DNA from: Centroscyllium fabricii
Taxonomy: Eukaryota
Assembly: GCA_051313645.2 (NCBI GenBank)
Contig: JBNRSN020000010.1
Coordinates: 16,430,001 to 16,494,000, forward strand
Direction: 5' to 3'
Length of the DNA stretch: 64,000 bases
Shown here: piece after piece, positions 1 through 64,000 of the stretch
Position numbering within the stretch: position 1 is the first letter of the stretch
Layout: the number at the start of each line of letters is the position of its first letter
Position numbers and translations under genes: made by a program
Notes under the pieces: generated by a model
What the model was told of the DNA's origin: nothing
Seen by the model: only the letters and a program-made list of their open reading frames with translations
The model's database searches: none

Positions 1-2030
1 GCTCTAACACTCTGAAACATTTCTATCTGGTTGAAAGTACACCGGCTATGATAAATGGTGTCCCAACAGGGATCAGTACTGATTCCTCAGCTTTTCACTA
101 TATCTATCAATGCCTTAGATGAATGAATAGTGAACTATGTATACAAGTACAATGTCAGCACCAATTTAGGATGCACAATACATTTTGGAGATGGGGCAGC
201 AAGTTTTACTGGGATATTGATCAATTAATTTATTGGGCAAAACTGTGGCAGATTGAGTTCAATGTGGACCTCAGAAAATGTATCAGTGTATTTTGTAAAT
301 GTTGAGAAGTTTTTCACTGTGGAGGATCACATAGATTTAGGGCTACCTGTACTGAAATCAGTCAAATCAGGTACAGGACTTATATTATCATTTTGAAAAC
401 GATTTGCCATTTCTGAATTTCTGGAGTAAATCAAATTGGGGTTATACTTGATACTGAGGAAAGCTTCGACAAGACACAAGAAGGCATAAATAAGCCTGCA
501 GCATGGGTGGGCAGCTGGCGAATTAATCTAAATATAGGTAATTGTGAGCTGGTACATCATTGTCGGAGGTATACGGAGGCCAAATAGTGATTCAAAAGTA
601 AGTTTCTGAATGGGACCGAAGATCAATGAAATCTAGAAGTACTGATGCATAAATCTTTAAAAAGTGGAGATGCGGGTTAAGAAGTCTATTAAAAGGCAAA
701 CACAGTGGGGTTCACTTCTAGCTGAATATAATTGAAAATAAGAGAGATTAAATTGAAACTACATCGATCTTCGTACAATACTGTGGAGTGTCAAGGGTTC
801 CACTTTAAAAAAGGAGCTAGTGGCTCTGGAGAAATTGCAATAAAGATGCAACAGAAAAATTACAGGTCTGAGAGGGGATACATATCAGGAAAGACTGATC
901 AGACTGGGTCTCTCTTCTTTACAGATGTGACGGCTGAGTGGTGACCTATTGATGTTTTTTAATTCAATAATGGTTTTGATAGGGTACACGACGAACAAAT
1001 TTGAGGATCCACCTGCTAGTATCATGAATATAAGATAGTCACAATACATCAATAAGGAATTCAGGAGAATCGTGTTTACCCAAAGAGCGGTTACAATCTC
1101 GAAATTGCTACAGTTCAGGCGATTAGCATTGATGCATTTAAGGGAACGCTGGGTCAATTGATGAAGGAGAATATAATAGGAATAGTCCTGTTATTAACTC
1201 ACTTTTCAAGCAAAGGTCCTGCATTGAAAATATTATGAGAGCCTGCCTGGCCCTTCCGCCCCAGAACCGCATGCACCAAGAAATTAATAAGGGTGGGAGG
1301 AGACTTCTGCAGAGCATTAACACCGACACAGAGCAGTCGGGCCAAATTGTCTGATTATATTCGGTAATTGTTTGTAAAACGGACCTCCATAAAAATAAAT
1401 ACTTCTTGATACTTTTTGTGATGTTAGCGTTTCTCTCAAGGGAGCCGGAATACAAAGATATTCAAGTTGTGCTACAGTTTATATGACTGGGCACACCCAA
1501 TCTGATCTACTGCGCAAACTTCCGGGCACCGCACCTCAGGAAGGATATATTGGTCTTGGACGTGTTGCAGCGCAGATTCACTAGAATTCTACCGGGTCGT
1601 AAAGTTTGTATCTTATTATGACAGTTCGCAACGGCTAGTCTTGTAAACTGCTTAATATAAAAGATGAAGAGATGATTTGTTTAAGATGTATAGAAAGATT
1701 AAAGAATGTGATGGCCTAGATAGAGAAACACTGATTACCTATGGTGGGGAAGTCCAGAAATAGGGGTCTCAGCCGTGATGTCAGGAAGCACTTCTTCACA
1801 CAAAGCACCATTACAATCAAGAGCTCTCCTGCTCAAGAAGCTGTCGGGTTTAGGTCAAAATACATATTCAAGACTGAGATAGCTTCATTATGTTTGGTTA
1901 ACGGTATTAATGAATATAAAGAATCAATGAAGGTAAATATAGTTGAGGTAAAGATCAGCAATTTGAAAAGTGAAATAGGCTGGTGATATTGAATCGCATC
2001 CCTTTGTGCTCCCGAATATCAAACCTCGAA
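1..2030 (+). mobile_element. Cluster of old, decayed CR1 RT/3'-UTR fragments
   Basis: Degenerate [21 protein letters not shown] motifs with many stops. Confidence 0.75.
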
Positions 2031-2611
2031 TAAAAAAACCAATAAGATACATCTGTACAACCAACGAATTTAAATACACCGACTTGTAGAATGTATAATT
2101 TCTGACTTAGGCGTCGGAACTCTGGTTTGCCTGACATTCCATCTGTTCGCTATTTTAACGGAAACATTAATTGTTTTAAAATATTTTTCCTCTCCGATGA
2201 TATAACGACGATCAGTGGAGTATTATGGCAAGCGTTCTGTGCAAAAAGAGGCAAAGTAACAAACCCGTCCCATCTATTGAATTCAAAGCATAGTGAAATT
2301 CCTCCAAAGGTGTTTCCCCAGGGACATTGGATGGAAACTCACTGATTGACCGCTTCACCAGTGTGTTCTGTGTTCTTTTGCTACGGATATTGGACACAGA
2401 ATTCATGGGGTCCAGAATATTTTTAAACATATTACCAACACCATTATAGAAACCTAAAAGAGAACAATATCGCGTGCAAAGAAAAGGTAAACAACGTAAA
2501 ATCAACCAGCATGTCAGTGTGCGTGAGAGGGAGAGGGGCTGACAAAGAAAGCGAGAGATCATGGATCAAGGCAAATAAAACTTCCATGAGAAGTGATTGA
2601 GATCACTAGTT

Positions 2612-3060
2612 AAGGGGTACGGTAGCATAGTGGTTATTTTAATAAATTATAACTCCACTGTCCTGCACTCATCATCCAGAGACACGAGTTCCAAATCTCA
2701 CCACGTTAGCTGGGGAATTTAAGTTCAGTAAAATAATTAATCTGAAAAAATCTGTCTGTTTCAGTAATTTTGACCATAGAAAATACTGCATTGTGGTAAA
2801 ACCCTATCTAGTTCACTAATGACCTTTAGCAGGGAAGCCTGCAGTCCTGAGCCAGTGTGGACGATATGTGACTCCAGACCCACAGCAATGTGGCTGATAT
2901 TATCTGCACTATGAAATGGCCTGGGAAGCCAGCAAGTTCAACCAAATAATTACTGCTCTGGTTCAAGAAAGTGGCTCACCACCGCCTGTTGAAACGCAAT
3001 CCTGGATAGCCAATAAATGCTGGCCATGCCAGCGAGGCCCAAATAACGAAAGAATAAATA
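2612..3060 (+). mobile_element. tRNA-derived SINE with a tail shared with the 44780-46470 LINE family; second copy at ~24640-25030
   Basis: A-box-like ggtagcatagtgg; shared body gtgactccagacccacagc; tail aataaatgctggcc.gccagcga.gccca. Confidence 0.65.
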
Positions 3061-3664
3061 AGCGTAAAAAAAATAAGCAGCTGCACATTTGAGCGAAATT
3101 ACTCCTTCCACCTCCGGCGCACCGAGGACGCAGCATGAACCATGTACAAGATGTACTGCAATAGCTCATCGAGGCTTCATCGACAGCAGCTCTCACACGC
3201 GGTTCTCCACCAGAAGGAAAGAGCAGCAAATGCATGGGTACACCATCATCGCTAATTGCTTATCTAAGTCAAGCGGCAACCTGATTTCGAAATATATCGC
3301 CCGTCATTCATAGCTGCTGTATCCTGGAACTCCCGAGCTAGCAATATCGTGGGAGTAACTTCACCGCATGGAATGCAGAGAATTCAGAAGATAGTCCACC
3401 ACCTACTAAAGGGCAATCAGAGTTGGGCAATCCAGCGTTGCCTTTATCCCGAGACTGACTCTGAAAACTCAAAAATGTACTCATGAAATGATTTCCCAGC
3501 AAGCATCCGTAGCGAAATCGTACAAGAGTTCGTAATAATAGTGCTTACAATTTTCTTTGTGCAGACGGAAACTATTCTGCCCAATTAGACTTATTGTCCA
3601 CCCCAACCATCCCTTTTCAACACCCCTTAAGAACATAGCCTCCGATCCATTTCTCTGCCAGGTG

Positions 3665-6600
3665 CATAGAGTCATAGTGTCATACAGACATACAGCACAG
3701 AAACAGGCCCTTCGGCCCATCACGTCCGTGCCGCCCATCCAAACCTAGCCTATTCTAATCCCACGTTCCTGCAATTGGACCGTAGCCTAGTATGTTGTAA
3801 CATTTCAAGTGTTCATCCAAATGCTTCTTGAACGTTGTGACTGTTCCCGGCTCTACCACCCTTTCAGGCAGTGAGTTGCAGACTGTAGCCACACTCTGGG
3901 TGAAAATGTTCTCCCTCACATCCCCCAAAACCTCCTGCCTCTCACCCTGTATCTATACCCCCTCGTTAGTGACCATTCCACCAATGGAAAAAGTTCCCCG
4001 CCATCTATCTTATCTATGCCCTTCATGAATTTTGCACACCTAAATCGTGTCCCCTCTCAGCCTCCTCTGATCCAAGGAAAGCAACCCCAGCCTGTCCCGT
4101 CTCTCCTCATAGCTGAAGCTAATGGATAATGTAACACCTATATTTAAAAAGGGAAGTAGACAGAAGGCTGGTAACTATAGACCGGTTAGTCTAACATGTG
4201 TGGTGGGTAAAATGTTAGAGACCATTATTAAAGAAACACTGACGGGGCATTTGGATAAACATAACTTAATCGGGCAGAGTCAGCATGGTTTTACGAAAGG
4301 GAAGTCATGTTTAACTAATTTGCTCGAATTCTTTGAGGAAGTAACATCTCGGGTGGATAAAGGGGAACTGGTGGATGTGGTATACTTGGACTTCCAAAAG
4401 GCTTTTGACAATGTGCCACATAAGAGACTATTGCTTAAAATAAAAAATTATGGGATTGGGGGAAATATATTAGCATGGGTAGAGGATTGGCTTTCAAACA
4501 GGAAGCAGAGAGTTGGGATAAATGGTTCATACTCGGGATGGCAATCGGTGACTAGTGGTGTTCCGCAGGGGTCGGTGCTGGGACCCCAGCTGTTTACAAT
4601 CTATATAAATGATTTGGAGGAGGGGACCAAGTGTAATATATCAAAGTTTGCAGATGACACAAAAATGGGAGGAAAAGCAGGGAGTGAGGAGGACAGAAAA
4701 AGCCTTACAAAGGATATAGATAAGCTATGTGATTGGGCAGCGATTTGGCAGATGAAATTTAATACTGATAAATGTGAAGTTATACATTTTGGGAAAAAAA
4801 ATCATAGAGCAAGTTATTTTCTAAATGGGGAGGAGCTGCGTGGTAATACAACGCAAAGGGACCTGGGGGTATTAGTGCATGAATCACAAAAAGTTAGTAT
4901 GCAGGTGCAGCAAGTGATTAGGAAGGCCAATGGAGTCTTAGCCTTTATTGCTAGGGGGATAGAGTATAAAAGCAGGGAGGTCTTGCTGCAGCTGTACACA
5001 GTGTTGGATGAGACCGCATTTGGTTTACTGTGTACAGTTTTGGTGTCCATACTTAAGAAAGGATGTACTTGCTCTGGAGGCAGTGCAGAGAAGGCTTACA
5101 CGGTTAATTCCAGCGATGAGGGGGTTGACATATGAGGAAAGGTTAAGTAGGTTGGGACTTTACTCTTTAGAGTTCAGAAGAATGAGAGGCGATCTTATTG
5201 AAACGTATAAGATCGTGAGGGGCCTTGATCGGGTGGATGCACCAAGGATGTTTCCAATGATCGGGGAGCCTAGAACTAGGGGGCATAGTCTTAGAATAAG
5301 GGGGGGCTCTTTTAAAACTGAGATGAGGAGAAACTTCTTCACTCAGAGGGTGTTAATCTATGGAATTCGCTGCCTCAGGGAGCTGTGGAAGCGGGAATAT
5401 TAAATAAATTTAAAACAGAAATAGACTGTTTTTTAGCAGACAAGGGAATTAGGGGTTACGGGGAGCGGGCAGGGAAGTGGACCTGAGTTATGGTTAGTAT
5501 TGTAAGACCTGCGTGATCTCCTGGACAAGTTTCGATCGCCTGGATTGGGGTGGGAGAGGAATTTCCCGGATTTTTTTCCCAAATTGGACCTGGGTTTTTA
5601 TCCGGTTTTTCGCCTCTCCCAGGAGATCACATGGTTCTTTGGGTGGGAGGAGGGTGATAGTGGAATGAAGGTTAGGGTAGGATCAGCAATGATCCTGATG
5701 GGTGAGGGGGCGGGCTCGGGGGGCCGATTGGCCTACTCCTGCTCCTATTTCTTGTGTTATTGTGTTCTTGTGTCTTGTGTTCTTGTGTTCTTATGTTCAG
5801 CCATGAACGTATTGCACGGACCGAATGGTCTACTCCTGCACCTATTTTCTATGTTTCTATGTTTCTATTAAGCTCTCCATCACAGGCAGCATCCTGGTGA
5901 ATCTGCTCTGCACCCTCTCAAAATCTATCACATCCTCACTATAGTGTGCCGACCAGAACTGCACACAATACTCCAGCTGTGGCCTCATCGGTGTTTTGTA
6001 CAGCTCCATCATCACCTCCCTACTTTTATATTCTATGCCCCTGCTAATGAAGGCAAGTATCCCATATGCCTTCTTGACCACCCTACCCACCTGCTCTGCT
6101 GCCTTCAAGGACCTGCATACCTGTACACCATGGTCCCTCTGATCCTATATCGGCCCTAGTGTGCTAACATTATTGGTGTATTCCCACTCCATGTTAGTCC
6201 TGCCAAAATGCATCACTTCGCACTTTTCAGGGTTAAATTCCATCTGCCACAGTTCCGCCCATCTGACCAGCTCATCTATTTCCCTCTGCAGGCTGCAGAT
6301 CCCTTCCTCACTATTTACCTCCCCTCCTATCTTCGTGTCGTCTGCAATCTTGCTGATCATGCCTTTTACGTTGATATCCAAATCAATAATATAGATTACA
6401 AACAGTAAGGGACACCGATCCCTGCGGTACCCCACTGGACACCGGCCTCCAGTCACAAAAACAACCTTCGACCATCACCCTCTGCCTTCTGTCACCAAGC
6501 CAGTTTTGGATCCATTGTGCCAAGGTGCCCTGGATCCCATGGACCCTTACCTCCTTGAGTAGTCTCCTATGCAGGAACTTATCAAAAGCCTGACTAAAAT

Positions 6601-7022
6601 CCATGTAGACCACATCCACTGCACTACCCCCATCCACATTCTTGGTCAGCCCTTCAAAAAATGCAATCAAATTAGTCAGACACGATCTTTCCTTGACAAA
6701 GCCATGTTGACTACCCTTAATTAATCCCTGCCCCTACAAGTGAAGACTGATTTTGTCCCTCAGAATATTTTCCAGTAGCTTCCCCACCACAGATGTCAGG
6801 CTCACCGGCCTGTAGTTCCCTGGTTTTTCCCTACTGCCTTTCTTAAATAATGGTACCACATTGGCTATCCTCCAATCCTCTGGCACATCCCCTGTTTAAA
6901 GAGAGGTTCTGAAAAATTGTGTCAGAGCCCCCGCAATCTCTTCCCTTGCCTCCCTCAGCAATCCTGGGATACATCTCGTCAGGACCTGGGGACTTATCTA
7001 TTTTTAAGCCCGCCAGAACCGC
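3665..7022 (-). mobile_element. CR1 LINE fragment (3665-4120 plus 5870-7022) interrupted by the + strand CR1
   Basis: RT motifs on - ([37 protein letters not shown]); 3' UTR at the left end. Confidence 0.88.
4121..5868 (+). mobile_element. 5'-truncated CR1 LINE (RT domain, young; one frameshift near 5010) with nested 3'-UTR fragment
   Basis: ORFs contain [33 protein letters not shown]; (TTTCTATG)n tail; flanked by AAGCT, splitting a minus-strand CR1. Confidence 0.93.
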
Positions 7023-8454
7023 AGAGTGCTTGTCTTGCTTCTCATAAGTTCCATCATATCCGGTGGAAATATATAGATTGGAATTAATCTGTAGCAGATA
7101 ATTAATGATGTTCAAAACCCTAGTGACCAGAAGCAATTTTATTCATGGCGTCTTGAAAGTCAACCATTGCCAATTGAAATTGTGATTTACTTGAGAAGCG
7201 AAAAAATAATAATAGTTATGTTTTTGTCTTACAAACAATGCTTTTTGTTTTACCCTCTGTCTTTCTGGACCAGTACTCTTCTGGTCGATAAATACGTCCG
7301 GCAGCCTAGCCGTCTCACTGAACTTTCCCTTCTGGCGGATTGCTGGATAATAGCGGGACTCCTGATGTCCCATTCAGTGCTCAATGACGTCTCCATGTCC
7401 CAGTTAAAGACTGGTCAATAAATACGTTGTACATAAGGAGGAAATGCCACACTTATTAACATAGAAAAAATTAACAAAAAATTAACTGAACAATATACTT
7501 TATGATATTACAGTCTGACAATGCCAACTTGTGACATATGAATAAAACTGGCACCCAATCTGTAAATATATATTTCTAATTCAATAAATTCCGATTGAAG
7601 TTCTCATGGTGATATGTTAACGTCATGTTCATGACATTATTTTCTTTCAATCTTGAGAAGTGCTTATTTACAGGAACTAGGTGCTGTGGATTTTAGTTTT
7701 TCATTTCACAAAGCCTGAAAAAGATAATTTGAGGAAAAAAGACACTCGTCTCCAGAATTGAAATTTAGTCGATGGAATGATTTGTGCTCCAATCGGTCAA
7801 CATATTGTTGCTGCGTTCATGCTTTTTTCTGCCTGGTACAGGTACTGAATTAGCAAGAGTGCTGCTTTTAAATTGGTTGTCACTAAAATTATCAACCATT
7901 ATATTGTTTCTCGCACATATTTTGGTTAATCATCCAATACAGACAAATGAAAATCTTTCCACTTAACTTACATCCTGTTGTCTATCATTATAATAAAAAA
8001 AACTATTTCAGAAAACATAATGATATAAATGTATGAGGTTACACTGTCCAAATAAATTAAAATTGACATAATTACATCAATGTAAAAAATAGTTTCGTAT
8101 TCGGTGGAACGTTTAAAGTTACGACAATTGTTTAATTCCATGTTGCGTTAAGTGCAATTTGAATAATCAGTTATTACAAATAAACTGACAAGCTATGTTC
8201 TTTCCGTTTGCCGGAGCGACACAGATTTCGGTGCAAAGAGCTTCATTATCTTCTACTTTATAAAGGCAACATTACCTCAACTGTACATTTTAATTTACTG
8301 CTGACGTTACAAGCAGCAGTCATCAAACAACAGATATAGAAATAGAAATGTATAGGACTTACAGCATAATAAAGCAGGCCAAGCATAGTAACGACACACG
8401 GCTGGCGTTTAACCTCAAAACGGGCAAATTACCAAAAATAAACTTTCAGAAAAA

Positions 8455-8665
8455 GGGAAAAAAGCTAAATACTCGGGATGCTGGAAATCTGAATAAAATC
8501 AGTAAGCGCTGGAAATACGCAACAGGTCATGCAGCAGCTGTAGAGATAGAAACAGCGTTAACCTCAGAGGAACGGTCATCTACCTGAAACGTTAACTCTG
8601 TTCCTTTCTACACAGATGCTGCCTCACCTGCTCAGTATTTCCAGCATTTTCTGTTTTTATTTGAG
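8455..8665. repeat. Imperfect inverted repeat, Penelope-type terminal repeat remnant
   Basis: ctggaaatac...gcagcagctgtagaga..aaacagcgttaac pairs with gttaactctgttcctttctacacagatgctgcc...gtatttccagc. Confidence 0.65.
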
Positions 8666-11600
8666 AAAAAGGACCGTGTTTAAAAGCTTGTAATTTTATT
8701 CAGTGCAGAGCCGGCTGACAACTATTAAGCCACAGCTTGGAATTTAATATATACATGTTATTACGAAATATTCCTATCAGTATACGGTTGGTATTGCACA
8801 TTTACGACATGAGATTCACGGAAAATTTCAGACTGAAGATATGAATACAATCCGAGAAGATGCTGCAGTATTTATGCAGATAAACTTATCAAATTTCTAT
8901 ATATGTTTAAATTTTACGTGAAAGTGCAAAACCGACGATGTCGTATAGAGTTTGATAACAACCCGTCAGCTATTCCCTTCAATGGAATGAAATAGATGCG
9001 AAATCCCGCAGGACTTGTATTTGGCGCTTAATTCCATATCGCCCATCGCAATCACTCAGATGTAAAATGTCCCCTCTTGTTCCCAGTAACAGCCATGTCT
9101 CATCGCTAAATGGTCTCGGAGGGTCAATATAATTCATTTTAACGTACCGGTGATTAACGATCGCCGATCCGCGCTCTGCGGCCTATTTAAGAGCCCGAGA
9201 GACTTTATGGCCAGAAACTTGAGGTAACGGAAATTAGCGAAAGGCAATTGTTCCTTCACGGGTTGGGTCATGTTCACCATTTTTGTGAGTCGGACTCATT
9301 GGACCGACTGGCCTGCTTTGATGTTGTAATTTATTCACGTTAGTTGGGTCCCTAGTAGCTCGCAACTTGAGTCAAATTACTTTATAATCTCTGAACTGTT
9401 CTAAAAAATTATATTCAGGGGACAACAATAGGTACTTGAAAATAATATCGGGGGATTACTGACCTGTAATGTGAGTCTGGACACAACAACATTTTTCTAG
9501 CAGAGGAGAGACACTTCGGGGTGAAATAGGACACGTGAGCTGAATAAAACCGGGAGAATCCAATTTTCGAACTGCTACGTGACAAGCATAATTTTCGGTT
9601 TGTTTTGCAATCTAACTAAAACTAATTTGGTGTCAGCATCAGAGTGCTGACCCCTTAACTCTACCGAGAGTGTACTCAGCGCAGATAGAGGTCGTCGATC
9701 TGCGTAATTTAACCTTTGTGATGGGAGAAGTCAGTGGGACTGAATTCCGGGCGCAACATATTTCAGGCGACACCACCTGTTTTCCTTTCCCGCCCAGGGA
9801 CATTTCCATCCCCTTCTCCTCCCCTTACAGTTGGCTTCCCATGGTTACTTTAGTGGAATGACCCGAAGCGTTGACCGCTGTTCAACAATTCTACAGAGTA
9901 AACAACTTCTCTCTTCACAAAGGTTATGATATGCAAATAATCGACCGCCCTCTGGCAGAGTCCACCCAAGATAGAGATAAAGGGTTCAGCACTTTGATAC
10001 TGAGACCATAATTGATTTATTTAGTTTGCTTAAATTAATATGATATATTTAGTTGTGGAAATAACGTAGACTATCAAGTATGTGTATGACTGCAAGAGAG
10101 AGTAAATGTTCATGATCTTGTTTCCTGTTCTCACATTCACACCATGCCTCTGACGATTGAATACCCCGTCTCGGTTTAGGTGGTAATCAACAATGTTGTC
10201 TAAGACGGCACGTCCGCATGACATTATCTGGGTCAGGGCTGTGCATTTTTGCAGACTCTGAATATTCTCAATAGCAACCTAACCACAGTCAACTATTTCA
10301 GCAGCTGCACATTTTGGTGGAGTTTGAAATTGCAGCACGATTGGACTGCACCCGCTTGACTCAATTCTTATGTTTCCAAATACAGCCCCAGTTTATCCAG
10401 CAATGGTTGCTCTCCCTGTACCCGCATTGTCACATTTGAAGTTGCCCCAAAGACGTAACCCTCACGCTCTCCCCGTTTTCATTCGTAATTGCCCCTTGAA
10501 GGCATCATCGGAAAACTTGGCATCAGCATCCAAATGTGCTAAGGTGCTAACGCTCGGAATCTAAACCTTTGAATATAGAAGGTGAAGAAGGTTCATGCAA
10601 TTGAGATTCTTAAGGTACTTAATGTATTTGGTAGTGTCGATAGTAATAAAAACAACTGATTATGTAGTCCATAAGTGGATGGGCAGAGCCTTAAAGTTAG
10701 AGATGGGCATGTTAGGATTGTTGCTAGGAAGCATTTCTTCACCCAATGGGTTGGCGGATGTCTGGACAACTCTCCCCCAAACCGCTGATGACACTGGGGG
10801 TCAATTAGAAATGAAAATCTGAGATTAACAGATTTTTTAACAACGGTGTTAAGTGTTACAGAACCAGGAAGGCTGGATGAAAATCAGATACTGATCATCC
10901 AATATCTAATGGAATGGTGGAAAACGCTTCAGTGGTTGACGGTGTCATCCTATTCCAATTTCCCTACCTCGAAAATGCAGTTGGTATTTTTCATGATTTG
11001 TTCTACCTCCATGGGTACGTTGAAGGAATTATGTACTTGAAAAGTTGGTGTCTCTTTTCAGTGACATCAATCGGCAACGTTCCATTAAATATATGCGATC
11101 ATTCCTGACAAATTCTATTAAATCACTCTAATCCATATTAAACACCATCTGCAATCTATTCCCCATTTGTTCATTGTATTTTCCTGACGGTAATGGCAGT
11201 CCTGGTCGGTGTTTAACAAACCCGTTCATTACGTGTTGGATGAAAATTTCGAGATTGTTCTTGCTATCTCCAAATAGATAAAGCAAAACAAATGGATTAA
11301 TGTGGCAAAATTCAAACCCAGATCCAACCTCCCGCATTCAAACTACTATTAATTGAAGCTGAGCATCCATCAGCTGCCGTCATATCCGCGCTGCTACATC
11401 TGCTCTGATCCAAAAGATCTGATTTTTCATGGGCGTATTTATCGGACAATTAACTACAAAAAATAAGCCAATCATCATCTTCTGCAACAAGACCTTGCTC
11501 AGGCCTCTGTCAGAAACCGGTGTCCAGTTTCGGTACCCTCAGGCGATGGAATAACTTGAGGATAGAATATGTGCAATTTAGTGCCTCCAGTCTAATACCC

Positions 11601-12559
11601 ATTTTGAAGCATCCTAGTTAAATAGATAGAATTACAGAAGGTTACAGCACGGAAGGAGGACATTTCATGCAATCGTGTCCACGCCTGCCAACAAGGAGGC
11701 ATCCATCTTAATCCCACTTCCCAGCGCTTGCTTCATAGCCCTGCAGGTTATTGCATCATCAGTGCACATACAATTACTTTTTAAATGTGGTTAGTGTTCC
11801 TGCCTCTACCGCCTATTCAGGCATAGATTTCCGAATCGCCACAACCCACTGGTTGAAGACTTTTCTCCTCAAATCCCCATTAAACCATCCAGCAATTACT
11901 TCAAATCCGTGCCACTTTTTTTGGACCACTGTTTTAAGGAAAATATGCCCTTTCTATCCATTTCATCTATGTCCCTCATTATTTTGTACACCTCAAATGG
12001 GTCTCACCTCAGCCTCCTTTATTCCAAGGCTCAAGGTGATGGGTCTGTTCTATTTGGAGGAGCGTAGACTTGGTGCTTAATTGTTTAATGTGTTATCGAT
12101 GATGATGGGATTAAGTTGCATTTTTCTAGACAAACTGCTTCAACTAAATATGTTTGGCTGGACCAGGGATCACGATCACGTGCTGTATCCTGCAAGATCT
12201 AGCTAAGATTTCAGGAGATTTTTATTTTTTCAAAGACATGTGACCTATTGAGATCTGACATCTGCAGTGGACGTGTAGTCGTTGACGTCCACTAAGCGAG
12301 GGCAGAATCTGCTATTCACTGATTCGGAGGTCACCCAGTAAAAGGGGAAGGTATCTGGCAACTTTACTCGGGGCCAGTGAGATCTCATGAAATAAAGTTA
12401 GTCACCTAAAAAAGTTCGCAGGGAATTTTGAAGATTTTGGACCACTCCTGGTCCTCTGTTTTGATCAATTTTGTCGCCCCTCCAGTAGATCTCATGGTTT
12501 TGGGTCTGGAGGCTAACACGATTACGTCTCAGTCAGCCAAAAAATTAAAAGAAGAAGAT

Positions 12560-15500
12560 ACGTAGTGCAGGAGTCCCCTGAGTCCTTCACTACCACCAAA
12601 AGATGTTCCGTCTTGGTGCTGATGCGGGAGACGGTTTCTAAGGGGAAAACTGCAGGAGCTTAATCCGTAACACTACGAGTGGCTCAGCTCCACAGGAGTG
12701 GAGGAAAGGGACTGTGAGAGTACATTGATAGGGGCATTATCGTAAGAGGAACAGATAGATGTTTATTTGGCCGCAGACGTGATTGCAGGATGGTATGTTT
12801 CCTCCCTGGTGCCAGGGTCATAATATCACTGAATGGCTGCACGGCATTCTGAAGCGGGTGGGCAAACAGTCAGCTGTCGGGTTTCACATTGCTAGCAACG
12901 ACATGGGTAGAAAGAGCGATGAGTTCCAGCAACAAGATTTAGGGAGCTGGGGAGCAGATTGAAAAGTTGGCCCACAAAGTTTGTCATCTCTGGATTACTC
13001 CCTGTGCTACGTGCTAGTGAGAATAGGAATAACAGGACGAGCAGATGAATGAATGGCTAAGGAGTTGTTGCAAGATGGAGGATATTAATTTCCTGGATAG
13101 AAACATAGAAACATAGAAACGAGGAGCAGGAGTAGGCCATTCGGCACTTCGAGCCTGCTCCGCCATTCAATGAGATCATGGCTGATCATCCAAACCCAGT
13201 ATCCCGCCCCTGCCCTCTCCCCATATCGCTATCGAGCCTGCATCAACACATATCCCACCCTATCCCCGTAACCCCACATATTCAATCGCCCTAACACTAA
13301 GGGTCAATTTATCATGGCCAATCAACCTAACCCGCACATCTTTGGACTGTGGGAGGAAACCGGAGCACCGGAGGAAACCCACGCAGACACGGGGAGAATG
13401 TGCAAACTCCACACAGATATTACCCGAGGCTGGATTTGAACCCGGGTCTCCAGTGCTGTGAGGCAACAATGCTAACCACTGTGCCACCGTGCCGCCCACG
13501 ATGACTGGGTCTGAACTGGGGAAGGTCGAATCTGGACATATCGGATGGATTGCACCTGAAACGGGATGGAACCAACATCTTTCTGGGGAGTTTTGCTAGT
13601 ATGTCGTGCGGAGGGGTTAAACCAACTTGCCATCAGATGGGATTTGAGTGGAACTACAGTAGCGAGTGACGCACTGCCAAATATAGTGGAAAATGCAAAT
13701 AAGCCTGGAAGGCAGATCAAATATATAACGACTCAAGCGAGTATGGCAAGGCTGGATGGCACTTATTTTAATGCAAATAGTCTTGCGTAAGGCAGATTAT
13801 TTGAAGTTGTTGATGAATATATGGGAGTATGATATTTTTGCTATCACAGAAACATGGTTGAGGGAGGGACTGGACTGGAAGATCAAAGTTCCGAGGTAGA
13901 GAAACTTCAGACGAGATAGAGGGGTGTGTTAAAGAGGAGGGGGTATCGCAATATTAATCTGAGTCAATTACTGCTGAAGTGGGAATTATATATTAGTATG
14001 TTCCACTAATGAGGTCATATGGGTAGAAATTAAAAATAAATAGGAGCCAAGCAGTTTGCTGCGAGTGTATTTTCGGCCCCTAAACAGTCAGGGGAGATAG
14101 AGGAACAGATATGTTGTCAAATCTCAAAGAAGATTAGAAGTAATAGTGTAATAGCAGTAAGATTAACAACTGCCCCATATTTGCTGCGATAATCAGAGTG
14201 TGAACGGCGTACAGGTTGCAGAATTCGTAAAGTGCATCCTGGAGTGGTTCTTGAGCCAGCATGTAGAAATTCCGACAAGGGAGGGAGCGGTACTGGACCT
14301 AATTGTATGGAATAGAGCGAGAAATGTGTTAGTAGTGTCAATAGGTGAGTATTTGCTGAAAATGGCAAAATAAAATGGCTACATTTAAGGTCGTCATGGA
14401 AAAGGGAAATCATGGACTGGAAGTAAAATTTATATATTGGTGGAAGGCCGATTTTAATATGATAAGGCAAGAGCTGCCGAAAGTGGACTGGGATCAGCTA
14501 CTTGTACGAATATCCAAATCAGAGCAATGGCAGCTTTTTCAGAAAGAATAGAGAAAGAGTAAACGCCAACATGTTCCTGTGAATGTCAAACGTGGGACCA
14601 ACAAGGTCAGGGAACCCTGGATGTCATGGCATATATAAAAATGGATTAGGAATGAAATGGGGGCTTTTGGCAGATAAAAAGTAGGAAAACATTGGAAGCC
14701 ATAGAGGAGTATAGAATGTGCAGTTGGTATTGAAAATAAATTATTAGAGCGAAGAGGCGGCATCAAAATACATAGGTGGGCAAAATTAAGGCAAATACCA
14801 AGGGATTTTATAAGTATATTAAGGGCAAGACGATAGCAAGGGAAAGAGAAGGGCCCATTAGGGACCAAATTGGCAATCGGTGTGTAGAGCTGCACGATGT
14901 TGGTGAGGTTTAAAATCAATATTTTCCAACTATGCTGACAAAGCAGAAGGGTGATGTCGGCATATCTATCAGGCAGGGGGATTGCAACATTCTTGAACAA
15001 GTTAGTATTGATGGGGAGGAGGTATTGGTGATGTTAGCGGGCTTTAAACTGGATAAATGCCCAGGCCCTTGCGAGATGTATCCCAGGCTGTTGTGTGACG
15101 CAAGGGAGGAGCTTGCAGGAGCTCTGACACAACGTTTCGAATTATCTCTTGACACAGGGAAGGTGCCCGCGTACTGGAGGACAGCTAACGTCGTGCCATT
15201 ATTCAATAAGTGTAGTAGCGATAAATCAGGGAAGTGCAGGCCAGTGAGCCATTACTCAGTGCTTGATACATTATTGGAAGTCATTCTCAGGGACAGAATT
15301 AATCTCCACTTGGAGAGACAAGGATCAGTCAGGGATTGTCAGCCTGGCTTTTTCAGGGGGAGCTCATGTCTGACGAAATTGATTGAACTTGTCGAGGGTG
15401 TGACTCGATAATTGGATGAGAACAGTGCAGTTGATGTAGTCTATATGAACTTCATTTAGACTTTTAACGACGCCCCACATGGGACACTTGACAAGAACGT

Positions 15501-16600
15501 AAGAGCACGTTGGTTCCAGGGCAATTTGGCACATTGGATCAAAAATCGGCTTAGTAGCTGGAGGCAGAGTGTGATGGTCGAAGGTTGCTTCTGTGACTGA
15601 ATGCCTGTGTCCAGTGTTGTACCGCAGGGATCGGTGCTGCATCATTTGCTGTTTGTAATGTACATTAATGATTTATATATGAATGTTGGAGGTATGATTA
15701 GTAAGCTCGCAGATGACAATAACTTTGGTGGATCAATGCTGCATAATGCAGGAAGATAAAGACGGGATAGATAGACGGGCAGAACAGTGGCAAATGGAAT
15801 TTAACCCAGAATATTGTGAGGTGATGTATTTTGGGAGCACTAACAAGGCAAGGGAATACCAATGAATGATAGGAGCCTATGCAGGACAGATCATCCGAGG
15901 GACCTTTGTTTATAGCGATCTACGAAGGTAGCATGACAGGTAGAAAAGCTGGTTAAAAGGTTAAATGGGATGCTTGCATTGATTAGCCGAGGCATAGCAT
16001 ATAAGAGCAGGAGGTTATGATGGAGTTCTACACAACGCAATTTAGGCCACACCTGGAATAATGTGTGCAGTCTTGGTCGCCACAGTACAGGAGGGATGTG
16101 GTTGCATTGGAGATGGTGCAGAGGAGATTCCCAAGGATGCTACCTGAGCTGGAACACTTCAGCTATCAAGAGAGAAGGGACAAGCTGAGGTTGTTTTCCT
16201 TAGAGCAGAGAAGGCAAAGTGGGTGACCACTTTGAGTTGTACAAAATTAGGACGGGCATAGATAGTGTAGAAACAAATACATGTTTGCCCTTCGTATTAG
16301 GGTCAAGAACCAGACAGCATAGTTTCAAGGTAAGTGGTTGGAGGTACTGAGGGCATGTGAGGAAAAGGCTGTTCACCCAGTGGGTGTTTGGAATCTGCTG
16401 TTCACTGCCTGATTTAATGGTAAAGGTAGTGAGCCTCACAACATTCAAGAATCAATTAGATGAACAGTTAAAACGCCATAGCATCGAAGGCTACCGACAA
16501 ACTGCTGGAAAATGGGATTGGGATAGACAGGGCTTGGTGGCCGGCACGGTCACGATGGGCCGAAGTGCCTCTTTCTTTGCTGCAAGACTCTATGACTCTA
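12560..16600 (+). mobile_element. Near full-length decayed CR1 LINE (ORF1 esterase remnant, APE endonuclease, RT, 3' UTR)
   Basis: ORF1-like 'VRGTDR...RMVCFLPGARV' at ~12740-12820; APE start 'YFNANS' at ~13765; RT motifs 15000-16100; (CTATGA)n tail. Confidence 0.85.
13097..13497 (-). mobile_element. Full-length HE1-like tRNA-derived V-SINE
   Basis: GGGCGGCACGG start, A box TGGCACAGTGG, B box GGTTCAAATCC, V-domain GTGTGGAGTTTGCACATTCTCCCCGTG, CR1-type 3' tail (TTTCTATG)n. Confidence 0.9.
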
Positions 16601-18129
16601 TTACTTTATTTATATATTTCGATGCACGAGGCATCACAACTGCAAGGGAATGTGGAATAACCAGTAGGCCGTTTCCTGACCGTGAATTTTCGAATGATAC
16701 AAACACGCTTTTTGTGGAGTCCATTATTAAACCATGACTAAAATTTGCTATTAATTGTCTTAATTCCATCCATATATGCAGTAGGTTACTTTTTAAATGA
16801 ATCTGTACAATTTCTCAAACATGACTTGACTTTCTTAAATCCATGCAGACAGCCCATCAATTAACCTGGACATTGCTAAATCGTCACTAATATTTTCTCG
16901 GATTCTTGATTTGAAGCATTTGTCCAACAACTGATGTATGCGCTTGAATGAAAGATTGGGGCAAAATTCAGATCATAGACCGGTGAACCAAATTGGGACA
17001 CGGGGCGCTCAAACTGAGACATCAGATCAATATTAGCAGTCAGCAGAAATCCTTGCAACATTTCAACAGGACGCAAACTGACTAAATTCAAAATAAATGA
17101 ACAAAAAACTGTAACCAGCACTCTGCTTCACTGTTTTTATGCGTAAATAGACTCGACTCAACTTAAACTCAAATTACAAACATCTAACAGATATGCAACT
17201 GCTGAAACCACTGGCTGCCGTTAGTTTGCAATTGACAACGTGCGGAAACTGCTGCAAAGCACAGGCCTGACCCAGATAATGTCATGCGGAGGTGCGTGTC
17301 CTGCCTTCTTAGAGTCACATTTTCGATCACCACATTAACCCAGTTGGTTTTTGACTGATTGTGTGCAGCGTGCAAAGGTGATAACATGAAGCAAAATACC
17401 GAATATTCACTCGTTCTCATAATCAGACAATTAATTGTTAAAATCATCCCTGTAAACCGTACACCACGAGGGCACAAACATCACTATTCCTCAACTAAAT
17501 GGAATCAGAGAAAGGTGCAGGACAAATGGAGGCCATTCGGCCAACTCTGCCCGTGCCGGTAGTTGTCTGTCACATTTCGTTGTGAAAAATAAATTAAAAA
17601 AAGTATAATCAAGTAACGCGTCAGTGCCAGAGTGCTGACACCTTTAATTCCGCCATTATCTAACTAGAGCGTACTGTGCCCTTGCAGAGAAGAATTGGCC
17701 ACATGGTTAAGCAGCTGAAAAGGAAATGTTTGTTTATTTTGCATTCCCGGTAAACAAGAGTCAGCACCTGGTCAGTGATTGCATAGTCACCGTTGACTTT
17801 ACAGATAGTCTCCGTCAATTTGGAAGTAGAGCAGAGGAGTTCTCTCTGCTGTCCTTCAACCAATATGTACCCATCAACCAAATTCACTGTAAAACAGTTT
17901 ATGTGTTCATTATCACGTTACTGTTCCAGAGTCCGTGCAGTGTGCAAGGTAGCTGTCACCCTTCCTACATCACAGCAGTGACTTCACATCAAAAGTACTT
18001 AACTTGCTGTAAAGTGCGTTGGTGGCCAGATGGTGAAACAGCGATAGAAATGCAAGTTCTTTACTCCAATGGCCGTTGACGATTAAATGGCATCAGCGAA
18101 TTGAACAGTGCAAATGTACTTCATTCGGT

Positions 18130-21100
18130 ATATGCATTCCGTGCCGGCTGTCTCGAAGAGCAATCAATTCGGGCCCACTCCCCGCTCTTTTTCCATATCC
18201 CTGCAAATCTTTCTCCTTCAAATTGTTTGTCAATTTCCCATTTGAAAGCTACAATTGAATCGGTTTCCTCTACCCTACCAACAGTGCGTTCCAAGTCCTA
18301 ACCACATATTGCATCAACGTTTACCTTCATATCGCCTCTCGTACTTTAGACTAGTACTTTAATCTGTGCCCTCAGGTTATCGATTCATAATTCATTGGCA
18401 ACATTTTCGCTTTATTTACTCTATCTATATTTCAATCGTTCAGACTAATCTCTGTATAACATTTTCTGCTCTGAGGTGAACAATCACAGCTTCACTAACA
18501 TGACCACGTGACACTCATCCCTCGTCCCTTGAACAATTCTAGTACATTTCTTCTGTAAACTCTCCAAAGACTTCAGATCCTTCTGAAGTGTTGTGTTCAG
18601 ATTTGGACACAATATTCACGTTGATACCGATCGAGTGTTCGATACAAATTCCAAATAGGTCCCTGGCTTTTTACTCTATTTATAAAACCCAGGAACCCAT
18701 GTGCTTAAATAATTGCTTAATTAACATAAACAGATACCTTCAAATATTTGCACAAATGCGCTTAGCACACACTATTCCAGCAACCCTCCTCATTATTCCT
18801 ACTGAAATGGATCAGCTCACAATTTTCTGCGTTGAATTTCATATGCCATATGTGCACCCAGTGCACCAGACTGACTATGTCCTCCTGAAACTATTCCTAG
18901 CGTCCAACTGAAAATGTCGATATTATATCCTGTAAGCCCAAGTTCAAGCCAGTAATGTATGTATATATATATATTAGGAGTGGTCCTAGTACTGCATCCT
19001 GCTGAATAAAAATAAAAATTTCTCTCGATTCCAAAAACGAGCCATTCATCACAACTCTCTGAGTTCCATCCCTTTGCAAATGTTGTATCCATGGGGCAAC
19101 TGAAAATTATTCCACGAGTTTCAATTTTGCTATGTTATTTCTCAAAGCCTCTTTAAAGTCCATATTTACACTGTACTTCCATTTTCCACCCATTCTGACA
19201 CTTCATAACACAACTCCCTCAACAATGACCAAACAGGATTTTTCATTAACATACCATTGCAGGCTCTCCTTTATCAGTCCATGATTCTCAAAGTGGCTAG
19301 TAATCATCTCTGGGATTCCGCACCACAGACGTTAAACTGGCTTGTTTGTATTTGCCATCCTGTTCCCTTTTTTGAACAAAGAATCAACATTTACAATCGT
19401 CCTGTCCGTTGGCACAACCTCTGTAACTGGCAAGTTTGAACCATAATTGGATCAGTTGCAGGAATGAAAATGTAATGATTGACGGATGTTCTCGTGACTG
19501 GAGGTCTGTTTCCAATTGGGTTTCGCAGGCTAAATGGAAGGTCCCTTGACTTTTGTGGTGTATATCGTTGTTTTAGCATTCAAAGTAGGGATCATGATGA
19601 AGTCGTTTTATAGATGATACAAAAATAGCCGTGTGGTTGATAGTGAGGATGAAAGCTGTGGACTGCAGGAAGATATCAATGGCTGGGCAGATGGGCAAGA
19701 AAGTGGCAACTGGAATTCAATTGGTGAAGTGTGATGTAATGACTTTGGCACGGGCTAACACGCCAAGGTAATACACAATGAAATGTAGGATACTGAAGAA
19801 TGTAGAGGAAAAGTGGGCCTTTGGAGTACATGTCCACAGATCGCTGAAGGTAGCAGGACAGGCAGAAAAGTTTGGTTAATAAAGCATTATGGATACATTG
19901 ATTTATTAGCTGAACCATTACATATAAGAGCAAGAGACCTTGGAATGCATAAACATTAACTAAGCCACAGCGACAGTACGGCGTGCAGTTCAGGTCACCA
20001 TAATACATGGAAAACGTGATTGTGCTGGAGTCTGCGAGACGAGAGTTACGATTCTGTTGCCAGGAATTGATAAATTTACCTATGAGAAAAGATTGGATAG
20101 GCTGTGGTTGTCTTCTTTGGAACAGAGGAGTCTAAGGGGAGAATTGATGGAGGTGTACACAATTATGAGGAGGCTATATCAATCAGAGAGGAAAGCCTTA
20201 TTTATCCAGAAGATGGGGAAATAACAAGGGGGCATCGAGTTAATGTATTAGGTAGAAGGATTAGAGAGCAGATCAGGAGAACGCTGTTAAACTAGAGGGC
20301 AGTGTGGTTCTGGAGCTTACTACCTGAAAATGCGGTAGAGGCTGAAACACTCATTACATTTTAACAGTACTTGGATATGGACGTGAAGTGCTGTAACCTA
20401 CATGGCTACAGGGCAAAAGCTGGAAAGTGGAATCAGGCATAGTCGATCTTTTTCGACGGCACGTAATTGACTAGACAAATGGCCCCCTTCTGTGCCATAA
20501 ATCGATATGTATCTACTGAGGATTGAAAAAAAGTTGGGCAGCAATGCGGCAATTTCAACTTTACTTCCCTCAGAAAAATAGAATGGATCCCATCCAGACC
20601 GGATGACTTATCTACTTTAGCTAAACACAGTCTTTCTAGTACATCCCCGTTACCTGTTTTATCTCAGGTAGTATTCTACGTGTTTATCTTACCTTTGGCA
20701 ACGTCTTCTTCTGGGTAAACACTGATGCATAGTGCTCATTTAATACCTCAGAAATGCCTTCTGCATCTACCAATAGTTCATCATTTTTGCACAATTTGCC
20801 CTACCGCTCATGTGACAAAAAAAATATTTTAGTATGGCGACATGTGTAACGAGGTGTGGTGGAGCCCAAATGCAAAGACACTGAAAAGGCAGTCTAGGTC
20901 TTAGATACTTTTATATTACAAAACAGTAATAGAAAACATACATGCATACATTCCAAAATATATAAACATCTAAACAAGTCTTCAACAGAAAACTGGCACA
21001 AGCTTATTACAGTTGCTCATACAAAGTTAGAAACAGAAAACAAGTTCCTTTCAGAACTGGTACCAAACTTCCCAAAGTTGCGTGGAATGCTACGCAGCCA

Positions 21101-23540
21101 AGCGCATCATAGTGTAGTGAAATACATGTCCAACCCTGAATTCAGGTGGGTGCGAGCAATGTCCAGGATGTTGAATTTAGGAATACTCCCGAGTCCGCCC
21201 TACGGTCGAAACTCACTCCAACGGAGTCTTCAGAGGAAGAATCCATCTTCACAAACAAGGAAACTCCTCACATACCCAACTGAAACGTCCAAACCTCAGT
21301 TCGGGTGATAACGACCAATGTCCAGGAAGTAGATTCTGGATCTCTTCATAGTCCGCTCCACCACGGGGACTTAACCCAACGGAGTTCACAGAAAAGAGAA
21401 TACCTGATCTACTAGCAGGGGAACGCCCTTACTTAACAGATGGAATGTCCAAACCTGAGCTTCAGGTGGCAGAACGCAATGTCCAGAATGTTGACAACTG
21501 TAGTTCTCCGAAGTCCGCTCCACAGCAAGACTTACTCTACCCGAGTTTCCAGAAGAGAATACGTCATCCACAGGGCAGGGGAAGGCCCAAACCCATTGCC
21601 TCTCCAGCAGCTCAGAACAGCAACCACTCCTTCCAGTAGTTCGTAGTCAAAGAGTAGTAAGGAAATCCAATCTAATGATCCGGCACCTGCCTGGTCAAAG
21701 CACTCAGCTTATAAGCCAAACAGGCAAACCAGATCATTACTGCTAGCCAATAAGCTGCAGGTGTTGAGAACCAGAAACACGCAGGTATGTGAAACAGTTA
21801 AATAAACAGAAACAGAGAAACAAAACCTAGAATTCCAAGATGGATACCTTAAAGGGGTATGCCAACTGTGACAGAACCCCCCCCTCAAAGGACGACCGCT
21901 GACGTCCCAAGTACCCAAATACCGAAATAAGGTGGGTGCAGGGGTGCGGAGGAGGGACCAACCGTCGTCCAGGAATAAAGGACTCCAAGGAGCGCTAGAC
22001 GCTTCAGTGTCTGCTGGGCCCCTATTCTGGCCGGATCATTGTGTAACGAGGTGTGGTGGAGCCCAAATGCAAAGACACTGAAAAGGCAGTCTAGATCTTA
22101 GATACTTTTATATTACAAAACAGTAATAGAAAACATACATGCATACATTCCAAAATATATAAACATCTAAACAAGTCTTCAACAGAAAACTGGCACAAGC
22201 TTATTACAGTTGCTCATACAAAGTTAGAAACAGAAAACAAGTTCCTTTCAGAACTGGTACCAAACTTCCCAAAGTTGCGTGGAATGCTACGCAGCCAAGC
22301 GCATCATAGTGTAGTGAAATACATGTCCAACCCTGAATTCAGGTGGGAGCGAGCAAGGTCCAGGATGTTGAATTTAGGAATACTCCCGAGTCCGCCCTAC
22401 GGTCGAAACTCACTCCAACGGAGTCTTCAGAGGAAGAATCCATCTTCACAAACAAGGAAACTCCTCACATACCCAACTGAAACGTCCAAACCTCAGTTCG
22501 GGTGATAACGACCAATGTCCAGGAAGTAGATTCTGGATCTCTTCATAGTCCGCTCCACCGCGGGGACTTAACCCAACGGAGTTCACAGAAAAGAGAATAC
22601 CTGATCTACTAGCAGGGGAACGCCCTTACTTAACAGATGGAATGTCCAAACCTGAGCTTCAGGTGGCAGAACGCAATGTCCAGAATGTTGACAACTGTAG
22701 TTCTCCGAAGTCTGCTCCACAGCAAGACTTACTCTACCCGAGTTTCCAGAAGAGAATACGTCATCCACAGGGCAGGGGAAGGCCCAAACCCATTGCCTCT
22801 CCAGCAGCTCAGAACAGCAACCACTCCTTCCAGTAGTTCGTAGTCAAAGAGTAGTAAGGAAATCCAATCTAATGATCCGGCACCTGCCTGGTCAAAGCAC
22901 TCAGCTTATAAGCCAAACAGGCAAACCAGATCATTACTGCTAGCCAATAAGCTGCAGGTGTTGAGAACCAGAAACACACAGGTATGTGAAACAGTTAAAT
23001 AAACAGAAACAGAGAAACAAAACCTAGAATTCCAAGATGGATACCTTAAAGGGGTATGCCAACTGTGACAACATGAAACATTTGGTTTCCCTTTCTATGT
23101 TAGGCGTCAATTATTTTCGCACTGTCACTTTCCCTCTATTATTTCATGTTTCAATTCATCTCTTTGCTATTTCATATTCAACCTGATTCTCGCTTGTATT
23201 ATGAAGGTTCATCCTAGTCTAAACCCTTCGTAAACCAGGGAGCTGTAGCTTAGGTCACCCTCCCTTTCTCCCTTCTGGGAATCCACCTAGACTGTACCCG
23301 AAACATCTCTCTTTTAAAGTCCCTCCATTGTTCCAACATATTCCTGCCAGCCATACATTGACTCCAGTTTACCCGGGACACATTCCTCCTCAATTAACTG
23401 AAAATATCCCTCCTCCAGTGAAGTTTGTTTTTATTTTGTGTTGTTCTTCTCAATAGCTAATCTATACATTTTGATACTATGGTGACTATTCCCGAGATTC
23501 TACCCAACTGTGATATTCTCCACTTGACTCACTTCAATTG
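18130..23540. mobile_element. Mixed-orientation CR1 fragments (minus 18130-19460, plus 19470-20515, minus 20520-20844 and 23071-23540)
   Basis: Degenerate CR1 ORF2 and 3' UTR motifs; the last fragment is split by LTR element A. Confidence 0.7.
20845..23070 (-). mobile_element. Non-autonomous LTR retrotransposon, family A (Tf1/sushi-like Ty3/Gypsy derivative): LTRs 20845-21873 and 22042-23070 (1029 bp), internal 168 bp
   Basis: TG...CA LTR ends; 5-bp TSD ACATG on both sides; PPT GAGGGGGGGG next to the 3' LTR; PBS at 22030-22040; about 6 differences seen between LTRs; no coding capacity. Confidence 0.93.
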
Positions 23541-23719
23541 CCGAAGTGAAATGCAGCGGCAGCTGCCGACACAGCCCATTTCTCTGAAATACACTGAGAT
23601 TATCGAAAATCTGAATTCAGGCGGTGAGAAACTAACTTCCAATTTCAACAGCCCTGGCAGAAAAAACGGTAACAAAAATAAAGTATTGTATATATATATA
23701 TAGCACCGTTCTCCACCAC

Positions 23720-24432
23720 CGGACGTTTACATCCAATAAATGTTTATTTTTCAAGTATAGTCAAGTAGGAAAGGCAGCAGCAAATATGCAAACAGCAAAC
23801 ACCCACACGAAGCATCGTGATAATGACCAAATAAACAGTTTTCAGTGATTTTTTTGAGAGATCAATGTTGGCCAGGCCACCGAGTTTATTTCCCCTGCTC
23901 TTCTTCGAAATAGCGCCCAGGCATATTTTCAATACATTTAGAGGACCCTTGGGCTAATGTCTCAATATAATAGTGTTTCCATTTGTGGGGAATATCATAA
24001 CTGGAGGACATCAATATAAGGTGGTCACAAAAAAAATCACATAGGTAATTCAGGAATAAACGTCGTTACACAGAGAGTGGTGAGAATGTTGAACTCTCTA
24101 CCAAAGCGAGTGGTTGATGCCAGTAGTATAGATGGTTTTAAGGTGAGGCTGAACAAGGGAATGAGGAACAATGGAATTGAGACTTGTGCTGAAAAAATTA
24201 GTTCATCAAAGACTGGAGGGAATTCAAGTGGAGCATAAATGATGCATGGCCTGTTTCTGTTTCGCATATCCTTCGTAGCATATTTATCATCTGAAATACA
24301 CCACCTCCGACAGTGCAGCATTTCCCTGGAGTGGCAGCCAAGTTATGTTGTGCTCAAGGCTCTGGAGTGGTATTTTAACCGATAACCTTCTAATTCAGAG
24401 GCGAGAGTGCTATCAGCTGAGCTACGGCTGAC
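23720..24432 (-). mobile_element. SacSINE1-like DeuSINE interrupted by a CR1 3' fragment (~23975-24280); related tail at ~17900-18062 (+)
   Basis: Minus 5' end gtcagccgtagctcagctgatagcactctcgcctctg and Deu-like tgctgcactgtcggaggtg; family identity recalled from memory. Confidence 0.6.
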
Positions 24433-25389
24433 ATTAAAGGGGGGAAGAGTGAATTCAAAGCCCTGATATTTTTCTTCAATCCAAGCCCGAAAGGTATATA
24501 AATTAATCGTCACCGTTTATACAGAATATGTTTGGGATTTATTTATATATATACATAATTAATAACTCAGAGTCTCGCAATATCATAAGATAAGGCAACA
24601 CGGACAACTGATTCTAGTGCTTGATCAAAGTTCAGCCAAATTTCTCGGGTATGGTAATGTCTTACTTATTTTACTGGACTACTGTCTTTTAGCAATAATC
24701 CAGAGTACGCGAGCTGAAATCGCACCATATCAGCTTGAGAATTTAAATTCGGTTTCTGAAAATTCGAGAAATAAAAAGCTGACATCAGTAAAACGAATCA
24801 TGAAACAATCGGAATGTGTTACAAGCACAATTGTTTCACGGGTGTCCTTTAGAGAAGGACAACTGCATTACTTACCGCGTCTGGGCATCTGTGTGACTGC
24901 AGTCCCAAAACAACGTAACGGCCCCTCTGAAGTTGCCTGGTGAGCCTATCAGCTGTATCTAGGATAACTAGGGATGGGCATTAAATGCCGTTATTGCCAG
25001 CGATGCCCACATGCCTAGAATGAATACAAATAATTGAGCAGATTAATATGTTAATATGGTAATTGGTTTCCTAAGACAATGAACACGATTATATATTATC
25101 GTTCGGAGATTATGTTCAGATAATTGTCTCATCAGTGATTATTGAAAATCTACTGTACAATGTTAGCGACTATTCCTTCACTTCAAACGTTGAGTCTTCC
25201 GATAAAATAACTATCAGTACAGACAAAAGAAGCGTCTCTACACTGATATAACCAAGTTTAATATTCAGACTCATATTACACGTCAGCGTTCCTCCATTCT
25301 TTCCTTCAAATACCAGCTGTTTTTCACGGAACTGAACTGACGAAAACAGCTGCAGAGAAGATAAAATGTTTGGACTGTTGCTTTGAGAA

Positions 25390-25561
25390 GCTAGTGAGTG
25401 AACAGGGCCCAACTCCTCCCCCCACCCCGTCCCCACCGCCCCAGCTAACCGATCATATCAGTCACACCCCGCAGTGTTAATCAAGTGTCCAGTCAGAAAG
25501 GCTCGTGAGCTCCGAACGAGGAGGCAGCGTCCCAATCGATGACAGATACTCACGGGTAAGT
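25390..25561 (+). promoter_or_regulatory. Putative MS4A promoter and non-coding exon 1 (donor cacgg|gtaagt after 25555)
   Basis: C-rich GC/CACCC-box tract ~25412-25443, consensus donor, and an aligned donor-like caccg|gtacgt in the inverted paralogue near 9145. Confidence 0.55.
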
Positions 25562-27425
25562 TAAGGCGTCTTCATATTGACCATGTAATTCATTTTACCA
25601 GAGACATGGATTATGATGTGATCAATGGGGGACATTTAAATGTTGGGCGATGGTGTGAAATGGGCGTTGTGAAATTAGCCGCCCGTTACAAGCCTGCCAG
25701 ATATCCCTTTCCATTGAGATTAATTGAATGGAAAACCTGGCGGAGGGGGGGGGCGGGGGTTATCGCCCATTCTATTCTGCCCCTCAATGTAAAAATTGCC
25801 CCAACGTTTATCGAATAGTGAATTTTTTTCTACATAAATATTAAGGTATGTTATGCGATTGATAGATAACTTCAGTCCGAAATTATCGATTGTGATCCTA
25901 CCCACAAATGTAATCCAACCATTATATTCACTGTCACACGAACACACAATGTGTGCTCAGGAAATAGAAGATTAAAGAACAGATGCTCGGTCAAACCTTC
26001 CCTCACCACGATGGCTGGGGCGCCATGCACGTCCCCAACTCACACCCCGCAGCCATGTAATCTCCTGGGAGTGGCAAAACAACCAGAGTAAAAAGCTCTT
26101 CACAAATAAGGAAAAGGTAAGCTGGAATAAAACCCTGCGCCCCACTCAGACGATCAATAACAGTTCATGAGATCAGATGTAAAAATACCATTTTAAGTGA
26201 TAAGAATATCCTGCTGTACTGATTGTGGATTGAAATTCCGAGCTGTGGTTGTAAACATCACGACCGCTTATATAATCATCATAGAATAGTACAGCACAGA
26301 CGAAGGCCATTCGGCCTTCGAGTCTGTGCAGCACCCGGAATTTATGGATGAGATCTTTATTTACAGAGCGTAGGTATCAGGTTTCAAACCTGGTATTTTT
26401 GCTCAGATTTGTTTATGCAATTGGCTTGTTTCCAAGTAAAACACCGACAGGACCCCGCTTGACTGACTGGCCCGGCTTTTTGCGTTGTAACTCCTATGTA
26501 ATATATGTATCTATCTGCTTCTTGCAGCAATGTTGTTTGTAACGAAATAACTAAATAACAATGCCTTTTTGCGGTCATGTAGTTTTTTGAAATTAGGAGA
26601 ATGACGCTATTTGCTCTGAAATCTGCCTCTCCACGACAAACACAATGAACATGTCCCGTAAGAATATGTGTGCATACTGATTATTCAAATTGCGTTTACC
26701 ACAATGTAGACGTAAACGTACCGGTTAACATTCAGCTGAAATCAGACTCTCATTTTAACATTGATGTAATTACATCACTAATTAGTTGAATATTAGTGTA
26801 ACCGCATACATTAATCACACATGGTATGATGTGCTTTATTATTATAAAAATAAAGTGCGGTTTGAACTTAAATGAGGAGATGTTCGCCAGGCTGTCTCGA
26901 AATAATTGCCTAGGTTTGAATGGAAATTGGTTTTGTTTGGAAATTATAGCGAAACACACGATAAATGTCGATGCTTGCGATTTCAGGTCAAATATCAGTC
27001 AGAATAAAGGGCTTCACCAACGCAGAAAAAATATGGCGATCGATTTGGCCCCAATACATTGCCCCGACTAGAAGTCCAATCGGGGTAGAAAGTTTCCCTC
27101 AGAACTTTAATTTTTCGGGTTTTTTTAAGTGAATTATTAAAGTCCACAGCTTATAATTCATGAAAACGAGCGTTCGTCAAGATTCAAATGTAATACCCTT
27201 ATGAACATGACATGAAGGTGTCATTTTGATGGGTTCAATCGAATTTTTAGAAAATAATTGGAGATTCGGTGACAGGAAGGTTAAATGTCACACATTAGCT
27301 TTGCCAGATTTTAACATTACAACTAGCATTCTTTGGTCATTATTAATTCAAATGTTGGCATCCTAATGGCAGTGGAACCACCTTCTTATTCACGAAGAGT
27401 CGATTGTCCAGTCATTATTTGGATC

Positions 27426-27590
27426 ATGGCAACTTCACTGAGCATGGAAGAAATCCTCGTCAGTCCCAATATTAACCCACAATCCGGTACGAGGGAAGCC
27501 TTGGAGAGACGGACAGGATCACTGACTCCTTCACCAAACAGAAGCGTGAACAATCCAGGAATACAGATGGGAAAACCGAAAGTTCTGGGT
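27426..27590 (+). CDS. MS4A: MS4A first coding exon (cytoplasmic N-terminus, 55 aa)
   Basis: Acceptor ttgtccag|27412, strong Kozak context (gatcATGG) at 27426, ends ...GKPKVLG|gtaaga. Confidence 0.88.
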
Positions 27591-30500
27591 GTAAGATGAA
27601 AGCATGTATTTTATTCATTTTTTTCCGTCCCAAGTAGATGACAATTTCAACATGCAATATTTTGCTTTCAGGACACCTTGAGTAAAATGGTGTTCAGTCG
27701 CTATGTCTAGGGAAATCATCAATTAGCTGATGGAGGTTAGTTCCCGCAAGACACTTCGCGAAATTATAAACAACTTCAGTGTGATCACATGTACAATTTC
27801 GCTGGGACTAACAACTGGAATTATGTCCCTTAGTATCATTATGGGCTATTATTTTATAAATTATTTCTGTGGATATGGGTCTCGTTAGCAATTTCAACAT
27901 TTACTTCTCAGACAATTTCCACTTGAGAAAATCGTAGTGCCCCTTCTGGTTGAGCAGCTGCAAAATATGATATGAAGGTACTCCCACAGTGCTGTCAGCC
28001 GAGTAGCTCAAAGTTTATAATCCAATGACAATGAAGGAACGGCGGATGCATGTCAACGTCGGGATTGTGTGTGTGTTTGAGGGGAATTAATGATATGCCC
28101 AGGGTCTGCTGCCCTTGTCATTTTAGATGTGAAGTTTGCGGTCTTGTGCGATGAAGTTTTAGAATTCTAAGCGATTTGCTGCAGTGCATTCTGTAGTTAG
28201 TGCACACTGTAGCCACGATGCGCCGGTTCTGGAGTGAGTGATTATTTACTGTGGTCCACAAACATATAGCTTTTGGAGAATTTCCTCCAGAGCCATTGTC
28301 ATAACAAAAGATTGCTTGTCTGGCGACAAAAAAATCAGCTCATGAGACACCCTCGAGCTTTTTAAAATAATAACAAGCTTTATTACATTGAACTATAACA
28401 ACATTACAATTTAAATACAGTTTCATAGTAAATGACAGAATGAGATGTAAATTATAAAAACTGGTTCCCCAGACGAGTGATCACTTTCGGCGCTAGACCT
28501 ATTGCATGTCCGCTGGCTCGCAACTGACCCTGACCCTTCGAACTGACGCTGAAAATCTCCCACCCGAGATAACCACACAGCCCGTGTTCCCCAGGCGAGG
28601 AGCGAACAGTCCCATCCCTGCATGCCATCCGCACGGATGCGTGCATCCTGACCAACCAGAGAAAGTTCTGCCTTCGTGGCAAACAGTGTATATTCTTAAA
28701 CCATAATACAGACTTGGTCTCTGTCTACGTAATCCATATTTGCACATTTTGCCGTGGCCAACTTTTCAGGTGATTACCCCGCTTTATGAGCTAAACATTC
28801 GACTCGAGCAGTGACGCAAAACGGGCGATATCAGGTGGGGGGCTGGTGTTCATAGCGCCTGAAATTCAGCTCCATTGCAATTAATGGGACTGAACATAAC
28901 TGCGGATAACTTGGCCGCCGATCCGATACCTCACATTTCTATCATGCCCGCAATGAATTTCAAGGCACTTTTTCGAAGCTTGCCTGTTTACAAATTGTCT
29001 TTAAAACGCAGTAAGTAGATACATGTTTATATTTTACTGTGGTATAGGGTGTCATGGCCTGTAAGAACATAACAACAGAACAAATAGAAGCCCGAAAATG
29101 CCCGTCGGCTTTTCGAGCCTGCTCCGCCATTAAATGAGATTAAGGCTGATCTCCTGCCTCAACTCAATCACCGGCCCCATCGCCATATCGCTTGCTGCTC
29201 TTACAAGTCCGAAATCTATCTACTTCTGCTTTTAATATACACAATGTATGAACCTGCATAGCTTCATTGATTTACCATCCTCGGCATGAAAAACATTCTT
29301 CTCATCTCAGTCCTAATTGCCCTACCCTTTATTTTGAGGCTGTGGCCCATGGTTCTAGACTCCCCAGAAAAGGGATACTTTCTCCCAGCATCTAAAATAT
29401 CAAGTCCTGTATTAACTGTATATTCTTCAATTAGTTCCCCTCTCATTCTTCTGAATTCAAGAGAGTAAATGCCTACTTCATTCAATCTCTTCCAATATGA
29501 GAGTCCCGCCATCCCAGGAATCAATCTCCTGAAAGTTCGTTGCACTATCTCTATGGCAAGTATATCCTTCCTTAGGTAAGGAGACCAAAATTGTTCACAA
29601 TACTCCTGGTGTCGTCTCAAAAAGGCACTATATACATGGAGTAAGACATGTTTTCTCCTGTACTCAAATCCTCTTGTAATAAAGCCCAGCCGACCATTTA
29701 CCTTCGTAATGGCTTGCTGTACTTGCACGTTCAATTTCAGTGACTCATATACAACTACACCCAGGTCCCTTTAGCACCTGCATTCCCCAATGTTTCATCA
29801 TTTAGCAAGTGCTCTGCCTTTCTATTTGTTCTACGAAAGTGGATAACTTCACATTTGTCCACCTTTTATTCCATCTGTTACTTTCTCGCCCAGTCCCTAA
29901 GCAAGTGGAGATCCACCTGAAGCCTCTTCACATCCTTTTTAAAATGACACTGCTAAATATATTCGTATTGTCAGCAAATTTGGAAATGTAACATTTCGTC
30001 CACTCTTCCCAATGATTCAATAGATTGTGTATATCTGGGTCCCAAGCACGGATCCTTGCGGTACCGTACGAGTCACAGCTTACGATGCTGAAAATGACCC
30101 GTTTAGCCCTGTCACAGGGTGCCTTTCCCTTTAAGGATTCAAGACAGATAGGTTGTGTGCAGCACACCTGTTTTGAAGACTTGTTCCCCTGTTATTCAAC
30201 TATTATATCAATTAACGGTTTCACATGCCTGTGTGTTCCTGGTTCTCATTGCCTGCTGCTTATTGGCTAACACTAAATAATCTGGTTTGCCTGTTTGGGC
30301 TTATAAGCTTGATGCTTTGTCCAGGCAGGGGCGGGATCATTGATTGGATTGACTTACTACTAACTACTGGAAGAAGTGGTTGCTGTTCTGAGCTGCTGGA
30401 GAGGCAATGGGTTTGGGCTTTCCCCTGCCCTGTGGATGACGTATTCTCTTTGGGAAACTCGGTTAGAGTGAGACTAGCTGTGGAGCGGACTTCTGAGAAC

Positions 30501-33500
30501 TACAGTTGTCAACATTCTGGACATTGCATTCTGCCACCTGAAGCTCAGGTTTGGACATTCCATCTGTTAAGTAAGGGCGTTCCCCTGCTAGTAGATCAGG
30601 TATTCTCTTCCTCAGAAGACTCCGTTGGAGTGAGTCTCGACCGTAGGGCGGACTCGGAAGAGGTCCAGAATCTACTCCTTGGACATTGGTCGTTATTACC
30701 CGAACTGAGGTTTGGACGTTTCAGTAGGGTATGTGAGGAGTCTCAATGTTTGAGGATGGATTCTTTCCTTCTGAAGACTCTGAAGAGATGGGTTCCAGCT
30801 TTAGGGCGGACTCTGGGAGAGTTCCATTACTCATCCAAGACATTGCTCGCACCCACCTTGATTCAGGGTTGGACATATATTCCACTATACTATAATGCAC
30901 TTGGCTGCGTAGCATTCCACGCAACTATGGGAAGTTTGTACCAGTTCTGAAAGGAACTTGTTTTCTGTTTCTATCTTTGTATGTAGCAACTGTAATAAGC
31001 TAGTGCCAGTTTTCTGTCGAAGACTTGTTTAGATGTTTAATATATTTTGGTATGTATGGATGCAATTTATTAGGGTTTTTGTGATTTATAGTTCATTAAA
31101 GGAGTTTAGCTCTAGAAAGCCGTTTCAGTGTCTTTGCATTTGGGCCCACACCCCACCGTTACAAGCCCTATACTTTGCTTTTTGTCTGCTAACTGATTCT
31201 CAATCGATGCAAGCCTATTACACCCCATTACACGTGCCCTCATTTTATTCACCATCCTCTTGTGTGGGAACTTATCGAAGGCCGTCTGAACATCCAGTTA
31301 AACCACATCTATCAGTTCCGCTTTGTCTACACTAGTAGTTGCATCCTCAATAACTCCAATACATTTAACAAACATGATTGTCCTTTCATAAATCCATGTT
31401 GCCTCTGCCTAATCGTAAAATGAATTTCTAAGTCCCCAGTTATTCCATTATTTGTAATAGATTCCAGCATTTTCCCAAATACTGATGTGAGGCAAACAGG
31501 TCTGTTGTTCCTCGTTTTCTCTCACCCTTGATTCTTAAATTGCGGGGTTACTGCACAATTTGTTTGTCACAGTTTGGCATAAGAATCAAACAAATAGGCT
31601 GACTCAAACGTGGCTAACAAGGGAAATTAAGGATAGCATAAGATCCAAGGAGAGGGCATATAAATTGGCCAGAAAAAACGGTAACCCTGAGGATTGGGAG
31701 CAGTTTAGCATTCAACAAAAGTAGGACAAATGTAATAATTAAGAAGGGGAAAAATGGAATATTCAGATAAGATTTCAGTGAACATAAAAACTGACTGTAA
31801 AAGGTTTTATAGTTATGTGAAGAGAAAAAGATTAGTGAAACCATGTGTAGGTCCCTTGCAGTCAGAAGCGTGGGGAGTTACAATGGGGCACAAAGAAATG
31901 GTAGATCAATTCAATGCATATTTTGATTCTGTCTTCCTAAAGGAGAACACAAAAACCTCCCAGCGATGTTGGAGAGCATACTGTCTGATGAAAGGGAGGA
32001 ACTAAAATAACTCAGCATTTGTAGGGAAATGTTGTTAGGGAAACTGACGGTTTTTAAGTCCGATTAATCACTACTGCCTGATACTCTATATGTAACGGTC
32101 GAGGTGCGGGGTCCAAATGCAGTGACACTGAGAGAATGGTCTAGATCCTAAAACCCTTTAATATACAAAACATGTTACAAAAAGACATACATATCAAAAC
32201 ACTAGTCTTTGCTAAAGACAGGCACAAGCTTCATACAGATATTTAACCCCTCGAGACACTCAGTAAAGAGAATCTTAAATACAGAAAGGGCCTAATAAGA
32301 TGTGGTAATGAAAAGTCCAAATGATGAAGGCAGATGATGCAACAATGTCCTGACCTCTGGAACACTCCTCCTAGAGTATCCCTATCAATGGTCTTTAGGT
32401 GGTCATCCTCAGAACTACCAGAACTCAACCAAGAGCAAACCGGATATCCAAAAGGCCTCATTGCTGCTGGAATGAAGTATGATTGTAACAATGTCCTGAC
32501 CTCTGGAACACTCAACCAAGAGCATCCCTATCTATGGTCTTTGGGTGGTCATCCTCAGAACCTTCTGAACACCCACTCAAGAGCATCCAGGAAATAAAGA
32601 GGGCCTCATTGTCCCTAAGGTGAATATGTGATTGTAACAATGTCCCGACCTCTGGAACACTCCTCCTAGAGTATCCCTATCTATGGTCTTTGGGTGATAA
32701 TCCTCAGGTTTTCAGAACTCAAACAAGAGCAAACCGGATCTCCAAAGGGCCACATTGCCACTGGAAAGAAGTAAGCAAAGTCCATGAAGTAATGTTGAAA
32801 GTCCAAACCTGAAACAGGCAATGAAGCACAGTGTCCAGAATTTAGGGTATAGAAATCTTCCAAAGTCCCCTGTTCAACAGGGACCCATCTCTTCCAGAGT
32901 CTCCCGAAGAAGAAATCCAACCCCACAGCTCACTGCCTTCCACGGAGACTAGAAACACCTCCTGTGTCCTAGTCCTGCAAAGTGTTACTTGCTCCCATAC
33001 TTGAGTGTAGAGCTCTTGTTAAGGATCCAGCAACCTTCTGGTGAAAACCTCCAGCTTATAAACCAAAACTGGCAAGCAGACAATTTAGGTTAACCAACCA
33101 GCTGCAGGCACTGACAACTTAACACACACAGAAATGAGAACAAGCAATTGAGGCAATTAAACAATACCAAGTAACAAAACCAGAAACCAAAGATGGCTAC
33201 CTTAAAGGGGTATACACCTTAAAAAGGTATGCCAACTGTGACAGAACCCCCCCCTTAAAGGACGACTGCTGACGTCCAAAAGTACCCAAATACCAAAAAA
33301 TTAAGGTGGGTGGAGGGGTACGGAAAAGGAACCAACCGTCCTCCAAGTATAAAAAGAATAAAAGGAGAGCTAGACGCTTCAGTGTCAGCTGGACCCCTAA
33401 TCTGGCTGGATCCTTCTGTAACGGTCGAGGTGCGGGGTCCAAATGCAGTGACACTGAGAGAATGGTCTAGATCCTAAAACCCTTTAATATACAAAACATG

Positions 33501-36500
33501 TTACAAAAAGACATACATATCAAAACACTAGTCTTTGCTAAAGACAGGCACAAGCTTCATACAGATATTTAACCCCTCGAGACACTCAGTAAAGAGAATC
33601 TTAAATACAGAAAGGGCCTAATAAGATGTGGTAATGAAAAGTCCAAATGATGAAGGCAGATGATGCAACAATGTCCTGACCTCTGGAACACTCCTCCTAG
33701 AGTATCCCTATCAATGGTCTTTAGGTGGTCATCCTCAGAACTACCAGAACTCAACCAAGAGCAAACCGGATATCCAAAAGGCCTCATTGCTGCTGGAATG
33801 AAGTATGATTGTAACAATGTCCTGACCTCTGGAACACTCAACCAAGAGCATCCCTATCTATGGTCTTTGGGTGGTCATCCTCAGAACCTTCTGAACACCC
33901 ACTCAAGAGCATCCAGGAAATAAAGAGGGCCTCATTGTCCCTAAGGTGAATATGTGATTGTAACAATGTCCCGACCTCTGGAACACTCCTCCTAGAGTAT
34001 CCCTATCTATGGTCTTTGGGTGATAATCCTCAGGTTTTCAGAACTCAAACAAGAGCAAACCGGATCTCCAAAGGGCCACATTGCCACTGGAAAGAAGTAA
34101 GCAAAGTCCATGAAGTAATGTTGAAAGTCCAAACCTGAAACAGGCAATGAAGCACAGTGTCCAGAATTTAGGGTATAGAAATCTTCCAAAGTCCCCTGTT
34201 CAACAGGGACCCATCTCTTCCAGAGTCTCCCGAAGAAGAAATCCAACCCCACAGCTCACTGCCTTCCACGGAGACTAGAAACACCTCCTGTGTCCTAGTC
34301 CTGCAAAGTGTTACTTGCTCCCATACTTGAGTGTAGAGCTCTTGTTAAGGATCCAGCAACCTTCTGGTGAAAACCTCCAGCTTATAAACCAAAACTGGCA
34401 AGCAGACAATTTAGGTTAACCAACCAGCTGCAGGCACTGACAACTTAACACACACAGAAATGAGAACAAGCAATTGAGGCAATTAAACAATACCAAGTAA
34501 CAAAACCAGAAACCAAAGATGGCTACCTTAAAGGGGTATACACCTTAAAAAGGTATGCCAACTGTGACACTATATCCTAGTATACTTAAGGAAGTGGCTC
34601 TAGAAATATTAGATGGATTACTGATCATCTTTCAGAAGTCGCTTAAATCTGAAACTGTGCCAATGATTGGAGGGTAGCTAATGTTACCCAGGTATTCAAA
34701 AATGGTGGTAGAGAGAAAACAGGGAATTACAGACCAGCAAGACTGACATTATTGTGGGGAAAATGCTAGAGTCCATTATAAAGGATGTAGTAGCTGTGCA
34801 CTTGGAAATCAGTGACAGTGTCGGACAAAGTCAACATGGATTTACTAAAGGTAAATCATGATTGACTAATCTATCGGATTTTGTTGAGGCTGTAACTGGG
34901 AAAATACATAAGGGTGAACCAGTACATTTGGTGTATTTGGACTTTCAAAAGGCTTTCTTAATATCCAGCATAAGAGATTAGCGTGTAAATGTATGGCACA
35001 TTGAATTGGGGGCAAGGTAACGACTTGGATAGAAAACTGGTTGGCGGACAGAAAGCAGAGTGTAAGAAATAACGGGTGTTTTTCCGAGTGGAAGGCAGTG
35101 ATTAATGGGGTACCGCAGGGATCTGTCCTTGTACCACAGCTACTCACAATATACATTAATGAACTAGAGAAGGATACTAGATGTGATATATCCAAAGCTT
35201 GCGGACGACACAAAGCTGGGTGGGCGTGTGTGCTGCGAGGAGGATACCGAGAAGCTCCAGGATGATTTGGACAGGGTGTGTGATTGGGCAGAATCCTGGT
35301 GAATGCAATACAACGTGGATAAATGCGATTATCCACTTAATGTCAAAAACAGAAAGACAGACTATTACCTGAATGGAAATAGATTGGGAGACGGGCAGAT
35401 GAAACGAGACCTGGGCGCTCTTGTGCACCAGTCGTTGAAGGTAAGCATGCAGGTGCAGCCGGCAGGGAAGAAGGCGAATGGTATGTTGGCCCTCATTGCG
35501 AAAGGGATTGAGTACATGAACCAAGATGTCTTGCTGCAGTTTTACAGGGCCTTGGTGAGACCACACCTTGAGTATTGTGTGCAGTTTTGTTCGTCTTATC
35601 TGAGGAAGGATCTTCTTGCCATGGAAGGAATTCAGCGAAGGTTCACAAGGCTGATACCTGGAATGGCAGGAATAACGTGTGATGCGCATTTTTGATCGAT
35701 TAGACTTATACCCGCTGGAGTTCAGAAGAATGAGAGGGGATCTCATCTAAACTCATAAAATTCTGACTGGTCTGGTCAAACTAGAAGCAGGAAGAATGTT
35801 CCCGATTGTCGCAGAGTCCAGAAGCAGGGGCACAGTCCAAGGATAAGGGGTAGGCCAGTCAGGACGGATATGAGGAATAATTGATTCACCGAGAGAGTGG
35901 TGAACCTGCGAAATTCTCCACCACAGATTGTAGTTGAGGCCAAGCCATTAATTTTATTGAAGAAGAAGATAGGTATAATTTGAAGATCGTAAGGTATCAA
36001 GGGATATCGGAAGAAGGCAGGAACTTTGTACTGAGTTTTGACGATCAGCCATGATTTTATCGAATGGTGGAGCAGGCTTGGGGGCCGAACGGACCGCTCC
36101 TGTTCCTATCTTCTATATTTCTCTGTTTCTATGTTATATTGTCTATCGTTACAATATACAGGAACCTTTCCCGAATCTATAGAATTTAGCAAGATGCAAC
36201 CAATGCGTTCACGATTCCAAAGGCCACCTCTTTCACTACCCTAGGATGTAAGTCATCCTGTCCTAGGGATTTGTCGACTTTTAGTCCAATTAATTTTCCT
36301 AGTGCTGTTTTTTTACTAATAAAATATTCTTTACGTTCCTCATTCTCGGCACATCCTTGGCTTTCTCATATTTCTGTCAGGATGTTTATGTCTTCCTCCG
36401 TGAAGGCAAGATCAGAATATGTTTTCAATATCACAGCCATTTCTTCATTTCCCATTTAAAACTATCGCGATTCAGACTGCAAACGGCATAGTTTTACCTA

Positions 36501-39500
36501 CACCAATGCTTTCCTTTTCACACATCAATAGAAGCTTTTACAATACGTTTTTATATTTTTCGCCAGTTAATATTTTCCATTGCTTTGTCAAATTGTTGGT
36601 CCCCATTTGCTCATATCTGAACATATTCCAATGCACAGGTTGACCGCTTTTTCTGGCAACTTTAAAAGCGTCCTCCTTTGTCTTAATACTAGCTTTTCCT
36701 TCGTTTGTTAGCTATTGTTGGATCACTTTTCATTTTGGGTTTCTATGCCTACAATTATCATTTAAAAATGGTTCACTACCTGTTTTCTTTCAATCAATTT
36801 GTGTCCTTGCATTTGCAAACAGTTTACTGTTGATAGCGAAAGACAAGAATCGCGTTCCCCTTTCTCCCACATCTGCTCTAAGACTAAAAATCAAATCAAT
36901 AAAATGCTCGGACTCCTTGACCATTATAATGATCTTATAGCTTTCTAAAAATTAGCTAATCGAATCACCTCAAACAACTTTCAACAAAGCTTTTCTTGTC
37001 TCTTACCTTGATCTCTCTCTCCTCCTTTCCCACGGTCTCCATCTCTCACCCCCTCTCTCTCGCTACCTCTGCCCTCTCTCACTTTGACACACATTGTTAT
37101 ATTCTGTACGATTTTATACATGTTAGCTTTGTTTCCCCAGTGCGATACTTCTCCTGTTTCAGGTTATTCAGATTCTGTTGGGATTGATTTTCTTAATAAT
37201 CTGGATGCTTTTTATGATGAGTCCGATATCGGTGACAGGAACGCATAGAACATACTGGAGTGGCGAGCTATTGGTGAGTTTCTGTCTTATATCCATAGTA
37301 GAATATATTTGGGGGAATTTAAATCTGGTCAGAATTGATTGGATGAGACGTCATACCGTTTTATTAATTTGAAGTATTGCCGTGTAACACTTTGCTGTAA
37401 TATTCCTCCGATTGTCGCTATTTTCTCGCAGGCATCAACTATTCTAAACCGAATAACATTTATGTCAAAAATAGCGAACAAACAGACGAATGAGAATGCC
37501 GAAGGTAAAGGCAGAGGCAATAATGTCTGCACCCAAATATATGCAAATCACTTTATTTATCGATATCGTTATTTATTTATTGCTGTCGTTTTCAACATTT
37601 AGAACATAAAATTATAAGAAATAGGAGCAGGATTAGGGTCCTTTGGCTCTTCGAGCCCGCTGCGCAATTAAGTAAGATGATGGCATCTTCTACCTCATCT
37701 CAACTTTGTTGCAAAATCCACATGTCCCTTAATTCTCTCAATATTAAACAAATCTATCGATCACTATTTTGAATATACTGCGCCACTGAGCATCCACAGC
37801 CCTCTGGGGGAGAGTATTCTAAAAATGTACCACCCACTGAGTGAAGACGTTTCACATAATTTCAGTCCTAAATGGCTGAACCGTTATTCAGAGACTGTGA
37901 CCCTTGTTTCTAAACACCCCAGCCAGGTGAAACAGCCTCCCTGCATCTAACCTGTCGGGCCTGTAAGGATTGTTAATGTTTCAATGAGATCACCTCTCAT
38001 TCTTCTAAACTCTATAGAATATCGGCAGAGTTTACACGATCTCCCGCATAAGACAATCACTCTATCTATGGAAACATTCTGGTGACTCTTCGTTGCAGTC
38101 ATTCTATGGTTGGTATATCCTTCCTCAGGTAAGGAGACATAAACTGTACGCAATAATCCAGTTGTGGTCTCACCAGGGCCCTATACGATTTCAGTTAGAT
38201 TGCCTGTGAATAATCAGCCAGAAAATTATGCTTCAGAATTGAAGACACTTGTTATAGTTTACCAGAATTGCTAAACAAATTTTTATTACGAGTACGATTT
38301 GCAAAGACTTGATCTTTTTTCCCTCGGGTATAGAAGATTAAGCGGTCATCTGACTAAGGTGTTTAAGATAATTAAATTATCCATTTCAAAGACCAACATC
38401 TGAGTGGGTGAGTCAAGAAAATAACCTTTAAATTAAACATAGAACATAGACTTATACATAGAAACTAGGAGCAGGAACAGGCCATTCTGCACTTCTAGCC
38501 TGCTCCGCCATTCAATGAGATCATTACTGATCATCCAAAAACCCAGTATCCCGCCCCTGCCCTCTCCCCATATCCCTCGACCCCTATCGAGCCTGCACCG
38601 ACACATATCCCACCCTATCACCATAACCCCACATATTAAATCCCCCTAACACTAAGGGTCAATTTATCCTGGCCAATCAAACTAACCCGCACATCTTTGG
38701 ACTTTGGACTGTGGGAGGAAACCGGCACCCGGAGGAAACCCACGCAGACACTGGGAGAATGTGCAAACTCCACACAGATAGTACCCGAGGACCGGATTTG
38801 AACCCGGGTCTCCAGTGCTGTGAGGCAACAATGCTAACCACTGTGCCACCGTGACCAGTGCACGACCAGTCAATGCTGTTCCATGTAGGGGTCAATTGAA
38901 AATTTTAAAGCTAAGGCTGATCGATGTACGTTAAACGATTACGGAGCCAAAGCAGGTAAATTAAGTTACGTTACAGATCAGCTATAATCTAATTAACTGG
39001 CGGCACAGTTTCGAGTGGCTGAATGACCTAGTTGCGAATCGCTGTTCCAATACATAGGCTTTAAATTGTGGAATTGATATGTCACATTTATTTCACAGTT
39101 TCTTATTTCTGGGAGCCTGTGGTGTATTGTGGAAAAAACATCACCTACAGGTCTTGTAAGTATCTCAACAATGACTCTCCATTTAAACAAATCCGTCCAT
39201 TGCCAGGATATTACTCTAATTTGAAATAGTGGATGCTGTGCGGATTATGTACGTGCTGGAAACGTTGCCTTTAACTGGGATTGTTCAGATAAGTGGTACC
39301 CCGTATAATTGGGTGGTTTCGGTGATGAAATTGGAGAATTGCAGGGTGGTAAACCAAGCAGTCGTGCATTGGTCACTGATTAGTCATCCGGTCCCATATT
39401 CAGTTTAATTGATTTCTTAACCGATACTGACTGTATTACACTCACAGGGGTAATATTTGGTCATCATAAGTGGTAAAACGAGTCGCCAGTTCGCTGTAAT

Positions 39501-42500
39501 GTCTACCCAAAGTGTTTTATCAACCAGGCCCTGTAGTTGCTACGGACATTTGTTCTCATTGCGCTTTTACTAGGCAAGATATTAAAGCTCTTTGGAAGCA
39601 AGACGGATAGAAGAGTTAAGCTAAATATCAGCAATAAATTAATTGAGTGGCAGGTCCGTTTGGAGGAGCTGAATTGACTTCTCCGGTTCCTATGTACCTG
39701 TGTTCCTAATGACTGTGCAGCCGACATGTATTTAATTATTTCAATATTTGATCATGTGATTCTTCCACTGATCCAACAGTCACCCACGACACACAAGGCA
39801 GAGATTGCTCTGCGAAATCTAATATAGAAAAGCGCGTTCCTCCACAAATTAAATTGAAATATATTTTATTTTATTCTCAACTACATATCCTGCCATACAA
39901 GGTCACATTTTATTTCCAGGTTGAAATAAAAGACACTTATTTCACGCCTCTTTCAAAGAGCCAGCACAGACATAATGGAATGACCGCCGTGTTTGGTGTA
40001 AGATTCTATGTTACTATATTTATTGCAATACATACATTTTGTAATGAATTTGCAACTCATTAATGTCTTTAGATGTGAGCATTGAAGGAGAATCTCCGCC
40101 CAGAAAATCAGTTACTTCATATAGATCTCACCAAATTCAAATATTTTAATAGTCGTTTGCTTATTCTCCGAAGGTGGTGACATGTCTGGCGCTGAACGCG
40201 ATGAGTGCGCTTCTTGGCGTAGTGAATCTGGTACTTTATTGCATTTCCTTTGAGGTGAGGACCCCACTCATTATATGACTTTTGGAATTATCTGCCACTC
40301 TTGACCCATTACTTTGGCTTTAATACAGAGCCGTATTTATGCAAATCTTCTTTGAAAATAATTATTGAATCTGCCCCCACGGCCCTTTCAATAAGTGAAG
40401 TCCAGATCAAAACAACTTGCTGCATAATGTTTTTCATCACGACGCCTGTGGTTAATTTTCCACCTAACTTAAAACTGTGCCGCTGGCTATCGACTGCTCT
40501 GCCACTGGAACAGGTTTGTCCTTAATGTATCCATCAAACAACTTCATGATTTTGAACACGTTTATCAAATTTCCTCTTAATGTCGTTGCCCTAACGAAAC
40601 CATCCCCAGTTTCGCTAATCTAAACACGTATCTGACTATTTTCATCCCTGGTGACTTTCCTTGCAATCTCATCTGCACTCTAATGCTTTGAAATCCGTCA
40701 AAAGTGCTGTGCCCAGCACTCCAGCTGAAGCCTAAACAATGCAGGGTTAGCAAAACTCCCTTAATACATGAATAATAGTTTAAAATCAGCATTCCCTCTG
40801 GGCGTGTTATGACTGATTGCACAAATGAATACTGACATTAAAAAAACATTGATATTGCCGGATATAGTACAGCTTTGCGTCCCAGGCATACACAGGCATA
40901 ATAGAATCATTGTTCAGCGGATCAACTTTAGAGAGATGCAGTGAGAAATACTGTTGCGAGGCGTTCTAAGATAGCTTTGGCTTTTCATCTTACGACGTCT
41001 AAATGCAATATTGGCCCAGATATTCAGGTCGGATTCTTCCCGCGTGTGTAAGACTCCAACCTGCAGTTACCTTGCGTGCCAGCCGTTGAGCTGTGGGTCC
41101 GCGTGGAATTCTGTTCCTGGGCCACCTCCAACTGCCGGTGAGCAGTGCTTGCATATCCGAATGCCGCAGTTAATGACTTGCGTCCCCTGGGGTCACTTGG
41201 GCCTTGCAGAGCCACTCAGAATTCCTGTAAAAACTATGAATACTACAAGCCACAAAACTTCAATAAAACTTCAAATAAATTTTAAAAACAGCAAAGTTAT
41301 AAAATGACTATAAATGTCATGAAATGGCTGTTTTAAACACTAATTTAAATTTATGAAAATTTAATTATTTCTACTAACAATTCTAAAAATGAACTTACCT
41401 ATCTTTAAAGTAATTAAATTAATAAACCTGTTGAATTTTTATTTTTTTCGATTAATTCAGCACTTACCTTGTTAAAAGCAGGCCTTAGAGATGCTTTCTT
41501 TGTGTCTAACTTTTTCTCACTTACCCGGACAGTAAACGCCCAAAAAACCATAAGGGCAATGCGCACGTGCTGCTCCTCCCGCGCACGTGCTTCACCTCGT
41601 AAACCCATAGTTCGGGGAATGGAAGTGCCACATTCCCACACAGGCGCTTGGCATGTAGGCATCCGGATCGTTCGAATGGCATACGCATGAGTACTCCATA
41701 CTCATGCGTTCAGAGCCTAATCACTGGGGCAATATTTCACTTTTTTCAGAAAATTCATTAGATTTCCTAACGGCTCTAAAAATAATCTTACATTTCGTTA
41801 AAGTAGTTAATGTAATAAATCTGTGGAAAAAGTGTGTTAATTTGAATTAATTCAGCACTTACCTCATTAAATGCAGGCCTTGCTGCTGCTTTTTTCAAGC
41901 ATAACTTTTCAGACTGAACAGGACAGAAAAATCTGGAAAGAAAACATAAATTGAATGCGCATACGCTACCGCTCCAGCACAGGCGCTGCGCCTGTTCACC
42001 CCTAAGTATGGGGAAAAGTAAGTGCCGGATTCCCGTGCATGCGCAGTGCATGAACTGAACCGGCACTTTCGTGGGACCTACGGGTGAGTACCCCATGCGC
42101 ACTCATCCGGGGAGATTCCAATTAATGGGCCCTTGTCTAAACTCACCGTTGTAATGGGATGAGGGGACCTCCTGTGAAGTCAAAAATACTGGAAGCAAGT
42201 AAAAATTAATATAAATATTTAGAGAGGCAACACAAACTTGCTTAAAATCTACAAATAGCTAACAAAAAGATTTATTTCATGCGTCGTGTGAATCAGTTTT
42301 CTTTAAGTAAATAAAGGAAAGCTGATCCCAGTCACAGAGTGCCGTTAAAAAGCGGACACATGGAAACATAGAAACATAGAAGATAGGAGCAGGAGTAAGC
42401 CATTCGCCCCTTCGAGCCTGCTCCGCCATTCAATGAGATCGTGGCTGATCATGCAAACCCAGCACCCTGTCCCTGCCCTCTCCCCATATCCCTTGATACC

Positions 42501-45500
42501 TATCGAGGCTGCACCGACACATATCACACCTTATCCCCGTAACCCCACATATTCAATCCCCTGAACACTAACGGTCAATTCATCATTGCCAATCCACCTA
42601 ACCCGCACATCGTTGGACAAAGATTGAAGGTGATTGGCAAAAAAAACAGCGGGTGGATGAGGAGAATTCGTGTTTTACACAGCGACCTGTTACGTTCTGG
42701 AATGTATTGGCCGAACTTGTGGTGTAAACTGATTCGTTAATTACTTTCATATAAAAAGGGAATTGGATAATTACTTGAAAGGGAAAAAATTGTGGAGCTA
42801 CGAAAAGAGAGGCAGTGTGTCTAATTGGATATTTCCTTCAAGGTGCAAGCACAGGCACCGTAGTGAGAATGGCCTCCTTCACTGATGTTTCATTCTATGA
42901 TTCTATGAATTGGTACTGCGGAAATAAAATCAATCACTGCCCTGTCCTTATTTTCTAAGTACCCAACCGGATACAACGTTTCAGATGATACTGTCACGTT
43001 TGTAACGAGCGGACGTTATGCGATTATTTCACCAGTCGCCCTGTGGCGGCGCTGCAGCTCCTGTGTTTTTGGGCTGCTCCCACCTCAGCCTGGAGTGCAG
43101 AGAAGCTTCTTTGAGATGTTGTTCTATAGTTCCAACATTGCGATCAGTTGTGTTTTCTATAGGGACAGCTTAGACTTGGAAACGGGGCTGAATAATACTT
43201 CCAACCCCTGGTCCATTAATTCCCTCCTCCACACTGAAATGTGCTTTCAGCTGAAGACGTATTATTTATGCCGTGTGGTAGATCGCCTAACATTGAGACA
43301 ATGGGGGTGACATTAGTCTGCGTTACGCTCCACCCTATTTTCGTTTCCATTGAATACAATTGGAGAGGAAAATCGGGAGAAGCGCAAAACGAACTTCCGA
43401 TGCCCGTTCAGCATTTTCTGGCAGAGTTCAAATCCATTGCCAATATCCTTCAATTGCCAAAAATTGACTTAGTATAACCTTCCATCTGAGATTGCCCTAA
43501 AATGTGATGTCGCTCTGTATGTGACTGTTCTTGCAGCCTCACGTGGACTTATTTCTAATTGCCCTGAACATGTTCTTGCTGCTGATCCACAGATGTACCG
43601 TTCCACTCCGCTACGCGTTCTCCTACTGCTGGCAATGTTGGCGCTGTGGACATCAATTCTCGGTTCCATTTTCGAAGGCAAGAAGTTGTGGAAACATTCC
43701 AAAATACAAGTCAATAAGGTTTGTACTTACAATACCAAATTGCAAATCAATATTTCTGGCTCCGCTGCATATTGACTCTAAAAATACCGAGTTTTGCATT
43801 TAACTCCCAAAAGTTTTCCAATTAGGAGTATTACGCCAGCTATGGGCCCTGACTTCCTGTGCTCCAGAAGAGCTGCACCCCCATGAAGTGGGGTCAGAAA
43901 TGCCTCGTGTCGGTGCAGCTCGGGTGATTACCAGAAACGTGAACTTCCTGTGCTGATGGGCAAGGGGCTTCAGCTTCCTACCCAGGAAGACTTTGAGCTG
44001 CAGACTTCCTGTAGGCAGCTGCTCAAAATGCGGGTGTATCACGTGGGGAAGTCTCTCTTTTGCTGCACATATAAAAAGGAGTCTTAAGAGGCTGCAGGCA
44101 GCTTTGAGAAGTGAAAAAAACACGTTTAAAGTTAAAAGAAAAATTGATTCCTTTGGAGATATTTGTCTGTGGTCTTACAGCTTGTAAATGTGAATGTTTT
44201 TATATATTTTGGTGAAAGTGAAAAAAATCGGGAATTTGAACGCGATGTCAGCTCTCAGCGGCTGACATCGCGTTCAAATCCCCGATTTTTTTCACTATCA
44301 CCAAAATATATAAAAACCTTCACATTTACAAGCTGTAAGACCACAGACAAAGATCTCCAAAGGAATTTTTAAAAAAAACTTTAAACGTGTTTTTTTCACT
44401 GGAGCAAAAAAAAACCCTATCAGCAGAAAAGGCAGAAACTTTAAAAAAACAGCTTCCTAGAAACTGTAAAAAAAACAAACATAAGGTGCTTCCTACCTGA
44501 TATTCTTCATCCTGCTGGCCGATACTGTGTTTCGTTCGGGGGTAAAGCCGACCTCAGTGGGCGTGGCTTGCACCCCGGACCAAAAAAAATACTTCCCCTC
44601 CAAACGAAAAAAAAACGGGATTTCCCACAGGAAGTTCACGTGAGAAAAAAATAATCACGTGCGCGTGCGCCGCGGGTGCACGTCAGCACGCACCCGCAGC
44701 AATCGGGCCACAGGAAGACAGGGCCCATTAACTTTATCCAGCGGAGGAAACGCGCCTGCCATGCGTTAGACTAGTTTCTATTTGTTCCTGGCATGTGGGC
44801 GTCCCTGGCAAGGCCAGCATATATTGCCCATTCCTTGTTGCCCTTGATAAGGTGCTGGTGAGCCTTCTTATTGAACCGCTGCAATCCGTGTGGTGAGCGT
44901 ACTTCTATCATGCAGTTAGGGAGTGTTTTCCAGGATTCTCACCCAGCGAACGGTGATGGAACTGCAATATTCTGCCAAATCAGCATATTATTTGACTTGG
45001 ATGGAAACGTGGAGGTGGAAGTGGTGGCGTTCCCATGTGCCTGCTGCCCTTGTCCTTCTATGTGGTACAGGTCGCTGGCTTGGTAGATGCTGCCGAAGAA
45101 ACCTTGCCGAGGAGCGCTGGTCGTGGAGGGAGTGAATGATTAATGTGGTGGTTGTGTGCAAATCAGGTGGGCTGCATTGTCCTCAATGGTGTCGATCTTC
45201 TTGAGTGTTCTCGGAGCTGCAGCCATCCAGGAAAGTGGGGAGTATTCCAGCAAACATCTTACCTGTGCCTTGTAGTGAGTGGAAAGGATTTGAGGAGTCC
45301 AGAGGTGAGACAGTCGCCGCAGAATACACAGCCTCTGAAGTCCAACTGTGCCCACGCCATTTAAATGTTTGGTCCATTTAAGTTTCTTGCTAATTGTGAC
45401 ACCCAGCATGTTGATGGTGGGGGATTCGGCGATATTAATGATGTTGAGCATCAAGGGACGATGGTTAGACTATCGCTTGTTTCAGATCGCCATTGACTGG

Positions 45501-48500
45501 TGATTGTGTAGCGAAAGTATTCGTTGCCACTTATCAGAACAAGCCTAGATGTCGGCCAGGTCGTGTTGCATGCGGACACGGTTTGAATCTGTGTCTGAAG
45601 AGTTGTGAATGCAACTCAACACCGTGCAATAGTCAGCGAACTTCCTCATTGCTTACTGTATGAGGAGGATTGGTGATTGATGAACCCGCTGGGGATGGTT
45701 GGACCTACGACACATGTATGAGGTTCTCCTGAATCGATTTCATGAGGCAGGGATGTTTGCCCTCAAACAACCACAACAATCTTCCTTTGTGTTAGATATG
45801 AATCCAGCAAGTGCAGATTTCGCACCTGATTGCCATTGATTTTAATTATATTTGCACTCCTTGTTGCCGCACTCGTTCAATTGCAGCATTGGTGTCAAGG
45901 GCAGTCAATCTCACCTCACCGCCGGAATTCAGTAATTTCGGCCATATTTGGAACAAGGCTGTAATGTGGTCTGGAGGCGAGTGGTCCTGGCACAGCGCAA
46001 ATTTAATATTGGTGAGCTGGTTATTGGTTTGAAAATGCCAATAGATTACACTGTTTAAGACTGCATCCATTAATTTGCTGATGATTGTGAGCAGATTTAT
46101 GCGGCTGTAATATGTCGGATTGGATCTGTCCTGCTTTTTGTATACATCAAGTACCTGGGCAATTTTCCTCATTGTCGGATAGATGCCAGTGTTGTAGCTG
46201 TACTGGCACTACCTGGTGAGAGGCGCGGCAATTCTGGATTCCTAGGCTTCAACACCACAGCAGGAGAGATTTCGGGACATACAGCCTTTCCAGTGACCCG
46301 TGGGCTGTGTCCTTTTTGATATCACGTTGAGTGAATTGAATTGACTGAAGACAGTCTTCTGTGATCGTGGACGATATGAATCATCCGCTTTGCACATCTG
46401 GCTGAAGATGTTTGCACACTTCAGCCTTGTATTTTACACTCGTGTGTGAGGCTCCGCCATGTTTGAGGATGGGGAGTTTCATTCACATTCTACGACATTT
46501 TTTACTTGAAGTTGCAGGAACAGAGCTAAAGGATGCAGCGCCCTCTACAGGCCATCTGGGACCTGTGTGAACAGAAAAATCAACCATGTATTCCGTTCAC
46601 CAACCACAGGGAAGAACTGATTTCTGAACACCGCAGATTCTAAAACAAGAACTGCGTGTTCGACTAGTGTGCGAAACATCAAATCAGTATTGAAAGCTAA
46701 TTGAAAGAAACATTGTATTCAGAGATAGATAGAATAGCGACAGCTTAGAAATAGGAAAGGGGCGGTAACGTTAGTGGGAGTCTTTTATAGACCACCAAAT
46801 AGTAACAGGGAGGTGGAGGAGGAAATTGCACGACAAATAAAGGAAAGATGTGGGGGACATAGGGTAGTTATCATGGGAGATTTCAATTTCCCTAATATAG
46901 ACTGGAATCTAGGAAGGTCAAAGAGTGCAGATGGAGAGATTTTCTTACAATGCGTGCAGGAAGGTTTCCTGACACAATACGTGGAGGAACCAACAAGGGG
47001 GGGGCAACGTTGGACCTGGTTCTGGGAAATGAACCAGGCCAAGTGGTAGAACTGGGGGTAAGGGAGCACTTTGGGGACAGTGACCACAACTCGGTGACAT
47101 TCACAATAGTAATGGAGAAGGATAGGAGCATGAGGCAGGGTAAGGTATACAGCTGGGGGAGGGGAAATTATGACAGGGTTAGGCATGAGTTAGCTAACAC
47201 CAATTGGGAACGGGAACTTGCTGGGAGAGGAACGGAAGAAAAATGGAGAGTGTTCAGGGAGCAAATTATGAAAGCCCTGGATAAGCATGTCCCGAGTAGG
47301 ATGGGAAACAAGAGAAAGATGAGAGAACCGTGGATCACGAAAGAGGTAGAACAGTTAGTAAAGAAGAAGAAGGAGGCATATGATAGAATGAGAAACCAGA
47401 GTACAGCAGGGGCAGGAAGGGAGTACAAAGAAGCAAGGAAAAAACTGAAGAATGGGCTAAGGAAGGCAAAGGGAGGGCATGAGAAGGCATTAGCGGGAAG
47501 GATAAAGGAGAACCCTAAGGCTTTCTATGCTTACGTAAGAAATAAAAGGATGACTAAGATAAGTGTAGGGCCGATCAAAGACGCGGGAGAAATGTGCACG
47601 GAGTCAGAGGAAATTGGGGAAGCACTAAATGAATATTTTGCGTCCGTGTTCACAAGGGAGAGGGAACTAAACGTAGAGGAGGAGTTCAAGATACAAGGGG
47701 AAAGGGTGGGGGAAGTAAATATTCAGAGGGGGGAGGTATTAGATATTCTGGAGAAACTGAAGGTAGACAAATCTCTTGGGCCAGACGGGATATATCCAAG
47801 GATTCTCTGGGAAGCGAGGAACGAAATCGCAGAGCCACTGACCTCTATCTTTAGTTCCTCGCTATCCTCGGGGATAGTCCCTGAGGACTGGAGAGAGGCG
47901 AATGTGGTTCCCATATTTAAAAAGGGGAGCAGGGACGTGCCAGGGAACTACAGACCAGTCAGCCTTACCTCGGTGGTCGGAAAGGTGATGGAAAGGGTCC
48001 TGAGGGATAGGATCTACGACCATCTAGAAAGGGGCAAATTAATCAGGAGCAGTCAGCACGGATTCGTTAAGGGCAAATCGTGCCTGACCAACCTGATAGA
48101 ATTCTTTGAAGAGGTGACCAAGTGTGTGGACGAGGGAAAGGCGGTTGATGTGATATATATGGACTTCAGCAAGGTGTTCGACAAGGTCCCGCACGGTCGA
48201 CTCATGAAGAAAGTAAGGAGTTGCGGGGTAAACAATGAAGTGGTGGGATGGATTGAGAACTGGCTGGCTCAGAGGTAGGAGAGGGTAGTGGTAGAGGGCC
48301 AATACTCGGTTGGAGACCGGTCACCAGTGGGGTACCACAGGGGTCGGTGTTGGGGCCACTGCTACTTGTAATCTTTATCAATGACTTGGAGGAGGGGACT
48401 GAGGGGTGGGTCAGCAAATTTGCGGATGACACAAAGATTGGGGGGTAGTGGATGAGGAGGAAGGAAGTAGAAAGATTCAGAGGGATATAGATAGGATGCA

Positions 48501-49952
48501 GAGCTGGGCTGAAGAATGGCAAATTGAGTTCAACATGGGGAAATGCGAGGTGATGCACTTCGGTAGGGCAAATAGGAAGAGGGAATATAGGGTCAATGGC
48601 AGGGTCCTGAGTGAAGCAGAGGAGCAAAGGGATCTGGGAGTATATGTACACAGATCATTGAAGGCTGCCACCCAGGTGGACAAGGCAGTAAAAAAGGCCT
48701 TTGGTGTATTGGCCTTCATCAACAGGGGAATAGAGTTTAAGAACCGGGAGGTCATGCTACAGCTGTACAGGTCACTGGTGAGACCACACTTGGAGTACTG
48801 TGTGCAGTTCTGGGCACCGTACTACAGGAGAGATGTGGAGGTGCTGGAGAGGGTGCAGAGGAGATTCACCAGGATGCTGCCGGGAATGGGGGGAATGTCG
48901 TATGAGGAGAGGTTGAGGGAGCTGGGACTCTTCTCCCTGGAACGGAAAAGGAAGTGGGGGGACGTAATAGAGATGTTTAAAATGATGAAGGGGATCGATA
49001 GAGTAAACGTGCAGAGACTGTTTCCCCGGGTGGGAAGAACGACAACAAGAGGGCACGAGCACAAGATTCAAGGAGGAAGATTCAGAAGGGATGGCAGAGG
49101 CAAGTTCTTTACGCAGAGAGTGGTTGGGGAATGGAATAGGCTACCATCTGAAATAGTGGATGCGGACAGTCTGGGCACTTTTGAAAGAATGATAGATAGG
49201 TGCATGGAGCGGAAGGAGGAGTAGGGGGGACAGGAAAAGTCAGAGACGGACTAAGCGCGGCACTACATTGAGGGCCCAAGGGCCTGTACAGTGCTGTATG
49301 TTCTATGTTCTATGTAAATAAAATATTTTTTTCGTTTCAATTTTAATTTTAATAATAATGTTTATCAACGATTAATATCTGAACCATTGAGACTCGGCAT
49401 TCGTAAGAGTGAATTATCTGTCTTAGAAATGCACTTTCAGTAATTAAAAATGATCACGGTTTCAAAAATGCTAGTTTGGCTGATATGGACAGTCGCTAGT
49501 TTTCTCTGGTGTGAATAATCCATCTCTATGATGAAAGGGCAGGAAATCCACGCAGCTGATTACATTTGAAGTAGGAGCCAAACAGCGACATGAAATTTTC
49601 GAGTAGCTTGATGCGGAAACGATTGGATCTTTCGCCGTAACTTTTTCATCTGTCTGCATCTGGGTCATTAACTCTAATTTTCACCTTGAGTTGCGCATCT
49701 GTGCTGGCTGGAAGCAGCTGTCCGACTTGTAAATAAAAAAACAGTGTTTTCCATTAGCCTCAAACATTACATGGGCAGTAATTTCTGCTATTTTCCTTTA
49801 GCGAGGAATTTCACACCTTACACGGAGGTTATCTTCAACATTTATGTCAGTTGGACTGTGTAAATATTTAACTTTTGTTTATTTATTTACTCCGTTTACT
49901 TTCGCAGCCTACCCATGAGCCTACTGATCAGGTCAACACTCTGAAACAATAA
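27426..49952 (+). CDS. MS4A: MS4A-family (membrane-spanning 4-domains A / CD20-like) gene, spliced; join 27426-27590, 37163-37273, 39099-39155, 40174-40254, 43593-43718, 49908-49952 (~194 aa)
   Basis: All exons are phase 0, bounded by AG/GT and open. Joined protein: [10 protein letters not shown]...QMGKPKVLG|[37 protein letters not shown]|[19 protein letters not shown]|[27 protein letters not shown]|[42 protein letters not shown]|[14 protein letters not shown]. The GxPKVLG-VxQI, YWxG-xxF(I/L)ISGSL and LxxN motifs and four TM segments are MS4A hallmarks. Family-level call only; the orthologue is not identifiable and the last exon is uncertain. Confidence 0.88.
29060..31550 (-). mobile_element. 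CR1 LINE fragment split by the solo LTR
   Basis: Minus ORFs with [30 protein letters not shown]. Confidence 0.85.
30110..31163 (+). mobile_element. Solo LTR related to family A
   Basis: TGTCACA...GTTACA with TSD AGCCC; TATA at 30301, GCGGGATCATT at 30331, ATTAAA near 31095; long near-identity to the reverse complement of the family A LTRs. Confidence 0.92.
31580..36135 (+). mobile_element. CR1 LINE split by LTR element B
   Basis: FYSYVKRKR before the insertion; RT motifs and 3' UTR after 34570. Confidence 0.87.
32091..34569 (-). mobile_element. Non-autonomous LTR retrotransposon, family B: LTRs 32091-33243 and 33417-34569 (1153 bp), internal 173 bp
   Basis: TG...CA ends; TSD CTATA; PPT; PBS at 33405-33415; LTRs appear identical (identical ORF translations offset by 1326); inserted in a CR1 ORF2. 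Confidence 0.93.
37163..37273 (+). CDS. MS4A: MS4A exon, TM1 and start of TM2 (37 aa)
   Basis: ctcctgtttcag|GTT ATT CAG ... TAC TGG AGT GGC GAG CTA TTG|gtgagt; [14 protein letters not shown]...YWSGELL. Confidence 0.92.
38435..38856 (-). mobile_element. Full-length HE1-like V-SINE (in MS4A intron)
   Basis: Same A/B boxes, V-domain and tail as 13097-13497. Confidence 0.9.
39099..39155 (+). CDS. MS4A: MS4A exon, TM2 (19 aa)
   Basis: tttatttcacag|[19 protein letters not shown]|gtaagt; the 57-nt F(I/L)ISGSL exon typical of MS4A genes. Confidence 0.92.
40174..40254 (+). CDS. MS4A: MS4A exon, TM3 (27 aa)
   Basis: ttattctccgaag|[27 protein letters not shown]|gtgagg. Confidence 0.9.
41013..42132. 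mobile_element. MITE 41013-41730 plus a partial second copy ~41780-42132; related copies at 54317-55060 and 57101-57546
   Basis: Shared body gagctgtgggyccgcgtg..attctg.tcctgggcc.cctccaactgccggtg; degenerate GGCCC-type TIRs with AWT flanks. Confidence 0.72.
43593..43718 (+). CDS. MS4A: MS4A exon, TM4 (42 aa)
   Basis: gatccacag|[42 protein letters not shown]|gtttgt. The donor is moderate; read-through would stop at 43775. Confidence 0.82.
43844..44726. mobile_element. MITE / non-autonomous DNA transposon (PIF/Harbinger-ISL2EU-like) with large internal hairpin
   Basis: TIRs gggccctgacttcctgtg / gggccctgtcttcctgtg (17/18); AT-rich flanks; homologous to 62912-63780 in opposite orientation. Confidence 0.8.
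44780..46470 (-). mobile_element. Second non-LTR retrotransposon family (CR1/L2 group), RT C-terminal half and 3' end
   Basis: ORFs '[16 protein letters not shown]...[15 protein letters not shown]' and '[24 protein letters not shown]'. Confidence 0.8.
46535..46554 (-). promoter_or_regulatory. CTCF-like motif
   Basis: Minus strand TGGCCTGTAGAGGGCGCTGC closely matches the CTCF core consensus. Confidence 0.5.
46740..49315 (+). mobile_element. Young 5'-truncated CR1 LINE (partial APE + RT), few frameshifts
   Basis: ORFs 46774-47049, 46950-48278 and 48448-49224 with [46 protein letters not shown]; (TTCTATG)n tail. Confidence 0.95.
49908..49952 (+). CDS. Probable MS4A terminal coding exon ([14 protein letters not shown])
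   Basis: Long pyrimidine tract with branch-like tttaac and ttcgcag acceptor, phase 0 compatible; AATAAA cluster at ~50962. No homology evidence. Confidence 0.5.
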   Translation, partial: PTHEPTDQVNTLKQ

Positions 49953-52669
49953 TCGCCAAGGTCCACCCTCCAAAAGTCTGATGCCACAGCCGTTATAGAT
50001 TGGTTTCCAACGATACAAATTGACATGGTAAAATGGGACACATTTCAGCTGCAATTTCACGTGTAGAAGTGTGAAGTGTTGTATTTTTGAAGGAAAAATG
50101 AGTAGAATCTTTTTTAAACTAAATAGTAATCACCTTAAGGCGATGCATGGACTGATAGGACTGGGGGATCAAGGGCACAATATCTTCATGTTAGCAGTAC
50201 ACGTTGATAGCGCTGCTAACACACAGACGGAATAATTTGCTTTGTAAATAGAGACACAGAGTATCAAACACGGTAGATATCTTAAATCTTTTTAAATCCT
50301 GTATTAGACCTCCACTGGAGCATTGTGTCCAATTGTGGATACCACCCTTTAGGAAGGATATAAATAACTTGGAGACTATCCAGAGGAGATTGCCTAGAAT
50401 GTTAGCAGGGCTGAGGCGTTTCAGTTTTGTTTTATTATTCTCGTTAGAGCAGGGAAGGAGCACGGGAGATTAATTAGAGGTGTTCAAAATTAGGAGGCCT
50501 TTTGATTGAATAATTTAGATAATGCTAATTCCACTGGCAGAGGAGCTGATAATCAGAGGAGATAGATTTAATGTAATTGGCAATAGTGCAAGTGGGGAGA
50601 TGAGGATACATGTATTTAGGAAGCAAGTTGCTGATATCTGGAAGGCACTACCTGTACGGGCGGATGAAGCAGATCCAATGGTAACTTTCAAAAGGGAAGT
50701 CGAAAAAACATTAAAATATTTTTTTTAATGCAGGGCAGTGGGGAATTAGCAGGTGGATGTAATTGCATCTCTCTTTCAGAAAGTGAGTACAGGCAACATA
50801 GGCGGATGACATATTCCTGTGTCATATCATTCTATGGTTCTATGATTCAGCAAGAAGACTATTTGATGCAGTGTTGCCTAAATCAAGTTCAAGAATTACG
50901 TCATTTTTCTATGGCACAACACGTGTGAAGCTAAGAGAATTTCCTGAACAAACAGCTCATTAATAAATAAATAAATCGAAAGTTACGACGTCTCACAACG
51001 CTTTCAATTGGAAAAAGAATCACCCTGGAATACAACAGTAACCTGGTCTGATTCTGTGGACTTACTGTAGTGTTGATCCATGTTGATCTTTGGTGAAGTA
51101 ATGCACGTGCTGATTAAACGGTGGAAATAAAATATTAACACGCTATAACTTTCTTGACCCCAAACGATTATATTTTCTTCCAACACCTACTACCAGCTCC
51201 CTCCGCCTCACCTTTCACCTCTGATGAGTTTCATCACTTGTTGGTGGCGGGAGAGCAGCCGGAACATCAGGTGGTGTAAAGCTACATTTCTCTCATACAA
51301 GCTGGGAATTACCTTGACACCCGGCCACCAAACACACACGCGCACGCACAGCGCTCGCAGTGGGGTATTTTAACATAACAGACCGGGCACTAACCTGAAA
51401 ATATCATGTGAGAACCCAGTTTTACATCTTCCGCATCCCGCTCCTTAATACACTCTGGTGACTTCATCAGGAGTAAAAGTGCGCAGCGAGCAAATCCGGC
51501 GTTCCCCCGATTCCAGGAGCCAATCTGCCGAGTTACTTTAAAAGTGGTTCAAGAGCTGTACTCATTCGCCCGTTCGGCCTCCCAACGAATCCTACGCCTG
51601 TAGCGAACATGAGAATTTCCTACTCTGTGTGCCTTAGCAGTAAGTTACGGAAGCAGACTTTTTTTATTTTTTTATTCATTGATGGGATGTGGGCGTCGCT
51701 GGCTGGCTAATCCTGCATTTAGTGCCCATCCCTAATTGCCCTTGACAAGATGGTGGTGAGCCACCTTCTTGAACCGCTGCAGTCCATATGGGGTAGGTAC
51801 ACCCGCAATGTTGTTAGGAAGGGAGTTCCAGGATTTTGGCCCAGACTAATCTATGGAAGAGGAAATGCAGAAATTAGCTGTCACACGTGTTGTGAGCATT
51901 TCCTGTATCGGATATCACGGGTATGTCACGAGTTGTAAGGAACTGGGGTGGATTTCTGGTTCTCGGTGGAAGGCCTGGGGGGGAGGCCTTTCACTCAGCA
52001 GACGCATGATACGAAAATGTTATTTCCCTTTTAAACTGGTGAAGAAATTCGCGGAAGAAGGGAATGTCACATGTTACCTTCTTCCTCTAACATCACATGA
52101 CGTGATGTCCAGTTCACTGAGAGACATGTATCTCAGGGAAATGATTGAGCTTTTCTCGCAGTTTGTGAAGATGGAATGGTGCTGGTGAATTTTGTAGGAA
52201 ACTCCTAGCAACTCTGCAAATGTATTCACAAGGAGCACCATGGCACCGCTACTTTGGTATGGAAGTATTTGTTAATAAACCAGGAGGGGTAATTTAACCA
52301 GATCGGTCGGGCAGTAATCGGGCGGTTTCTGGTCTGCCGCCTCTATTAAAGTCCGCCCGATTTTACTCTCCATTGAAACAAGGTAGAGATTAATCAAGCC
52401 TTTCTCTCCTATGCTTTGCTGTACATTGTTGTTATCGGAATGCTTACTTCACTGATTTTAAGGAACGTCGCCTGGTATTCATGATGTTAATTTCAAAATC
52501 ACCGTTAGAATTGTGTCGGAGCGTTTTATTTGTAAATATTTCGATAGAATCTTCTAAAATCGCATCAGTAATATTTAGACTCACAACATGTAATTTAGTT
52601 TAGCACAGTTATTTCTGATTATTTCGAATAATTGTTCAGCCTGCTGCAGGGGCCTCAAACAGCAGTTGG

Positions 52670-53250
52670 ACCACACAGCCATGCTTTTGTTACATTACGT
52701 CTGGACTATTCCAATGCTTTCCTGTCCGCCTTCCGCATTGTAGCATCGGTAAACTTCTGCTCCCGAAACTTCAGCTCCCTGCATCCTAACTCTCACCAAG
52801 TCCAGTTAACACATCATCACCTGATTCGGTTCAATTACTTTGACTCCTGTTCGTGAAACCCACCGTTTTCAAATTCTCATCCATGTTCACAAATCCCTGC
52901 ACGGCATCACCCTATCTATCTCTGTAATGCTCCAGCAGTAAAAGAATCCCATACATTGTCTACAAATCTGTCCTCTTGCGCATTCTCGATTTTTGTCGCT
53001 GCACCATTGGTGGCCGTGCCTTCAGCTGCAAAGTCCCTTAGCCCTGGTAAAACGTCAATAAACATTAATTTTTCTCTCGCTCTCCCTCTCCTCCTCTAAA
53101 ACGTTGCTTTAAATCAATCAATTGACCAAGCCTATCCTAATATCCGCATATGTTGCTCGGTATCAAATAGTGTTTGACAATCTCTCCTGGTAAGGGGTTT
53201 AGATCATGTTACTGCGTTAAAGGCGCTATATAAATGCAGGTTGTTGTTGT
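52670..53250 (+). mobile_element. L2 LINE 3' fragment
   Basis: 'HAFVTLRLDYSNAFL' (L2 RT C-terminus) and tail aaaggcgctatataaatgcaggttgttgttg. Confidence 0.8.
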
Positions 53251-55063
53251 TGATGATAAATGCGTCATCCGTCCTTCAATACTACCGCCCGACTTTCATA
53301 CAATTGGCCTAATCTGGAGGAGAATATAGTCTAATTCTGGGAATTATCGCCGAGCCGAACATACGCTCAAAGACATCGGCCAGAAGCTCACTGAAAATTG
53401 GGCTTCACGCGTTCTCCACATACAATCTGCCAGCTTCAGACGACAATTGTCTGATGCTGCTCATTGGTCGAACCACAGGCAAATTGGGCTGGCGTGGACA
53501 GCGATTCAGACCTTTGGGAAGGGAGGGATGCAAAGGAATCAAGGTGAGCCCAGGTCGTAATCCTGTACCAGCTGACTGCAACTTCAGCCAATCAAAAACT
53601 TGTTTTTACATGCCTTCCGTTGGCGGCCTTTCCAAGATCCAATTAAGGTCCATTACAGACAGAGAGAGGAGAAATTATAACGGGGAATCAGCAAATCGCA
53701 GTGGCATTAATCAAAAATGTATGTCTGTCCTCACCAAGGAGGACATTACAAACATTCTGGATATAGTAGGGATATACTGATCTAGTGGGGATGAGAAACT
53801 TAAAGAAATTATTTTTTGTAATGAAGGAGACTGGAGAAATTAGTGGGACTAAAGGCTGAATAATAGAAACATAGAAGATATGAGCAGGAGTAGGCCATTT
53901 GGCCCTTCGAGCCTGCTCCGCCATTCAATGAGATCATGGCTGATCATCCAAACCCAGTACCCTGTCCCTGCCTTGTCTCCATATCCCTCGATCCCGATCG
54001 AGCCTGCACGACACATATCCCACCCTATCCCCGTAACCCCACATATTCAATCCCCCTTGAAATTGCTGGCCGACAACCTACGTCGTTAAATGAGCTGCCT
54101 AAAGATATAGTGGATGCATTGGGTTTGGTCTTCCAGAAATTCCTAGATTTACTGCTCATTGGAAAGTGTCAAAAATACCGCGATATTCCAGAAAGGAGGA
54201 AGAGGGAAAATTGGGCAGTACAGACCAGTCAAGACTGACATCAATAGTAGAGATAATGCAAATAAAGTTAATCTATTATTTGGGACATGGTAACTTGACA
54301 CTCAGGAAATCATAATGGCCCATGAATTCGGACCGGGGGCTTCCCGCGGGTGCTAGATTGTGACCTGCACTCACATTGTGCGCCGGCTATTGAGCTGTGG
54401 GCCCGCGTGCTATTCTGATCCTGGGCCGCCTCCAACTGCCGGTGCAATATGCGTACATATGCAAGGGGCTCCGTAAGTTCGATTCATCCCTGGGATCATG
54501 TGGACAATGGAGAGATAATGGTAGCTGGGACTGGTTCACCTTGAAGTTTGACAGGAAGAGCTATCAAACCGAGCTATATTATAAGCACCAAAAAGTAATT
54601 AAAATTACAAATATATATTTTTAAATCAAATATTTTAAATAACTGTAAATTACATGAAATAACTATTTTAAATAATAATATATAATTTTGAATACATTAA
54701 TTACATCTTCTAAATGGGCTAAAAATTAAATTTGCCTTTATTTTAAATATTTGAAGAAAATATAACTCTGGCAAAAATATTTTACTTTTAATAAATTCAC
54801 CGCTTACCTTGTGAGAAGCAAGCCTTGCACTTGATTTTTCATATGTAACTCCTGGAGACTTGCGCTCCAGGAGAAAGCTGCAAAAAAGCGCACGCGCTGC
54901 CTCTCCACGCATGCATTCGACCTATCAGCACCTTCTTTTAGGGCAACGGAAGTTCCGGTTTCCCGCGCACGCGCAGTGCATACACGAAACCAGCACTGTC
55001 GTTTGTCCTACGGGTGATTAACCTGCGCGTAGTCACTTGTTAGGTCATGAATTGCAGGTCATT

Positions 55064-55903
55064 GGGCCAGAAATTCGGGTTTGCCGGTTGGTGTGCAACT
55101 AGGTCCATGTGGAGCACTTACGAAGCCCAGCAATATCGGAGTTTTTTTTTCTCAAAACTTGCGATTGGCTCAGCCCCCTTCGTTCGCAACGTGGCAGTCC
55201 AGCCACGTTACGTGCGAAGTGTAAGCCCCGTCCACAGATCCCAAATTTAAATAGAAAACGCCCCCCGATCCCTAATTTAAATGCCGAGATCACGAGTCGG
55301 ACCTTAGTGAGAGCAGGTAAGTGCGGAGCTGCATAACCATCTCGCGGGGAGCAGCGCGGGGCACAGCAGCAGCTCAGAGGAAGAAACGGCAGGTAAGAAA
55401 AGCCATTTTTTCCCGTAGATTTTTAAAATTTTTAAATTAGCTAGAGAGTTAAAAATTTCACAATTTTTACTTTAAAAATTAGCGATTTCAACCAGGTAAA
55501 TTAACTTAAAATCCGATGTTAATTTTAAAAAAAAACTTGAACTTAAAAATTTAATGTTACCGATCTGGCCACACTACTCCAAAAAACTGTAAAAAATTTA
55601 ACTTAAAGTTAAAAAATGAACTTACCTTGCTTAAGAACGTTTCTCTCTACCTCACCAACGAGTTACTCCAGCTTTTTTCAAGAGCATCTGTGGGCTCCGC
55701 TGCCCACAGAATCACTGAAAAAAGGACCCTTTTTCACCCTTTTTGATTCGGAAGTTTTGGGTGCAACTCATTCCTGGGCATCATGCTGAGGGCCCTTTTC
55801 CCTCAGCATCGTAAGTTTTGGATCCGTGGGCATCTCGGATCCGTGGGCATTTTTCGTGGGCATCGCCGTGGGCATCTGCTTTAGGTACCCGAATTTCTGG
55901 CCC
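55064..55903. mobile_element. MITE with perfect 17-bp TIRs
   Basis: gggccagaaattcgggt ... acccgaatttctggccc, flanked by att / aat. Confidence 0.85.
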
Positions 55904-56059
55904 AATTATGATTGGGCAGTGTCAGTGCGGATTAATGAAAGTGAAGCCGATTGACAAACCTAATAGAGCTTTTTGTGTTTGAAACTAGCAAGGCATATGA
56001 GGGGGAAACATTCTAAAATAGAAGACGGCATGTAAATGAGCTATAGTTAGGAAAGGATG

Positions 56060-56816
56060 CTTTGGTTAGAATTTTCCTTCTTTTCCAAATACATCTCCAT
56101 GGAATTTTCATCACTTGTTTTAGCTTCACCCTGCATTTAGTTTGAGTATCTGCATACATACAGGTGTTTGTACAGGAACTCAAATAAATGAGCATATATC
56201 CGGTTTCAGCGGCAATATTCACCTCAATACTGTGTTTGTCGGTTTGGTAGTTGCAAAATTAACAAATGTCAGGCAACAACGGTAAAAAAAAACAGCTCCA
56301 TAAAGTGGACAGTAAAATAATAGATTTCCTTCAGTTCTCCATTTCTGGATCGCTCTGATTCTCACTGCTGCGACCCCGGAGTCCCCTGCGGGCTCTTTTG
56401 GCCACTAAAATACGTCTGATGTCAAAAAATTAAACAGTAATATCAAAGCAAGAGCAAGCCAAGAAAAACAAATGCTTTGTAACTAAGAGAACCTGCAGGC
56501 GATGAAAAAAACCGCACTCTGCAGCAGCAACCCGACGGAACATTGTTCACTATTCACTCAGGTTTATATGCAAATCAAAACACGAGGCTCTGTAAACAGA
56601 TCATGACAGAGACCTTTGTTATAACCGCGGCCGTAGTTCTCACTGTGCAGAACTTGGCTTTAAACTTCTCACAACATATAACGACAAACCGGTCAAAGGT
56701 GAACGAGACTGTAAATCACACCGATGCATGCAAAGTGACACATTGCATGTCCATAATGATCTTACACAAGGCAAAGTAGGAGAGGACTGGATGCGGGAAA
56801 GTGAACTGAAAATCCG
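56060..56816 (-). pseudogene. GPR139-like class A GPCR pseudogene (TM3-TM7; TM1-TM2 not found)
   Basis: Minus-strand translation: CVTLHASV*FTVSFTFDRFVVICCEKFKAKFCTVRTTAAVIT ... LILLFN/IRRILVAKRARRGLRGRSSENQSDPEMEN*RKSIILL ... ETGYMLIYLSSCTNTCMYADTQTKCR. DRF motif at 56686-56694; several stops and frameshifts. Matches the expanded chondrichthyan GPR139-like receptors as I recall them. Confidence 0.88.
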
Positions 56817-57710
56817 CTATCGGTCCAGCAGTCTTCCGTCAAGTACTAAACATATCTTAACAGTAATTGATGGATGATATAATTGAAAGAAAATATTCAG
56901 CTGAGTCAAAAGCGTTCAATGTATGCCCAAGGTAAGCACACTCATGATCGTCACTCATTTCTCAAAATGTCTTTCAAAGTCCCCTGTTGGGTGGAGGTGG
57001 CTACAGTCCGAGGAATTATCAACTTAATGTAGACAGGGAACAGCGGCACAAATGAAGTGTATATCAGAGACACAGACCATCACATGCGTTAGTGATTAAT
57101 GGCGCAGAATTTCGGGTTGCAAGCCTCCAACCTGCACTTAACTAGCGCGCTGGCCGTTGTGCTGTGGGCCCGCCTGAAATTCAGCCTTGCCCTCCCTCAG
57201 AAAAAGGCTGAGCTCCCGGTGGCCACAATCGAGCGACCAGAACAGCGCTTCAGCAGCCGCGCAGACTGATGGGATTGCTGCTGAGATTCACCAACTCATT
57301 CTGTTGGGTCAGTGACTCTACAATGTGGACGTGCTTGGAATCTGTTACATTTACACTGAAATAGTCAACAGCTATTAAACAACAGAATACATTGACACAA
57401 CCGGGAATGGCAAATGTTGAGAGCACGGGGTAATAAATGTCCCTTACCTGTAGAATATTTTGCGTTAGTTACAGTCACATAATAAAAAAGGATGCGATTT
57501 TCCGCTTCAGTGCGCCCGGGCCGCCAATGCCGAAATTCTAAGGCTCAATCCACGGAATTGCTTCCGTTAAAATAATTGAGCAGGAAGTAATCCCAGAGTG
57601 AATATTCTCTGTGCATGACCACTGAACGCTGCGTTTGTTCTTGGGGCGTCATATTATTGCATAAATTAAATGTGTTATGTACTGTAATGATAACTAGCGA
57701 TAACTCGGCT

Positions 57711-58270
57711 CTAACATGACTGGTAATGATCATACCCTAACATTAAAAATAATGACCGTATTCTAACATTGATTGTCATGATGCCATTCCAAAATTACTG
57801 GTGGCGACTCTAATCCAACATTAGCAGTGGGGACATTAAACTAGCATAATTGATTCTGACCACATTCTGACAATACAGGTGGTGATCCCACTTTGCCGTT
57901 GCTGCTGATAAATATAGTCTAACATTATTGGTGTTGGCGCTATCCTAACATTACTGCTGGTGACTCTACTCTAACATTATTGGTGGCTGCCCGACTATAA
58001 CATTAATGGGGTTGATGTTCGTCAAAAGTCGTGACCCTGTAGTAACGTTAGTGATGATGAATCTACTCTAATGTTACGGCTGTTGCAACAACTAAAACGT
58101 TAATGACAACAAACCTACATCTCTATTGCTTGTGTTTATTCAACTCGAAGACTGGTGGTGACCCTACTCTACCATTATATGTTACTGGTAGAACATCTCC
58201 TCTTACATTGGTGGTGGTGAAATTACTTCAATTTAACTGTTGGTGCATGTCCTCTAATATTACTTGTGCT
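57711..58270. repeat. Highly diverged 26-bp tandem array (consensus ~ctaacattactggtggtgaccctact)
   Basis: Twelve consecutive units start exactly 26 nt apart (57711, 57737, 57763 ... 57997), then decay. Confidence 0.85.
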
Positions 58271-58304
58271 ATACATATTCTGAGGTTACCGATGTAGAAA
58301 GACA

Positions 58305-61300
58305 TCCTAGATCCTGCACTGAATTACTGTCGTAATGAAGGTCAACATGTAATTTGCCTTCCTAACTGCTTGTTGCACCTGCATGCCTGCTTTCAGTGAC
58401 TGGTGTACAATGACTCCCAGGTCTCTTTGTACATCTAAATTCACCAATCCAGCACCATTTAAATAATAATTTACCCTTCTGTTTTTCACGCGGAACTGGA
58501 TAACTTCACATTTATCCTCGTTATACTGCATCTGCCATGTATTAGCCCACTCACTCAATTTGTTTAACTCGCCGGGTAGCCTCTTTGCATCCTCCTCACA
58601 ACTCACAATCCCACCTATTTCATGACGTCAGAAAACTTGGAAATATTACATTTGGTTCCCTCTTCCAAATCTTTGATATAGATTGTGAATAGCTGGGGCC
58701 CAAGCACTGATCCTTGCCGTACCTCACTAGTGACCGCCTGCCACTCCCAAAAAGACACATTTATTCCTACTCTCTGTTTCCTGTCTGTTAACCAATTTTC
58801 AATCCATGCCTGTATATTACTCCCAGTCACACGTTAATTAATTTTGCACACTAACCTCTTATCAAAGGCCTTCTGAAAATCCAAATACACCACATCCACT
58901 GGTTCTCCCGTAGCTATTCTACCAGTTACATTCTCAAAAGCTCCAGTAGGTTTGTCAAACGCGATTTTCCTTTCATAAATCCGTGTTGAATTTGGCAAAT
59001 CCCAATGATGTTTTCTAAGTGTCATTTTATCACATCCTTTACAATAAACTCTAGCACTTTCAGTACTGCTGATGTTAGGCTAACCGGTCTGTAGTTCCCT
59101 GTTTTCTCTTTCCCTTCCAATTTTATATAGGGGGATTAGGTTTGCCACCCTCCAATGTGCAACAACAGTTACATAATCTATAGAAATATGCAAGATGGCA
59201 AACGAAAAAACATAGAAACATAGAAACTAGGAGCAGGAGTAGGCCATTCGGCCCTTCGAGCCTGCTCCGCCATTCAATGAGATCATGGCTGATCATCCAA
59301 ACCCAGTACCCCGCCCCTGCCCTCTCCCCATATCCCTATCGAGCCTGCATCGACACATATCCCACCCTATCCCCGTAACCCCACATATTTAATCCCCCAA
59401 ACACTAAGGGTCAATTTATCCTGGCCAATCAACCTAACCCGCACATTTTTGGACTGTGGGAGGAAACCGGAGCACCCGGAGGAAACCCATGCAGACACGG
59501 GGAGAATGTGCAAACTCCACACAGATATTTCCACTATTTCCAGGGCTACCTCTTTTAGTACTCTGGGATGCAGATTTTCAGGCCCTGGACATTTATCAGC
59601 TTTTAGTCCCAATAATTTCTCCAGCACTATTGTTTCCTCCTTCTCACTACAACCTTAGTTCGCTAGCATTTCTGGGAAATTATTTGTGTCCTCTTCCGTG
59701 AAGTAAGAACCAAAGTATTTCTTTAATTGCTCTGGAAATTCCTTATTCCTCATTATACATTTTCCCGTGACTGACTGCCTTCTCTAATGTTTTTCTTTTT
59801 ACATATTTGCAGAAGCTTTTATACTCCGCTTTGATGTCGCTTGCATGTTTACTCTCATAATATATTTCCCCCTCTTAATAAATAAGTTGGACCTTTTTTT
59901 GCTGGATTCTAAACTGCTCCTAATCCTCAGGCTTGCTAGTTTTTCTGCCAACTTTAATAGAAACATAGAAACATAGAAACTAGGAGCAGGAGTAGGCCAT
60001 TTGGCCCTTCGAGCCTGCTCCGCCATTCAATGAGATCATGGCTGATCATCCAAACCCAGCACCCCGCCCCACATCCCTCGATCCCTATATCGACACATAT
60101 CCCAGTAACCCCACCTATTCAACCCCCCTAACCACTAAGGGTCAAATTATCATGGCCAATCAACCTAACCCGCACATTAATGACTCCTCTTCGGATCTAA
60201 AAGTAACATTAATTTATTTTGTTCGTCAAGCTTTTCACAATATATATCAATGATCTGGACGAGGGAACTAGATGTAATATCTCCAAATTTGCAGATGACA
60301 CACAGCTGTTTGGGGGGTATGCTGTGAGGAGGATCTCGTGAAACTCCGGTACGATATGGACAGGTTGATTGATTGGGAAGAAACAAGGCAAATGCACTAT
60401 AATGTGGATAAATGTGAGTTTATACACTTTGGTGGCAAAAACAGGAAGGCAGATTATTATGTGAATGGCAATAGATTGGGAGAATGGGAAGTCCAAAGAG
60501 ACCTTTGTGTTCGTGTGCACCAGTCACTGAAGGTAAGCATGCAGGTGAAGCAGGTGGCTAATAAGGCAAATTGTGCGTTGGCCTTCGCAGCGAGAGGGTT
60601 CGAGTACAGGTACACGGATGTAGCTGTACAGGGACTTGGTGAGACCGCACCTTGAGTATTGTGTGTAATTTTGGTCGCCTTATCTGAGGAAGGATGTTCT
60701 TGCCATGGAGGGAGCGCAGCGAAGATTCACCAGGCTGATACCTGGGATGGCAGGAATGACGTTTGAGGAGAGATTGCGATCATTGGGCCTATACTCACTG
60801 GAGTTTAGAAGATTGAGAGGGAATCTCGTCGAAACCTGTAAAATTCTGTCAGGCCTGGACAGACTAATGCAGGAAAGATGTTCCCGATGGCCGGGGAGTC
60901 CAGAACCAGGTTTCATAGTCTAAGCATAAGGGGTAAGCCATTCTGGACTGAGATGAGGAGGAATTTTGTCACCCAGAGAGTGGTCAACCTATGGAATTCT
61001 CTGTCACAGAGGGTGGTGGAGGCCAATTCATTAAATATATTCAAAAAGGACTTGGATATCTTTCTTAAGGCTAAAGTGATCAAGGGATATGAAGAGAAGG
61101 CAGAGACAGGGTTGTGAATTTGGATGATCAGCCATGGCCTCATTGAATGGAAGAGCAGGCTCGAGGGGCCGAATGGGCGACTCCTGCTCCTCTCTTCTAT
61201 GTTTCTATGATTGGGCTGGTTTTGTGCTTTTGCGCAAGTAAGGAATGTATAACTTTGCAATTTAAGCATTCATTCCTTAAATGTTAGCCATTGCATATCC

Positions 61301-61900
61301 ATCATCATGCCTTGTAATGAAGTTCCCAATCTCTCACATCCAAAAACTCGTCATACCATAGGAGTTTCCTTTGTTTAGATTTATGACCCTAATTCGGTTT
61401 GGACTTCTTCACTTTCCATTTTAATGAAGAATTCTATAATATTATGGACACTCTTCCCTAAAGATCCCCACACAAGATTTTTAATTAACCCCTTCTCATT
61501 GCACAATACTCAAACTAGCGTGTTCCCTAGTTCTTCAATGTACTGGCATAAAAAGCCATCTCGTACACGCTCCAGGAATCCTCCACAGGATTATTGCTAA
61601 TTTGTTTTGGCCGGTCTATATGTAATTAAATCTCACCCATTATTACTGTAGTATCATTTTTCACGCATCTCTGATTTCCTGTTTGATGCCATCTCCTACA
61701 TTACCACTACTGCTTGGAGGCTTATAGACAACTCCTACCAATATTTTCTGCCCCTTAGTGCGTCTTAGCTCCATTCAAACTGATTCTACATCTTGATATT
61801 CTGAGCCAATATACTTTCTCACCATTGCTCTGATTTGATCCTTTACTAACAAGTACATCCTTTTTCTTTTGCCCTGTCCTTCCTAAATATCGTTTATCAT
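58305..61900. mobile_element. Nested CR1 fragments (minus 58305-59950, plus 60225-61210, minus 61215-61900) with SINE tails
   Basis: RT motifs [26 protein letters not shown]; CR1 3' UTR near 61200. Confidence 0.82.
59205..59525 (-). mobile_element. 5'-truncated HE1-like V-SINE; shorter tails of the same family at ~42350-42620, 53862-54058 and 59958-60177
   Basis: Near-identical 3' halves ending in (TTTCTATG)n. Confidence 0.88.
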
Positions 61901-62890
61901 TGGATATTCAGCTCCTAGGTTTGGCACCGTGCAGCCGTGTCTCCGTAATCAAAATGCAGGAAATGGAAGAGACACAGTCAAGGGCCTTGTCAACCATGGT
62001 AGAGGGGAATCCTCGGTTGAGGAAAAAGGAAGACATTTCCGACACAGTAGTATGGAAGATGATATCGTCAGAGCAGATGCAGTGGCGACGGTGAAGCTGG
62101 GAGAATGGAATCGAGTCCTTACAGGATGCGGGTTGGGAAGAAATGTCGTCCAGGGTAGCTGTGGGAATCATTGGGCTTACAGTGCATTTTGTCAATAGCC
62201 TATCCCCAGAGATACAGACAGATAATTCGAGGATGGGAATGGAAGAGTCGGAGATCATATGAAGGTGAATGAAGGGTAGAATTTAGCAGCAAATTGAATG
62301 ACATTTTCCAGTTTAGGGCATGAGCAGGAACCAGCACCGATACAGTCATCAATTTACCAGAAAAACAGGTGAGGCAGGGTACCTAATTAGGAATGCAACA
62401 AAGAATGTTCAACATAGCCCACGAAAACGCAGGCATAACTAGGACCCATGCTGGACCCCATAGCAACACCTTTAATTTAAGGAAGTTATTGGAGTCAAAG
62501 GAGAAGTTGTTCAATGTGAGAACAAATTCAACCGGGGGAGGAGGGCAGTGGTGGTTGGGGACTGGATGGGACTCTTTTCAAGGAGGAAGCAGAGCATTCT
62601 CAGGCCATGCTGGTGGCAGCTGGAGGTGTAGAAGGATTGGACGTTCATCGGAAAAGGAGATGGTTGGGGCCAGGAAACTGGAATCTGATAAAGTGGCGGA
62701 TGGCATCGGAAGAGTCAAGGATGTAGATGGGAAGTATCTGGACAAGTGGAAAAACATTAAATCGATATAACAAAAGATAAGTTCCATGTGGCAGGAAAAA
62801 GGCTGAAACGATTGGTCTACCAGGGAAGTCCTGTTTGCGGAACGTCGGAAGGGGATAGAAGCGGGCAGTCCTTCATTAGGGAACTAAGAG
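61900..62890 (-). mobile_element. Penelope-like element RT fragment
   Basis: 'SCKDSIPFSQL..RHCICSDD..FHTTVSEMSSFFLNRGFP' is the PLE RT C-terminal region. Confidence 0.8.
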
Positions 62891-62911
62891 GTTGACAGCC
62901 ATAGAGAGAAG

Positions 62912-63780
62912 CAGCCCTGTATTCCTGTGCTCCGCTTCGTGCGGGTGCGCGCTCCTGCACACCCGCGACGCACGCGCACGTAATTTTTTTTTACCGTCAA
63001 TTTCCTGTGCCATTTGCCATCTTCATGGGCTGCGTAGCGATCTGGCCTCTCCTGCTGCGTTGAGCTTGCTGCGTGTGATATGACCAAGCCCCGCCCACTG
63101 AGGTCTGATTTTTCTGAACAGGCCCCCACAGAACGCACAGAATCTTGCAGAACGAAGGAAAGGCTCAGCAGCTGAAAAGGAGACCTCTAGGTAGGAATGC
63201 TTACTTTTGATCGTTTTCTGTGAATTTTTTTTAACTTTTAAATATTTTTTAACCTCAAAAAACAGTGTTTAAAAAAGAAAAGGCAGCAAAACAGTTCAAA
63301 ACCCTTTTTTAAAAAAAAACACTTTAGAATCACTTAAATTTAACAGTTCAAACATCACACACAGTGAGAAGACGGCAGCTACTTAATTTTTACAAAAACG
63401 GTCTTTAAAAAAGAAAAGGCAGCAAAACAGCTCAAAACCCGGAAAGATCAGAATCACTTCAATTTAACAGTTGAAACACCACACACACACATCAACAAAT
63501 GAATCAACAAAAAACTTACCTTTTAAAGCTATCAGAGTGCTTTTCCCGTTCTCAAATCACCACAGCACACAGCAACGACTGATTCCTAGATGTGCAGCTG
63601 CAGAGCGACTTGCCCACGTGATGACACACGCATTTTGACCCGTTCTGACAGGAAATCATCAGTGCAAGGTCTTCCTGCGTTGGAAGCTAACGGGCCTTGC
63701 CCATCAGCACAGGAAATTCACGTTCGTGGGCATCCCTTCGTGAGTGTGCAGCTCCTCTGGAGCACAGGAAAACAGGGCCC
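62912..63780. mobile_element. MITE, same family as 43844-44726
   Basis: TIRs agccctgtattcctgtgctcc / ggagcacaggaaaacagggccc; internal direct duplication at ~63269 and ~63405. Confidence 0.78.
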
Positions 63781-64000
63781 AATAAGATGAATATGTATTA
63801 TTCCTCAAAGCCTTTTGGAAACCCATATATACAATATCAGCTGCACTACTCTCATCCACCCTCTCCATTACTGCAGAAGCATTTTAATCAATTGATTCCA
63901 ATAGGATTTTCCCTTATAACAACTCGGTGCAGGCTCTCCTTTGTTTGCCCAAGTTGCTATTTATCATCTCCCGGTTTCACGCTACCATCATTAATCTGAC

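Follow-up and report, generated by a model that had tools for sequence, protein, structure and literature searches.

Non-coding LTR elements in the shark Centroscyllium fabricii that probably prime reverse transcription with the 5' terminus of their own transcript

The window, a stretch of 64,000 nucleotides of Centroscyllium fabricii DNA, carries two short retroelements (A and B) and a solo LTR (C), all members of one non-coding LTR-element clade, here called the minis. We consider it very probable that the minis are non-coding internal-deletion derivatives of Tf1/sushi-type chromodomain Ty3/Gypsy elements, that they are primed by the 5' 11 nt of their own RNA, and that full-length relatives supply their proteins in trans.

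Structure, descent and spread of the minis

On rereading, the sequence agreed exactly with the six coordinates that the initial annotation gave for the primer-binding site (PBS), primer and TATA box of elements A and B (Table 1). The LTR pair of A is identical at 1023/1029 positions and encloses an internal part of 168 bp; that of B is identical and encloses 173 bp. The 5' LTR of A divides into a predicted U3 of 189 bp and R+U5 of 840 bp, the latter with three degenerate ~160-bp repeats, and that of B into a predicted U3 of 212 bp and R+U5 of 941 bp with 146-149-bp repeats.

Table 1. Coordinates of the mini elements and their predicted functional sites in the window
Feature	Position	Strand	Remark
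Element A, whole	20845..23070	-	2,226 bp; flanks are 5-bp TSD CATGT
A 5' LTR	22042..23070	-	1,029 bp, TG...CA
A TATA-like box, TTATAA	22906..22911	-	24 nt upstream of primer 11-mer
A predicted self-primer GCCGGATCATT	22871..22881	-	predicted first 11 nt of RNA
A poly(A)-signal-like motif, AT-rich	22106..22114	-	64 nt before LTR end; putative function
A U5 arm of U5-leader stem	22058..22094	-	stem analysis
A PBS AATGATCCGGC	22030..22040	-	1 nt past LTR; in stem loop
A leader arm of stem	21995..22022	-	degenerate first gag codons of coding relatives
A chromovirus 3' UTR remnant with PPT	21874..21969 (PPT 21877-21889)	-	81-82/96 bases as in closest coding relatives
A 3' LTR	20845..21873	-	sequence
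Solo LTR, type C	30110..31163	+	85% identical to A LTR; TSD AGCCC
C TATA-like box	30301-30306	+	sequence
C primer-type 11-mer GCGGGATCATT	30331-30341	+	complement is PBS of full C copies elsewhere
Element B, whole	32091..34569	-	2,479 bp; flanks are 5-bp TSD TATAG
B 5' LTR	33417..34569	-	1,153 bp
B TATA-like box, TTATAA	34382..34387	-	24 nt upstream of primer 11-mer
B predicted self-primer GCTGGATCCTT	34347..34357	-	TATA-anchored match
B U5 arm of U5-leader stem	33434..33470	-	stem analysis
B PBS AAGGATCCAGC	33405..33415	-	sequence
B leader arm of stem (degenerate gag start)	33370..33397	-	stem analysis
B polypurine tract	33247..33259	-	sequence
B 3' LTR	32091..33243	-	identical to 5' LTR

Across the genome the mini clade has 2,476 exact motif matches. 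Minis are mostly 2.0-2.6 kb long, with LTRs of 685-1,428 bp, an internal part of 166-175 bp and 5-bp TSDs. A and B had been taken for two separate families; in our tree they are subfamilies of one clade, although their primers and PBSs do differ. Both are non-coding, as had been proposed, the longest sense ATG frames being 34 and 72 aa, and a Pfam search with two stop-to-stop LTR frames (136 and 244 aa) gave no match. An Rfam scan of positions 20000-35500 returned one weak match, below the gathering score and outside the elements, and no ribozyme, tRNA or 5S piece in the LTRs, so that the minis are not retrozymes and not Cassandra- or Helenus-like.

The internal part combines a dead gag start with the 3' UTR and PPT of a chromodomain Gypsy, fish-type and abundant in the genome. 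The proposed sushi-like Gypsy origin is supported by both internal halves, which match this chromodomain Gypsy, and by the Gag of the coding relatives, which lies nearest to teleost elements and is 61-70% identical to its top matches, the named ones among these being teleost. The domain order of these relatives is Gag-PR-RT-RH-IN-SH3-chromodomain, and deletion intermediates have internal lengths of 0.37 kb, 0.69 kb (measured to the first PPT-like match) and ~2.0 kb. The LTR body of the minis was not shared by any sampled coding element. Judged by Gag, domains and internal halves, descent from a vertebrate-branch Gypsy whose integrase bears a C-terminal chromodomain, and a placement of the minis among the Tf1/sushi chromoviruses as a non-autonomous derivative, are supported. 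The Gmr1 group was also considered, as the LTR ends fit both the Gmr1 and the Sushi motifs given in PMC3601003, and was rejected because in the coding relatives RT-RH precedes IN and a chromodomain is present.

That the elements moved recently is supported by the LTRs of B, whose median identity is 100% and which are identical in 21/29 complete copies. Single copies are flanked by TSDs in 20/20 cases for A, in 23/27 for B (with four further TSDs of 6 bp) and in 33/35 of an unselected sample, which leaves out 20 copies of contig C1 (137-207 Mb). An unprocessed spacer base was considered for five copies with off-register flanks and rejected, these being plain 6-bp TSDs. Tandem arrays hold 12/47 complete rows of the unselected sample, some arrays being counted twice, and two repeated arrays of ~50 kb contain mini copies.

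Match between the PBS and the predicted RNA 5' end

Using a TATA-anchored search, which picks the LTR site without using the PBS, we found that the PBS pairs with the 11-mer at 11/11 Watson-Crick positions in 137 of 175 distinct junctions from minis and coding relatives, so that complementarity is kept in most other copies. Shuffled PBSs reached such pairing in 1/8,750 cases, showing that the match seen in A and B is beyond chance. Pairing is complete counting G-U in another 14 junctions and has one mismatch in 15. The remaining 9/175 had no good TATA-anchored match, and some of these have a broken 5' LTR or a decayed TATA. The 11-mer lies at a fixed offset after the TATA-like box, 29 nt in 164/166 cases and 30 nt in 2/166.

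The initial annotation described compensatory covariation between A and B that keeps 11/11 pairing. This held across copies and extended to six further primer types. Each of the eight primer/PBS types matches itself alone, every cross pairing having 1-5 non-Watson-Crick pairs. As read from the cross-pairing matrix, linking the eight types takes at least nine matched substitutions at 7/11 positions, including four transversions; three of the nine are CpG-type transitions, a frequent kind. A tree from which primer and PBS were left out requires nine type changes. Types A, B and C arose within the mini clade, with both partners altered, and before a gag ATG these three types had 11 matches vs 5,652 for the helper-lineage pattern. 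The PBS of type C was foretold from the solo LTR of the window and then found with at most one mismatch in 6/7 distinct C junctions.

Conservation also ends with the 11-mer. Over 22 subfamily contexts, in which the TATA-like box is conserved too, column conservation is 0.94 over +1..+11 vs 0.43 over +12..+22, and the primer is invariant at G1 and UU10-11. The PBS starts 1 nt past the LTR, as had been noted for A and B; the spacer base is G in 174/175 junctions, and the C of element A in the window is the sole exception. Because the junction filter demanded AA-like starts, it may have passed over unusual PBSs.

Leader folding, proposed mechanism and alternatives

The PBS is enclosed by a conserved 19-bp U5-leader stem, paired in 820/870 cells and with two-sided change at 6 pairs among 46 representatives. 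The stem is ~10 kcal/mol stronger in minis; its z scores are -3.2 and -3.4 for the two elements of the window. It represents the duplex between the LTR and sequence 3' of the PBS that belongs to the Tf1 'pretzel'. The third Tf1 duplex, which joins R to the stretch immediately 5' of the PBS, was sought in 40 representatives, minis and coding elements alike, and none beat shuffles (z >= -2.2 in 40/40). Under nested folding the U5-leader hairpin outcompetes the primer-PBS helix, whose probability is 0.0 in each of A, B and C; the helix would need a pseudoknot, which is beyond the scope of the nested-folding program. When the whole leader was folded in the same way, the helix was in the minimum-energy structure of 4/9 coding elements and 0/3 minis. 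Primer and PBS are 0.5-1.1 kb apart in minis vs 0.26-0.47 kb in almost every coding relative.

By analogy with Tf1, Pol II would start the transcript at the first G of the 11-mer, and the loop of the U5-leader hairpin would take up the 5' 11 nt, forming a pseudoknot that spans 0.5-1.1 kb. Helper RNase H would then cleave after base 11, and the primer 3' end, always UU, would start the minus strand a single base away from the end of the LTR. When the plus strand is made from the PPT, the primer would be copied, so that the PBS could gain a new primer base, which would explain why both partners change jointly. Helper integrase would insert the copy, giving the 5-bp TSD.

Could the PBS be bound by a host RNA, such as a tRNA half or another small RNA, with the LTR match as a by-product? 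Half-tRNA priming is described for copia groups (PMC6317226, PMC10886601). Of 63 tRNA genes scored in the genome, 20 were compared, with a best match of 7-8/11; all 20 are Lys-TTT or Cys-GCA, so this control is narrow. The lack of a tRNA-type TGG PBS, claimed for A and B, proved general, 0/175 junctions having TGG among the 7 nt that follow the LTR. Moreover, each of the eight PBS types follows its own LTR, and a host RNA would not explain why the match lies 29 nt past the TATA and ends at base 11. We therefore regard a host primer as extremely unlikely. It is also most improbable that the match is an inherited relic in minis that spread by DNA-level duplication or recombination instead of reverse transcription. 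The tandem and ~50-kb arrays would fit such spread, but it is largely refuted by the TSDs of single copies and by the compensations specific to minis; the identical LTR pairs also speak against it.

Another alternative is that the pairing is a true RNA structure serving packaging, dimerisation or template switching, with priming by other means. What the evidence shows is the pairing itself, and the undetected third duplex would agree with this reading. However, the pairing sits at the PBS, is 11 long with a sharp end and leaves no other primer site, and self-priming is the rule described for the group to which the minis are assigned (10.1101/2022.12.06.519325). We consider a purely structural role very unlikely, and self-priming remains our preferred explanation.

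If the minis are self-primed, a parasite might be freed from its helper's primer. On this view the minis would have evolved private primer/PBS pairs (A, B and C), strengthened the U5-leader stem after gag loss and come to bridge by pairing a loop of as much as 1.1 kb. We suggest, tentatively and with more doubt than conviction, that any self-priming chromovirus of the genome could thus carry one gene-less RNA family along, and that the coupled change of primer and PBS is the trace left as the PBS is rewritten from the primer in each cycle.

Significance and comparison with known systems

Self-priming itself is not new, being known for the Tf1/sushi group. We found no non-autonomous Tf1/sushi family in the literature searched, a search that Repbase and Dfam lay outside. 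In the sources cited here, the mechanism is described for Tf1 (PMC7175516, 10.1101/2022.12.06.519325, PMC11042837), with experiments in fission yeast, and is proposed for vertebrate relatives. One genome now provides a natural mutagenesis series of eight self-matching primer/PBS pairs with a sharp boundary at base 11. As comparative support for self-priming in an animal this is strong, and it tells which base cap and cleavage data should be searched for. A minimal cis set can also be read from the minis: the PBS, the U5-leader stem and the last ~96 bases ahead of the 3' LTR. They further show what changes in a parasite once neither tRNA nor gag is needed.

Like TRIMs/SMARTs (Cassandra, Helenus, Ajax, PbTRIM, biv-TRIM), the minis are non-autonomous, have two LTRs, TSDs and a short PBS+PPT core from internal deletion, and occur in tandem arrays and as solo LTRs. 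TRIMs are described as <1 kb long with 100-250-bp terminal repeats and a tRNA-type PBS (PMC6934838, PMC10886601), whereas mini LTRs are about 0.7-1.4 kb and their PBS matches the element itself. At 2.2-2.5 kb, A and B, called miniature in the initial annotation, are too long for TRIMs. biv-TRIM lacks a canonical PBS, yet no self-primer is proposed for it, and in Helenus self-complementarity was sought and not found. For plant Tcn1 (gypsy) and TAR (copia), self-priming is predicted by the same criterion, at least 10 bases past the LTR complementary to the LTR (PMC6317226); unlike minis, these are autonomous plant elements, and they are not known to us to show a covariation series.

The closest systems are Tf1/Tf2 of S. 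pombe, Tj1, Tosmo1-3 and the Tf1/sushi group (sushi-ichi of Takifugu). The minis share with this group an LTR-adjacent PBS whose complement is the predicted 5'-terminal 11 nt of the RNA, a duplex with the LTR beside the PBS, TSDs of 5 bp, and relatives that encode Gag-PR-RT-RH-IN-chromodomain. They differ from it in lacking coding capacity, in their thousands of copies, in the longer distance from primer to PBS and in that the search recovered only two of the three duplexes of the 'pretzel'; from their own helper lineage they differ in primer sequence.

The window copies and their family

The coordinates and sequences that the initial annotation had given for the two gene-less mini LTR elements of the window, A and B, were exact on re-reading, and their non-coding nature is supported by longest sense ATG frames of 34 and 72 aa. 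A third member, absent from that annotation, lies between them as a solo LTR (type C) that is 85% like the A LTR and carries a different 11-mer, GCGGGATCATT, from those of A and B, at an unchanged spacing to the TATA-like box. The internal parts of A and B have the same base at 145/173 columns, and their LTRs at only 660/1,188.

Features of the window
Feature	Position	Strand	Details
Mini A	20845-23070	minus	LTRs 1,029 bp, 1,023 positions identical; internal part 168 bp; TSD CATGT
Mini B	32091-34569	minus	LTRs 1,153 bp, identical pair; internal part 173 bp; TSD TATAG
Solo LTR, type C	30110-31163	plus	TSD AGCCC
Degenerate tandem units of R, A	21128-21494, 22325-22691		units of 159-161 bp
Degenerate tandem units of R, B	32334-32773, 33660-34099		units of 146-149 bp
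Inverted repeat	44147-44366		arms 106 bp, 96% complementary, 8 nt between
Short repeat ending in (AGAAACAT)n	13100-13380, 38445-38735, 42363-42643, 53858-54056, 59207-59487, and others		many copies dispersed across the window
LINE-like coding fragments	4113-5135, 46896-49224		

The tandem units make up the long R region, explain a large part of the size gain of the LTRs relative to the ~0.5-0.6 kb of the coding relatives, and differ in number from copy to copy. The short repeat and the LINE-like fragments are putatively CR1/SINE.

In the 7.2-Gb assembly containing the window, a 23-base motif taken from the internal part has at least 2,476 exact matches (control 0; tandem units counted singly), and the B-type LTR/PBS junction at least 416 exact matches, tandem units included. 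Copies were sampled from the 30 best-scoring loci each of A and B and from 30 C-LTR loci, together with an unselected set of 57 loci from places among the first 100 listed on one contig, C1. That the minis were recently mobile, as had been proposed, is borne out by median LTR identities of 99.4% in A (21 complete copies), 100% in B (21/29 identical pairs) and 99.4% in the unselected sample (47). Most complete single copies have 5-bp TSDs with at most 1 mismatch (A 20/20, B 23/27, unselected 33/35). The four B copies without them all have 6-bp TSDs, as does one A-type copy (the five loci being L032, L036, L045, L051 and L213). Tandems of the form LTR-core-LTR-core-LTR make up 12/47 unselected rows, certain arrays being entered twice, and of 27 C LTRs measured, 15 are solo copies flanked by a TSD. 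Contig C1 also has arrays at 111.73-112.04 and 226.72-227.07 Mb with ~50-kb spacing and a mini, often a tandem pair, in every unit; these are segmental duplications following insertion.

Complementarity of primer and PBS

We compared the 11-nt PBS, 1 nt after the 5' LTR, with the primer, an 11-mer at the predicted RNA 5' end, at 209 LTR/PBS junctions representing 175 distinct contexts. The LTR site was picked by the TATA-like motif alone, giving 1-3.5 candidates per LTR at offsets 28-30. The complementarity first seen in A and B, whose loss in most other copies had been named beforehand as a refutation, is perfect in 137/175 contexts (11 Watson-Crick pairs); 14 are complete with G-U, 15 have one mismatch and 9 are worse or have no site. 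The corresponding counts in 55 unselected contexts are 37, 9, 5 and 4. The primer lies at TATA offset 29 in 164 contexts and 30 in 2, and shuffled PBSs reached 11 pairs in 1/8,750 trials.

The compensatory changes described for A and B extend to eight perfect primer/PBS types (47, 31, 27, 9, 9, 6, 4 and 4 junctions). Every cross pairing, of a primer with another type's PBS, has 1-5 non-Watson-Crick pairs, and joining the types takes at least 9 substitutions at 7/11 positions, each with a partner change; 4 of the 9 matched substitutions are transversions and 3 CpG-type transitions. The type C PBS was foretold from the window's solo LTR and then found in genome copies. Per column of 22 contexts representing mini subfamilies, the most frequent letter has a share of 0.74 over -22..-1, 0.94 over +1..+11 and 0.43 over +12..+22; constraint stops after base 11, the point of Tf1 cleavage. 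The reported lack of a tRNA-type TGG PBS holds throughout, with no TGG in the first 7 nt of any of the 175 junctions, and the best tRNA complementarity to the PBS is 7-8/11 among 20 genes of two isotypes only.

Parentage among chromodomain Gypsy elements

Screening the genome for members of the Gag family DUF4939 yielded 21,882 candidates, of which 150 were scored, and 17/20 stretches fetched around matches share the minis' last ~96 internal bases, just 5' of the 3' LTR. The full-length coding relatives (~5.5 kb) code for Gag, protease, RT, RNase H, integrase, SH3 and chromodomain; the top database matches of their Gag region are 61-70% identical, the named ones being teleost elements including Takifugu, and the best solved relative is Ty3. 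In the closest coding lineage (5,652 exact junction matches) gag begins immediately behind the PBS; a decayed form of this gag start makes up the minis' leader (42/48 bases matching). Both halves of the internal part match chromodomain Gypsy elements. Several full-length families match the mini core about equally, and none of the sampled coding elements shares the mini LTR body. The chromovirus population is very large genome-wide, with several young families having near-identical LTR pairs.

Intermediates include 3-kb elements with a single 638-659-aa Gag-protease-chromodomain frame, without RT and integrase core, and the shorter, non-coding loci L202 and L232. The former (~3.06 kb; L171:518-3573, L172, L178, L179, L107) have LTR pairs up to 100% identical and a 5-bp TSD; they form a second dependent class, whose preserved open frame suggests selection for its own capsid production. 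A further short Gag-protease class (L099, L103, L104) carries a TATTA-type box together with a separate primer type, AACGAACTGGC / GCCAGTTCGTT. A tree of 3' UTR + U3, built from 31 of 104 representatives with primer and PBS left out, has a branch (support 100/98) that sets apart the minis of types A, B and C, the intermediates adjoining; it needs 9 primer-type changes, with type C placed twice. Gag kinship, core match, decayed gag start, intermediates and tree therefore bear out the sushi-like Gypsy parent that had been guessed.

Structure, mechanism and known groups

A U5-leader stem absent from the initial annotation encloses the PBS (19 pairs, 820/870 cells paired), with two-sided changes at 6 pairs among 46 representatives; the window copies have z of -3.2 and -3.4. 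At -39.8 kcal/mol in 27 minis versus -30.1 in 19 coding elements, rows that are not independent, it is stronger in the minis, and its leader arm doubles as the gag start in coding elements. Since the PBS sits in the loop of this stem, the primer helix would be a pseudoknot. Nested folding, whose algorithm allows no pseudoknots, gives that helix a probability of 0.0 in A, B and C; among coding elements, the minimum-energy structure contains it in 4/9. The third duplex known from Tf1 was not found by folding against shuffles in 40 representatives. Both modelling outcomes speak against a structure simply copied from Tf1.

By analogy with Tf1, the minis probably follow a Tf1-type cycle with proteins supplied in trans. 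If the primer is copied, a change in it would be passed on to the PBS, and covariation need not mean two separately selected mutations. Whether by copying or by selection, the covariation points to the 11-mer as the putative primer, and on these sequence comparisons self-priming of the minis by their own 11-mer is very probable. Upstream of a gag ATG, primers of types A, B and C hardly occur: there are 11 matches versus those 5,652, and the minis' primer therefore differs from that of the likeliest helper lineage. All 11 belong to type A and could have arisen from type D through CpG decay. For Tf1, about half of the cDNA ends in a copied PBS, and tandem elements arise at existing copies (PMC11042837).

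The minis are real and well supported, and the self-priming mechanism is already known; to it they add a new non-autonomous form, for which the comparative evidence is unusually good. Full-text searches, with few subscription journals in their coverage, found no description of a non-autonomous Tf1/sushi family, and an earlier Repbase/Dfam entry for the mini family is quite possible. LTR end motifs and background come from PMC3601003 and PMC2864245. TRIMs, as defined in PMC6934838 and PMC10886601, are < 1 kb with a tRNA-type PBS, whereas in the minis the LTRs alone measure 685-1,428 bp, around internal parts of 166-175 bp, and are followed by a PBS that is not of the TGG type.

Follow-up and report, generated by a model that had tools for sequence, protein, structure and literature searches.

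Elements A and B: two non-coding LTR retrotransposons with a predicted self-priming site and sushi-type internal ends

Two LTR retrotransposons, A and B, lie in the window, that is, the whole 64,000-nt stretch of DNA analysed here. According to our analysis, they are very probably protein-less, helper-dependent and self-priming derivatives of sushi-type elements, in which a short internal cassette has been kept mostly as a paired RNA signal. Both are non-coding and young, having been inserted recently, and each is a TRIM-like internal deletion derivative with full-size LTRs. The conservation of the cassette would thus be due to the pairing of most of its bases in the RNA, and not to coding.

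Structure of elements A, B and C

The features of the elements are given below. The subdivisions of the LTR of A were placed from the TATA box and the poly(A)-like hexamer and are therefore predictions from the sequence.

20845..23070, minus strand: element A, a complete non-coding LTR retrotransposon of 2226 bp with TG...CA ends
20840..20844 (left copy) and 23071-23075 (right copy): target site duplication (TSD) of A, ACATG
22042..23070, minus strand: 5' LTR of A, with U3 of ~189 nt, predicted R of ~790 nt and predicted U5 of ~50 nt
22905..22910, minus strand: TATA box (TATAAG) of A, with the predicted start 29 nt on; the spacing is identical in B and C
22871..22881, minus strand: predicted self-primer of A, the first 11 nt of the RNA, exactly complementary to the PBS
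22325..22803, minus strand: three diverged tandem units of ~160 nt within R of A, the portion that differs between A and B
22107..22114, minus strand: poly(A)-like hexamer of A, ~72 nt before the LTR end
22058..22094, minus strand: U5 arm of the U5:leader stem of A
22030..22040, minus strand: PBS of A, internal nt 2-12, of the self-priming type and without TGG
21994..22023, minus strand: leader arm of the stem of A, an ATG-less gag-start remnant reading GPADTEA
21909..21993, minus strand: pyrimidine-rich spacer of A, with a weak hairpin, 78% identical between A and B
21890..21907, minus strand: pre-PPT hairpin GGACG...CGTCC of A, which is the C-terminal tail of pol (frame GTSAVVL-stop-GGGSVT)
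21877..21886, minus strand: polypurine tract (PPT) of A, 3 nt ahead of the 3' LTR
20845..21873, minus strand: 3' LTR of A
32091..34569, minus strand: element B, 2479 bp, both LTRs 1153 bp and 100% identical
32086-32090 and 34570-34574: TSD of B, CTATA
33244..33416, minus strand: internal region of B, with the PBS at 33405-33415
34347..34357, minus strand: predicted self-primer of B, 29 nt after TATAAG (34386)
30110..31163, plus strand: solo LTR C of a subfamily related to A, 1054 bp, with TSD AGCCC

The two LTRs of A (1029 bp each) differ by 6 mismatches, three of them at CpG, and are 99.4% identical. The working poly(A)-like hexamer of A would be the copy in the 3' LTR, at 20910-20917. In A, B and C, as well as in the relatives L005 and L014 described below, such a hexamer precedes the LTR end by 69-77 nt; a poly(A) signal shifted towards the 3' end is known from Sushi LTRs (PMC3601003). 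From this position near the LTR end we infer a long R in A and B.

Within R, three tandem units are present in B as well (~147 nt, 33660-34105); they are weakly related to those of A, with GGACATTG-like motifs in common. Close to the LTR start, a palindrome-like motif, CCCTTTAAGG, is found in A, B and C (23046-23058 in A; 34518-34557 in B), and B has a 17-nt duplication of it within the latter interval. The solo LTR C retains an intact 5-bp TSD and is 86% identical to A in the R body and 71% in U3, the first ~85 nt of which are unlike A. The combination of an A-like R body with a divergent U3 start suggests that U3 may have been exchanged in C. The predicted self-primer of C differs from that of A at one site, so a matching change in the PBS is predicted for the family of C.

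The elements are surrounded by other repeats. The flanks of A (~20500-20844, 23071-23500) and of B (~31800-32090, 34570-34800) look, by eye, like decayed CR1-type LINEs. In the window as a whole, which is animal DNA, decayed fragments of non-LTR reverse transcriptases are abundant, with RVT_1 matches in two of the six frames tested; a long fragment of LINE ORF2 that shows little decay, and has an RVT_1 match, lies at 46896-49224 (plus strand). Judging by the appearance of the CR1-type repeats, the host may be a cartilaginous fish. A near-perfect, MITE-like palindrome at 44147-44366 has 106-nt arms, 96% complementary, around an 8-nt spacer, with weaker symmetry outward. A dispersed family of 90-280 nt repeats (D1-D3; 13100, 29063, 38445, 42363, 53858, 59207, 59960, 61078) probably represents LINE tails or SINEs.

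Self-priming site and U5:leader stem

Internal nt 2-12 are exactly complementary (11 of 11 pairs in each element) to a stretch of the LTR, which is nt 190-200 in A and nt 213-223 in B. In both cases this complement is located 29 nt past TATAAG, where transcription is predicted to start, and is the longest match between internal region and LTR. An unanchored match of at least 11 nt appeared in 1.5% and 2.0% of 2000 shuffles for the two elements; because the anchoring is common to A and B, the chance of the match is far below these figures, and that of an anchored match is ~4^-11 per element. Between A and B, the PBS and the primer have both changed at pairs 3 and 9 with the pairing kept, that is, in a compensatory manner. 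Given the lack of TGG and the exact, anchored complement in the LTR, we regard the PBS, as far as its sequence can tell, as a self-priming site and not a tRNA site. Folding of the whole transcript gave a probability of 0 for the primer:PBS pairs, which cross the U5:leader stem and so belong to the pseudoknots that the program excludes.

Self-priming has been demonstrated for the yeast element Tf1; in its vertebrate relatives it has, to our knowledge, been inferred only. Priming of Tf1 uses the first 11 bases after RNase H cleavage, according to PMC7175516, and self-priming is presented as a feature common to the Tf1/sushi group in PMC10085805, PMC6317226 and PMC4600332.

Coding relatives were provided by a metagenome scan with 25 matches, of which 23 were judged from their context to be chance matches and two, L005 and L014, are LTR elements of fish type. 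L014 (1-1425) encodes a gag that is intact, 318 aa long and equipped with a zinc knuckle (Pfam PF03732, PF19259), its relatives being bony-fish gag-pol proteins with a chromodomain. It has in common with A and B the layout, a self-primer (10 nt) and the U5:leader stem; the stem is weaker, with 40 of 1000 shuffles matching it and a window other than U5 as the best partner of the leader. L005 (230-480) is decayed and has the U5:leader stem (1 of 1000 shuffles); no self-primer was found in its LTR, which is incomplete in the contig. Both are host-derived ends of fish sushi-type retrotransposons in metagenome contigs. In viral contigs, two DNA patterns gave 0 matches and P0013 gave none; a lone, distant chromovirus-like locus of a viral contig (L026, 32%) was not used as a relative.

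In A and in B alike, the leader and U5 form a duplex of -41.5 kcal/mol, a value reached by 0 of 1000 shuffles. The U5 partner of the leader is the best of 98 LTR windows in A and of 111 in B, and the stem leaves the PBS in a weakly paired loop of ~35 nt. The earlier note had taken the segment after the PBS for an ATG-less gag start of sushi type, and this identification is borne out by the gag relatives, among which MDPA is the commonest start (28 of the best 150; MD[PS]A in 37 and MDPAD in 12), and by L014, the ATG of which aligns with the AGG found in the internal regions of A and B. Across A, B, L005 and L014, the only four sequences in this comparison, pairs 4, 5 and 8 of the inner stem change on both sides. 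Pair 8 involves the T of the start codon; it is A:T in L005, is unpaired in L014 and has become C:G in both A and B. The stem was thus retained when the start codon disappeared. The gag-start segment has probably been kept because it pairs with U5. None of the 296 proteins examined was a gag with [PS]A[DE]T[DE] among the first 60 residues, so no close partner was seen among those proteins.

Tf1 needs three duplexes, as stated in PMC10085805, and two of these three "pretzel" duplexes were found in A and B. For the third, the best candidates were no better than shuffles, of which 55 of 60 (A) and 57 of 60 (B) were as good; this test may be insensitive, because the coding element L014 was also at shuffle level (51 of 60).

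Conservation of the cassette and alternative explanations

The internal regions of A (21874-22041, 168 nt) and B (33244-33416, 173 nt) can be aligned over their whole length, with identity at 145 of 173 columns and with 5 gap columns; the score of 202 compares with a shuffle mean of -119 (maximum -77 in 1000 shuffles). One 18-mer from the cassette is present at exactly two places in the window, against an expected 0.01. The earlier note was thus right that the two regions align almost throughout, and its order of parts was recovered as well: PBS, a GGCCCAGCAGACACTGAA segment, a pyrimidine-rich spacer, a hairpin and the G-run PPT. Its further statement that the cassette is conserved far more than the LTRs holds against the R body only, where the identity of A and B is 54% (z 4.6; shuffles reach 52%) versus 84% for the internal region (86% of ungapped columns); it fails against U3, with 68% (80% of ungapped columns), and against the last 60 nt of the LTR, with 74% (87%). 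The pairing partners that the PBS and the segment behind it have in the LTR were not mentioned in the note. Nor can the ~170 nt alone be the minimal set of cis-signals that had been proposed, because the priming signals are divided between the internal region and the LTR. The ratio of LTR to internal region is indeed about 6:1 (1029:168 in A and 1153:173 in B), and it would most simply be explained by deletion within an element that had ordinary LTRs of ~1 kb. The non-autonomous behaviour suggested earlier agrees with the presence of two diverged families that both have TSDs and near-identical LTRs and whose internal regions are colinear.

The hairpin GGACG-TCAGC(G/A)GT-CGTCC is conserved in A and B directly before the G-run PPT, as had been observed, and in both elements one frame runs through it to the same pol-like end and continues into the LTR. 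Tails of pol with GT[SA]x[AD]V were found in 13 of 120 cases, and five tails are exactly colinear with the last codons of A and the LTR start. If the hairpin is to form, base 1 of codon 2 should pair with base 2 of codon 6. Residue pairs consistent with the hairpin were present in 60 of 75 tails, against 24.5 expected, and in 30 of 41 unique heptamers, against 11.7 expected, which 0 of 10000 permutations equalled, in a protein-level test that ignored relatedness, took serine as TCN and included the 75 of 120 tails that passed the motif filter. The result nonetheless indicates the same hairpin in coding fish elements. Its energy is modest (-8 to -9 kcal/mol), and its role is most likely PPT definition or protein binding.

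As to a possible origin of the spacer from a decayed chromodomain, comparison with 13 sequences was equalled by 17 of 300 shuffles in A and 265 of 300 in B; repeated after the fact with 112 sequences, the figures were 6 of 400 and 173 of 400. The seven stop-free frames over the internal regions gave no Pfam match except one with E 0.43. By elimination, either the spacer or the stems or the LTR would contain a putative packaging signal.

Parts of the stretch were present in 11 of the 13 sequencing runs listed (5 studies), and the family and its relatives occurred in runs with four organism labels. One run with the stretch bears the label fish gut metagenome. No RNA run was among those listed, which has no bearing on expression. 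Contigs matching the internal region and 5' LTR of A numbered 1688 in run X1, 1071 in X7, 25 in X10 and 10 in X11; runs X1-X4 may be the window's own source, and read depth does not equal copy number and was not used as such. Contigs of X1, X10 and X11 span the LTR-internal junctions. Within the internal region there were no joints among the 7 listed and no indels among 12 of 32. The contigs of X10 and X11 have the hairpin-PPT or the PBS-leader parts in common with A and then run into different LTR ends, which points to further families. One very deep contig of X11 (on 21866-21910) has only the hairpin and PPT in common, with another spacer and LTR, and may represent a distinct, abundant family in another organism. 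Among 24 of 246 loose ends, none led from the leader into a gag, a result with no bearing on the existence of a partner.

Several other explanations of these observations have to be considered. It is rather unlikely, in our opinion, that A and B, while of the same origin as we propose, owe the likeness of their internal regions to short divergence or to recent exchange by template switching between co-packaged RNAs, the spacer being functionless. Such exchange is in line with the identity per ungapped column, which in the internal region (86%) is close to that of the U5 end (87%) and of U3 (80%), with the reads, which have the letter of B at 4 of the 7 internal variant sites listed, and with the mosaic divergence described for Tf1/Tf2 and Tosmo in PMC10085805. 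However, the compensated changes in the PBS and the stem require selection on pairing, and the families of X10 and X11 retain the hairpin-PPT or PBS-leader parts despite other LTR ends. Exchange is therefore compatible with the paired-signal explanation for the spacer only.

That A and B arose by one-off deletions of autonomous elements after insertion, with no mobile non-coding family, is very improbable: only two full copies lie in the window, but they have identical deletion breakpoints in spite of unlike R bodies, their LTRs are 99.4% and 100% identical with intact TSDs, and the numerous contigs of X1 and X7 (1688 and 1071) cover the internal region with no listed joint inside. We give similarly little credence to a tRNA-primed TRIM or non-autonomous endogenous retrovirus with an incidental match between PBS and LTR. 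The vertebrate TRIM Helenus does use tRNA 3' ends (PMC10886601); in A and B, however, the PBS is without TGG, its LTR complement is exact, anchored and compensated in both elements, and both internal ends match the ends of sushi gag and pol. Least probable of all is an assembly artefact in which collapsed solo LTRs were joined through a short spacer, an idea to which the 100% identity of the LTRs of B lends something, but which is contradicted by TSDs flanking whole elements, by the 6 differences between the LTRs of A and by independent contigs crossing the junctions of A.

Proposed replication and comparison with known systems

Under the preferred explanation, that of helper-dependent, self-priming derivatives, Pol II would initiate 29 nt after TATAAG, the position being observed and the start predicted. 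The gag-start remnant and U5 would then form the long stem and expose the PBS in its ~35-nt loop; pairing and compensation are evident in the sequence, and the fold is presumed to form in vivo. Annealing of RNA nt 1-11 to the PBS, to which they are complementary, would produce a pseudoknotted circle. RNase H of a helper element may cut after nt 11, as in Tf1, and the fragment released would prime minus-strand DNA. In keeping with the standard model, strong-stop DNA would jump via the long R, and the plus strand would begin at the PPT beside the conserved hairpin. Integrase of the putative helper, which would also supply Gag and Pol, could insert the DNA with the 5-bp TSDs that are observed.

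It is possible, and we offer it tentatively, that these elements amount to a natural deletion map of the cis signals of a vertebrate chromovirus: a non-coding lineage across several species, reduced to the self-primer, the U5:leader stem, a short packaging spacer and the pre-PPT hairpin. The hairpin would be general in fish sushi elements and determine how Pol ends, in the same way as the MDPA start of Gag is determined by the U5 stem, and self-priming would operate across a ~900-nt loop without the third duplex of Tf1. Non-coding families mark the few internal bases that a vertebrate chromovirus RNA needs, and, since they are free of protein constraint, compensated changes in them are cleaner evidence of selection on the priming structure. 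Our results also suggest why fish elements resemble one another where gag begins and where pol ends, since RNA stems overlap both. For annotation, it is relevant that such elements, having neither coding matches nor a tRNA PBS, would be mis-filed as paired solo LTRs. In the open-access literature searched, neither the pre-PPT hairpin nor a non-coding vertebrate element that combines long LTRs with self-priming was found to be described. Overall, this is known biology in a variant form, with TRIM-like function and Tf1-like priming, and involves no new mechanism.

LARDs are non-coding plant elements with long LTRs and a conserved, structured internal region of several kb. A and B resemble them in being non-coding, with long LTRs and a conserved, structured interior, but this interior is 168 or 173 nt long, and the elements are of vertebrate sushi type. 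Retrozymes (PMC4918200) are likewise non-autonomous LTR elements with structured RNA. No Rfam family, including hammerhead and other ribozymes, reached its gathering score in the elements within 20700-34700, and outside them there was one chance-level snoRNA match; a ribozyme or small-RNA gene in the LTR was considered and none was found, the R repeat units folding near background (z -0.6 to -2.1 overall, and -0.6 to -1.2 for those of A).

With TRIMs (Helenus LTR-11_DR and LTR1_LCh, biv-TRIM, Cassandra), A and B have in common the non-coding structure of two LTRs around a short interior with PBS and PPT, the TSD and the occurrence of solo LTRs. The internal region is made up of both ends of an autonomous element, a composition also reported for LTR-1_PTrit and Copia-9_PGr in PMC10886601, which further describes the known vertebrate TRIMs as tRNA-primed. 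TRIMs measure less than 1000 bp in total, with terminal repeats of 100-250 bp (PMC10886601 and PMC6934838), whereas A and B reach 2226 and 2479 bp, with LTRs of 1029 and 1153 bp. They further differ from TRIMs in carrying a TATA promoter and a PBS that appears to be self-priming, lacking TGG, in place of a tRNA complement. The TRIMp3 trait of Cassandra, Helenus and Ajax was not recognised, as the LTRs of A and B contained no tRNA- or 5S-derived segment at a level of decay short of heavy.

The closest resemblance in priming is to the Tf1/sushi group of Ty3/gypsy chromoviruses (Tf1, Tf2, Tj1, Tosmo, sushi-ichi; V-clade of GyDB). It comprises an 11-nt PBS complementary to the predicted 5' end of the RNA, a duplex between the region downstream of the PBS and the 5' LTR, a poly(A) signal close to the LTR's 3' end, and the terminal sequences, TGTCACA...CGTTACA in A and B against TGTYANR...CNTNACA in the motif table of PMC3601003. 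With the fish sushi relatives they also have in common the MDPA gag start and a pol tail with a G-run PPT. In contrast to the group, A and B have ~840-940 nt from primer to PBS, and the third pretzel duplex of Tf1 is represented in them by candidates at shuffle level. They are also without gag, pol and chromodomain and have lost the ATG, which makes them a non-coding derivative of the Tf1/sushi group and not a coding member.
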